Source: Octopus sinensis
Taxonomy: Eukaryota
DNA: 64,000 nt
Reading direction: 5' to 3'
Assembly (NCBI RefSeq): GCF_006345805.1
Contig: NC_042998.1
Location: 112,840,001-112,904,000, forward strand
Below are positions 1 through 64,000 of the stretch, piece after piece (position 1 is the first letter of the stretch; the number at the start of each line of letters is the position of its first letter). The notes below the pieces were generated by a model. The model did not search any database and was not told the DNA's origin. It saw only the letters and a program-made list of their open reading frames with translations. A program made the position numbers and the translations under genes.

Positions 1-984
1 ACTCAGAATGTAAAGAGGCCACATGACATTTTCTCCAAATGATTTTGCTAATCAACTGCCCAACTCATGGCAACATGGAAAGCACATGTAAAATGATGAG
101 GATGGTTATATGTAAACACATACACACACATATATTAGTGATATGCTGTGCTTGAGAAGACACATCAAGCCAAGTGAAATCATAGTTGTGGCCAATGCCA
201 GTATCGTGTAACTGACACCATAAAAAGCACCCATTACATTCTTGGAGTGGTTGGTGTTTTAGGAAGGGCATCCAGCCATAGAAACCATGCCAAATCAGAT
301 TGGGATCTGGTGCAGCTTACCAATTTCAGTCAAACTGTTTAACCCATGCCAGTATGGAAAGCTGATGCTAAATGATGATGATATATATATGTATATTATA
401 TCCTTCCCTAATGATATGATAAATACAGTTGAAGTTAAACTTGAATTTCTCAGTTTTTAATCCCATCTACATTTCTAAAACTTCAGAAATTGTTCTCATG
501 AAAATATTTTAAAAGTGAAAATGTTTGATTCATTCCAGAGTTTGCAAGTTCCCATTGATATTGATTTCTTACATATAAGCAGAAAGACTCTAGTTTAAAT
601 TTGGGTTGTGTTGAATGCTCTTCTCTCTCATCCCAAATGATATCCCACTGATATTTACATGTTTGAAGTATCAGCATTACTAAAAATGATATTAAGATAG
701 CAAGCTGGCACAATCATTATCACACTGGACAAGATGCTAAATGGCATTTCTCCCTGCTTTTTACATTACAAGCTCAACTTTGCCTGTTATCTTTTTAGAG
801 TTGATAAAATAAGTACCAGTTGAACACTTGGGTCAACGTAATTGAATTTTCCCTTTGTTCAAAATTGCTAGCCTTGTGCCAAAACTTGAAACATTAAAAA
901 TATTATTTTCTATGGTTGCTGCTTTTAAAAACACTTGCTTTCTGTTTCATATCTTAATAATATTGTTTTGATTGAGTCAGTTTT

Positions 985-1440
985 ACTGATTTCACCATAT
1001 AATAATAATAATGATAATGAAATTATTGTGTATAGTGCTCAGGTGCACTACAACTCATCAAAAGTGCATGTACAGTACATAGAATTATGTACAAAAGGCA
1101 GGAAAGTCATGATATACATGTGTGCATGCATATGGAGGCAGGATATTGGGTGTAGTGTTGGCAAATTTCAGGAAGCATGGAAATTTTAAAGGATGCAATG
1201 TCTCAGCAACTAACAACTGATGCAGGTAGTTTGTTCCATGCTTCAGCAACTCTGAGTGTGAAAGAATGTTTCTGAAGTCATGGGAGCTGTGCTGTTTTCT
1301 GACTTTGTAGGCATGCTCATGTGACACATGGAGCTCAAAAAGGTGCTCAAGGTGGTTGTTGGTGCAATGGTTAATGTTTTTGTCCATGTGGGGTCAACAC
1401 CCTAGGGTCAACCTTGCACACGTTTCTATGCATCTAGAGT
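985..1440 (-). mobile_element. CR1-like 3' fragment
   Basis: Reverse complement of the same 3' end with (ATT)n tail. Confidence 0.85.
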
Positions 1441-1444
1441 CTTT

Positions 1445-2150
1445 TTCATCATCATCATCATTGTTCAACGTCCGTTTTCCATGCTGGCATGGGTTGGACG
1501 GTTCAGCTGGGGTTTGGAAAGCCAGGAGGCTGCACCAGGCACCAGTCTGATCTGACAATGTTTTTACTGCTGGATGCCCTTCCGAGAGTGTAGTGGGTGC
1601 TTTTTACGTGCCACCAGCTCGGGAGCCAATCAAGGCAGTGCTGGCATTGGCCATGTTTGGATAGTACTTTTTACATGCCACCGGCACAGGGACCACATTT
1701 ACAATTTCCATTTGATTGTGATTGATATCATTTTGATGTTGATGTACTTGACTCAATAGGTCTCCTCAAGCACAGCATGTCGCCCTACGATCCAAAGGAA
1801 TTTTTTGAGTGGGCTGGTTATGCAATACTGGTGTAGGTTACAGCTGTGATCTCACTTTATTTTCCAGGTCTTCTCAGTCACAGCATATCTCCAGAGGTCT
1901 CTGTCTTTCGTCATTTCCTTTGTGAGGCCTAATGTTCAAAGGACATGCTTTACCATCTCATCCCACGTCTCCCTCTACCCCAGATTCCTTCCACTGTTCA
2001 GGAGTGGCACTTCTTCACACATCTCTCCTCATCCATCCATAGTACATGACCATACCAATGCAAATGTCTCTCTTGCATGCCACATCCGATGCTTTTTATG
2101 TCCTACATTTCTCTCAGGGCACTTACACTCTGTCATGTGTGCATACTGAC
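1445..2150 (-). mobile_element. RTE 3' fragment (ORF end + UTR + tail)
   Basis: Homologous to 26259-27100. Confidence 0.8.
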
Positions 2151-2303
2151 ATTACTTCTACAAAATCTTGTAATTATTCATTCTTTATGTAATATATTTG
2201 AAAGTATAGTGCATATCTTTATTCCTGTCTATATGTATGATGTTGCCTTCATTGATTTGTTTATAATGAAAATATTTTTTCTTAACAATTTTTATATCAT
2301 CAC

Positions 2304-3171
2304 TGTAAATCCTTCAAAATTTTGTTGTAACCACAAGAAATTTGAATGGAATGACAGTTATTTAAACCAAACCAGACAAAAATTTCCTCAAAACAAGCAA
2401 GCAGCAAAAAATAAAGCAAACAAAAATTGGATTTCCAAACAATTCAAGGACAGGTTTACACCCAAAAATTATGACAAATCAAGTAATGTTTCCAAAGAAA
2501 CAGCTCCTGGTTCTGTGTCCAAAGACCATAGCAATTTGATAACAAGTTCTGTTTCCAAAGAACCCACAGTTCCTGATTCAATATCCAAAGACTATAGCAA
2601 ACCAGTTTCCTGTACTAGTTCTGAAGAACTCATGGTTCCAGATTATATGTCCAAAAGCTGTCGCAAATCAGAATCAATTAGTGTTTCAAAGAAAATTGTG
2701 GTCTCTAAGTCCATACCTAAAGATTTAAATTGTACAGAATCAAATATCACTTCTAAAAGGTTAAAATATAATGATTCCAAAGATAACAACTTGGAATCCA
2801 GTTCCGTTTCCAAAGGAAAAAGAGTTATTGGTGCCACTACTAAAGCTTCTGGTCATACAGAATCAAATAAAATTTCCAAAAAGATGAAATATGATAGTAT
2901 CAAAACTTCCAGTGCTCATAAAAGTGGACAGTCAGAGCCAAAGAAAGTGAACCCACTTCAAAAGAGTCAAGATCTATCAGCAAAACCTGTTAAAATTACT
3001 ACTACTGAATCAGTTGAAAACAAAACATTAAAAGCAACTTATGTAAATTCCAAAGTACTACAGAAATTTATACCTACTAAAAGGTCACGTGGTCTGGTTC
3101 TACGAGCAAAACCTAGTCTCTTACTTAAGTATAAAGCAATAAATTCTGTGGAGTTGAAGTCTCAGAGCTGA
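2304..3171 (+). CDS. Probable terminal coding exon of an unidentified convergent gene, Lys/Ser-rich with internal repeats (5' boundary uncertain, 2304-2358)
   Basis: About 290 stop-free codons in AT-rich DNA with protein-like composition. AATAAA at about 3301. The 5' part of track ORF 2077..3171 overlaps repeat and intron-like sequence. Confidence 0.7.
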
Positions 3172-5877
3172 AATGTTAGCCAAACTTAATGAGAGAAAAA
3201 ACAAAATGTAAAAACATTGTTAATAACTTGAATGATGATGTTGGTAAAACAATTCATAGCAATGATAAAACATCTGACAACCAATTGTGATCCAAAAGAG
3301 AATAAAAGTTCATTGATTTTTCTATTAAAACATTAAAAAAAGCTGTCAGTTATATTTTTACATATAACTTGTTGCTGCTGTATAAGACATTCCCTTCAGC
3401 AGTTGTTGACTGAAGATCATCACCTGCTCCTTTCATCACTATCAAATGGCATTGATACTACCAGGGAATAGCCAGGTTCTTTTGGCCCACACTATAGCTT
3501 GCCTTTTATCTTCCTTCATGACACCAAATTCTTATTAAACTTTATCAACGAAAGATTGATTTATTGGGTCATGTTTGCTGAGGTGATATGAAAGGAAAAT
3601 AAAACATAAACAATTACTTTTGATATTTTGTTATATTTCAGACTTAAGCTGTGAAAACTGTTTTCTTCTGTGTTTCTATTTAATTTGAACTTATTCCTAA
3701 CTTTAGGATTCTGCTTTCTGCAGTGCTAAGTGGATTGTAAAGAGCAAGGTTTCACCTAAACAGGGTGCTTGTCTGTCACAGGAAATATCTGGTAACCATT
3801 TGGATTGAGTAAACAAGACTGAAATGTCTATTGTACTGAAATTCAACAATACACATGAAATAACACCCTAATGAGGGAGTCTCTACATGGGTCACTTGGC
3901 TAGCTATAAATAACAACCTAATATCTTGTGAAAGTATACATTAAATAAAATAGTCAGAAATATCCATAAGATCAGATGCTCATGTCAAGATGACCATTGA
4001 TCATACGTCTACTTAATCAAGGCTGATCTAGAAGTTAATATGAATTGACAATCCCAAGAAATGATAACACAAAATGATTTTAAGGTTACACTTACAAAGA
4101 ACAGAAGTTTGATATTTAGATAACTGTACCATTGGGTCTCAGCTAGTTAGAACCACAAATTTGCTTTAGAACAAGAATAGTTATGGAGCGGTTTTGGAAA
4201 TATGAGTGCAATGTCCCGCATTTTCTTTAACCTAGGACGAAAAGGCAGTGCCCATAACCCATCTCGACCTAGATTAGCCGATGTTAAACTAAAACTCTTT
4301 CCCAAATGCTTGCAACAGGGTGGTTTCTTTTATAGGCACCCAAGAACTAGGTGGTGATGATAAATTAGATGACAGATTCAGTCCATCACTCAAGTAGACC
4401 ACAGTAGGATTTGAACTGAGTATAAATATTTTCATATGTCTGTTTAGAGGAGGTGTGTAATGTTCAATATAAGTATACGCTGTGTTTATGTTTTGTGTGA
4501 GTTGAAAAGATGTGGCATTAGGATACTGGAATGTTTTGGGGTGTTTCAAGGTGACTTTTCATGTAGTTTGCTACTGCAACAAACTATGCCTGTTATATAT
4601 GCAAGTGGTCTTTCATATTTAATATTTTTGTTTAATTGTGTAGGTCTGTGCACAACCATAATGTACCATGCACTATTTTGTAGTTTACTGTGGAAAGACA
4701 TGCTGAGACAGAGTAGACATAGTACCTGGTGGACCTAATTTGCATGCTCTGGTCAAAATAATCTACAGTTCAAAATGGTCTGAACCAGTCCCTTACACTA
4801 CAATGTCAATCTAAAAATTAACAAGTCACATCAAATTCTCAAAACTAGGAGATAATGCATAATTAATTCAAAACAAGGTGAAAAAATAAGCATTACATTT
4901 GACAGAGAAATCTGAATGCTAAAGGGTTAAGAATGTTTCTAAGTTGTTTTGCTATATTTGGAATGTGTGTTGTGAACCTTGTGGAAGAGCTGTATGTAAT
5001 TACTAATATGTCTGTGATAAGCTTATGTTGTTGAGTGTGAAGGTTAATTAAAGTAGCAGTATCTGACAAATATTAGAAGGTTGAAATAATGATGTCATTA
5101 ATGTATAAGAATATGTATATTGTTTTCAGGAGGTATGAGAGGCTCATTTAGTGACAGGTTGAAAGGAGAGGGTGAGAGGATGGATCTTTCAGGTCCTGTT
5201 ATTAAGTATGGGTGTTGTTAATTAAGACTAACATGGGGCTAAGTGAATTGAACAACCTATGTTTAAAGGCATTCCTTATTTACAACATTAGGATGTGCTC
5301 TGAGAGGGATTTGGTTGTTATTTCTAGTTGGTTGAGCAGCCGTGAATAGACTCCCCTATTGGCTTATAACATATCTGTAGTTGTTTAGCCCAGGACAAAC
5401 CCAATCCAACAAACTTATAACGTTCACTGCATCTAGCTATGGCTATACCATGTTTTTCAGGCATAGCGTACCCAAAATACATAATGCTAACATGTCTTCA
5501 TTTCTCGAAATGATAGGGAGATTTGCCTGTTTATGGCAGGTCAAATAAGTACACAAAAGTACCCTTATTGGCTTGTGGGTAGCTTGATTTTTAGAATAGG
5601 TACACTATATTGAAAGAAGCAACTAAAAGAAAAGGCATTAAGAAGGGTATCTGGTTGTAAAACAGTCTCGTCCAACCCATGCCAACATGACAATACACAC
5701 ATAAAAAATCATTTTAAGTAGGGGTAAAATACATTACTCCAGCACACGATATAACTGTACATCTGATCAGATAACTAGTGTCCGTAGCACAAATGACGAA
5801 ATTTTTAAGAAACATAAAATGTTGTAGTCACAGAAGTAACAAACTGAAATATATAAACTTAAATATTTTTTTTTTCT

Positions 5878-5883
5878 TTTATT
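5878..5883 (-). promoter_or_regulatory. Candidate FIG4 polyadenylation signal AATAAA
   Basis: Hexamer about 105 nt downstream of the stop codon. Position only. Confidence 0.4.
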
Positions 5884-5987
5884 GGCATTTTACGTAAAAA
5901 TTTAGATAAATAGAGCAAAACATTTTTAATGATTTTGTTTTTGCCTATATGCTATTGGTATTTAGCATGGTTCGACCGGGGTATTTT

Positions 5988-6165
5988 TTATCGATATTTA
6001 CAATATAAATATCTCCTGTAAGTGTCCATGTCTTTTGCCTTTGGTGGACCAGGGCCGTGTTTACCGCAAAGCACGTAAGATGTGTAAATTTGGTCAGACA
6101 CTTTATTCACGGGAGGTAACTCCACCTGGTAAACACTATCCAACTTGAAGGCACTCATTTCCCAT
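5988..6165 (-). CDS. FIG4: FIG4 exon 23 (178 nt coding, terminal) [19 protein letters not shown]...[10 protein letters not shown]
   Basis: ttttcag acceptor, stop TAA, SAFxxDxxYxVxPPxV motif of the FIG4 C-terminus. Confidence 0.92.
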
Positions 6166-9100
6166 CTGAAAATAAACAAATGAGCTAACAGTTATACAAT
6201 ACGGTTGAATAATAAAAACATTTGGAAAGTAGATACATTGTTATATTCACTTCTGAAAGGTTTTTTTTTTTTTCAATTTATTACGTTTTAAAATCGTTTG
6301 TTATCTAAAATGGTTGTACACTTGCACCTAACGATTCTGAAAAGAAAGTAACACAGAAATTCGACTACGAAAGGTTAATAAATGTGGAGAAAGCATGGGA
6401 GAACAAGTTCTTCCCAACAGAGAGACCAGCTATCCTAGTTGACAGAAGTATAACAGATAAAGCAATTAAAGATATAAAGGGAAAGCTTCCAGTCCATCAG
6501 GATTTACTGTAGTTACACATCAGGCAGTACAGGAAGGTGCCATACACAATGATTGGTGTGACAGCATTAGAGTCAACTGTTAGAAGAGTAAAGGAGCTGC
6601 CTTAGACATAAATAATTACAGATGTCTCAAATTACTGGACCAGGACATAAAAGTTACAGAGTTACAGTTCAATTAATTATGCAGACAATTAGTCTAAATA
6701 AGATTCAGTTTGGTTTTGTGCCAGAGAGTACTACTGATGCACTCTATCTAGTAAGACAACTGCAGGAGAAGTATTTAGCTAAAAGCAAGCTATTTTACAG
6801 GAGAAAACTTTGACAAGGACTCCGATTCAGTGATCCAGAGGTCTCTGAGCAAGAAAAGACTAGGCAAATGATTTGTGTGAGTCATACAAACCATGTAAAG
6901 TGGTGTTGCCAGTAACATGAGGGTTAGAAACAAATTTAGTATGCAAGGAGTTCACCTGAAATCAGTTTTCAGTCCCCTCCCATTTATCATAGCTCACCAT
7001 AACACAGAGTAACTTAAAACCAGTAGCCCTTGGGAACCATATGTTAATGACCTCATTCATATAAAGGAATTTGTAGAAGAATTAGAAAACAAATTCCATT
7101 TGTGGGAGCAAAATCTGGAATCAAAGGGCCTAGCAAAGTTCTAGTAAGAAAACAGGGCTTTACTCCCTTCAGTGAAATGGCCTTATTCAATATTCAGAAA
7201 AGGTGATAGCAGAAATTCCATATTGGTATACCTAGTGAAAGCTGTGGACATACAAGAGGCACAGTAGAACCACAAGAAGGTTAACAGAAAAAGCAAACTT
7301 TGTAGGTGATGTGCAGGAATAATAAACATTACAAACAAGAGAAATAGATTGAAAGGAGATTGCAAAAGATATAGAAAAAGTGGTCTCCGGATGATCAATC
7401 CCAAGGAGGAGATGGTAAATGATTGCAGCAAGTGGAGAGAGATGCTGGAGAAGACCTTTCAAACATGGACTAAAGAGTGTAAAATAATGATGATGGTAAT
7501 AGGAAAAGGGAAAAGATAAAAAGATAGTAAGAAATAAGGGATACTACTTACAATTGATCAGTTATCTTTCTAGTATTTTTGTCTTGAATTGATGGTGGTT
7601 TATACCAGCTATCTCCAAACTGGGCATACCTATTTAGAAAAGAAAGGTCCAAGTAAAGAAAAATCATAAAATTTCAACCAATTTCAGTTTCTGTTTTCTT
7701 TGTGTTTCGAAGAACACATATTACCCATGAATTCTGTAGACCCTCCAAGACTAGTGACCAAATATTTCAAGGGAAGAAAGGACTGGTAATAATTTGTCAG
7801 TGTGGGGTCATGGGGATGGAAACACTATGTGTTGAAAGTTGAATAGAACAGAAATACCCAGTGGTAAGGGTATAAGACCAGCCAATTCCAAGAAACAGAG
7901 GTCATTATAGTAGCAAGAGAAAAAAATCAGAAGAGACAGCATGCTAGAGCATATCTATTAGTGACTGAATTCCAACTGGTCAAGTGGCCTTTCTCTGGAT
8001 ACAGTTTTTACATACCTTTCATAGATACACAATCCTTGCTTTGAAGGCTGGTTGATGTTAAAATCATAAACCTGCTTTGTAGTTGGGAAAACATCCTAAA
8101 AACAAAACATCCAAGAAAACTATATTAGAAGATAACACAAAGAGTTTTAATCCATCACTCACTTAAACAAATTTAATTACATGGAAAGCATTGAGGTCAA
8201 GTCTTCAGTATAAGGATAAGTGATTCCCTTTATCCTGTCTGCAATGGAAGCCCTAAAGAGAATCTTTGGATCTTTTCGGTTTGAACAGCAGTTTTTTCTA
8301 GCGGTGTCATATGAAATTGTCACCCATAATTATGACCCTAGTATCGATCTATTGCATTTCAATCTGTGTTAGGGTTAGGGGTGGGGGGAAGAGTATCTTT
8401 TTTTCTTCACAAATGTAAATAAACCCAATCTGTATCTTAAACGAGGGACATATTCATACAGCACAGAATGTTTATTACCTCAATGGACTTCATTGATTGG
8501 TTGAAACTGAAGAAAAAAAACAATAAATATCTTACAAACTATAGGATTTTCTCAATAAAACCAAGAGAAAAAGATGTTTTATAAACACATTCTACCAGTA
8601 TATGAAGTTTAAAATTTTTTAGTTACCTAGAAATTATGTTAAAAACTGCCATTCAAACCAAAAAGATCTGAATCTTTCTCTGGCTAAGCTATTAAAATGA
8701 AGTCAGAAGTAATTGAAGAAATATTCAACTGAAGACTAAAAGTGAAAATAAAAACACAAGAAAGAAAAATATAAGATTTAATGACATACCAATGAGATAA
8801 TTCATAATTATTATTACTATTGTGATTACTTATATATTTAGATTACTGCTGTAATTATATATACATGTGTGGGTGTGGGGACATGATTCTATGATGAAGA
8901 AATTTGTCTCACAACAAGGTTTCTTGTTCAGAAACTTTATGCAAGCATGGCAAAATAGATGTTACAATGATGACAAGATCATCCTTTCAGTTTCCATCTA
9001 CCAAATATGGAGAGTCAGATTTTGATCTCACAGTATAGCAACCTGAACAAGTGTCTCCTACCATATCTTCTGATCAACCAAAGTCCTGTGAGAATAATTT

Positions 9101-12100
9101 CATAAATGGGAACAGCACAGAAGAGCTTATGGGTTACGAATCCAGTCTGATAACATCTCCCATCAGCCATAAAGGGCACTGCCTTTTTCCCTCTGATGAA
9201 GCTATTTAAAAAAAATAATTCACTAGATGCAGGCATAGCTGTATGGTAAGAAGCTTACCTCCCAACCACATGGTTCCAGGTTCAGTCCCACTGCATGACA
9301 CCTTGAGTAAGTGTCTTCTACTATAGTCTTGAGCCAACCAAAGCCTTGTGAGTGGATTTGGTAGACAGAAAGTGAAAGAAGCCCGTCATATATATATATG
9401 TGTGTGTGTGTGTGTTTGTCTTTGTGTCTGTGTTTGTCCCCCACCACTGCTTGACAACCGGTGTTGGTGTGTTTATGCCCCCATAATCTAGCAGTTCAGC
9501 AAAAGAAACCAATAGCTAAGTACCAGGCTTTAAAAAAATGTAAGTACTGGGTGTCTTCAAGGTGGTGCTCCAGCATGGCCACAGTCTAATGACTGAAACA
9601 AGTAAAAGATAAAGATATCCTGAATCTCCCTACCATACACTCCATTCTTCCAAGAAACAACAGTATAAAACTTCAGCAGTTCATCAGAGGAGAAAGAATC
9701 AAAGATAAAAAGCAACAAAGAAGGAAATAGCTATGGTTTACCTTGAAAGAAATCTGTTTGTTTTCTATTGTTGAATTATCAGAGTTGGAATCATCAGAGA
9801 AGTCAACATCACCATCCACTTCATCACTCTCACTACTACTAAGACTGTCTTCACCTCCTCCTCCAACACGACTACCTGCTTCACTGCCTCCACTGCTACC
9901 TCCTCCTCCACTCACACTTCCAATGAGATTGGAAGCATTTGCAGGTTCACTTTTGCTACTTATTGATGCTTCAAGACTGGAAAAAGAATAGTAGAACACA
10001 TCATCATCAGTCATCTTAATTATATTGAAACACATATTGCATTTTAAGTCAAATAAAACCAAAATCATAGCAGTGGCAAGTGCCTCCCCTGACTGGCTCT
10101 CATTCCGGTGGCACGTAAAATGCATCCTCCAAACATGGTCGATCCCAGGACCCTCTGACTGTGGGACATAAAAAGAACCATCCAAACGTGATAGTTGCCA
10201 GGCTGCCTGACTGGCTTCTGTGCCAGTCGCACATAAAAAGCACCCACTACACTCTCGGAGTGGTCAGCATTAGTTAGGGCATGCAGCTGTAGAAATGTTG
10301 CCAGATCAGATTGGAGCCTGGTGCAGTGCTGGCTTTCCAGACCTCAGTCAAACCGTCCAACACATGCCAGTATGGAAAACAGATATTAAATGATGACGTT
10401 AGGAAGGGCATCCAGCCGTAGAAACACTGCCAGAACTGACTGGGCCTGACGAAGCCTTCCAGCTTCACAGACCCCAGTTGACCCGTCCAACCCATGCTAG
10501 CATGGAAAGCAGACGCTAAATGATGATGATGATATATTACATTTAAAAAAATACAGTTTTAATCAGATTGAGGATAAACAGTCTTCTTCTTCTTCTCTCC
10601 CTTTCTGTCTCTTTCAGAGAGGGATGGGTCCTATCAAATTTAGATGCCTAAGATATGCCATATGTTATGACTCCACCAGGACTTGACTCAAGTTAAGCCA
10701 GGAAATCATTGTTATCATCATCACCATTATCATAATGATCGTGATTATGATCACCACAAGCGCTGACATGGCATATGCTTAAGATATTTGCTTTACAGTC
10801 ATGTATTTCTAAGTTTGATCCCACAATGCAGCATCTTCGGCCTTCTACCATAGACTCAGATCAACCCAAGCCTTAGCAGCACAACTGCATGAATAGTGTG
10901 CAAAAGACCATAAGAGGATCTGCACCCAGTACATGTGGTAGACTTAGTATGTTGTCCAATTTAATACCACCAACCTGATCTTTGTGTGCCCTCAGTTTGG
11001 TCCACTCTATCAGAAACATTAATACCAGATATCCAGTGTCAGGCTTACTCAATCTTTGTATAGTTTCCTTCTTAAACAAACTGCCCCTTTTAATCTCAGA
11101 GACCCTGCAAAAGGGTCACTTCCTCAGTAAATTATAAAATATTCGTCATCAATGTAATGATAGTCATGTTATATCAATAGTGCACATCTACTGTTCTATT
11201 TATTAAGCTTCCTACAGAAAAAAAAATAATAAATTCCTTACCTCTGGTCATCAATTGGTCGCTCTGGGTTGACACGAATGGAAAATGGGCTGTAATCTGT
11301 GGCATGTTTAGGCATCACATTCCTTGAGTTAATGAAATACAAGAAATTGTAGCAACCACATAGACAATTAGACATCAGGAAGTGAAATCATTATATAATT
11401 ATTAAATACACACACATATGGACTACAGTGGAATTCAGATTTCATAAAGCTATAAATAATAGTATGTAAATATTTGTTTTTTTAAGTTTCTAAATTCTTA
11501 TGAAACAACATTATCTATAATAATATTCATTTAAGTAAACTCATATGTTTACAAACTAGATTTCAAAAAGTAATAACTCTAAGAACAAGAGTTTATAGTT
11601 TTGGGGGTTTTTTTTAAATTTAAAGCTGAAACTTCATAAGTTACAACTGCTAGTTTAATGTTGACAATCACTAAAAGAATTAGGAACCAGAAACTAGTAT
11701 TTGTAATTTATGAAGTTTTAGCTTACAAACAAAAGTTATACACATTATTTTCACAATCTTGTAATGGTGAAAAGCAGAGTCAGCCTGGATGCAAAAAGAC
11801 AGAAACAAATGCAAGATATGTTAGTGGTGATGTTTTGAGGGGAAGGGACAGTGATGATTACATGGTATTTAAGGTGGTGATGATGGTGGGAGTGGTGCAA
11901 TTCATCAAAGAGATCATGATGAAAAGATGCTGATATACTTTGAAGCTCTAACAAAACAACCATTAATGGATAAAGTAGTCCTAGAAACACTATGTCTCTG
12001 AATAAAAGACAAGATAAATGGTAATGTTTGGGAATGTCTTTGAGGATAACAGGTCTGCTAGATCTAAATAAACAAGTTTGTGAAGTGGGAAAAGGATTAA

Positions 12101-14500
12101 ACAACAAGGAAAGATACATTGGATGATATCTGAATAAAGGATGGAAGGTCATGGCTGGGAACATCTTTGATCATAAGTCTGCTAGACAGAGTGGATCTGG
12201 AGTAAAACAACATCAAAAGCACAATGATGAAAAACTGCTAAGTTCATTCACCTACCTTACACTACAAAATTGTTCCTTACCTTATGGAATGGGTGAGTGT
12301 AAAAGCAAATAGCTCTTCCAATGATGTCAATTCATAAGGGTGATAATGTTCTGCAAATTCATCCACACACTCATCTGTTCTTCTGTTCACAGAAACATGT
12401 AATTGGTCGTTTAATCCTTTTTCCTCTGTAACAAAAAGAAGTATATGGATGAGCATTGCTCCTCTTGGCTGACTCATGGTACCAACTCTGAAAGAATTTT
12501 AGTTCCCAGATGAATGTTAATTAGGCAAAGCCTGAGGCTTAGCTTAATTAAAACTAACAAGACATCAACATAGGTATAGCTGTATGATTACGGAGTTTGT
12601 TTCACAACCACATGGTTCTAAGTTCAACCTTACAACATGGTGCTTTGAGCAAATGTCTCTACTTTAGCTTCAAGTGAACCAATACTTTGTGAATGAAATT
12701 TGGTAAACAGAAACTGCACAGAGTCTGACATATATATGATGTAGCATGCAGGTATGTTTGTGTAGTGAAGAGATTCATTTTACAACTACTACATGGTTTT
12801 AGGTTCAAATTCACCTTGGGCAAGTATCTTCTAACATAACCTTCAGCTGACCCAACAACTTGAGAATGAAATTCCGGTGGTACATACAAAGCACCATCCA
12901 AATGTGGTCACTGTCAGCCCCCTTGCCCATCTGGCTCCTGTGCCAGTGGTACATAAAAAGCACCCACTACACTCTTGGAGTGGCTGGTGTTAGGAAGGGC
13001 ATCCAGCTTGGAGCCTGGCACAGCCTCCTGGCTTGCCAGACCCCAGTCAAACCCAGCATGGAAAAAAGACATTAAACGATGATGATGAACTGTACTAAAG
13101 TATACATCAATCTATAATATATATATATATACTACACACACATATACGTGCATGTGTGTTAGTCTTCAAATGGCCTCATATTGACACCACTAGGGTTCAG
13201 TGATATTGGTTTATGTCCCAGCTCTTGGGTTCTATGTGCTAATTCCAGTGGCAAAACTCATACAATACTGACCCAAGAAATCTCATCCAATCCATACCAG
13301 TATGGAAAAAGCAGACATAAAAATTATGATGATATGTTTGTGTATGTGTGTTTAGCACTGGATATAATAATGAAATTATTGTATAGTGCTCAGGTGCACC
13401 ACAACTTGTCAAAAGTGCGTATAGAGTATATGCAGTAATGCACAAATGTCTGGAAAGCGAACAATGTATGAGTCAGATACATGCTTGTGTGTGTATGGAG
13501 GGGAGAAAATCAGGTGTAGTGTTGGTGAATCTCAGAAAGCATGGAAGTTTTGAAGGATGCAGTGCTCCGACAACTAACAACTGATGCCGGCAGTTTGTTC
13601 CATGCTTCAGCAACTCTCAGCGTGAAAAAATGTTTCCTAAAAATGTTTCCTGTTTTGAGGGTTTCAACCTGCAAAGTGACGCCTGTTGTTGCCAACGTTG
13701 CAGTTGTTTTGTTCCAGGTCCTCTCTAACCAGGCAAAAACCCATGATTGAAGGTCTGCAATCAGAATTATCTTTCCTTTTATTTGCATTTCAGTCATTGA
13801 ATTGTGACCATTCTGGAGCACTGCCTTAAAAGGAGTTTAGTCAAACAAATCAACTCCAGTACTTGCCGGTGACAAGTAAGAGGCACTCGTGCTGGTGGCA
13901 CAAAAGGCACTTATGCTGGTGACACACAAAAGGCACCGGTGCCAGTAACACGTATAAGGCACCCATGCCAGTGACACATTAACGGCACCTGTGCAAGTGA
14001 CACATAAAAGACACCCAGTACACTATATGGAGTGGTTGGCATTAGGAAGGGCTTCCAACCATAGGAACCAAGCCAAAACAGACAGGAGCCTGGTGCAGCT
14101 CTCTGGCTTATCATCTCCAGTCAAACCATCCAACCCATGCCAGCATGGAAAACGGATGATAAAGGATGATGATGATGGTGCATATTTTATCGGTGTCTTT
14201 AGCTGAACTGCTAGGTTGCAGGGATATAAACAAACTAACACCTGTTGTCAAATGGTTGGAGGAGGACACACACACATATACATGCTGGGCTTCCACACAG
14301 TTTTCATCTACCAAATTCACTCACAAGCATTTGGTTGGCCCAGGTTGTCAGTAGAAGGCTCTTGCCCAAGGTGCCATGCAATGGATCTGAACCTGAAACC
14401 ACATGGTTGGGAAGCAAACATCTCGACCACATGGCCATGTCTGTCCTACATACATATGTGTGTGTGTGTGTGAGAGAGAGAGACAGAAAGAGGGAGAGAC

Positions 14501-14550
<50 letters not shown>

Positions 14551-17500
14551 AATTGTGTACAGTGCTCAGGTGCACTACAACTCATCTAAAGTGTATATAT
14601 AATCAGGTGTAGTTTCGACGGATTTCGGGAAGCATGAGGGCCTTAAAGGATGTAGATAGCATCAAGTTATGCAACCAACTACCTACATGTCAACAACAGA
14701 GCTTTGATATAGTCATTCAACTTGCTAGAAATAGCAGCTAAATACCTTATTGTGCACACATTGAATAATGTAGTACTACTTATACACAAAAACAGAATAG
14801 TTTCATCAGCATGATAAAAAAAACAGTTGATGTAAAAATAGTAAAAATAATCTCACAATGTAAAGTTACTATTCAATGAATTTGTTTGGTTTCAAAAACT
14901 AAAACAAAAATTTAAAATGAATTTCTCCAAGGTGCTGACTTACCTTCATCTAGTGGTAAAGGCAGATAGTATGGCACATTGGGATCCCACCACTGACAGT
15001 AGCTGATAGTAAGATAAAGGTTAGATTTAGTAAATTATAATATAAAAGGAAACACATAGTTAAACTAATATTATGATCTTTGGCCCACAGACTTTGTTCA
15101 TCATCTCCCTCTTTGTTCTAACACTACAACTACATCGTCCTCTGCTCCTCTGAACTAGCAAGTTGGATAGCTCCTCTGAACTAGCAAGTTGGATAGCTCC
15201 TCTATCACCCTGACTAGGTCTCATGGTGCTAACCTTGTCTCTAATTGTGCCTCATGGTGTCATGCTAACCTCTTTCCTTATATCACCTTTCAAGAATTCC
15301 TTTCCCACCAATATATTTCCTGCAGACAACTATTCAGAAATGTTCAAGCTAAAGACACACCACCCTCAGTGGACCTTTGAAGGCTACAGGCACAACACCA
15401 GAGTATGAGTACAACTCAAAACCAAACCTTTAAGAAATGAACTTAACTAAGTAATAGGTTAGGTAATCCAAAATAAAATAAAGAAAAAAACACAAGAAGA
15501 AAACAACAATGCTAGGAGGTGGTAAATGCAAAGTATTAAAAGACACTCAGGGAAGCAAAGAAAGGTTGTTTTACATTTGGCTACACAGCTTTCAGGTTAA
15601 ATGGTTGATATTAAGGAGACTTGTGAATAAAACACATCATTTTATTATTATTTTTAGCTTAAAAATATGAGAATTGTGCATAGTTCTGTGAGGAAGTGTT
15701 TATGTGTATGTAAGTGTGCAGAAGAATACATGTATGATAAAGAGAATGAACTATTAGGGTATTGTTCAGCAAATTTCATATTAAAATTTACAAAACTAAA
15801 CCTACTTCCTGTACAGGAGACATGTATTTTCAACCATAGTGGAAGGTGGCCCATCTAATATGTTGGAGACTGAACAAAGTCAGTATACAAAATGGCTCTG
15901 CCCATTTGGGCTCATACAGAGGAGACATGGATTCCATAAAAACTGATTCAGAGTAAAGGGGTGGGGTGGGGCATTTACACCAGTTACAAATGATCTCTCT
16001 ACTGTTGGTAACACAATAAAATGCAGATAACCCATACTGTAAAGAGGTTGGCAATTGGAAGGGTATCCAACCATAAAAACAATGCAAAAAAAATATCAAC
16101 CAGCCAATGGAAAAAATAGATGCAAAGTGATGATAAAGATGAAAGTTATGTTAAAACAGAGTAAGCAGGAATTGTTTTGTTTTTTTTGTTTTTTTGTATA
16201 TAAGACCATACACAAATGTAGTTAAGCATTATACCTCTTTCTTGAGAGTAACTTCTTTCCAAAACAGTCAGGGTTGTGAAGATAGTAGTCAGTTGAGAGC
16301 TCCCATAAATTTGGTGTTCTAGAGTTTGGGCTATAAACTCCAAGAAATAAATTAATTGATTGCTGCTTCTCAGCATCTGGTTAGAAGAAATACCAGTATA
16401 TAATAAGAGTCAAGAAAAGAATTTGTTGAAGAAGGACAAATGATAATTCATTAACAAGATAAGTTTAATAATTGAAACAGGTAAAAAGGAAACAGATTCA
16501 GAGGAAGATGTTGCTGGTTTGTGACAACAACAATTATATACAAAAGTATGTGAATTTGGGTAAGTTTGTATATCATGAGGTGAACACAGCATGACCAGAA
16601 GATTAAAAACTTTGCTTTGCAATCACAAGATCTCAGGTTTAATCCCATTGTATATCATCTTCAGCAAGCATCTTTTATCATTACCTTGAGCTGACCCAAG
16701 CTTCTTGAATGAAACAGGATAGATATATATTGTATGGAAAGCCACCAGATGAACTGAGCTTATAATTCACACACAATGCAATGCCATGTTGATTATGTCT
16801 GAAACTAATGTTAAGGATATACATGTGTGTGTGGAATACTCAGACACTTACATGCTAATTCAATGAGCATGGAATTAAGTTGACTGAATTCTCATCATTG
16901 AAACTGACAGAGACCCATTCACCTTTATTTTTATACCATATAGTAAGGAGGAATCTGATGTTTTCCTTCATTTATCTATTTACTTTCACTCAAAGACACA
17001 GGCTCAGTAACTTACCAGAGAATGCATTGCTATAGTAACGAGATATCGTCTGAACCAAATCTCGAGAGTTATATGTCCAGGTGGCAATTTTGCGGTAACC
17101 TTTGATTCTGTGTACCAGCTGAGAGCCACCGTATTGAAGGGCTAATGTGTTTCCTTGGTCTTCATATAGTTTTTCCAACATTCTAAAAGAAGTAAACAGA
17201 ATACAATAGAATAAATGCAAGGTAAAACATCTGGAATCCAAGGAAATTGGTGATTTTCTGTGACAGCAATAATTAGTCTATAAGAGAGATTGCTAAGTCT
17301 ACTTGCTGTGCAGAATGTAGAATATGTTTCTGGATTTGCTCTTTGTCTCACAACACCACTTTTTCTCTGACTTTCATTTACAGACAAAGGGCAAGCAGCA
17401 GCCCAGGATATCAATCATCTGGAAGCCGTTCAGCGACGTGCAACCAAAAGAATACCCTCCATCAGGCACCTACCATATTCTGAATGCCTTACTTCCCTGG

Positions 17501-19866
17501 GCATGGACACATTGAAACTCCGACGTCTGGCAGCTGACTTGGCAGACGCCCATAAAATTATCAACCATCGTACAAACAATAACTCTGAGCACCTTTTCGA
17601 ACTCCACCCATCTAACACCCATGGACATATTTACAAAGTCAGAAAACAGCACAGCTCCCATGACTTTAGGAAACATTTTTTCACGCTGAGAGTTGCTGAA
17701 GCATGGAACAAACTACCGGCATCAGTTGTTAGTTGTCGGAGCACTGCATCCTTCAAAACTTCCATGCTTTCTGAGATTCGCCAACACTACACCTGATTTT
17801 CTCCCCTCCATACACACACAAGCATGTATCTGACTCGTGCATTGTTCGCTTTCCAGACATTTGTACATTACTGCATATACTCTATATGCACTTTCTGACA
17901 AGTTGTGGTGCACCTGAGCACTGTATACAATAATTTCATTATTATTATATAAAACATTAGTTGATACACTCCTCATAGCAACTAAAATAACTGAACTTTC
18001 CTATGAAATAAAAATGGTTTTAAAAATTAAATCCTTTGGTTTTTGAATAAAAAGCATATTATTAATAATATTATTTTTTTATGGCTTTATGAAAAGAAGA
18101 AGAATAGCATCTATGATCATCACAGAACCTCAAAGACTGGTGAATTGAAATGGAGGAAGAAATAATGACTTATAACCAAATTGAGGTCGATCAACATCAG
18201 GGCCTCCGTGCAGGTGACACGTAAAATACCATCCGTTCGTGGCCGTTTGCCAGCCCTGTCTGGCCCCCGTGTCGGTGGCACGTAAAAGCACCATCCGTTC
18301 GTGTTCGTTGCCAGCCTCGCCTGGCCCCCGTGCCGGTGACACGTAAAAGCACCATCCGTTCGTGGCCGTTTGCCAGCCCTGTCTGGCCCCCGTGTCGGTG
18401 GCACGTAAAAGCACCATCCGTTCGTGTTCGTTGCCAGCCTCGCCTGGCCCCCGTGCCGGTGACACGTAAAAGCACCATCCGTTCGTGGCCGTTTGCCAGC
18501 TCTGTCTGGCCCCCGTGCCGGTGACACGTAAAAGCACCATCCGTTCGTGGCCGTTTGCCAGCTCTGTCTGGCCCCCATGTTGGTGGCACGTAAAAGCACC
18601 ATCCGTTCGTGTCCGTTGCCAGCCTCGCCTGGCCCCCGTGCCGGTGACACGTAAAAGCACCATCCGTTCGTGGCCGTTTGCCAGCTCTGTCTGGCACCTG
18701 TGCGGGTGGCATGTAAAAAGCACCCACTACACTCATGGAGTGGTTGGCGTTAGGAAGGGCATCCAGCCGTAGAAACACTGCCAGATCTGACTGGGCCTGA
18801 TGAAGCCTTCCAGCTTCACAGACCCCAGTTGAACCGTCCAACCCATGCTAGCATGGAGAACGGACGCTAAATGATGATGAGGTTACTGCAGTAGGAAATA
18901 GTATATCAAAATATCAAGATTTCTATATGTCAATAAAAGACCTTACAGATTTAAACCATAGTGGACACAAATATTTTAATGCGTTGCTTGGTGTTAAATC
19001 AAGCAATGGGCTAATGTAATTATGTCTGTTATGGTTTGAAGCTGTCTAAGCATAATTAGACATAATGGAATTTGCAAAAGAGAAGTAATAATGATCTTGC
19101 TAGCAGGTAATTTTTAAATACTCAGAAAATTAAGAGTGAACAGGTGTGGGGTATGTAATGGTCAGATACCAGTGATGACCCATGCTGGTTACACGTAAAA
19201 AAGCACCATTCAAGTGTGGTTGATGCCAGTGCCGCCTGACTGGCTCCCATGTCGGTGGCATGTAAAAAGCACCCAATACACTCTCAGAGTGGTTGGCATT
19301 AGGAAGGGCATCCGGCTGTAGAAATTTTGCCAGATCAGATTGGAGCCTGGTGCAGCTTCCTGGTTTGCCAGTCCTCAGTCAAACCGTCCAACCCATGCCA
19401 GCATGGAAAGTGGACGTTAAACAAAGAAGAAGAAGAAGGGGAGGAGGGGAGTTGTGGATGGGGAAGGGAAGAGGAGGGAAGGAGGAAGAGGATGAGGAGG
19501 GGTGGGAGGAGGAGGAGGAAACTGGTCATTTTCCTTTGTCATAAATCAAACCAATGCCTCCTAAACCCTGACAGGCTTTTAAGGAAGTTCAGTGCTTCAC
19601 GACAATACAACAAAGTTGGCAATTTTTTCTGTTACTGCATGACAAAGGACCAACTGTACTGTGAGACTTGTCCAATCAATGCAAGCATTGTAAAAGCAAA
19701 GATAAAATGATGATGATGATAAACACATTGGTGGCAGCGGTGAGAACAGAACAACAATGACAAAGAGAATGATACAACAGAAAATAATAAAAAATGTTCT
19801 TACCTTACACAGTCTGTATCATATTCTAAATTGGGGCTAGAATTAACTCCCATAGCATACAACTGA

Positions 19867-19907
<41 letters not shown>

Positions 19908-22900
19908 TGATGATGATAATAATAATAATGATGATGTTTGTGATTTGTATAATACCCCTCACACAAATATTATAGAAAGCGACATCAGGGTACACCTTGA
20001 AAAGTGAAGAAAATTAAATCATGTTATATATGATTTTTATGCCTCTGGAGATGTGGACACTATACTCCAGAACATTCTGAATTCAATATGGGCAGCATGT
20101 GCAGCATCAGTACCACGCAAGCACAAAAAAACCACCCAATAGTGCAATTTGGGAGACTGCAGCAGTCCGACTTGCCAGGAAAGAACGCCGTAATGCTGAA
20201 CAGGAATACAAATTGCACAAATCAGAGAGCAACAGGAAAAAGCGCAATAGGTCAGCCAACCACCTCAAGCAGGTGACAAAAAAGGCAGTGCTTGAATTTG
20301 AACAACGCATTGCAGCTAACCCTGACAGCAAAGGGTTCTGGAAGTATGTGCACTCAAAGCAGAGACCCCACTCTCCAGTTGGTCCCCTTCGCAATCCCCA
20401 CACAGGACAGATTACTGGCAATCCCGAAGAATGTGCAGAAATCATTGCTGAATGCTATGCCGGCATCTTTACTGTCGAAGACCAAAATGTTCCATCTTCA
20501 TCACCACTGACATCGGACTCTATATCTTCTATGCAATTTACACCAGCAATGCTGCAACGCCACCTAAAGAATAAACGCAATTATGCCTCTCCTGGTCTCG
20601 ATGGTGTTACATACCTACTTCTCAAACGCGATGGGTACTTTCTTCTAAGCCAACTTTCTCTATTCTTCCAATTCTGTCTTGACAATGGTGTTACTCCAGA
20701 ACAGTGGAAAACTGCCAGTGTCATCCTTCTGTTCAAAAAAGGCGATGCACATCGCCTGTCAACTATCGCCCCGTCAGTCTTACTAGCTGCATCGCCAAAC
20801 TGATGGAATCCTGTATCAGAGAAACCCTCTGGAACTTCTGGAAGTCTCACAGCCTTATCCAGCCGTCACAATTCGGATTTATTCCTAACTCCAGCTGCTG
20901 TAATCAACTCATCGAGTTTCTTGAGGACATTACCCAAATCACTGATCGCGGATCCTGGGTGGATGTTGTTTACCTGGACTTTGCTAAGGCTTTTAACTCT
21001 GTGCCACACAAAAGACTTATGGTGAAGCTTTCTGCGTTGGGTGTAAGAGACGAACTCTATAACTGGTTAAAGTCCTTTATTTTCGGCCGAAAAGAGGTTG
21101 TCACAGTTCTAGGACAGCACTCTTCGCCCTATGAGATGACATCTGGTGTGCCGCAGGGATCTGTTCTTGGCCCCCTTTTATTTGTTGCATATGTTAATGA
21201 CATAGATCCCACTTAAAGAATGCCACAGTGCTGAAATATGCAGATGACATCAAGCTGTACCTCAAAATAAAGAGGTCAAATCCTGTACACTATGGATCTC
21301 TATTGCAAGCAGACCTGGACACAATGCAGCAGTGGATCATGGACTGGCAACTCAAGCTGGCTGTGGACAAATATACCACCATGCATTTTGGGAGGAGAAA
21401 CCCAGCGTCCACCTACTCCCTCCACAACACTAGTCTCAAAAAGTCTTCAAGTGAACGTGACCTGGGTGTTATTGTCGACAGTGATTTGCGTTGGACAAAA
21501 CACATCGCTAAAATTGTCAAGAAGGCTGAGGGTGTCTTGGCATCACTCACCAAATCCTTTGTGAGCCGCTCTCCGGCTATCTATCTGTGGCTTTATATAG
21601 CTATGGTAAGACCTCACCTGGAATTTGCATCACCGGTCTGGAACCCCTATCTTGCCCAGGACATCAATCGTCTGGAAGCTGTTCAGCGACGTGCAACCAA
21701 AAGAATACCCTCCATCAGGCATTTGCCATATCCTGAACGCCTTACTTCCCTGGGCATGGACACATTGAAACTCCGATGTCTGGCAGCTGACTTGGCAGAC
21801 GCCCATAAAATTATCAACCATCGCACAAACAATAACTCTGAGCACCTCTTCAAACTCCACCCATCTAACACCCGTGGACATATTTACAAAGTAAGAAAAC
21901 AGCACAGCTCCCATGACTTCAGGAAACATTTTTTCACGCTGAGAGTTGCTGAAGCATGGAACAAACTGCCGGCATTGGTTGTTAGTTGTCGGAGCACTGC
22001 ATCCTTCAAAACTTCCATGCTTCCTGAGATTCGCCAACACTACACTTGATTTTCTCCCCTCCATACACGCTCCATACATTTCTACATTACTGCATGTACT
22101 TTATATGCACTTTCTGACAAGTTGTGGTGCACCTGAGCATTGTATACAATAATTTCATTATTATTATTATTATTATTATATGAACAACTTTAAGATCTTT
22201 GAGAAGACTGAACATGAATAAATGGTCTGGTTTCAATAGTGCAGATATTCAGTAAGGATACTGGGATAGATTGTGGGATTAATAAGTGTGGTGTGCTTAT
22301 CATAAAAAAAAAAGCAAAATATTATCATCTGATGGTGTAGAACTACCTAACAGCAAGAAAATTAAGGATGCTGAGGTGGATGAAAGTGATGCATGGGCAA
22401 TACTTCAGAGAAATGTAAGGTAAAGACAAGACCAACACCTGGAAGTAGGTAAGGAAAAATGATCTGAAAGGATGCATTGAGGCATTGATATACTGCATTG
22501 CTTTTTTTTCTTTTCTCTCATAGAAATCAGCATTTTCAATACCATACATTTCTCTGAAGTATTGCCCATGCATCACTTTCATTTTACAGTTGTTCAATTG
22601 TTGCTCTCCATCTTGTTTCTTAAATTTACATGTTCACTTGGTATTGTGTTGCTATTTCTAACAGTAACAACCAAAAGTTCAATCTGCTCTTCGATGTACC
22701 ATCCTAAACTGTTTTTGTCATTGACAATACAAATCTTACATTCAATCCAATGAATCTTCTTCTCTTGTTTCTGGACATGTACAATCTATCAACATCACTT
22801 TTAGATGTAAAACCTTGTTGTCCCTTCACATCTCTGGTTGGGATTTGAGTGCAACTTGTATAAATTAAAGCAAAGCCAAAACGCAAAAATAATAATAAAT

Positions 22901-24190
22901 TCTAACATAATTAGACATAAAGCAATACATTTTCAGAGGGAGGCATGTAGTCAATAAGTTGCAATATTTAACAAGTACTTATTTTACTGAAACACACACA
23001 CACAGTAACTCAGAATTGTCGCAGTTTCAGCAAATCAGATCAAGCCACAAACCAAACACACACAACTCAGAAATAATGTAATTTTTTACTACTAAATAGT
23101 ATTTACCTGATATCCCAAAGCACATTTGCCAACAGCAAACTGTGCTGTGTTTGTGCGATCAAGGCAATCAACACAGTTTGTTCTCACTACTCCAGTTTGC
23201 TTTTTTCCATATTCGGTCTTTATTCCTCGAATTCCTTTAAGTCTGAAGACAATATGACAAAACAGAAAAGCCTTAAGGACAAGAATCATTTTTATCACTA
23301 AAAGTAAACACTTATTTGTTTCATATGCTTTCTAAAACCCCTCCCCGAGTATACTTCTAATGAAATTCACAATCCAAGTGTTTCAATTAATTTTCAAAAT
23401 AATAAAAAATTTAGAGGGATTTAGTACAGTAACTTTGTCATTATTCACAGAACATATCATTACAAAAGTTTCTTACACAAAATTTTTATTTAATATATGT
23501 TATCAATTTCCATGAAAGCCATGATATACTGAGAAAGAGTATATAATATCGCATATATATAAGACAAAACAAAATCACAACAAAAATCTAAAAAATGGAA
23601 TGGAATAAAGGTTTGGATAAAGAAAAACGTTTCTGTTGTTAAAACTTTCTTTAGCTTCAATTTAAGATTGATGAGCTTTGAAAATGAGTTGCATGTCCAG
23701 CCCTGTAGCTTTTTAAAACAGTTTTGTATCATGGGAACAGAAAAAAATCTCAAGTAGAATGACATCAAAAGGATTAAGCAAAGAGATAAGAAAGAAGATT
23801 ACAAAATCACAAAAATTTGAGCTGAAAAAAAGAAAATTTGGGAATTTGGGAATAGACATGCTTGTCAGCATAATTATAGTAAAATGGTGCTTTAGCTGTT
23901 CTAAAAACATTATTTTAAGGAGTGTAGTTTCAGCCATTCAGCTGAGGACATGCTAGGACACCATTATATATATAGGGTTTTTTTTTCTTCATACATATTA
24001 TTCAGTGTCAAGAGTAAGAAATAATCCTATAACATCTCTGTCTTCTCCTTATACATGTCAAACTAGGATTATTAATGTTAAACAAGAAACCTAGAGTGGA
24101 TGAAAGTTCTAGGGGTATGAAATTGTAATTCTCGGATGGCAGGACTGGTAAGTGCATTATACAGATCTAGGGAATGACACATATTAAGTA

Positions 24191-24227
<37 letters not shown>

Positions 24228-27200
24228 GTTTAACGTCCGCTTTCCGCGCTAGCACGGGTTGGACGGTTTGACCGGGTCTGGGAAGCCAGGGCCGCACCAG
24301 GCTCCAGTCTGAATCTGGCAGAGTTTCTACGGCTGGATGCCCTTCCTAACGCCAACCACTCCGTGAGTGGATTGGGTGCTTTTTACGTGCCACCTGCACA
24401 GGGGCCGGAGGTCCGGCATCGTCACGATCGGTTCGAGCATTTTAACGTGTCAGCGGCACATGGGCAACGAGGTCCGGGGTACTTTGGGGATCCAGGGTAC
24501 TTTGGGGATCCGGGGTACTTAGAATGAGTAGGGGGTATGTGGAATTGCTGCAGAAAGCAGCCCGGGTCTTTGTAGTCACAGCATTATCATCACTGAGTAA
24601 CGTAATTAGGTAGAGGAAAGAAATACAGATATTCTAGAGTTGAGTTGGGGAGGGGGAGGTCCAGTTGAGGCGGGTAATATAGGAGGGCAACCAGTGGGGA
24701 AGGTTGGGGTAAGGAGGAACGATGGCAGAAGGGTTGGTGTAGGTTCCTAAGAAATAAAGACATTCGTTATCGTCACTGAGTAACGTTATTAGGTAGAGGA
24801 AAGAATACAGATATTCGAGAGTTGAGTTGGGGAGAGGGGGGGTCCAGTTGAGGCGGGTAATATAGTGGAGCAACCAGTGGGGAAGGTTGGGGTAAGAGGA
24901 ACGATGGCAGGAAGGTTGGTGTAGGTTCCTAAGAAATAAAAACATAGGATATTACGAGGCGGGAGGGTGCTAAAGGGGATAGTCGGAATGAGGCAGTGTC
25001 AGGAGGAGCAAAGCATCGGTGGGGGGCAGTTGATGAGCTATGGCGCTAGCAGCTTGTCTTTTCACAGTGAAAGCATATGAGGAGAAGGGGTAGTGGGGGG
25101 AGGGGGAGGGAGTAGGGCGTACCCTGGTAGATGAGTAGGTGTAATCCGGTGTAGATGGTGAGGACAGGGTATACTGGTATTGGTGGTGGGAGGTGAGGAA
25201 CAGTGTTCACCTGTATTGGTGGTGGGGGGTAGAACAGTGTTCATCGGTATTGGTGGTGGGGGTGGGGGGGCGGCGCACCGCCAATTGCTGAAAGATGGAA
25301 GAGATGGGAAGATGGGAAGAGATAGGATTACGGCTTGAGGTAGCCTGGCCTAAGGTTAAATTTTGTAGAGAGAGAGATAGAAAGATAAATCAAGTTTGGC
25401 GAAGGCTTGAAAGTAGCCTAAAAGGTTAAATTTTCGTAACAATGTATGAAGAAACGTAGTAACAACGAATAAAATAGTAAGATAAATTTTTAAGAACTTG
25501 CTGCGGACATCGAACGGGAGTTGAAGCAGAAGGAAAATCAGATGAAATGAGTGAACTTGTTGACTGAGCAGACTTATGATGAAAGACATTCCAGTTGTGA
25601 CAATCATATTTTTGGGGTAATCACTGTGTATGTAGAACTACATTATCTTATTTAAAATAATAGAATGCGATTTGAGGGAGATTTAGCTGCTATTTCTAGC
25701 TGATTAAACAACCATATAGAGAGGTAAGTAACATAGTAGACATAGCAGTGAAAGAAAATGGAGACTGTGTGATTCAGACGTTTGCTTCACAATCACATGG
25801 TAGCAGGTTCAATCCCCCTATACAGTATCATAGGAAAGTGATTTTTATAATAGCCTCAGCTCAATCCAACTGTTGTGAATGATACTGAGTCAATGGAAAT
25901 GTGCAAAAGCTCATCAAATGGACTGTACCTGTTCATGGGAAATGTTAGACCAAATCTGCTACTGAGTTTAAAACATCCCACTTAACCCTTGAGTATCTTT
26001 TAATGGAGTTTATTCTGTTCCAGACATTTACACTAAGATCTCCAGTCTGAGGATAATAAAATCTTCCTCTCTTCTACAAGGCACAGAAACCCAACAGAAA
26101 AGTCACTGCTGCTGATTTTAATCCTTTGGTTGAGCCATATAAAAAAGAAGGAAAAATGCACAGGACTTTTCAGGATGGGTGATAGCTTTAGTCGTATTGC
26201 TGTTTAGCCCTAGGTCAGTCTTGACAGAGCAAATATAATCAAAAGCATTCCAACCATGATCATCATCATCATCATCATCGTTTAGCGTCCGTTTTCCATG
26301 CTAGCATGGGTTGGACGGTTCTACTGGGGTCTGTGAAGCCAGAAGGCTTCATCAGGCCCAGTCAAATCTGGCAGTGTTTCTACGGCTGGATGCCCTTCCT
26401 AACGCCAACCACTCCGTGAGTGTAGTGGGTGCTTTTTACATGCCACCCGCACTGGTGCCAGACAGAGCTGGCAAACGGCCACGAACGGATGGTGCTTTTT
26501 ATGTGCCACCGGCACGAGGGCCAGGCGAGGCTGGCAACGGACACGAAACGGGGCGGTGCTGGCAACGGTCGCGAAACGGAAAGTTCTCTTACATGCCACC
26601 GGCACTGGTAACACATCTGCAATTTCCATTGATCGATTTCGATTCTGATCGTCACTTGCCTCAACGGGTCTTCACAAGCAGAGTTTTGACATGCCACCGG
26701 CACTGGTAGCACATCCGCAATTTCCATTGATCGATTTCGATTCTGATCCTCACTTGCCTCATCACGTCTTCACAAGTAGAGTTTTGTGTCCCAAGAAGGG
26801 AAGGTATGCATACATAGGCTGGCTCCATCCCATGTAGAAGGCCACGGGTTATGGACTCACTTGTCCTGCCGGGTCTTCTCGCGCACAGCTCACTTCCAGA
26901 GGTCTCGGTCTCTAGTCATTTCCTCAGTGAGACCTAAAGTTCGAAGGTCGTGCTTCACCACCTCGTCCCAGGTTTTCCTGGGTCTGCCTCTTCCACAGGT
27001 TCCCTCAACCGCTAGGGTGTGGCACTTTTTCACACAACTATCTTCATCCATTCTCGCCACATGACCATACCAGCGCAAACGTCTCTCTTGCACACCACAA
27101 CTGATGCTTCTTAGGTCCAGCTTTTCTCTCAAGGTACTTACACTCTGCCGAGTGTGAGTACCGGCATTACACATCCATCGGAGCATACTGGCTTCATTTC

Positions 27201-30200
27201 TAGCGAGCTTACGCATATCCTCAGCAGTCACGGCCCATGTTTCACTGCCATGTAGCATGGCTGTTCGTACACACGCATCATACAGTCTGCCTTTCACTCT
27301 GTGCGAGAGGCCTTTTGTCACCAGCAGAGGTAAGAGCTCTCTGAACTTTGCCCAAGCTATTCTTACTCTAGCAGTTACACTTTCAGCACACCCGTCCCCG
27401 CTGCTGACTTGGTCACCTAGGTAACGGAAACTATCAACTATTTCTAGTTTTTCTCCCTGGAAAGTGACGGAAGTTGGTCTCAGAGCATTTTCAGTGTTTA
27501 TTGTTCCTGAGCATCTGCCAGCATCACACCTGAAACTTCTCCTCCAGTTCTGATAGCGACTCAGCAATTAGAGCAAGGTCATCAGCATAGAGGAGCTCCC
27601 AAGGGCATCCTGTCTTGAATTCCTCCGTTATTGCCTGGAGGACTATGATAAATAGGAGGGGGCTGAGTACTGAGCCTTGGTGGACTCCTACCTCTACCCG
27701 GAATTCTTCACTGTACACATTTCCAACCCTCACCCTACTAGCGGCGTCCCTGTACATGGCCCGCACAGCTCTCACTAACCATTCATCTATCCCTAGTTTC
27801 CTCATTGCCCACCAGATAAGGGATCGGGGGACCCTGTCGAAGGCTTTCTCCATGTCAACAAAAGCCAGGTACAGGGGCTTATCTTTGGCTAGGTATTTCT
27901 CCTGCAGCTGCCTTACCAGGAATATAGCATCAGTAGTACTTTTCCCTGGCACAAACCCAAACTGCATCTCATCTAAACTAACTCTCTCTCTAATTAGTTG
28001 GGCTATGACCCTCTCCGTAACCTTCATCACCTGGTCCAACAGCTTGATACCTCTGTAGTTATTTGTATCTAGGGCATCACCTTTACCTTTGTAGCAGTTG
28101 ACTATTATACTGCTACACCAGTCATTGGGTATGACCCCTTTGTGTATCACCTGATTAACTATACGGTTGACTAGGCTATAGCCGACACTACCAGACATTT
28201 TGAGCATCTCTGCAGTGATTCCTGATGGGCCTGGAGCTTTCCCTGTCTTCATGCTTCTAATTGCCTTAGCTACCACGGAACTATCAACTCGGATAGCTGG
28301 TCCCTCTGTTGGGTCAACATTCGGCAGACTCTCTTTATCCCATTCATTTTCTTCATTCAGCAACCTTTCATAGTGGCATCTCCAAACCTCTCTCTTTGCA
28401 TCCTCATTTAGCGCAAGTGAACCATCTTCCATGCGAACACACTTCTCTCCTACCACATCACGATTCTCTCTCACACACTGTCTTGCAACACGAAACACCT
28501 CCAGTCTTGGTCCTCACGGCGCAGAACATTGGCAAATTTTTTCTTATCTGCTTCCCCTCTGGCTAAATAAACCTGTCTCCTAGCTTCTCTTTTGGCAGTC
28601 TGATACAATCCCCTGCTACCCCCATTTTTCCAGACCTTCCAAGCCTGTCTCTTTTCTCTAATAGCCCTGTCTACAATATTGTTCCACCACCACGTTATTC
28701 TAGGTCGAGAGGGGACTTTGCACCAGCCACAGATCTGGTCAGTGGCTCTCAGCAGGTTGTCCCTTAGAAACGTCCAGCTGTCTTCTACCCCCTGTGATGC
28801 TCTATCCCCTTCTACTTCGTCAGAGGCTTCAAGTAATATGTCCCTAAATCTCTGTCCATTTGCAGGATCTTTAAGCTTCCAGATCCTTCTTCTCCATATT
28901 TGTCGTCTTCTGGTTGTCCTCCTAGTCCTGATCCTAAAGTCACTAACTACCAGTCTATGTTGTGGGGTACATTCTTCACCTGGGAAGGTTTTGGCATTTA
29001 TAAGCAGCCATCTCTCCCTTTGCCTTGTAAGGATGTAGTCAATTTGGCTGGTATGTTGGCCCGATTGGTAAGTGACTAGGTGGCTGGTAGGTTTCCTGAA
29101 GTTAGTGTTGCAAATCATAAGATTATTTGCATCGCAGAACTCCAGCAGCCTGGTTCCCTCCTCGTTGCGGGAGCCATAGCCATAGCCTCCATGTACGCCA
29201 TGGAAGCCCCCAGCATGTCGTCCAACGTGACCATTGAAGTCACCAGCCACAAAGATAAGGTCTCTGTCGTTCGTCAACGAGGTAGTCTGCAGTAGAGTGT
29301 CATAGAATCGGTCTTTCTGTCCATCGGGTAGCCCCGACTGAGGAGCATAGGCTGATATAATGGTTGCTAAACTATGATGAAGCACTAATCTAATCTTAAG
29401 TATTCTGTCACATACTCTGATTACCTCAATTACTTTATCTACCCATTTCTCAGCGATAAGTATACCCACGCCACCAACCCCGTCAGTGTTCCCTGCCCAG
29501 AAAATCTTGTACCTGCGTTCCTTGCCTGTGAGGAACCTAGCTGATCCTCCTCTCCACCTTATTTCTTGCATGCAACATATATCCATCTTTTTTATTTCAG
29601 TCATCTAGGAGTGAATTGTCCAACATGTCCTTCACATTTTTTAAGGGAAATGACCTGAAACTAAACAACAACAAACTTATCCCATTTGTTTCAATTTCTT
29701 TTACCATACTTACACTACCAAGAACTTATCAATCTTTGCACCCCAATATACATTCTTCAAGAACTTCTATTTGAAAAGGATTTGGCTCCTATTTCAAACA
29801 TTTTGAGCAACCACATAGAAGCTCCTTTTGTTTGTTGAGGTAGAATCAAGAATCCATCTTATTTCCCCACCTCCACCTACTTGTTTCCAAAATTTTCTCT
29901 ATCATAAATATAATTAGTGAAAAAAATCAGACAGATTTATGTTCCTATTCCAAAGTTACAAAAATAATATCCTCAATTCTGGTTTCCCCACCACCACCAC
30001 CACTACCATTACCACTAAACATGAAAAACATGTCAACTTACGGTTCAGACATCCATAATTCGTCATGAACATTAGAAGGGGAGTGAAAATAAAACCCTGT
30101 ACGTTTGATGCAGCTTTTTGCAATTTTGCCCAAACGATCCATAACACTGCAATCTTTCCTGAAATTAAAAGCAAAATTATGAAATTTAAACAATTTACAC

Positions 30201-30247
30201 ATTCCCCGATATTATTCATTTTACACATATGTTCACAGAAACATACG

Positions 30248-30296
<49 letters not shown>

Positions 30297-33200
30297 CATA
30301 CCATCCGAGTGTGATCGTTGCCAGGGTTACTAACTGGCTCCCGTGCCGATGGCATGTAAAAAGCACCATTCGAGTGTGATTGTTGCCAGCACTGCCTTAC
30401 TGGCATGTGCCGGTGGCACATGAAAAACAACATTCAAGCCTGATCATTGCTAGTGCCGCCAGACTGACTCCTGTGGTGCAATGGGCACATAAAAAACACA
30501 TTTTGAGTGTGGTCGTTGCCAGTACCACCTGACTGGCCCTCATGCTGGTGGCACATGAAAGCACCCACTACACTCTCAGAGTGGTTGGTGTTAGGAAGAG
30601 CATCCAGCTGTAGAAACTTTGCCAGATCAGATTGGAGCCTGGTGCAGCCTTCTGACTCGCCAGTCCTCAGTCAAACTGTCCAACCCATGCCAGCATGAAA
30701 AGCAGATGTCAAATGATGACAATGATGATGACGATACACACACACACACAAGGGATGCTGAAAAGTTCCTGGCTTTAAGAGTATTGCGAAAGGCCTGGTT
30801 TGAATGCCCAACCTTTCAATTTTTTTTTGCAGGGCTTAGAAAAACTGAAGGATGACTGCAATAAGTGTGTGAATCTGAGAGGGGAATATATGGGATAGAA
30901 ACATAATCAACTGATCCTCTTGTATTTTCTTTTACCCAAAGCCAGGAACCTTTCAGTACCCACTCATATGTGTTTATATATATATATATATATATAATAT
31001 ATATATATATATATCATTTTAAGATATATCTTGCTGACCCCCTTGCCCAGTTGACTCAGCTGGGCTTAATCAAGTCCCCTCTTGCATCCCAGCAGTAACA
31101 AACCACTGGTCTGCCTTCTTTATACAAAGCCACCTAGTGGACTTCTCTGCAACTTCAGTGATGGAGTTTATAGTCCTCCTCTTTGTTTTTTATTTGTTTT
31201 GCAAGAATTTTATTATCTTAACCCTTTAGCATTCAGATTACTTTGTCAAATGTAAGGCTTATTCATTCACATTTTTAGGAATTAATCATGCATTACCTCA
31301 TAGCTCTGAGATTTCGATGATGTAGTTGTTTATTTTTAGAATGACATTGTTGGGCAAGTATGAGAGGTCAGATCTGGCCAGTTTAAACATTAAACAGGTA
31401 GAATATTTGGGCTGGCTATAGATGGTTTAAATGCTAAAAGATTAAAGGAAGGACACACGCATAAGATTATGTGGCCCTAGATGCACACCACATCTGAATA
31501 AAAAAAAAAACTAGTTTGAAAGCTTTTGATCATGTGTCTGCTTGATCAGAATTGTCTAAGGTCTAATCAACGCCAAACTCACTACACTAGACTGCCACGC
31601 ATTTACCATTATATTACACCACAATTATATTGCATTACTGTTTCTTATTATATATATGGATATCACAAACAATAAAGTAAAATTTAATGATCCTCACTTA
31701 CTTCTTACTAACCCCTGCCATATCAAAACCAATGTACTGTATGTTGTGTGAATAGGCTAAGAACTGGTTGAGATACTCAATAGCACTTATAAATTCTTTG
31801 GTCAATATACTTTCATGGCGCCGTTTCTCTCGACGCTGAAAATAGAAAACACTCAAAAACTGAAGCATGATAAAGAACACAGTAGAAGTACTTAACAGAC
31901 TAAAATGTAATGAAAGAAGTAGCAGGAGTAGTAATTGGTAGTCTGGTTGTCTAACCCAAGGTCAACTCTAATGCAACTGATCTATGATGAAAGGCATTCT
32001 AGCAGTGATCATTCTGTCTTTTACTATTTTAAGGCCTGATGTATCTAATAGTATATTATTTTTGACACACATCTCCTTTTTTCTTAAGATGGTAAAGTGT
32101 AGTTTGAGGAAAATTTGGTTGTTATTTCAAGCAGGTCAAATGAGTGTGGAATAATAAAACATGAGTGATGGAATAATCATCATCATTGTTTAACATCTGC
32201 CTTCCATGCTGGCATATAGGTGAATATTTCTCCATTAAAGGGCCTAGCTTTTATATGGTTGCTTGACATGCTAGAAACAACAACAAAATCTTCCTCAAAT
32301 CATACGCAACCATCTTTAAAAGTTAAATGACATATGAAGCATTAAGAACTAGAAATAATTATGCAGTAAGGAAGAAAATGTTATTAATCTACAGCTAAAT
32401 TATTCTAATTTTACCAGAAAATACAGGACACATTTCAATCTTATTGTGACTTCATCAACAATGTACAACCCTCATTGTACTTCCTAAAGCTTTCAGTCCA
32501 ACAGCCAGCAAAAAAAGTGAGTATGTATGTCAAGAATAGCTCTGTGGTTAAGAAGTTTGCTTTGCAATTAAGGAATTTGGAGTTCAATCCCACAACATGA
32601 TACTTTAGATAAATGTCATTTGCCATAGTCTTGGGTCAACCAAAGCCTTGTGAGTGAACTATGGTAAATGGAAAGTCTATGGAAATCTATCAGAGAATGA
32701 TTCCCATTTTTAGGTGGCAGACTTAATCTATCACCTGATTTAACACCATCACCTGTCCCATAGGAGCCTGAAGAGGACTCCACTCTATGGCAAGCATTTG
32801 GTTTATGTGAGACAACTTGCTGCCACCTCCCTTCATTTTCCGAGGCTCTTAAAAAAGGGATCATAGGTACTGTCCTTCTTCTTCTCACTAAGCCATTAAA
32901 AACTTTAAAATAGATATAAAAATAAAAACGACCATAAAGATTATGCTATTGCATAAGTTCTCTCTGAGTAATCAAACACAGCATAGGAAATCAGACAACA
33001 AATGAGACAAAAGAGTACTATATTTGATGACACACACAGGCTTTGTTTCAATTATTATTGAAAATAATGAAGAATTTAATAAAATATCTGTCCTTATTGA
33101 GTGGATTTTTGGAACATAAACTGTCACAAAATTTATATGGAAGCATTTAATTTAAATCACTTTAAAACAGGGAGTATGTATCATACAATCAAGGACAGTC

Positions 33201-33633
33201 TCAAGTGGGTTGGTAACAACAGAGTTAAATTAAATTAATTGGATTACTTTTTTATTGGTTTTAACAAATGTATGCGATCCTGTTGGGACATGTATAAACA
33301 AAAAAACTTTAAAATGCAATAAACAACTATTACAAGAAATAATGAGTATGAATTTGAATGCTACAGAACGCTCACCTTCACTAAGTTAAGAACAATAATA
33401 GGAGCTCCAAATCGCTTTATAACATCATTGAAGTGTTGACCAGCAACAAAAGCATAAGGGTCTGCTTGATCGACTGAAAGGTAGGAGAGAGAAGTAAATT
33501 ATTAAGATATACACGAGTACCTCGGTTTTCAAATAACTCTGATCATGAATAAATCATGCTTTATCTCCTGTCTTTCTCATATTCATTTAATACAGTAGTA
33601 CTTTGGTTTACAAATGCCTCTGATCATAAATAG

Positions 33634-33665
<32 letters not shown>

Positions 33666-36073
33666 GTAAAGCACAATTTATTCATGATCAAAGTAGTTCG
33701 AAAATTGAGGTACTATTGTATTACCATTTTAGCTTATTGGTAAAATAAGGTTCTATTTGAACCTTGGGTTATGAAGATATGATGATTTCAAATCAGCACT
33801 TCATGCTTAACATCCACTTCTAATTACACGATGACTTCAAGAATATACATGGCCTTACAAACCAAATAAATCAACAAAAATACGTTTTCCTAACAATCTT
33901 AGAAAAAAAAACAACTAATGTTAAAATTACTTTTTTTTTTTAATGTCCCACTCTTGTCGGCATAGAAAAATGGGTGTAATGATACAATGACGATGATGAG
34001 GTGAAGGATGAAGCGGGTGGTGGTGGTGGTGGTGGTGACAGCAGCAGCAGCCATAGGCCATGAGGTTAGATTGTTGTATTATTGGCCACTAAGTCATAAG
34101 TTCATAACCTACAACAGCTTGCTTACCTTCAGGCCATTTGGATAAAATATAGGTGCAACACACTAACTTCACAGCTGAATTTCTGGCAAAAAGAACTGGA
34201 ACTGCAACAGTTCAGTATTGGGAAATACTCAAATACATAAAAACTGCATCTCAAAAACTGTGACTAACATAAAGCTGGTCACCAACATACACTAACTTGG
34301 ACCCACAGATGTGCTGTCTTCTCTCTGCCTTTTCTGATACTACTATAATGATCTCTGCTACTCAAAGTTGATTGGTTTCATGCCATCTCCTACCTTATTT
34401 CTCTCTCTTCCTCCCATTACCCATACTGTTTGCACCACTCAAACAACTATACCCGTCCTTTCCTTCAGAGAATGTCACTTCACAGGAATTCCTTTCTATT
34501 TGTTTATTCCCGTAGCTATTGGTCTGCAAATGTTCAAACGGAATTTTAACAACATCAATCTCACCAGCCTTGGAACGATAAAAAAAAAACTGTACCAGTA
34601 AAAAGGTAAGCACTGCTGTCATTCAAGAGCAAGTCTGACTTGGTAACTTGTACCATGCTCTCATTAATAATTTTTGTTGCCTGTGTAGTCACAAGCAGTC
34701 ATTAACACTTTTTTGGTTCTCCCACCCTTGACCCAGCAGAACAACTAGAATGTGAAGCAAGAGGGAGAGAAGGTTGCACCAGTACTGGAGTGTACTTTCA
34801 TTTTCAGCTGAAGGAATCGGTGCAACATAATGTGAAGGGTTTTGCTCAATGAGACAGAGACAATGTGCCACCTGGTCCAGAAACTGAACCTACAATTTCA
34901 TGCTTGTGAGCCTAACACCCTAACCACAAGGCCAAACATCTTCACTGTGAAAAATGCGTGGAAAAGACTTTTTGAAATATATGAAAGCTGCTGGCACTCT
35001 ACATAACATTATTATTCTTCTAGAATAGAGAGTATAGTCCCTTCAACTAGTCATGATTAATATTTTATGAATACTTAGAGATGAAATGTAAAGTTCTTTA
35101 CCAACAGGATTTAAACTTAGAATGTTAACAAAACTCAATTCTAAAACCATCAAATGAGAAAGAAGGCTACAGTCAGTTATCAGCATTTGACAGGTATGTA
35201 TTTTATCTAAGCCATAGGCTTGTAAATCTTGACGTGACTTGAACTCATAACATAAAGTGCTGTAACTAAATATTACAAGGAATTTTATCCATTACTCTAC
35301 AGACACTACCAATTTACCATCATTCCAAAGTTAGATATTAATAAAAAAAATAAGAAATGAAATATAATTGCTTTAAAAAGATGTATATGTTTACAGAACT
35401 TACCAACAATTTGAGGCTTGGGAACCATTTTTGAAATATCTTGAGACCAGAACAAAGGTATGGAACCTCGGAGTTGCACAAAAGACGAAACACAAGCAGA
35501 ATTCAGGAATGTTACTGAAGCATCATGGACAATTTGTTCTGTTTCAACTTCATTTGCTACTGCACCCTACAAACAGAAAAGAGATCCAATGTTTACATAG
35601 CTGATGATAATGGAGTTTTCTATATGGATTTTACACAGTGTTTGGAATATATACAAAATGATTATTATTTATTCAGAGTAGTATTTGACTGGCAAGTAAC
35701 TTGATCTGAGACCATGTATAGAAATTCAAGCAGTTACAACATAGAAGAGTCATTTAATAATACACAAGGCCATTAAATTCACTTTAAATTTATTTCATAA
35801 GTTCCACTGTTATGTGATGAAAACTTTGACATTTCATGAAATAAATTTGAAGTAGCTTTCTATCATTGAACCTGTGGCCATATCAGGGTAACCCCTTCTC
35901 AGAGTTGATTATAGTCAAGTATAGTCAAGCATGGAATAAACTGCCTGCGTCAGTTGTTGACTGCCATGACACTGCATCTTTTAAGGCCCTCATGCTTTCC
36001 GAAATCCGCCGAAACTACACCTGATTATATATACACTTTAGATGAGTTGTAGTGCACCTGAGCACTGTACACA

Positions 36074-36104
<31 letters not shown>

Positions 36105-39100
36105 CCAACTTAAGAAAGATGCAAAGGTAGAATGGATCTGGTTGGGCATTGAATTTATAATGTAAAGAGACATAAACTAAATACTACGAAGTATTTTCTC
36201 TAAGCTCTACCAATTGTTATATATACATATATATATATATATATCATCGTCGTTTAACGTCTGCTTTCCATGCTGGCATGGGTTGGACGGTTTGACTGAA
36301 GACTGGCGAGCCTGAAGGCTGCACCAGGCTCCAATCTGATCTGGCAAAATTTCTACAGCTGGATGCCCTTCCTAACACCAACCACTCTGAGAATGTAGTG
36401 GGTGCTATTATGTGCCACCGGCATGAGGACCAGTCAGGCGGTTCTGACAATGACCACACTGCAAAGGTGTTTTTTACATGCTACCTGCACAGGAGCCAGT
36501 CTGGTGGCACTGGCAACAAACATGCTCGAATGTTGTTTTTCACGTGCCACCGGCACATGTCCCAGTAAGGCGATGCTAGCAATGATCACACTCAAATGGT
36601 GCTTTTTACATGCCATTGGCATGGGAGCCAATCAGCAGCCCTGGCAACGATCACACTTGGATGGTGCTTTTAATGTTCCAGCTGCAGCTGATTCTATATT
36701 CCTGGTAAGGCAGCTGCAGGAGAAATACCTAGCCAAAGATAAGCCCCTGTACCTGGCTTTCGTTGACATGGAGAAAGCCTTTGACAGGGTCCCCCGATCC
36801 CTTATCTGGTGGTCAATGAGGCAACTAGGGATAGATGAATGGCTGGTGAGGGCTGTGCAAGCCATGTACAGGGATGCCGTAAGTAAGGTTAGGGTTGGCA
36901 ACATGTACACAGAAGAATTCAAAGTAGAGGTTGGGGTCCACCAGGGTTCAGTACTCAGCCCCCTCCTATTTATCATAGTCCTCCAAGCAATTACGGAGGA
37001 ATTCAAGACAGGTTGCTCCTGGGAGCTCCTCTAAGCTGGCGACCTTGCTCTAATTGCTGAGTCACTATCAGAACTGGAGGAGAAGTTCCAGGTGTGAAAG
37101 GAGGGTTTAGAATCGAGGGGCCTTAGAGTCAACCTAGCTAAAACCAAAGTACTAATAAGTAGGAAGGTAGACAATCCACAAATGTCTTCAGGAAGATGGC
37201 CCTGCTCGATCTGTAGAAAAGGTGTAGGTAGAAACTCCATAAGATGTACCCAATGTAAGCTATGGACACATAAGAGGTGCAGCAATGTTAAAGGAAGGCT
37301 AACTGGGAAGATAGTTTTTGTATGTGGCAGATGCTCAGGAGCATTAACCTCTGAAAATCTGCAGAAAACAACTTCCGTCACTTTCCAGGGGGAAAAACTA
37401 GAAGTAGTTCATAGCTTCCGTTATCTAGGTGACCAAGTCAGTAGTGGGGGTGGGTGCGTTGAAAGTGTAACTGCAAGAATAAGAATAGCCTGGGCAAAGT
37501 TTAGGGAGCTCTTACCTCTGCTGGTGACTAAAGGCCTCTCGCTCAGAGTAAAAGGCAGACTGTATGATGCATGTGTATGAACAGCCATGCTACATGGCAG
37601 TGAAACATGGGCCGTGACTGCTGAGGACATGCGTAAGCTCGCGAGGAATGAAGCCAGTATGCTCCGATGGATGTGTAATGTCAATGTACATACTCGACAG
37701 AGTGTTAGTACCTTGAGAGAAATGTTGTACCTAAGAAGCATCAGTTGTGGTGTGCAAGAAAGACGATTGCGAGAATGGATGAAGATAGGTGTGTGAAAAA
37801 GTGCCAATCCCTAGCAGTTGAGGGAACCCGTGGAAGAGGTAGACCCAGGAAAACCTGGGACGAGGTGGTAAAGCACAACCTTCGAACTTTAGGCCTCACT
37901 GAGGAAATGACCAGCGACCGAGACCTTTGGAAATATGCTGTACGTGAGAAGACCAGGCAGGACAAGTGAGCCCAGCCCACTTATGCATGCCTTTCCTCCC
38001 TTGGACACACCTGTTGAGGCAAGCGAAGTCAATATCGAACCTCATCCGACGACAGGCACCCATACCAACCCCCTTTGCTTGCGAAGACCTGTTGGGGCAA
38101 GTGAAATCGAAATCGGAATCGAAATTGAACCAATCCTATGACTGGTACCCGGCAGATGCCAGGAGCCCTGGACTGGTGGTACGTAAAAAGCACTATCCGA
38201 ATCGTGGCCGATGCCAGCGCCGCCTCGACTGGCTTCCGTGCCGGTGGCATGTAAAAAGCACCAATCCGACCGTGGCCAGCCTCGCCTGGCACCTGTGCTG
38301 GTGGCACGTAAAAAGCACCCACTACACTCATGGAGTGGTTGGCGTTAGGAAGGGCATCCAGCTGTAGAAACATTGCCAGATAAAACTGGAGCCTGGTGCA
38401 GCCTTCTGGCTTCCCAGATCCCCGGTCATACCGTCCAACCCATGCTAGCATGGAGAACGGACATTAAACGATGATGATGATGATGATGATGATGATGGCA
38501 CAAGTGCCAATCAGGTGGTATTGTCATTGGCCACATCAGCGATTTTGATTTCACTTGCCTCAACAGGCCTTCACAAACAAAGTTTATTGCCCAATGAATG
38601 AGGGGTACTCATAAGTGGGCTGATTACACCCACTAGCATAGGCCATGGGTTATGGTTTCACTTGGCTTATCAGGTCTTCTCAAGCACAGCATATCTCCAA
38701 AGGTCTCGGTCACTATTCATTGCCTCAGTAAGGCCCAATGTTCGAAGGTCGTGCTTCACCACCTCATCCCAGGTCTTCCTGGGTCTACCTCTTCCACAGG
38801 TTCCCTCAACTGCTAGAGTGTGACACTTTTTCACACAGCTCTCCTCATTCATTTGCAACACATGACCATACCAGCGCAGTCATCTCTCTTGCACACCACA
38901 TCTGAGGCTTCTTATGTCTAACTTTTCTCTCAGGGCACTTACATTCTGTTGTATATGCACATTGACATTACACATCCAGTGGAGCATACTGGTTTCATTC
39001 CTTGCAAGCTTATGCATGTCCTCAGTAGTCACGGCCCATGTTTCACTGCCATGTAGCATGGCTGTTCGTACACATGCATCATACCATCTACCTTTTACTC

Positions 39101-39658
39101 TGAGAGAGAGGCCCTTTGTTACCAGCAGAGGTAGGAGTTCTCTGAACTTTGCCCCAGCTATTCTTACTCTAGCAGCTACACTTTCAGAGCATCCACCCCC
39201 GCTACTGACTTGGTCCCCTAGGTAACATAAGCTATCAACTACTTGTAGTTGATAGCTTCTGTGATAAACATTAATGTTTATGTGTGTCTGTTTTGTTTAT
39301 AAATGTGAGAGAAGCTGTTCTCTGCACATTTTCAGTGTTTATAGCACCTGAGCATTTGCCACATACATAAACTATCTTCCCAGTTAGCCTTCCTTTGATA
39401 TTGCTGCACCTCTTATGCGTCCATAGCTTACATTAGGTACATCTTATGGAGTTTCTACCTACGCCTTTTCTACAGATCGAGCAGAGCCATCTACCTGAAA
39501 GGATTTGTGGTTTTTCTGCCTTCCTACTTATTAAGACTTTGGTTTTAGCTAGGTTGACTCTAAGGCCCTTCAATTCTAATCCTTGCTTCCACACCTGAAA
39601 CTTTTCCTCTAGTTCTGATAGTGACTCAGCAATTAGAGCAAGGTCATCAGCTCTAATG

Positions 39659-39707
<49 letters not shown>

Positions 39708-41548
39708 ATCTAAAAAATTCTGTTCCATTTTTATTTTATCACTTAGGAAAGAATAGCAGCAGTTATGACTCTTGTCCACAATTTGTTGGGACCTTTAAGA
39801 CTTGTAAGCAGGAGGAAAGTATCCACAAATTGGAGACCCGGTCCAAATACAAGTCTTATATATTAATGTTGATCTGGTAATAACTGTATATATTAACCCT
39901 CCTGTGACTATGATTTAAATGAAATATACTGTTTATGTGGTGTGTTGAAAAATAATCAAGCATTTGGAGGGATTTAGTTTACTAGACTAACTTATTTATT
40001 ATTAATCTGGTTAGGAAAATGTCTTAATAAAAGGTTTCTAACATAAAATTATAATGGAAGGTTTTAATTTAAATGACTGGCCTGGTGCAGCCTTCGGGCT
40101 CCCCAGACCCCAGTTGAACCGTCCAACCCATGCTAGCATGGAAAGCGGACGTTAAACGATGATGATGATGATGAACGCTTTTAAACAGGAAGGTTTGTAA
40201 AATAGAATCAGAGGCATTTTCAGGTAGGTTTGTATTGGAAAAGTTATATGATTAGATCAAAGAGATTTTTAAAGGAATTCAGTGTAATATATAATGCAAA
40301 CTTTTAGGTGAAACAAGAGAATGTAAAAGAGAATAAAGAAAATCTTACTTTGTTGTTGGCTCCTCTCTTTAAGAAACGAGTTCCGGCAAACTGATTTGAC
40401 CGGCGACCAATTAGGGTCAAATAAATAGGTTTACCAAATACACAAATATCTAAGAGAAGTTAAGGAGAACAGAATGTTGTAAATTCACTGACCCTTTCTT
40501 GTCACTATTCTTACAACTACATACTAAATAAACTAAAGGAGGACCTTCTAAGTAGCTACTTCACCTACAAGTAATAGTAGATTAATATCCCTCAAATTCA
40601 CACCCAGCTGTTTTACAAAAAGTAAAACTCATTGAATAATGTAGTCATGGACACAATCAATTAATTCAATATGTCAAAATAAAAGATGAGATGATAGACC
40701 CAATTAGGATCTTTCTGCATAGGCCTGTTAAATCAAGGCTGATATGAGATGAAACAAAAAGGAGAGTGGTCACTTAACTTACAAGAAATATCAGTAAAAT
40801 TTCCCTTAATCACAGTTCAATCTTTAAAAAAATAATTGAAGGCACATGCCTCAATGAATGATAAGATGGTTACAGCTGTAACACTTTTGAATCTGTGTCT
40901 GTTGCATTAGGGTTAAACAACAAATAAATTCAAAGAACAAAATTTAAAAAAATTTTCACATCCACTATGAATGAGTAATATTCCCCTAGTACCTTCACTA
41001 TCCAAAAGCATTTTAGTGCTGGTGACTTTAGCAAAAATATAGAAATATACTTTCTTTACAAGTAGTCAAATAAATAGCATATATAAATTGCACATACAAA
41101 ACCGACCAAAGCCTTGTGAGTTGATTTCAATAGAAACTGAAAGAAGCCCATCATGTGTGTGTGTGTATTCCAAAGGAGTGGAATCAGTAGAATATATCAT
41201 TCGTTTATCATTTAACATCTTACATTTGAATCCCCAGATCATACTCACCAATATATATATATATATATATAAGTTCAGCAAAAATTTAGATTCAAATGAA
41301 TATGGTACTTAATTTAGATGCACCAGAATTCTGTATGGTGTTATCCATAAAAATCCGTGGGGTGATTATAATCAAAATAAGCAACAAGAATGATTCCGGT
41401 AATTTGGTACGATCGTTTCGTACTACATCATTTTATTAAATGTTGTAAGTATTACAACAGTTTTAAAATGCTGAGCACTCATCAGTCAATTATAGAGGTT
41501 TTCCATTAATACAAAAATGTTCATATCAAGTGGAAACATTATAGAGAA

Positions 41549-41586
<38 letters not shown>

Positions 41587-44500
41587 AGAACGGTATCCAA
41601 CCATAGCAAATCTGCCTCAATGAATTCTGTGTGATCCATGCATGGAAAAGTGGATATGAAAATGAGAAGATGATCATACACAAACATATTTATATATGTA
41701 CATATGGAAACCATCAGAAGCCCACTGTTTGACAAGGTTTTGCATGTTTACTTTCTGTGAAACAGGCACAGTAAAACCCAAAGTGTGTGCAGTGGAATCA
41801 AACAAGGAACCACATGGTCATGAAGTTAACTACCGAAATCTACAGCAGTGCTTGCACCCATTCAGCTTCCATCAAGCTGGCTTGTGTTCAAGAGCAACCC
41901 AGCTGTAATTATCTTATCTTTTTGTAAATCAGAAGATACACTGTCCAATATATCCTTTCTTTAAAATGAAATTGAAGGAGAATTAGTTGTTATATTTAGC
42001 AGATTTAGTAACTGCATAATAACTCTCACATTTGTTCAAAAATAACACTGTACTCCTGAGAACAGAGGTTAAACTACCTAAATTTTAAAGAAATTTTATC
42101 ATAACGTTGACAATTTTAATGTCCTGTAATAATTTACAGAAACATATGTATATAGTTACAAATATTTATATCCTGATATGAACCATCTTTATTCAGCCCT
42201 ACTACCATGAGCATTATTTTACATTCACTTTCCATATTAGCACGGGTTAAACAGTTCGACACAATCCAAGGAGTCAGAGAACTGTGTTGTGCTCCAATAC
42301 ACAGTTTTGGCATTGTTTTCTATGGCTGAATGCCCTTCCTAATGCCAAATAAGACCCTAAAATACTCTCTTTGTTTAAAAACTAAGTTTATAACTTCACA
42401 AGAGCAACTCTTGAAGTGTTAAAACATTAATAGATTTCATTAAACTAGTTTTTGCTTAGCCTCAAGTTAAACCTGAACAGTAAACTAGTGAAATTTTCAC
42501 ACAATGATAAAACAAAAGGATATTGACTTGTCCAATAAAGCCATGTATAATGTTGATAACCCAGTCTGAATGCACCATATCTTTACATGGCTGCTGAAGA
42601 GCTGCATTCCAAACAAATTTACTTGAAGCAACGTTTTTCACTCCTAAAATACAGTCTGAAAGAAAGAAAGGAGAGAAAAAGTGAAATTTATAATGTTCCA
42701 AATAAAATACGTACTCTACGTTAGTTAGAAGAATGAGTCAGAAATTCTTTTTTATAAAGTTATTACACCTATCAATATTCATTCACTCAAACCCTATCTT
42801 TCAGTTATTTAAGGTCTATCAAGTAGTGATAACAGCCATGCCTTGCTGAAGAGGTCTAAGAAGTTTTAAAATCACTTAGCATAGATCAGATCTATGTTCC
42901 TCTATTCAATTTTTGCATAATTTAAATCTTGCTTTTCTTAGTATGAAACAATTTCTTTTACTGATTTTAACTAATATTTTTGATTTATTACATTTCATTT
43001 CATTTCATTTCATTTCATTTGGGTTTGAGTCCATGCTCAGTCCAAGTCGAAGACTCCACCCTCAGAGTCTGGTGTGGTTGCCAGGTTGTATTCTCTGCTT
43101 AAATTTGACATGTGTAGGAGCGAGTTTGAGTCAGTTTGTGCTCGTTGTGTATATCCTGGGAGATGGGGTTCATCTCTAATGGTGCTTAAGTATCTATCCA
43201 GTTGCAATTTGAATGATTCCACACTGCATCCTGATAGATTTCTGACATGTACCGGAATGGAGTTGAACAGTTGTGCTCCTCGAACCAACAGACTTGATTC
43301 TCGCAGGGTTTTTGCTGCCTGGCCAGCCTTTTTGTTGATTGGTGGCAGCTGGCAGCGTCTTCCGTGGCGCAGTGAGTGGTAGGTTTTGATACCAAAGTTT
43401 GGCACCTTTTGCTCTATCATTTTCCAAATGTATATAATTCGGTATCGCTCAAATCTTCTTTCTATTGAGTACATCCTCAAGGTTTTGAGTCTTTGCCAAT
43501 AGTCCAGGTCCCTCGTTTCTGAGAAGTATGAGGTAAAATTTCTTTGGAGCGATTCTATCTTAGATAGTTGGCCCTTTGTTGTTGGTGACCACAACTGAGA
43601 ACAGTAGTCAATCCTCGGAAGTATCATACTGTTCCAGAGGGTTTTCATTGTTGAGGTATCTCTTGATTTGAAGGTGCGCAAGATCCACCCGCTGTACTTT
43701 CTTGCAGTAAGACAGACTGAGTCAAGGTGTTCTCTGAATTTTAGGTTGGTTCCCATGTGGATGCCTAAATCTTTCACACACTGTTTTTCCATTATTTGTT
43801 GTCCTGATGGGTTTCTGTAGTTTGTTGTATTTTTCAGATCTTGATCTGTTCCGTAGCGAATTAGTTCAAACTTCTTATCATTGAACAACATGTTGTTTGT
43901 TTCCTGCCATTTATATATGGTGGTCAGGTCCTTTTGTAAGGCCTCTGTATCCACCTCGTCTTTGATTTGTCTCATGACCCTGGTGTCATCAGCAAAGGAT
44001 GAGACGTTGCTGGTTGTATCTTCATCTATGTCAGAGATGAGGATGAGAAACAGGATTGGGCCGAGTACTGTACCCTGAGGAACACTGCTGGTCACAGGTG
44101 ATGGTGTTGAATGGGTTCCATTCACAGTGACTGTTTGAGTTCTATTTGTAAGGAACTCGTGTATCCATGTACCAACTTTTCCTCCTACTCCTAGCTTTCG
44201 AAGTTTGTGACCCAGGATGCCATGATCTACCTTGTCAAATGCCTTGGCAAAGTCGAGGTAGATAACATACATTAAGTATGTTTGCATTAATTAAAGTACA
44301 TTAGTTAAATTTGTTAATATGGCAAATAACGAGTCTGGCAAAGATAAACATAATGAGAGTGAAAATAAAAGTTTTGAAAGCATAATTAGACATGGTTGCA
44401 TAGTTAAAATTTTGCTTTCCAACCACGATTCCAGATTCAGTCCCACTGCCTTCCATCATGGGCTAGTCCCTTCTACAATAGCCCTAGGCCAACCAAAGCT

Positions 44501-47500
44501 TTGTGAGTGTATGTGGTAGATAGAAACTGATAGAAGCTCGTCATACACACAAGTATCTATCTATCCATATATATATCTATATATATATAATTTAATGAAC
44601 AGAGTTGATGTGTGAAGATAGTGTATGAGAATTGATCAACTCTGTAGGGTTAATTATGTAATCTTGTTATGCACATTGTGAACTATTCAATTCAACAGTA
44701 ATTTTTCTATCAATTCACATACACTGTCTTCATACACCAACTCTGTCCACCAACTTGATAAAAAAAATAAACTTACCTTCTGGTAAAGTGTAAGGAGTAG
44801 CTGTAGTGTGAAACTTACTCTTGTCCACAAAAAGATATGAGTAAGAATCAGAATTGTGAGACAAATCTTTGGAACCTGATGGTGAGTTTGTTTGAGCCAT
44901 GTTGTATTGTAGAGAGTGAGTTAAATCATAACTGTAACTGTAATTCAAATAAAATTAATATAATTAACAGTTAATTGTAGTAAACAGAGAAAATTCAGAA
45001 TCATCATGGTTATCGACAACTTTTTATTATCTATGTCAACAATGGGTTGGCTGTGATATATAATTATCATTATCACAATGTAACAGCAATATTATGTGCC
45101 ATGTAAAAAGTACTGGTGATGGTGCCACATAAAAAGCACACAGTAAACTCTGTAAAGTGGTTGATGTTAGGAAGGGCATCCAGCTGTAAAAACCAAGCCA
45201 AAACAGACTATGGAACCTGGTGTGAGCCCTGGCCTTGCTAGTTCCTGTCAAGCTATCCAACTCATGAGAGCATGGAAAATGGACATTGAATGTTGATGAT
45301 GATAACAAATACAACTGTTTAAATGTCTGAAGGTGTTGTTAATAAGAGCATATATGTCAGTGATCTAGTGGACAAAACCAATATTATGTATAGTTTCTAC
45401 TCTGAATTTGTGAAGGCACATGGCTAAGTGGTTAAGGTGTTGTGCTCATGATCGAAAGATCAGGATTCAGATTCCTTGACCAGGTTGTGTGTTGTGTTCT
45501 TGAGTAAAACACTTCATTTTACATTGCTCCAATCCACTCACCTGTAAATGAGTACCCCTGTAATGGATCAGCTTCCCGTTCATAGGAAATGTGATTTTGG
45601 TCACCAGCAAGCCATGGGAAACAAGTAATCAGTCTGATGAATCCTCAAACTCAAGACACAACTCATACACTTTGAATGTAACCTTGTACATATTCAAGAA
45701 TAAGACACCTGACAAAGCTTGAAAATCAAACCAATTGCAATGTATTGTAGATGCAAATATTTTTGTATCTAAAGACAATATTAATAGTCTCATCTTTAGA
45801 TTCAATCTAATTAGAATTGTGATTAATTGCTACAGGTAAATCATCAATGTATCATTAATCATGAAATGGTTTTAGAATAAAAATAACCTTACCTGAAGTA
45901 GAAATTACTGGAAAGATCTACATTCTGAAACATTTTCACATATCTACAATAAAAGGGAATTAAAACATTGAGCTAATCACAGCAATTAATCAAATTTGAA
46001 ATGCCAAACCATCATAATCTCAACATCATTTTAGTCAAAGTAGCCCAATCCTGAGTCCACTCATCAGGAAGGCCTAATATTCTTAATTCCTTTATTAATA
46101 CTGTATTAGTATTTTCCATGTTACACTGAATCTAGATGAGTGTTATTCAATTTTGATGCAGTCAGAATTGTATAAATAGTTTGGCGAGTTACAGTGAGAT
46201 TCAACTTCTGCTGAAATGCATAAGCAAAAATCAAACACATCTGAGCTGTTTTGTGTATCCACTAATGAAAATATTTGTATTGTTCATCACCAAATAATAT
46301 TTTCCCTTAACCACTTGCCTGCAAATACATTAGCTGTACAATATTCTAAACATTAAATATATATTCACTTTACTCTCAGTTCACATATATATCAGCTGAT
46401 ACTCAGAATAAATTAACTTGTAGCTTAGATTCAGTGAATCACTGAACAAGGAAAATCATATAACACCACATAGAATTGATAGAGCATAACAATTAATTCT
46501 ACATATGAGAGTATTACAAGTCTTTGTCTAAAATAATTTTAGAGCAACAATAGCAACAATCTCTTATACAGAACTTTGTTCCAGTGTAACTATTAAAACA
46601 GAATAAAAACTAGTGTTGGGTCTTATTAAAAAAAAAAAAAAACTATTTTTTAAAAGCCATAATAGGAGTTGTGAAGGAACACAGCCTAGTGATTACGGTA
46701 TAGCACTCATGATCGGAAGACTGTGGTTTTCCAGTGGTGCATTGTGTTCTTGAGCAAAACATTTCACTTCATATTACTCTTGTCCACTTGGTTATAAATG
46801 GGTTAACCCTGCAATGGACTGGCATTCTGTTCAGGGAGCATTCTGCCAGCCTGCCTGCATAGCCAGCAGAGTGGGATCATCCGAAAGCTACAATGCAAGA
46901 TAGTACATTGTGACCAACGGTATATAACATCCAATAGTTTGGATTTGGGGAAAAGCTTTACATGACTTTACCCAGGAACGAATATCTGCCAACTGTTGAA
47001 TGGAGTTTTAGTTTTTAACGGCCGAAAGCAAAGTTTGAGTTTTCTATGGCAATTTAGTGAAGAACACTTCTTTGAGATAAGATTCTTCTATCTGCTGATC
47101 TCCCAGAAGTTCATTCATCCTTCGCAGAAGTTGTGTGGGTTTTTTATTACCCAATTCTTCATTGTTAAATAACTTCGCAAACTCTTTTTGTTTCGAATTT
47201 GATGTTTGTTTCAATATTTCTTCTTTAATGGAAGAATACAAAACTGGTTCGATAGGGTTTACTAGCAAATCTCTAATTTCATTACTTAGAGGTGGAGGTA
47301 AATTGCTAAGCATTATATTGTATTTCTGTTCTTCATTTGTAATTTTGTTAGCTTTAAAGCTTGCCTCCAGTTGTGCCAACCAAATAACCGTGTCTCCAGT
47401 CCACGGAGGACAAGGCAATACATTCACAGAAGCTTGTGTGTAATTCCTATCGAAATATGACATCTCAAATTCTTTTAAATTCTGCTCCATTATATGTATA

Positions 47501-50500
47501 AATATTTTCTCAAAGGAAAATTTTTTTTTTCCTCGTTATGTTACTAAGCTTTTACCAGCTCAAAATATAATTTTTATATTGCTAGAAAGTGCAACTAAAA
47601 TTTTCTTTCTAAAGTTTCTTCTTCAGCATTCTTTTTGTTTCAACTTACTTTTAACTATTTGTTAATAAAATATTTATGCAATAATTCTGTAATTTATGTT
47701 TATTATATTATTAAATTTTCCACCAGTCTGTCGGTGTTTATAATAATTGTTTTTTTATTCAAAAAAATTTTTTTCTATAGGTTTTCCTATAGGCTGTTTT
47801 AGTCGGAGTCACCAATTTTCCTACGGCAGTTTTCTCTTTTATTACCTTAAGCTTTCTCTTAGGTTATATTATTTTATTTGGCTTTTCTCTGAGTAAGGGA
47901 GAATATAATGATTCAACGTCACTTATACTCAAGTGTTATCATTATACCTAAAACCCTAACTACAGTTATAACGTCATATAGACATATACGCATGAAATGC
48001 TATATTAATGACATGTATGTATATTTTCTTCGTGTCCTTTTAAACCGCTATAAGAAACATAAATTAAAGATTACAGAAATGCATATTTATTTATGCTCAG
48101 TTGAAAAACAAACGTGAAGAGAAACATTTTCTTTTAATTAGTTTTTATTATATAAATATAACATTTTATATTAATTACAGTAGGAAAGAACTTTGTCATG
48201 AAGAAGAACGACTATAAATTCATTAACTAATTTTTCTTTTCTAACTAATAATTTAACCTACAAATCAAAATAGATTTGTGATTAACTCTAGACATGGCAT
48301 GAAAATTACCGATGTCTCAAAAGAGTGAGTGTCGTGGATTTAAGTGACATCCAAACAACACTAAAGTTTTTCCCCAAATCCCGGGTCTTTATAACTGCTC
48401 AACTTGACTAAAAAGAATTGAAATTCAGGACAAATATTCTTTACGAAACTTTTAGAATCTTTATATGAGCAGTTATATTAACCAATGGAAAAAACGAAAA
48501 TGATAATTCTTCGGCAAAGACATTACATCATATTGCCAATTCGCACCCCATTTCAAAATGGTTAAAATGGTTATTGCTACACAGTGATAATAAAAGTCAT
48601 ACAGCAATGATCATAAGTTGTAGAATAGCATTTACAGAGAAGTTTTATAACAGGAGTCATATAATAGCACTTGTATAATAGAAGTAATGTCATAAAATAA
48701 CATTTATATAATAGAAGTAATATAATAGATGTATATAAGTCAAATAATAGCAGCTGTATAGAAAAGATAATAATAGCAGTCATATAATAAAAGACAGAAG
48801 AGCAGTCATATAAATGAAGTCATAATCACAAGTAATAACATAAGCTAAATAATGAAAATGATATCATATCAACAGCTAGATAACAAGTCTTATTACAGCA
48901 GACATACAATAACAAATCTATAATAATAAAAGAATTGGAGAAAAAAGACCAATGCCATACCGACTTTCATCCGAATGGATATGATGAGTTCCCACATTAG
49001 GTATGTATATCATACATGTATCCTCAACTTTATAAATTGTGTGGGGACCAATTAATGCAACACGGCGCCGTTTTGTAATTAAGATCATATAATAACCTTC
49101 TAAAAAGCGTACAAACCCTGCAGAAAATAGAGAATATTACACATCAGTAAGCATAAAGTACTACAGATTAATAGGTATTTTATTTAGAGAAGCTGGAGTT
49201 TAGTTTATAAATAATATCTTTTAACAAAAGCACAAGTTCATAAATATATATGGGGTGGAATATAGCTGATTAAATCAATACCCATTTTGATTAGTATTAA
49301 TTTTATCAACAATGGAAAGATGACTGTTAAAGTTGACGTCAATAGAAACTTAATTCAAAATATAAAAAGGATGTTACTGAATACTGCAAAACAATTTAGT
49401 CAGCACTCTACTGATGCTTCCATCATACTTTGAGCTTATTAATAATAACAGAGTGAATATATAATACACTAGCTTAAAAGCCGCCCAACAGAATGGCTTT
49501 TAAGCTAGCTCCTGTGGCGGGCTCTTCATTGGGCCTTGGGCCCAACAATGACACTTCATGCATTGAGTACATAATAAATTTTATTAAACTTGACCAATAT
49601 TTTTCAAGCAATGAACAATCTTCATCAAAACAATGATATAATTTGTTGACTTGGAACTTATTGCAAAGCTGCATAACAACATTTTTGTCTTTCCATTTGG
49701 GGGTCAGTACAATTTGTTTTCCTATCTAACCTCCTTCTTTCTGTTGATTGTTTTCAATCATCACCATCACCACCACAATTGCCTTACACACACCATTCAG
49801 AATTCTAATGCCACCACCATCAAAACCTTTTACTTCACTGCCTACCCCTCTACCACCATCACAACTGTCTTTCACATCGCTTACTATCACCATTATCCCT
49901 GACCACCTCAGCTACCACAACTACCATCATCATCACTGCCGCCTCCGCCTCTATCACAACTTGAGCTCATACTATTACTATCACCCCATTTACATCACAA
50001 GTGTCAATCTACTACCACCCTCACTGTCTTTATGCCTACTATTACACTCACCCCAACATGAGGAATAGTAGAAGTGTCATTGAATAGTGAGAGAGGCGGT
50101 TAAAGTGTGATACACTGAGACACATAAATTCGTTTTGGCATTTTTTTATTATAGATGTGAACACACCTCCACACAAATACTCCAGGGTGGAGCATTTTTT
50201 CACGATTTTTGATTTTGTGATAGGAGTAGTGCAGAAAAGTTGTGAATGGATATCAAAACTATTATCATCATTTAATGTTCATTTTCCATGCTGGCATGGT
50301 TGGATAGTTTGACTGAAAACTGGTAAGCCGGGAAGCTTATGGCAAGGTTTCTATGGCTGGATGCCCTTCTTAATGCCAACCTCTCTGAAAGTGTTTTGGA
50401 TGCTTTTTACATGCCACTGACACAGCTGCCATTGACCTGACACCAACATTGGTCACAACTATGGTCTCACTTGGCTTAACAGGTCTACACAGCACAATAT

Positions 50501-51880
50501 AGTGCGAAAGGTCTTGGTCACCTGTCACTGCCTCCATGAGGCCTAGTGCTTGAACTGCTTGTTACGTGCCACTGGCATGGGTGCCAGTCAGGCGGCACTG
50601 GCATCAGCCACGACAATGATTTCACTGAGCTCAAAGGTTTCACAAGCACAGCATATCTCCCAATGTTTGATGGATGCTTTTAATAGGCCAGTTACGGGAC
50701 ACTGGTATCAGCCACAACTACAATCTCACTTAGCTCGATGGGTCTTCTCAAGCACAGTATATTGCCAAAGGTCTTGGTCACTTGTCATTGCCTCCATAAG
50801 GCCAAGCATTCAGAGATCGTGCTCTACCACCATGTCCCAAATAACTGGTATAAGTAGACCAAATAACTGATGTAAAATCTTAGAACTCTATGGCAATATC
50901 TTCTGTTTCCACAAATGCATCAAACAATGGAAAAAGAGGGAAAAAATACTTCAACGTGTTTTTCTCTATGACTTCATCTTCTATCTCCACAAGAAGGGAC
51001 AGGAGTGTACTGTAATTTACATCTACATGATAAATTTTCTGAATTCAATAAATTACAATATTTATATTTTTGCATATTTTGAGGCAATTGTGGAGGCAGA
51101 TGAAGTCAGAAAAAAAAAACATGTTAAGTCATATTTTAGAGTAATTTCAGTCATTTAAAAGCCACAGTCATTTCACATTTCACAGTAATTTAAAAGCTAC
51201 CCAAAGAAGATGCAATGGAAACTGTATTTCATAGCTAATAAATAAGTAGAGGCAGTTTTTTCCACTTTTTCCATTTTTCAATGCATTTCTGGAGATAGAA
51301 GATATTGTCACAGAGTTCTAAAATTTTACACCAGTTACTTTGATAGTCATTCACAACTTTTCTGCACTACCCATATCACGAAATCAAAAATCATGAAAAA
51401 ACGCTCCACTCTAACAAACACACACTAGTCAACTTTGATCATTTGTCCCTCTTCCTTTTAATGTATGTTTTTCTCTTCCATGTTAGCAGAGAGGTATGGC
51501 ATGCTGACCAAAGGAATCCACCTCCTCTAAGATAATGCCCCAGTTCACAAAGAGCATGTTACCCAGATGAAAGCACACTCCTGCAGTTATGAAATCCTTC
51601 CTCATCCCCCTTACTCTCCTGACCTTGCACCATTCAATTCCACTCCTTTCCAACCATGAAGTCTTTTTTGAAGGGAAAACACTTTTCGAATGATGACAAC
51701 TTATTTCCAGATGTAACCTACTGACTTCTACAGACGAGGTCTTCACAGCTGCATAAAATGATGGGAGAAGTGTGTTACCATTGGTGGTGGTTATGTAGAG
51801 AAGCATAGCATAATTATGCCAAGTTTTGTTTATCCCAGACCTTGGGAGTGGGTCAGGTGAAATCTTTAATGAACACCCCT

Positions 51881-51918
<38 letters not shown>

Positions 51919-52485
51919 CACAGACACATATATTCATGTCAGGTCACTTTCGAGTGCTACTGATAACATGTAACCCAGTGCAACCTGTTGCATCGTCGGG
52001 TTGTCGGCGACTAAACCGGCAACCCCACCAAGCTTGCTTGGTGAGGAGGGTGTTTATTGGACACCCTGCGGGTTGAAAAACAAAACCCGTCAAAGGGCGA
52101 GGAACTCTTGAGAGTCAACGGCCATCCAATAAATATCTCAAGGCTGTATCATGCGCGAGGACATAGAAATAATCGACTGAATACCCGATCACATGGTTAA
52201 ACCATTGGGAGTGAAGGACTCCAAGCTTTTGTTAGGGCATCCTTCTAGAAGGTAACTCAGGTAACTGAGATAACTCCAACATAAAACCTGCGGCTCAGTG
52301 GTTACCGATGATGTTGACTTGATCTTCTTTTCAGATTATGGCTGCTGTTGCTTAGTGAGTGGGATTGACTCAGTGCACAGTCTTTCCTCACTTTAAAAAA
52401 AAAATCTTCTTGCACAGGCATTGCATGATAACAACATTGATTAAGCTTCGTGCAATAGCCATACTCGATAATGAGGGGGCAGCCA

Positions 52486-52547
<62 letters not shown>

Positions 52548-55500
52548 CAAGCTTTGTACATTTTCTATCAGCTAAATTTAGCTCATAAGGCATGGTCAGC
52601 TTGGAGCAATAGAAGAACACTTGCCCAAGGTGCTAGCTTCCTGCACACGTGTGTGTGTGTGTACTTGGTCCAACTCATGCCAGCATGGAAGATGGACATT
52701 AAATGATGATGATGATTGTATGTGTGTGCAGCTGGGCCTCCTTGTCTTGACATTGTGTGATAGCCGTAAATGAATATCACTAGCTGTGTCATTCATTTCC
52801 AATCTTCCATGAGGAAATTTTATCTTGCTTGGAAACAAGTGAGAGTTGGTGATTACAAGGAATGTAGCCATAGTAAATCTACTTCAGCAAATTTCCTCTG
52901 GCCCATGCAAGCATGAAAAAGTGGACATTACAACAAAGATTATGATAATTGAATCTCTTCTACATGAGTGAAAACTTGTTACACATAAACAGAGTGCATT
53001 GTATACAAGCTTTTTTCTTGGCAGTTTCTTTACAGTTTCAATGAAGATAAAGGATCTGTGCCCTTGACTTTTGTAAGACAAGTAAGATTGATGCAGTTGT
53101 CATTCAGCTTGAGCAGCTGCAAGTTGATTATTGTGAGGAACATGTGGCTTGGAAGTAAACAACATTTGGTTGCAATCAAAAAAGGAACCAAACAGAAAGA
53201 AAATCAGAAGATAGCCTGAAAAGTACAACAACTTACCAGCAATACCGAAAGCTGATTCAGATTTAAACAACCCAGAACCACCTTTTAGAATACTTGATAG
53301 GGGTCTATTACCCGATTCGATCATTGCAAGTGTATTACGCACTTCATCTGCTGTGTACACTTTCTGCAAGAAAGAAAAGACAGATTACGGTCAATATAAT
53401 CCCCACCACTCCTACTACTAGCACTATCATTACCATTATTTTAAAACAATCTTTTTATTTAAATTCTAAATGAAATTATGGTAGGCTCTCATAGTCTAAG
53501 AAAGGCAGCTCTGCCATTTCATGCTAAACCTGACAAATGATTCGTTTATAGTGATCAAGTGTTTGTGCAGTACATCAGCTCACTATCTCCATGAAATCAG
53601 TGTTGCTCAAACCGGTGCACAATGTACTACATGTCAGGTATTGAAGTGATCAGAGAGTAATGTGAGAAGAAGTGTTTTGCTCAAGAACTCAATACATCAC
53701 CTGCTCCAGGAATTGATTTCACAATCCTGAGTGCAACACCCTAAACACTAGGCCATGTACCCTCAGTAATTCTAAATGATAGCAGTCATATAAAAAGCAA
53801 ACATATAACTTCCTCCCTGCAATCACAGAAGCCCTTTTCATAGTCTCTGAAACAGGTGGGAGATCTTCAAACTGGAGATCTGACCTGAATGTTCACAACA
53901 GGGTGTGCTCAATAAATAGCAGTCAACAGCCAGATGGATTTTAAACTGGGTGACGGATTAATTCTACCATCTAAAAATATCTCTGCACAGGATTTCCATA
54001 CTGTTTTGCCTATCAAGTTTGTTTCATGAGACTTTGCTTGACCAGAAGTTACAGTAGAACACACTTGTGTAAGGTACAACACAGTAGGATAAAACACAAA
54101 ACTTACATAGTTGCACAGCAAAATTCTTAAACATACAGCAATGCTTGCATCCATATAATGTTTCTGTACAAGACAATTTCACTTACTTTAGCTGACATCA
54201 ATGTAGAATACATGTCAGAAATTTCTGGAAATGATACCTCTTATAGACTAAAATCTCTTGCAAATGACTCAGTAGATATGGCACTAAGCTACAAGATCAG
54301 GAATCTTAAGATCATAGCCACTGAGCACAGTGTATTCGGATACATTCATGAGTTCAGATTCAAATCAGAAATTAAGAACTAAATCTTCTGGATATGTTTT
54401 CTACAATAAGCTGGTATTCTATCATAGGAAAAGTGACTTATCTGCTTTATCACTGGAAGTAAACATAAGCACCATTCATCCTGAATTGTTAGCTTACTTT
54501 TCAAACATCAGACTCACTCCCCACAGTATACTCCCATTCAATTTATAACTCTAATTTTACATTCATCTCCCTTGCCTTATTTCAAAGGAATATATTTTAT
54601 TTGATAAAGCTATTGAGACATTAAGTATGTTTATGAAAGATAAAAAAGTAAAAGTTGATTGAAATTTTTTAACCATACATGAATATTGAATAACTGTAGA
54701 AAATTTGAAAAAAAAATGGATGCAATTTATGACCTTACCATGTCATCTTCCATAATTAGGTCACGTGGCTCATTTCTATGTATCTTGAGAATGCGAAACT
54801 TAGTCTCATCATTATTTGAACCAACTACATATATACGCTGAAAATGAGAGAATATTACATGATACATTACCAAAAATAGAGATGGCCTATATTCAAAGAG
54901 AAAAAAGGCAAATAATAGTGAACTACAGATTTAAACACACTAACTGTAGATTTCCTATTCATGGAAGATTATACATTGTTTAATTACAAAAGATTCTCTA
55001 ACCAATGAAGGAACCTTTATGTGGTCGTTCAAACTGCTGAAAGTAACAGCCAAGTCTCCCTCAAACCACCTTAAAAAAGAAATGTTGGATAAAGGTGCCA
55101 TGGATTACTTGGACATAACAAAAAGATGGGATGGTCATGACTGTAACATCTAAGTTATAACAATAACTAAAGATTTTCACTTCTAAAGAAATCAGTATGT
55201 CAACAACCAGTAAAGACAAACCAATAAGGGAACTTCTACAAGGGAGTTGCACCTGCAAGAAATAGCAGACAAATGTCATTCATATCCAAATCCTGCCATC
55301 TTGAAAAGGAAGGGACAGAGTGGATAATGTAGTCTGGAAAATGTAATGCCCAACATAAGTACAGTGTAGTTATAGTTGGAATGCCTTTCATTATAGGTTT
55401 GTTGAATCAGCCCTAACCAGGAGCTAAATATTAGCAACAAACAGTTCTACAAATTTTATAACATGCACCTTCAGCTGAAACAGTAAATATCCACTATGAT

Positions 55501-58479
55501 TGCTCAACCCGCTCAAAATAGCAACTAAATCTCCCTCAAATCACTCTCTTCAAAAAAAGAATCAGATACAATGGATAATGTAATCCAAAATACACTATCA
55601 TGAAAATAAAAGATCCAATGGTCAAGGAACCTCTAATCTTTCACTCTGCTCAAAATAGTGGCCACATCTCCCTCAGACCACACTCTATCAGCTTTAAAAA
55701 AAAAGGCACATTGGAAAATATATTCTTAGACACAGCTTGTTAGACTAAACAACAAGATGGAACTTCTGCTGTAGGTTTGCTCAATTAGGTTACACTTGTG
55801 GCTAAACAACAATAATAATAAACCTTTTAGATATTGAGACAAATTCAATACTGATTTCTAACATTGGCACAGTAATTGACTAGTTGTTTATTCTATTGAT
55901 TTTAAGTTAACATTGGCAAGATCTGAACTCAGAATTTGAGTACATAAGCCAGTTACACCCTACCATTAGAGGGAACCTGTAGAAGAGGTAGACCCAGGAA
56001 GACCTGGGATGAGGTGGTGAAGCATGACCTTTGAATGTTAGGCCTCACGGAGGTGATGGCAAGTGACCAAGATCTTTGGAGATATGCTGTGCTTGAGAAG
56101 ACTTGGCAAGCCAAGTGAGACCATAACCGTGGCCTATGCCAGTGCAGCATAACCAGCCCATTTAAGAGTACCCTTCAATCATTGGGCAATAAACTGCACT
56201 TGTTGAGTCAAGTGAAGTCATTGTCATGGCTGATGACCATGCCGGTGGCACTTAAAAAGCACCATTCAAGCGTGATCATTGCCAGTGCCAGCTGACTGGC
56301 ACATAAAAAGTGCCATTCAAGCGTGGTCGATGTTAGTACCGCCTGACTGGTCCTCGTGCCAGTGGCACATAAAAAGCACCTCGGAGTGGTTGGCGTTAGG
56401 AAGGGCATCCAGCTGTAGAAACTTTGCCAGATCAGATTGGAGCCTGGTGCAGCCTTCTGGCTCACCAGCCCTCAGTCAAACCGTCCAACCCACGCCAGCA
56501 TGGAAAGCGGACGTTAAACGACGGATGATGATGATGATAATATTATCTTCTAACGTAGAGATCATTTCTTCAAATTTAGGGAATGAATACAAATGATTAA
56601 TCGATCCCAGTACTCAAACGGAACTTATTTTATCAAACTCAGAAGGATGAAAGGCAAACTCAGCTTCGACGGGATTTGAATTCAGAACGTTAAGACACTC
56701 ATGTATATAACAAACTTTCGGAGAAGGTGTACGAGAAGTGAAAGTACTTGTAATACTTACATACACAGATAAACACATACACAAAAATACATAAACAAAA
56801 GTGATTCAGCTGAAAAAAAAAGAAAGAATTTTTCACGGAATTTGCCGAACAAATGCTTTCACTTTTCATATTTTCTCTGAAAGATTGCCATACACATCAC
56901 AAGACATTTTGTCCAACACAACTGATTCTGTCAATCCATTACTCCTTAATAAATACTTATTTCTTTCATGTGCACAACCTATCCATTTAGTAAGTGGATG
57001 AAGGTATAGTCAATATCATTAACATTTCCACATATCCAGAACTTCATATTTTATTTTATCGCCCCATGAAAGACAAAGTTAACTTAGCTAGGATTTGAAA
57101 TTAGGATGTCGAGGTCGCAAGGCATTGTCCGACACTTTCAAATAACCCATTAAAACTATTAATAACTCCGTCAACAATGAAGTGATTCTTCTCTTTCAAA
57201 TATTCGGGAAGAAGTGTCCTATCATGTCAATGAGATGAACAAGTGAATATGCTGTTCATAGTTTATAACATGAGGTTATTCCTAGTTTAAAGTTCACAAA
57301 TAGGCATAATGAAATAGCAGTTAAATCGCCACAAATCACGCTCTACTGTGCCCGTCTTTCGATAGTCCACTCACTACACACACACTGGCTAATATAGACC
57401 TAAAATAAACACTGTCTGAAAATAAGAGGGGATCGTCGTGGTAGGCACGATTTTAAGTGAAAGTGTGCTGTATCAGTGATTACCAGGTGTTAAACAACAA
57501 CGATGGGCGACATGGGAGCCTCTACGTGGACTTTCGATTTACTAGAAGTAGCAGCCAAATCTCTCAAATCATAAGGTACCGTTTAAAAAAAAAGGGCGGA
57601 TACATTATTAGATAATGTAGTCCAAGATAGGGTACATCTGAAACAAAAGGGTGAAATTGCTATGACTGGAACACCTTAGATCAAGGCTCTGCTTGATCAG
57701 CGCTAAGACAATTTGAACAAACGTAATAAAACGATACATATAACAATAATAATATTTTAATAAAATAAACTGTCCTAGTAAATTCGTGATAAGTATTACA
57801 TTTGCATAGCACAATGAATATACTGTCAAATTCCACATATGGCCTTTAGGTTGTTTTATCTAACACGGATAATATCATGCACTGTCTTGTAATATGAAAC
57901 TTTCCGAAAACCTAAAGTGGCACATAACACCAGAACTCGATATCTTAAGAGATACAGTATAGAGTAATTAATTGGGGTTTTTTTTTAAATTTATTTATTG
58001 AATAATTAATAGACATTAGATATTAGTAATTACTCAATTTTACAACTAATTACTAAGTGCAACATGTCGCTAAAACATCTTGCTTTCCGTACACTGCAGA
58101 ACACTTGCTATGCTATTAAGTACAAACTATCCCATGGAAATTTTAAAAATTAGGAATTAAAAGAGGACAGAAGACGTACACTAAAGTCTAGTTTATTCCT
58201 AATATAAAGCATCCGAGATGTGAATGAAATTATAACAAACACCCATCAAACCGTCAACGGAACACATCGGCTTTCATTTATCAATTAATTTATAATAGAA
58301 GAGTTTTATAACAACTAGTCTGTTTTCTTGACTATTATATCTATTTACCGATTTTTATATGATTTTAATGGTTAAAAACATTTAACTGCAAATAAAGACT
58401 CGTAGAAACTTACCGCTTTTGTCTCATATAACAGCAGCTTTTGCATAGAGGAAATAAATGGAACTTCTGTTTGTTTCAT
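5988..58479 (-). CDS. FIG4: Polyphosphoinositide phosphatase FIG4 (Sac3), whole gene span, 23 coding exons, 921 aa
   Basis: Hand-spliced exons total 2766 nt with continuous phase. The protein follows FIG4 from [22 protein letters not shown] through the Sac domain ([71 protein letters not shown]) to the C-terminus. Confidence 0.97.
6385..7420 (+). mobile_element. Highly decayed RTE RT fragment
   Basis: [26 protein letters not shown] in ORF 6622..6813, collinear remnants on both sides. Confidence 0.75.
7552..7629 (-). CDS. FIG4: FIG4 exon 22 (78 nt) [25 protein letters not shown]
   Basis: aaatag / gtaagt, phase 2/2 as required. Confidence 0.82.
8016..8095 (-). CDS. FIG4: FIG4 exon 21 (80 nt) [27 protein letters not shown]
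   Basis: tttttag / gtatgt, phase 0/2 as required. Confidence 0.85.
8268..8669. mobile_element. 402-bp MITE with ~28-bp TIRs and 8-bp TSD (hAT/P-like)
   Basis: TIRs gatcttttcggtttgaacagcagttttt / aaaaactgccattcaaaccaaaaagatc, GAATCTTT at 8260-8267 and 8670-8677. Confidence 0.88.
9228..9615 (+). mobile_element. tRNA-derived SINE, near full length (other copies about 12590, 14190-14460, 16590, 25765, 32545, 41690, 44390, 53930)
   Basis: tRNA-like head with B-box GGTTCAGTCCC, shared core caccttg..caagtgtcttctactatag...ccaaagccttgtgagtggatttggtag, internal (TA)(TG) microsatellite. Confidence 0.85.
9742..9976 (-). CDS. FIG4: FIG4 exon 20 (235 nt), Gly/Ser-rich and acidic linker
   Basis: tttccag / gtaaac, phase fits neighbouring exons, inside ORF 9673..10185. 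Confidence 0.85.
11242..11322 (-). CDS. FIG4: FIG4 exon 19 (81 nt) [26 protein letters not shown]
   Basis: ctcaag / gtaagg, MPK...SPFxxR motif. Confidence 0.9.
12281..12425 (-). CDS. FIG4: FIG4 exon 18 (145 nt) EKGLNDQL...[23 protein letters not shown]
   Basis: gttacag / gtaagg, PYELxS motif. Confidence 0.9.
13360..13635 (-). mobile_element. CR1-like 3' fragment
   Basis: [19 protein letters not shown]...HYT* in ORF 13510..13821. Confidence 0.88.
14944..15002 (-). CDS. FIG4: FIG4 exon 17 (59 nt) [19 protein letters not shown]
   Basis: tatcag / gtaagt, YxxWW...LPLPxDE motif. Confidence 0.93.
16235..16376 (-). CDS. FIG4: FIG4 exon 16 (142 nt) [16 protein letters not shown]...[12 protein letters not shown]
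   Basis: taaccag / gtataa, INLFLG and LWELxTDxYLH motifs. Confidence 0.95.
17016..17182 (-). CDS. FIG4: FIG4 exon 15 (167 nt) [27 protein letters not shown]...YYSNAFS
   Basis: ttttag / gtaagt, near-invariant FIG4 segment. Confidence 0.97.
17389..17950 (+). mobile_element. CR1-like 3' fragment (same family as 20088-22180)
   Basis: Near-identical to 21655-22170, ORF 17503..17796. Confidence 0.92.
18180..18882 (+). repeat. RTE-3'-end short element with eight tandem 61-62 bp units
   Basis: ccatccgttcgt unit starts at 18229, 18291, 18352, 18414, 18475, 18537, 18599, 18660, followed by the standard RTE end. Confidence 0.92.
19804..19862 (-). CDS. FIG4: FIG4 exon 14 (59 nt) [20 protein letters not shown]
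   Basis: tttcag / gtaaga, matches LYxLG...PNLxFDTDxVR. Confidence 0.93.
19866..19935. repeat. (AAT)n/(GAT)n microsatellite abutting the exon 14 acceptor
   Basis: Direct inspection. Confidence 0.9.
20088..22180 (+). mobile_element. CR1-like LINE, 5'-truncated, frameshifted RT, (ATT)n tail
   Basis: [44 protein letters not shown]...WNP, WNKLP in ORFs 20099..20803, 20704..21216, 21228..22049. Confidence 0.95.
22190..22890. mobile_element. R4/Dong-like (RLE) LINE remnant, rearranged in two orientations
   Basis: FSKD.G...GINKC on plus, KSDVDRLY and MHGQYFRE on minus and plus. Confidence 0.7.
23107..23242 (-). CDS. FIG4: FIG4 exon 13 (136 nt), catalytic P-loop [21 protein letters not shown]
   Basis: cttcag / gtaaat, CX5RT motif intact. 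Confidence 0.97.
24191..25558 (-). mobile_element. Composite non-autonomous retroelement: RTE 3' end + G-rich VNTR body
   Basis: (CAT)12 tail, about 250 bp RTE-type end, then unrelated non-coding body with 3x19, 2x183 and 3x~33 bp repeats. Confidence 0.75.
26259..29605 (-). mobile_element. RTE-clade LINE, near full length, frameshifted (APE endonuclease + RT + 3' UTR + (GAT)n tail)
   Basis: ORF 28471..29604 ([29 protein letters not shown]), ORF 27524..28498 ([30 protein letters not shown]), ORF 26890..27567 (RLRWYGH, GRPRKTW). Confidence 0.95.
30042..30158 (-). CDS. FIG4: FIG4 exon 12 (117 nt) [27 protein letters not shown]...
   Basis: atttcag / gtaagt, VxDRLxxIA...TGF motif. Confidence 0.93.
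30749..30968 (+). mobile_element. Mariner-derived MITE
   Basis: About 28-bp TIRs gggatgctgaaaagttcctggcttt / aaagccaggaacctttcagtacc, internal remnant of the transposase C-terminus. Confidence 0.8.
31218..31445. mobile_element. piggyBac-type MITE (TTAA-flanked), another copy at about 4745-4930
   Basis: TTAA|CCCTTTAGCATT ... AATGCTAAAAGA|TTAA. Confidence 0.8.
31702..31835 (-). CDS. FIG4: FIG4 exon 11 (134 nt) [15 protein letters not shown]...FDMAGVSK
   Basis: ttttcag / gtaagt, inside ORF 31698..31880. Confidence 0.96.
33376..33473 (-). CDS. FIG4: FIG4 exon 10 (98 nt) [32 protein letters not shown]
   Basis: ctttcag / gtgagc. Confidence 0.96.
33510..33720. mobile_element. Tigger/pogo-type MITE
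   Basis: About 45-bp imperfect TIRs (tacacgagtacctcggttttc...gatcatgaataaat and its reverse complement), TA ends. Confidence 0.75.
35404..35566 (-). CDS. FIG4: FIG4 exon 9 (163 nt) [13 protein letters not shown]...[21 protein letters not shown]
   Basis: ttgtag / gtaagt, conserved Sac motifs. Confidence 0.97.
35930..36102 (+). mobile_element. CR1-like 3' tip (variant subfamily, also at 14535-14650 minus)
   Basis: gttgtagtgcacctgagcactgtacacaattattatt end shared with the larger copies. Confidence 0.75.
36244..36675 (-). mobile_element. RTE 3' UTR end (distal part of the 38497-39652 element)
   Basis: catcgtcgtttaacgtc...gatgcccttcctaac...gtgccaccggca motifs shared with other RTE ends. Confidence 0.85.
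36676..38496 (+). mobile_element. RTE LINE, 5'-truncated, with PHD-like finger in RT and full 3' UTR
   Basis: RT motifs in ORFs 36402..37034, 37182..37580 and 37587..37796, (GAT)n tail at about 38469-38496. Confidence 0.93.
38497..39652 (-). mobile_element. Older RTE LINE fragment (RT C-terminal half), host of the 36676-38496 insertion
   Basis: ORFs 39433..39708 and 38670..38861 (ADDL, KTKV, GRPRKTW). Its 3' end continues at 36244-36675. Confidence 0.85.
40349..40449 (-). CDS. FIG4: FIG4 exon 8 (101 nt) [33 protein letters not shown]
   Basis: TCCTTAAC branch then ttctcttag acceptor, gtaaga donor, [10 protein letters not shown] motif. Confidence 0.96.
40450..42523 (-). other. U12-type (minor spliceosome) intron with AT-AG termini, FIG4 intron 7
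   Basis: 5' end ATATCCTTTTG, branch TTCTCCTTAAC 9 nt before the terminal AG. This is the only junction that keeps exons 7 and 8 in frame. Confidence 0.88.
42524..42655 (-). CDS. FIG4: FIG4 exon 7 (132 nt) [16 protein letters not shown]...IIHGFIGQV
   Basis: ctttcag acceptor. Phase-1 donor is ATATCCTT (U12 type). KFVWN and IIHGF motifs present. Confidence 0.93.
42991..44270 (-). mobile_element. Second CR1-like LINE family, 5'-truncated, uninterrupted 416-aa RT/C-terminal ORF, (AATGA)n tail
   Basis: ORF 43037..44287 ([46 protein letters not shown]), six CATTT units at 42991-43020. Confidence 0.95.
44777..44937 (-). CDS. FIG4: FIG4 exon 6 (161 nt) [15 protein letters not shown]...TLPE
   Basis: ttacag / gtaagt, YSYDLxHSLQYN motif. 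Confidence 0.94.
45893..45943 (-). CDS. FIG4: FIG4 exon 5 (51 nt) [17 protein letters not shown]
   Basis: ttgtag / gtaagg, conserved motif. Confidence 0.96.
46975..47815 (-). mobile_element. Gypsy-type LTR retroelement remnant: PBS + DUF7041-like gag
   Basis: ORF 47044..47490 (PPW...WLAQLEASF...IT..QKY...LP...IRDLL...Y..IKE.I...[13 protein letters not shown]...FF.KLP). TGGTGACTCCGACT at 47801-47814 resembles a tRNA-Trp PBS. Confidence 0.8.
48961..49117 (-). CDS. FIG4: FIG4 exon 4 (157 nt) [32 protein letters not shown]...
   Basis: ctgcag / gtatgg, conserved Sac N-terminal motif. Confidence 0.96.
50181..51413. mobile_element. Non-autonomous DNA transposon with ~75-bp TIRs (hAT-like)
   Basis: gtggagcattttttcacgatttttgattttgtga...atcaaa mirrored at about 51338-51413, flanks acaaatac / acaaacac. 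Confidence 0.78.
50261..50850 (-). mobile_element. RTE 3' fragment nested in a TIR element
   Basis: Same UTR motifs and (GAT)n tail. Confidence 0.75.
51485..51884 (+). mobile_element. Mariner transposase 3' remnant with right TIR
   Basis: Translates to DNAPVH...[12 protein letters not shown]...[10 protein letters not shown]...WEKCV..GGGYVEK with stops and frameshifts. Confidence 0.85.
51941..52313 (+). other. Hairpin-dense GC-balanced cassette ending in GATGATG (probable retroelement-derived RNA)
   Basis: At least nine short inverted repeats in about 370 bp. Confidence 0.55.
52487..52545. repeat. (TA)n microsatellite (others at about 14507, 30255, 30975, 33640, 39662, 51899)
   Basis: Direct inspection. 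Confidence 0.9.
53237..53363 (-). CDS. FIG4: FIG4 exon 3 (127 nt) [20 protein letters not shown]...SAFGIAG
   Basis: cttgcag / gtaagt, inside ORF 53100..53369. Confidence 0.95.
54739..54837 (-). CDS. FIG4: FIG4 exon 2 (99 nt) [33 protein letters not shown]
   Basis: ttttcag acceptor, gtaagg donor, phase 0/0. Confidence 0.95.
55000..55810. repeat. Cluster of an abundant unclassified repeat (aatagcagccaaatctccctcaaatcac motif)
   Basis: Motif recurs here and at about 5350, 14720, 25680, 32110, 40560, 41990, 57550 in both orientations. Confidence 0.6.
55950..56540 (+). mobile_element. RTE 3' fragment
   Basis: [15 protein letters not shown]-coding remnant followed by UTR and gatgatg tail. Confidence 0.8.
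58414..58479 (-). CDS. FIG4: FIG4 exon 1 (66 nt) [22 protein letters not shown]
   Basis: ATG at 58479, donor gtaagt, matches FIG4 N-terminal QKLxLYETxA. Confidence 0.92.
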
Positions 58480-58940
58480 TGTGGACGTTTTTTTTTTTTT
58501 TTTTTGTGATGTGGATTATTTAGTGAATAAATATATAGTATTTGGGTTTTATTAACACTGAGACGAAAATAATGTACGATAATTAGTAAGAAGAACAAAG
58601 TTTTGGATGAGAGACATCCTGGGTGGACTAGTTAACAAAAATTCCCATTAGTAGGGGGGAAAATACTGAAATATCTCTGGTATGAAGAGACTGAAAACTA
58701 TAGATTAAATGTAATGAGTAGGAAAATACTGAGGGTTCAGACTTCCCTCTTTCTTGGTTCCGAAATGAATGTACATCACAGAGAGTAGAAAATAGCGAAG
58801 GTGAGAACAAAATGTCTGTAATTTGTGTTGTAAACAAACTATTGGAATAAACTAGAGAGGAAATGTAAGGAAGACAATTCACTTAAATCGTCTGCTATCT
58901 ATAAAGATAACTGCCAACATGACTTATAAATCCCATTCAT

Positions 58941-59146
58941 ATTAGTTTGAAATGTTGGCACGAAACCAGCAATTTCGAGAGAAGGGTTAGGTTTATTACA
59001 TCAAGTGTTCAACTGGTACTTATTTTATCGACCCTGAAAGGATGAAAAGCAAAGTCGACCTCAGCGGAATTCCAACTCAGAATGTAAAAACAGACGAAAT
59101 GCCACTACGCATTTTGTTCAGCACACTAACGATTCTGTTAGCTCAA
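58941..59146 (-). mobile_element. Second tRNA-derived SINE family (other copies about 730-897 plus, 56590-56700, 57040-57130, 59240-59330)
   Basis: Core gaggtcgactttgcttttcatcctttcagggtcgataaaataagtaccag recurs across copies. Confidence 0.8.
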
Positions 59147-59356
59147 GGCGTTATAAATCCCATTCACATTAACGATTACTTGACTAGTTTTTTTGTTTTT
59201 TTTTATCGCTTTTTATCGAAGGAAGGAAAGTCAAAGATGACGCCTGCGGGGTTTGAAATCAGAGCGAAATTAAAAACTGCGAGCATTTTATCTGACGCTT
59301 TAAAGATTGTCAGCCCACCACCGAGCAGCGACTTACAAAAAATAGCAGCCAAATCT

Positions 59357-60057
59357 TGGTAGTTTTGACTTTAAGAGTCCCTCCTAGCGTGTGACACTTA
59401 TGCCCTCAATATTAATAAATATATTTAAGAGAAAAATTGATGGATTTTTCCCTTATGAGGTTTTTCACGCTAACTACTTGATAAATTCTTATAAAGATTT
59501 TATCCTATTTTTCAGTTGTAAATTTAACCGGAATATATTCAGTGCTGAATTTTATTCTGAATAAACACGTTGTACCGAGATGCAATTCGAAAAAGCCCAC
59601 CTTTTACATAGATGTATAAAGGTTGAACAATTCTATATGCTACGCTAGATACATTTGGTGTCAGGCTATATTCTTATAATAAAGATTTCTAGATACATTT
59701 GGTGTTTGACTGACATGTTGATTTTTGTTCATTTTTCATACAGCTTGAATTATGATTGCACTGAAGATTAAAAAGTGCATTTGTGCACTAATTATGAAAT
59801 CATATGATATGCAGCTGAATTCTGGTTTTAAAATGCTCACTTCGAAAGTTGCATTCCCTCGTATTCGGTACAATGTGTTTTTTTTTATTTTGGTGGTTTT
59901 GACTTTGAGTCCTTCCTAGCATGTGGCATTTATGTATAGTAATGCCCTCCATATTAATAAATATATTTAAGAGAAAATTTTATGGATTTTTCCCTTATGA
60001 GGTTTTCAAGCTATTTGATGAATTCTTATAAAGATTTTATCCTATTTTTCAATTGTA
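59357..60057. repeat. Pair of ~165-bp imperfect direct repeats (59357-59520 and 59891-60057)
   Basis: tggt.gttttgacttt...atattaataaatatatttaagagaaaa...ttcttataaagattttatcctatttttca.ttgta present twice. Confidence 0.85.
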
Positions 60058-60569
60058 TGCCCTTCCTAATGCCAACCACTCCATGAGCGTAGTGGGTGCT
60101 TTTTACGTGCCACCAGCACAGGAGCCAGAGGAGGCTGGCAACAACCACGATCGGTTGGTGCTTTTTATGTGCCACCGGCATGGTTACGTGTTTTTTATTG
60201 TTGTCTTTTGTCTAGGATATACGTATGTCCAGCTGTAGCACTGTCTCAGATGTGGGAGCAATACTCTATGATGGGTCTAACCTGAGTTTAGTAAAACATT
60301 GATAAACACTGAAAGATAAAGTATTTTCTTGTTTTGAAGAAGGCCAGTCTTTGCTATGTTGAAGATCTGAGTTTTGCCAGGAGAGAACCTAAGAGATAGT
60401 GAGGCCTAACATTTATAGTGATCTTAAAGGTCTTAATGTGTGTTTAGTGTGGGGATGTTTCTTGACAAGTGTAGTGACTACAAATATAACAATAACTCTC
60501 CCAATAGATGACAAACTAAATACTAAAAGAACTAATCTATAAACAAAAGAAAATGATAATAATATTGAT

Positions 60570-63500
60570 CATCATCATCGTTTAACGTCCGTTTTCCATG
60601 CTGGCATGGGTTGGACAGTTTGACTGGGGTCTGGGAAGCCAGGAGGCTGCACCAGGCCCCAATCTGATCTGGCAGTGTTTCTACAGCTGGGTGCCCTTCC
60701 TAACGCCAACCACTCAGAGAGTGTAGTTGGTGCTTTTTACGTGCCACTAGCACAAGGGGCCAGAGGAGCTGGCATCGACTGCGATCGGATGGTGCTTTTT
60801 ACGTGCTACCGGCATGGGACACACAGCTACAATTTCCATTTGATTTGATTTTGATATTGCTGATGTACATACTTGTACTTGTATTTGTGGCGACATTCAC
60901 CCTGAGCAGGTTGAGTCGGCTTCTTCTAGCACCCTCAAGGCATCTCGAACCATGGCAGCCCACGCACGACGGTCCTGCGCCAGTTCACTGGAGATAGCGA
61001 GCCAGTCACGGTTCCATCGGCGCAGGCCGACCACCTGCAGACCCATGAGCATGGAGAGGTCCTCCTTGATCGTCGTAGCCCAGGTCTTCAGCTGACCGCC
61101 CGCGCGTTTCCGCCAGTTGGGAAGTGGAGTTGGGAGGACATCATGGCTCAGTTCACCCACCAGACGCCTACATGCATGGCCAAACCACCGCAAGCGCCGA
61201 TGTTAATGTACTTGACTCAATAGGTCTCCTCAAGCATGGCATGTCGCCCTACAACCCAAGAGACCTTTGAGTGGGCTGATTATGAGACACTGGTGAAGGT
61301 TACAGCTGTGGACTCACTTTATTTGCCGGGTCTTCTCAGTCACAGCATACCTCCAGAGGTCTCAGTCTTTTGTGATTACCTCTGTGAGGCCCAACGTACA
61401 AAGGTCATGCTTCACCACCTCATCCCATGTCTTCCTGGGTTTCCCTCTACCTCGGATTCCTTCCACTGTTTGGGAGTGGCACTTCTTCACACAGCTCTCC
61501 TCATCCATCTGCAGTACATGACCATACCAATACAAACATCTCTCTTGCACTCCACATCCAATGCTTCTTATGCATCCGCTGCATGTGAAAGCTATCTTCC
61601 AGGTTAATCTTCCTTTGATGTTGCTGCACATCTTATGTGTCCATAGCTGACGCCGAGAATATCTTATGGAATTTCTACCTACACCTTTTCTACAGATCGA
61701 GCAGGGTCACCTACCTGAAGGGATGTGTGATGTGTTCGCCTTCCTACTTACGAGAACTTTGGTTTTTGCAACATTGACTCTAAGGCCCTTCGATTCTAAA
61801 CCTTGCTTCCAAACTTTAAGTTTCTTCTCTAGTTCTGGTAGTGATTCTATGAAGGCCAGATCATCAGCATAGTGAAGTTCCCAGGGGTAACCTGTCTTGA
61901 ATTCCTCTGTTATTGACTGGAGGACTATGATGAATAGGAGGGGGCTGAGGGCTGATCCTTTGTGGACCCCTACTTCTACCCGGAATTCTTCACTATACTC
62001 ATTTCCAATCCTAACCCTACTGACAGCATCTCTGTAAAGGGCCTGTACAGCTCTTATTAACCATTCGTCAATCCCCAGTTTCTGCATCGCCAACCAGATA
62101 AGGGATCAGGGGACCCTGTCAAAGGTTTTCTTCAAATCCACAAAAGCTAAATATAGGGGTTTATCTTTGGCTAGGTATTTCTCCTGCAGTTGCCGTACCA
62201 GGAATATAGCATCAGTGGTGCTTCTACCTGGCACAAAACCGAACTGCATCTAATCTAAGCGAACTCTCTCCCTTATTAGTTGGGCTATGACCTTCATCAC
62301 CTGATCCAGCAATTAGATACCCCTGTAGTTATTTCTGTCTAAAGCATCACTTTTACCTTTGTAGCAGTTGACTATGGTGCTGCTATGCCAGTCATTGGGT
62401 ATGACTCCATCATGAACAACCTGGTTTACAATACAGGTGACTAGGCCAAAGCCCACACCACCAGATGTTTTAAGCATCTCAGTGGTGATTCTTGATGGGC
62501 CAGAGGCTTTTCCTGGCTTCATATCTTTAATTGCTTTATCTACCAGGGTGCTGTTTTTTCAGATAGCTGGTCCCTATACTGGACCAACATTTGGCAGGCT
62601 CTCCTCCTCCCACTCATTCTCCACATTCAACAGTCTTTCATAATGGCTCCTCCGAGTCTCATTCTTTTCCAAATCATTAAAAGCAAGTGCACCATCATCC
62701 ATGCAGACACGTTTTTCTCATGTGACATCACAATTTTCTCTCACGCTGTCTTGCAATACAGAATACTTCAGTTCCTTGGTCCTCACGTCGCTGGACAATG
62801 GCAAACTCCTTTTCTGCTTCGCCCTTGGCTATGTATACCTGTCACCCAGCCTCCTTTTTGGCTATCTGGTACAGTTCCCTGCTACCCCCACCCTTCCAAG
62901 CCTGTTTCTTTGCTCTGATGGCTTTGTCTACCATATTATTACCCCACCACGTTACTCTAGGTCTGGAAGTCTATGCTGGTGGGTGCATTCCTCACCAGGG
63001 AGGGTCTTTGTATTTAAGAGCAACCCTGCGTCCCGCTGTCTGGTGAGGATGAAATCAATCTGGCAAGCTGAGTCCCCTGACTGATAGGTTATCAAGTGGC
63101 TGTCTGGCTTCCTGAACTTAGTGTTGCAGATTAAAAGGTTACATGTATCACAGAACTCCAGTAGCCTAGTTCCCTCATCGTTCTGGGAACCAATACCATG
63201 GCCCCCATGTACACCAGTAAAGATACCAGATTTCCGCCCAACATGCCCATTAAAATCTCCAGCCACAAAGATGAGGTAGCCTGAGGAAGGGTATCATAGA
63301 AGTGGTCCTTCAGATCATTTGGTAGCTCCGCATGTGGGGCATAGGCGGAGATAATTGTAGCTGTGCTGTTCTGCAGGACTAGCCTGAGCTTAAACACTAT
63401 CGCATACCCTAACAACCTCTATGATTTTATCCACCCATTTCTCTACAAGGAGTATGTCTACACCTCCTACACCATCCATGTTACCTTGCCAGAAGACTTT

Positions 63501-63650
63501 ATACCAATGTGCCTTGCATGTGAGGACTCTAGCTGAAGCTCCTCTCCATCTTACCTCTTGTATGCAGCATACATCAACCCATCTCCTTTCAAGCATCTCT
63601 ACAATCTCACTAGACCTACCTTTCAGTGTGCCAAGATTCACAAACTGTTT
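60570..63650 (-). mobile_element. Decayed full-length-type RTE LINE (APE + RT + 3' UTR)
   Basis: ORF pieces 63390..63641 (NLGTLKGR, QEVRW), 62952..63266 (GDFNGH, QIDFIL), 62313..62522, 61707..62093 (YADD), 61362..61631. (GAT)n tail at about 60570. Confidence 0.92.
60869..61200 (-). mobile_element. 3' fragment of a second RTE-like LINE family nested in the 60570-63650 3' UTR
   Basis: ORF 60897..61193 (RWFGH, GGQLKTW, QDRRAW), (TACAAG)n tail, imperfect 11-bp TSD tgctgatgtac / tgttaatgtac. Confidence 0.8.
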
Positions 63651-64000
63651 CTATCTACAAAGCTGAGAAAATATCATCCTAACAATTTAAATTACTAAAA
63701 AGTGTAACTTGAAAGTTCTGGCCAGGTTCTGAAAATATTCGAGTCATTATAAGTGATGGAGAAAAGTGCTAAATGTTTATAAGCTGAATATTATTGCGAA
63801 CTGCCTTTATTCATATATTATGTTATGTTCATTGTAAAAAGAGCGGCAGGATAGAGTACCTTACATACAAAATAAATTCAAGTGAAAAGCAGGTTCAGAA
63901 CAATCCATGGATTCTCCTTTCATCAAAAGATACTGCTTGAAATATATAAATATAGTGTCATAACAAGAAATTATATGGGTGGTGCTGGTTCCAAAAGTTG

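Follow-up and report, generated by a model that had tools for sequence, protein, structure and literature searches.

Among the 22 introns of the Octopus sinensis FIG4 gene there is one, intron 7, that begins with AT and ends with AG, and the question arises how such an intron is removed and from what kind of intron it descends. From our point of view, it very probably represents an ancient U12-dependent intron in which G was replaced by A at position +1 in the Octopus lineage and which is spliced with the termini AT-AG, a reading that we base on sequence comparison. The window analysed is the whole stretch of 64,000 nt from contig NC_042998.1 (positions 112,840,001 to 112,904,000 of the forward strand); all coordinates given below are window positions, and all features described lie on the minus strand.

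The FIG4 gene model and the boundaries of intron 7

FIG4 is a lysosomal phosphoinositide phosphatase and is linked to Charcot-Marie-Tooth disease in humans. The window contains a full-length orthologue of this FIG4/Sac3 polyphosphoinositide phosphatase with a Sac (Syja_N) domain, the coding region of which extends over 5988..58479 in 23 exons, with the ATG at 58479 and the stop codon ending at 5988; the donor of exon 6 (44777) was placed by using octopod proteins. The spliced model yields a protein of 921 aa that is identical to the O. sinensis RefSeq protein XP_029657210.1 (P0321) at every residue, and consequently RefSeq already has the AT-AG junction of intron 7. Identity to vertebrate FIG4 amounts to 56-59% over 97-100% of a 603-aa query (exons 1-16). 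The peptide joined from exons 7 and 8 matches the Pfam family Syja_N (2e-17), and the PDB chain closest to it, 7k1w_F (Fig4 Sac homology model), can be aligned with it without gaps over residues 230-301.

Exon 7 (132 nt, 42655..42524) is preceded by the acceptor ctttctttcag and ends in phase 1 with ...GGACAAGTCA (GGA CAA GTC A). The following intron 7 (2074 nt, 42523..40450) starts with ATATCCTTTTG and ends with TTCTCCTTAACTTCTCTTAG, its 3' splice site AG being located at 40450..40451. Exon 8 (101 nt, 40449..40349) completes an Asn codon, encodes 33 further residues and is followed by GTAAGA. The rank of the exon as number 7, its phase 1 end at GTC A, both ends of the intron and the length of the next exon had been given in the same way in a preliminary description of this DNA, and the sequence confirms each of them. 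Intron 7 is the sole intron of FIG4 without GT-AG termini, the 21 others being GT-AG introns with GTAAG, GTGAG or GTATG donors.

Since intron 7 and exon 8 each begin with ATAT, the same mRNA results from five placements of the intron, namely with the termini AT-AG, TA-GA, AT-AT, TC-TA or CC-AT; the U12 donor motif is in register with the AT-AG placement only. In the genome the intron is bounded by AT and AG, and the resulting junction, while sharing its mRNA with the other four placements, reproduces the RefSeq protein and fits all homologues, with no indel at the junction of exons 7 and 8 in any of them across the range from cnidarians to vertebrates. When all donor/acceptor pairs were scored with six full-length homologues, the junction 42524|40449 ranked first with a score of 202.8, compared with at most 186.7 for pairs with canonical termini. 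The RefSeq models of two Octopus species use it as well. Homology and the agreement with these models hence suggest that the AT-AG junction is the one used in Octopus mRNA.

U12-type signals of intron 7

The 5' splice site ATATCCTTT (42523..42515), with A at 42523 as its first base, matches RTATCCTTT at nine of nine positions, and the motif TCCTTAAC (40466..40459) matches the U12-type branch-site consensus TCCTTRAY at eight of eight; the 3' portion of the intron reads TTCTCCTTAAC-ttctcttAG. The candidate branch adenosines 40461 and 40460 correspond to intron positions -12 and -11, that is 11-12 nt from the 3' end (the second one, at -11, is entered with a distance of 10 nt in the table of introns), and the optimal distance for U12 branch sites has been given as 11-13 nt (PMC3584512). 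Such scores for both signals occur in intron 7 alone; the donors of the other 21 introns reach between 3 and 6 of the 9 positions. As such, the central claim of the preliminary description, a U12-type AT-AG intron in FIG4, is supported by perfect and correctly spaced donor and branch motifs as well as by the U12-type nature of the orthologous bilaterian introns.

It has to be considered that RTATCCTT is found 5 times in the window with 5.5 occurrences expected, and TCCTTRAY 10 times with 12 expected; as both motifs appear at chance frequency, they provide no evidence on their own. What exceeds chance is their placement exactly at the exon ends that are defined by homology, for which we estimate a coincidence of about 2e-8 (about 4e-5 per position for the donor, multiplied by about 6e-4 for the branch motif to fall within the permitted distance of 8-16 nt). 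A second GTATCCTT (22261..22254) lies within intron 13 with no exon adjacent to it and was taken as a chance occurrence. The final 25 nt of intron 7, TTCTGTTCTCCTTAACTTCTCTTAG, are rich in pyrimidines, partly owing to the branch motif itself, so that the absence of a distinct polypyrimidine tract, a criterion for U12-type introns, has no discriminating value for this intron; the pyrimidine content would be enough for a U2-type acceptor. In a search of the whole window, Rfam returned nothing at or above the gathering threshold, neither a snoRNA or other known RNA within intron 7 nor a snRNA gene, the latter result referring to the window and not to the whole genome. Apart from a (TA)n run, the repeats within intron 7 are all short, AT-rich and attributable to chance.

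Two rivals with canonical termini, both in frame, had been overlooked in the preliminary description, which had considered a GT at caa|gtcaat and correctly discarded it as being out of frame. One is a GT located 21 nt downstream, to which we return below; the other is the AC of ...CCTTAAC within the branch motif, at which an AT-AC intron could end. This AC is in frame and precedes the AG by 9 nt, which would be added to the mRNA. However, because it is situated in the only good branch motif, its choice leaves no branch site at a workable distance, and the product would carry a three-residue insert that is absent from all homologues (score 186.3 versus 202.8) and would conflict with the RefSeq protein. 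We therefore regard an AT-AC intron as hardly credible.

If intron 7 is indeed spliced as AT-AG by the minor spliceosome, ATATCCTTT would, in line with established U12 splicing, be recognised first by U11 and then by U6atac, whereas U12 would pair with TCCTTAAC and thereby bulge the branch adenosine. The AG 11-12 nt downstream of this adenosine would serve as the 3' site, and ...GTCA would be joined to ATATTT..., forming the Asn codon A|AT and leaving the Sac domain uninterrupted. That the minor spliceosome acts on this intron, and how efficiently it is spliced, are matters of inference. The general literature on the slow splicing of U12 introns and on inefficient AT-AG intermediates (PMC3584512) suggests by analogy that intron 7 may be rate-limiting for FIG4 expression.

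Orthologous introns and the direction of the change

In every bilaterian locus examined, molluscs and one fish among them, a U12-type intron is found at the same codon position and in phase 1. The orthologous intron of Argonauta reads GTATCCTTTG..TTCTCCTTAAC..AG, with the donor in the form GTATCCTTT, and represents a GT-AG intron of the U12 type. GTATCC..AG together with U12-like branch sites is also found in the clam Tegillarca, the cichlid Haplochromis and five metagenome-derived loci (L001-L005), and the abalone Haliotis combines a GTATCC donor and a U12-like branch motif with the termini GT-CG. In Hydra, a U2-type intron occupies the same position. When the introns of Octopus and Argonauta are compared, donor and branch motif stand out as conserved islands, whereas the rest of the intron has diverged; TGTTCTCCTTAAC at the branch site, for instance, has been kept in Argonauta.

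All orthologues examined outside Octopus have G at the first intron position, and because they carry GT there, the AT-AG termini represent a derived G-to-A change at +1. The ancestral termini were thus GT-AG, and the substitution occurred on the Octopus line after the lineage of Argonauta had diverged. The new combination is probably tolerated because what matters for U12 recognition is the extended sequence of donor and branch site and not the terminal dinucleotides. The idea that the intron is caught between subtypes holds in so far as it is derived from GT-AG, is one base off a canonical subtype and fits the subtype-switching model (PMC1557818); a sign of a move to AT-AC, however, is not seen.

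One could also imagine that the A at 42523 arose from faulty sequencing or assembly, or that the animal sequenced carried a rare allele, and that the true intron is an ordinary GT-AG intron of the U12 type. The difference to Argonauta, the closest relative examined, is in fact a single transition with identical flanks. However, in the independent genome of O. bimaculoides, protein models that read through the site give V-N-I-L-L-F-Y-H, and V-N needs the Asn codon AAT, which means that A is present at +1 in this species too, since G would give Ser. Its occurrence in two Octopus species makes a sequencing error difficult to maintain, and the remaining coding sequence of the window agrees with the RefSeq protein throughout. 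An ordinary G at 42523, which the preliminary description had named as one of the outcomes that would overturn it, is in consequence very improbable. Further data sets were searched for the junction. Proteins of the squid/cuttlefish clusters read GQVNICVFG on Logan contigs of about 3.3 kb, which are probably transcripts, and this speaks for the junction; the short members of these clusters examined for read-through span other exons. Among JGI metagenome contigs, no exact match was obtained to the boundary of exon 7 and donor, whether +1 was set to A or to G.

Alternative routes of splicing and known minor introns

It is conceivable that the U12 donor lost strength through the replacement of G by A and that the U2-type spliceosome uses a nearby GT instead (last exon base 42587 or 42503), either as the main or as a substantial alternative isoform. 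Two such sites exist, both in frame with the same AG and both picked in public gene models: ccat|GTAAAG within exon 7 (42585..42586) in the O. vulgaris model CAI9717902 (P0319), and the cryptic catt|GTGTGA 21 nt into the intron (42501..42502) in older O. bimaculoides models (P0322-P0324). The acceptor region TTCTGTTCTCCTTAACTTCTCTTAG would be compatible with U2-type use, and it is known that cryptic U2-type donors near U12 donors can be activated (PMC3584512). However, the exon 7 site leads to a net loss of 21 residues from the core of the Sac domain (..ALQQPYICVFG..) and the intronic site to a gain of 7 residues, and the homologues are without such indels. The intronic GT forms a GT-AG candidate with the same AG, the homology score of which is below that of AT-AG, and as a U2 donor this GT is weak beside the GTAAG donors of other FIG4 introns. 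Furthermore, the U12 motifs have been kept intact between Octopus and Argonauta amid a diverged intron, and the RefSeq models of the two Octopus species take the AT-AG junction. Taken together, we consider splicing at a nearby GT unlikely. The expectation that gene finders would mis-annotate this intron holds for the older O. bimaculoides and the O. vulgaris models, both of which use a nearby GT, but not for RefSeq, in which the junction is correct.

Another possibility is that ADAR converts the A at +1 to inosine in the pre-mRNA, so that the spliceosome would encounter a GU-AG intron of the U12 type and FIG4 splicing would become dependent on editing. RNA editing is unusually heavy in coleoid cephalopods, and the 5' neighbour of the A at +1 is again an A, which is not disfavoured by ADARs; both points speak for such a scenario. 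The human introns of NUP210 and CRYZL1 resemble intron 7 in their U12-like AT-AG termini, and as A>G mismatches affect their first intron base in RNA, Parada et al. propose editing to GT-AG (PMC4176328). In Octopus, in contrast, the site is known from DNA, and no duplex is predicted around it: the fold of the 261-nt donor region has a z of -1.0, with 33 of 200 shuffles being equally good, and the sole inverted repeat over the donor comprises 22 nt with 73% complementarity, lies 1.3 kb away and belongs to a set of 39 similar chance pairs in this AT-rich intron. The local folds of the donor regions of both Octopus and Argonauta are not more stable than those of shuffled sequences. In addition, Parada et al. 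also report AT-AG sites without signs of editing, and non-canonical U12 termini can be processed (PMC4176328). Dependence on editing seems quite improbable to us; if it were true, FIG4 production would depend on ADAR, and intron 7 would be the first minor intron gated by editing to be found outside mammals.

U12-type introns with AT-AG ends have already been described in mammals. In human and mouse, AT-AG outnumbers every other non-canonical U12 class, and introns have switched between GT-AG and AT-AG from one of these species to the other (PMC1557818; PMC4176328). A review describes AT-AG combinations as disfavoured and as poorly spliced (PMC3584512). The mammalian introns that switch, for example those of ACTR10, XPO4 and SCN10A (with AT-AG in human as against GT-AG in mouse or further mammals; PMC1557818, PMC4176328), share with intron 7 the U12 motifs, the AT...AG termini and the derivation from a GT-AG orthologue by one lineage-restricted change at +1. 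The switch in FIG4, known here from genomic sequence, differs from them in affecting another gene in another phylum and in having occurred between octopod lineages. With the classical AT-AC introns, intron 7 shares a donor that is identical to the AT-AC consensus, /ATATCCTT, and the branch site TCCTTAAC, but its 3' end is AG, and the outgroups show that AT arose from GT and not from an AT-AC ancestor.

FIG4 itself is a listed minor-intron gene in human (PMC7507305), and a pan-eukaryotic survey, in which molluscs were found to be enriched in minor introns, also covered O. sinensis in its comparison of minor-intron conservation between species (PMC10639083). The vertebrate intron, as read in Haplochromis burtoni, agrees with that of Octopus in its codon position, phase 1, the donor GTATCCTTTG and a branch motif near the 3' end. 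It differs in its canonical GT-AG termini, the human entry being known here from the gene list only (PMC7507305).

Overall, intron 7 of Octopus FIG4 is an ordinary example of the documented AT-AG phenomenon and involves no new mechanism. Since the older O. bimaculoides models and the O. vulgaris model force GT-AG termini at the expense of the conserved Sac domain, U12-type non-canonical termini should be permitted when cephalopod genomes are annotated by pipelines. The locus further offers a clean and datable change from GT-AG to AT-AG in a U12 intron, Argonauta having G and no fewer than two Octopus species having A, and the intron that changed is conserved as a minor intron from molluscs to fish. 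As such, it brings an example from outside the vertebrates into the discussion of how minor introns switch subtype and of whether AT-AG intermediates are viable.

Intron 7 of FIG4 and its splice junction

FIG4, encoding a polyphosphoinositide phosphatase, was mapped across the window with full-length FIG4 proteins from an exhaustive search. A 603-aa partial translation found its best match in Argonauta hians (92%), in a 90% cluster that includes proteins of O. sinensis, O. vulgaris and O. bimaculoides. With intron 7 cut at 42523..40450, the 23-exon model on the minus strand encodes a 921-residue protein that agrees with O. sinensis RefSeq XP_029657210.1 at every residue. The window therefore represents the locus of this protein, or a locus with the same product, and the 42523..40450 junction is the one already in use in RefSeq. 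Intron 7 (2074 nt, minus strand) starts with ATATCCTTTTG and ends with TTCTCCTTAACTTCTCTTAG. It separates exon 7 (42655..42524, minus strand, 132 nt; last codons ATT GGA CAA GTC A) from exon 8 (40449..40349, minus strand, 101 nt), which starts AT ATT TGT and is then followed by GTAAGA. The peptide of the two joined exons hits Syja_N, the SacI homology domain of Pfam (2e-17), and aligns to the Fig4 Sac homology model chain (PDB 7k1w_F) without gaps across residues 230-301. The window sequence, Pfam and the PDB chain thus bear out all that the preliminary description had stated about the sequence of the intron and its flanks, and the observation is confirmed.

For the choice of junction, all donor/acceptor pairs within about 30-40 nt around both exon ends were enumerated irrespective of their dinucleotides, and the products were scored against six full-length FIG4 proteins. 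The top-scoring product (...GQVNICVFG...) reached 202.8. Since intron 7 and exon 8 both start with ATAT, five placements (AT-AG, TA-GA, AT-AT, TC-TA and CC-AT) give one and the same mRNA and could not be separated by RNA-seq alone; among them, ATATCCTT lines up with the U12 donor consensus only in the AT-AG placement. Two in-frame rivals had been overlooked in the preliminary description, namely (i) a GT 21 nt inside the intron (catt/GTGTGA), which inserts seven residues and scores 186.7; and (ii) an AC within TCCTTAAC, which inserts three residues and scores 186.3. None of the FIG4 homologues compared carries an indel at the exon 7/8 joint.

The U12 motifs by themselves are not beyond chance, as RTATCCTT occurs five times in the window (5.5 expected) and TCCTTRAY ten times (12 expected); their significance lies in their placement. 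The perfect donor motif begins at the base directly after the homology-defined end of exon 7, and the perfect branch motif, whose adenosines occupy intron positions -12 and -11, lies directly 5' of the frame-restoring AG. Calculated from how often the motifs occur in the window, the probability of both placements together is on the order of 1e-8. The donor matches RTATCCTTT at 9/9 positions, compared with 3-6 for the other FIG4 introns, and intron 7 is the only one combining it with TCCTTRAY (8/8) at the proper distance; 21 of the 22 introns are GT-AG with GTAAG, GTGAG or GTATG donors. Additional exact U12 donor/branch consensus matches in intron 13 (22254-22261, minus strand) and intron 15 (16810-16820, minus strand) have no exon boundary close by, and their count equals chance expectation.

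Orthologous introns and the origin of the +1 A

In all retrieved FIG4 loci that have an intron here, its codon position is the same and its phase is 1. U12-type GT-AG introns were found in Argonauta hians (5' GTCA/GTATCCTTTG, 3' TTCTCCTTAACctctaccAG), the clam Tegillarca granosa (5' AAAA/GTATCCTTTA, 3' TTTTCCTAATaatatatAG), the cichlid fish Haplochromis burtoni (5' TCCA/GTATCCTTTG, 3' TTTCCTTTACcgaccacctacAG) and five ENA metagenome-derived loci (L001-L005; 5' GTATCC, 3' AG). The Hydra vulgaris intron (locus L008, 31134-33027; 5' GTAAGT, 3' AG) is a U2-type GT-AG intron without a U12 branch motif, which looks like a U12-to-U2 conversion, or one in the opposite direction, at an old intron position. 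Many other homologous ORF fragments have no intron at this position and read through uninterrupted. This comparison shows FIG4 intron 7 to be an ancient minor intron, shared by molluscs and vertebrates, whose ancestral termini were GT-AG; the +1 A of the window is the derived state. The listing of FIG4 among human minor-intron genes (PMC7507305) is consistent with this. The Octopus and Argonauta introns have diverged except for the islands 5' RTATCCTT and 3' TGTTCTCCTTAAC, within which +1 is the sole difference. Together with the motifs and the junction scoring, the orthologous introns support the central proposal of the preliminary description, namely a U12-type AT-AG intron in FIG4.

In the abalone Haliotis asinina (locus L007, 16672-20388), the U12-type intron has the 3' end ACTTCCTTGACtctctccaCG, and both its donor (GTATCCTTGT) and its branch site (TTCCTTGAC) match the U12 signals perfectly. 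GT-CG is the only placement yielding the abalone RefSeq protein; a nearby AC would break the frame. The CG end represents a second non-canonical terminus for molluscs at this position.

One could also attribute the +1 A to a sequencing error or a private allele. Three older O. bimaculoides models in UniProt (A0A0L8GG37, A0A0L8GG44 and A0A0L8GHF2) extend into intron 7, and their read-through peptide is the exact translation of the first 21 bases of the window's intron. Its Asn requires AAT, so that intron +1, the second codon base, must be A (G would give Ser), and the same A is therefore present in a genome obtained independently from another Octopus species. Judged by this codon, an error or private allele is very unlikely, and the G-to-A change postdates the split from the Argonauta lineage.

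The anticipated mis-annotation by gene finders did occur, as the older O. bimaculoides and the O. vulgaris models choose other GT donors. The former use the GT 21 nt downstream (window 42501-42503), so that seven residues are added. In the O. vulgaris model CAI9717902, the joint is ...ALQQP-Y-ICVFG, with a donor GT within exon 7 (ccat/GTAAAG; last exon base 42587, window 42585-42587) and a net loss of 21 residues in the Sac domain. GQVNICVFG is contained in the O. sinensis and O. bimaculoides RefSeq models. The divergent models could represent annotation errors or minor U2-type isoforms.

Repeats and other features in the window

Retroelement remnants make up much of the FIG4 intron length. 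They lie at 26890-29604 (minus strand, intron 12), 20099-22049 (plus strand, intron 13), 43037-44287 (minus strand, intron 6) and 36402-37580 (plus strand, intron 8), and their ORFs match the Pfam endonuclease (Exo_endo_phos_2) and reverse transcriptase (RVT_1) families. A 148-aa ORF in intron 4 (47044-47490, minus strand) matches Pfam DUF7041 (1.7e-17) and probably belongs to a further mobile element. Intron 14 holds a tandem array (18201-18724) in which a G+C-rich unit of 62 nt is repeated about 8.5 times; units resembling it by eye at 26428-26547 (intron 12) and 56246-56350 (intron 1) suggest a dispersed repeat family, possibly SINE-like. An (AAT)21 microsatellite (19867-19929; TTA/ATT on the gene strand) stops 3 nt short of the exon 14 acceptor AG and forms most of the tract upstream of it, and changes in its length could affect this splice site. 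Downstream of FIG4 on the opposite strand, a 364-aa Ser/Lys-rich ORF (2077-3171, plus strand) with an internal 66-nt repeat (2480-2600) matched no Pfam family and is at most a candidate gene.

Splicing of AT-AG introns and possible RNA editing

The minor spliceosome is guided by extended donor and branch motifs rather than by terminal dinucleotides. Dietrich et al. are said to have found in 2001 that AU donors work with every 3'-terminal base, and best with C, but cannot do without the penultimate A. In U12 introns the distance to the branch site determines the 3' site, and a review describes AT-AG combinations as apparently disfavoured, such intermediates splicing poorly (PMC3584512). Since the extended donor, the branch motif and the branch-to-3' distance are all intact, U12-dependent removal of intron 7 at the AT-AG junction would be expected. 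The reviewed disfavour and the result ascribed to Dietrich et al. make a partial loss of efficiency relative to the GT-AG ancestor plausible, and one could hypothesize, as the preliminary description did, that intron 7 may rate-limit FIG4 expression.

Sheth et al. reported 11 U12-type AT-AG introns in human and 8 in mouse, the largest non-canonical class, listed human/mouse pairs in XPO4, ACTR10 and SCN10A that differ in AT-AG vs GT-AG, and suggested AT-AG as a viable switching intermediate (PMC1557818). According to Parada et al., the AT-AG form of the ACTR10 intron arose recently from GT-AG in primates, and A>G mismatches at +1 of U12-like AT-AG introns in NUP210 and CRYZL1 suggest A-to-I editing (PMC4176328). 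The octopus intron is of the same kind as these mammalian introns and differs in phylum; a full-text literature search found no paper describing an AT-AG intron in octopus FIG4.

As octopuses edit their RNA heavily, the +1 A of intron 7 might itself be imagined as an editing target, and for this reason the donor region was tested for a duplex. However, the fold of the 261-nt Octopus donor region is no more stable than those of its shuffles (z = -1.0), the Argonauta counterpart folds worse than its own shuffles, and the sole inverted repeat spanning the donor is one among 39 comparable weak pairs in the AT-rich intron. Editing of the +1 A thus found no support in these tests and is a remote possibility.

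Overall, octopus intron 7 is a real but ordinary case of a documented class, already correctly spliced in RefSeq. Its value is modest: it provides a cephalopod GT-AG to AT-AG switch that can be dated, and a caution for annotation pipelines.
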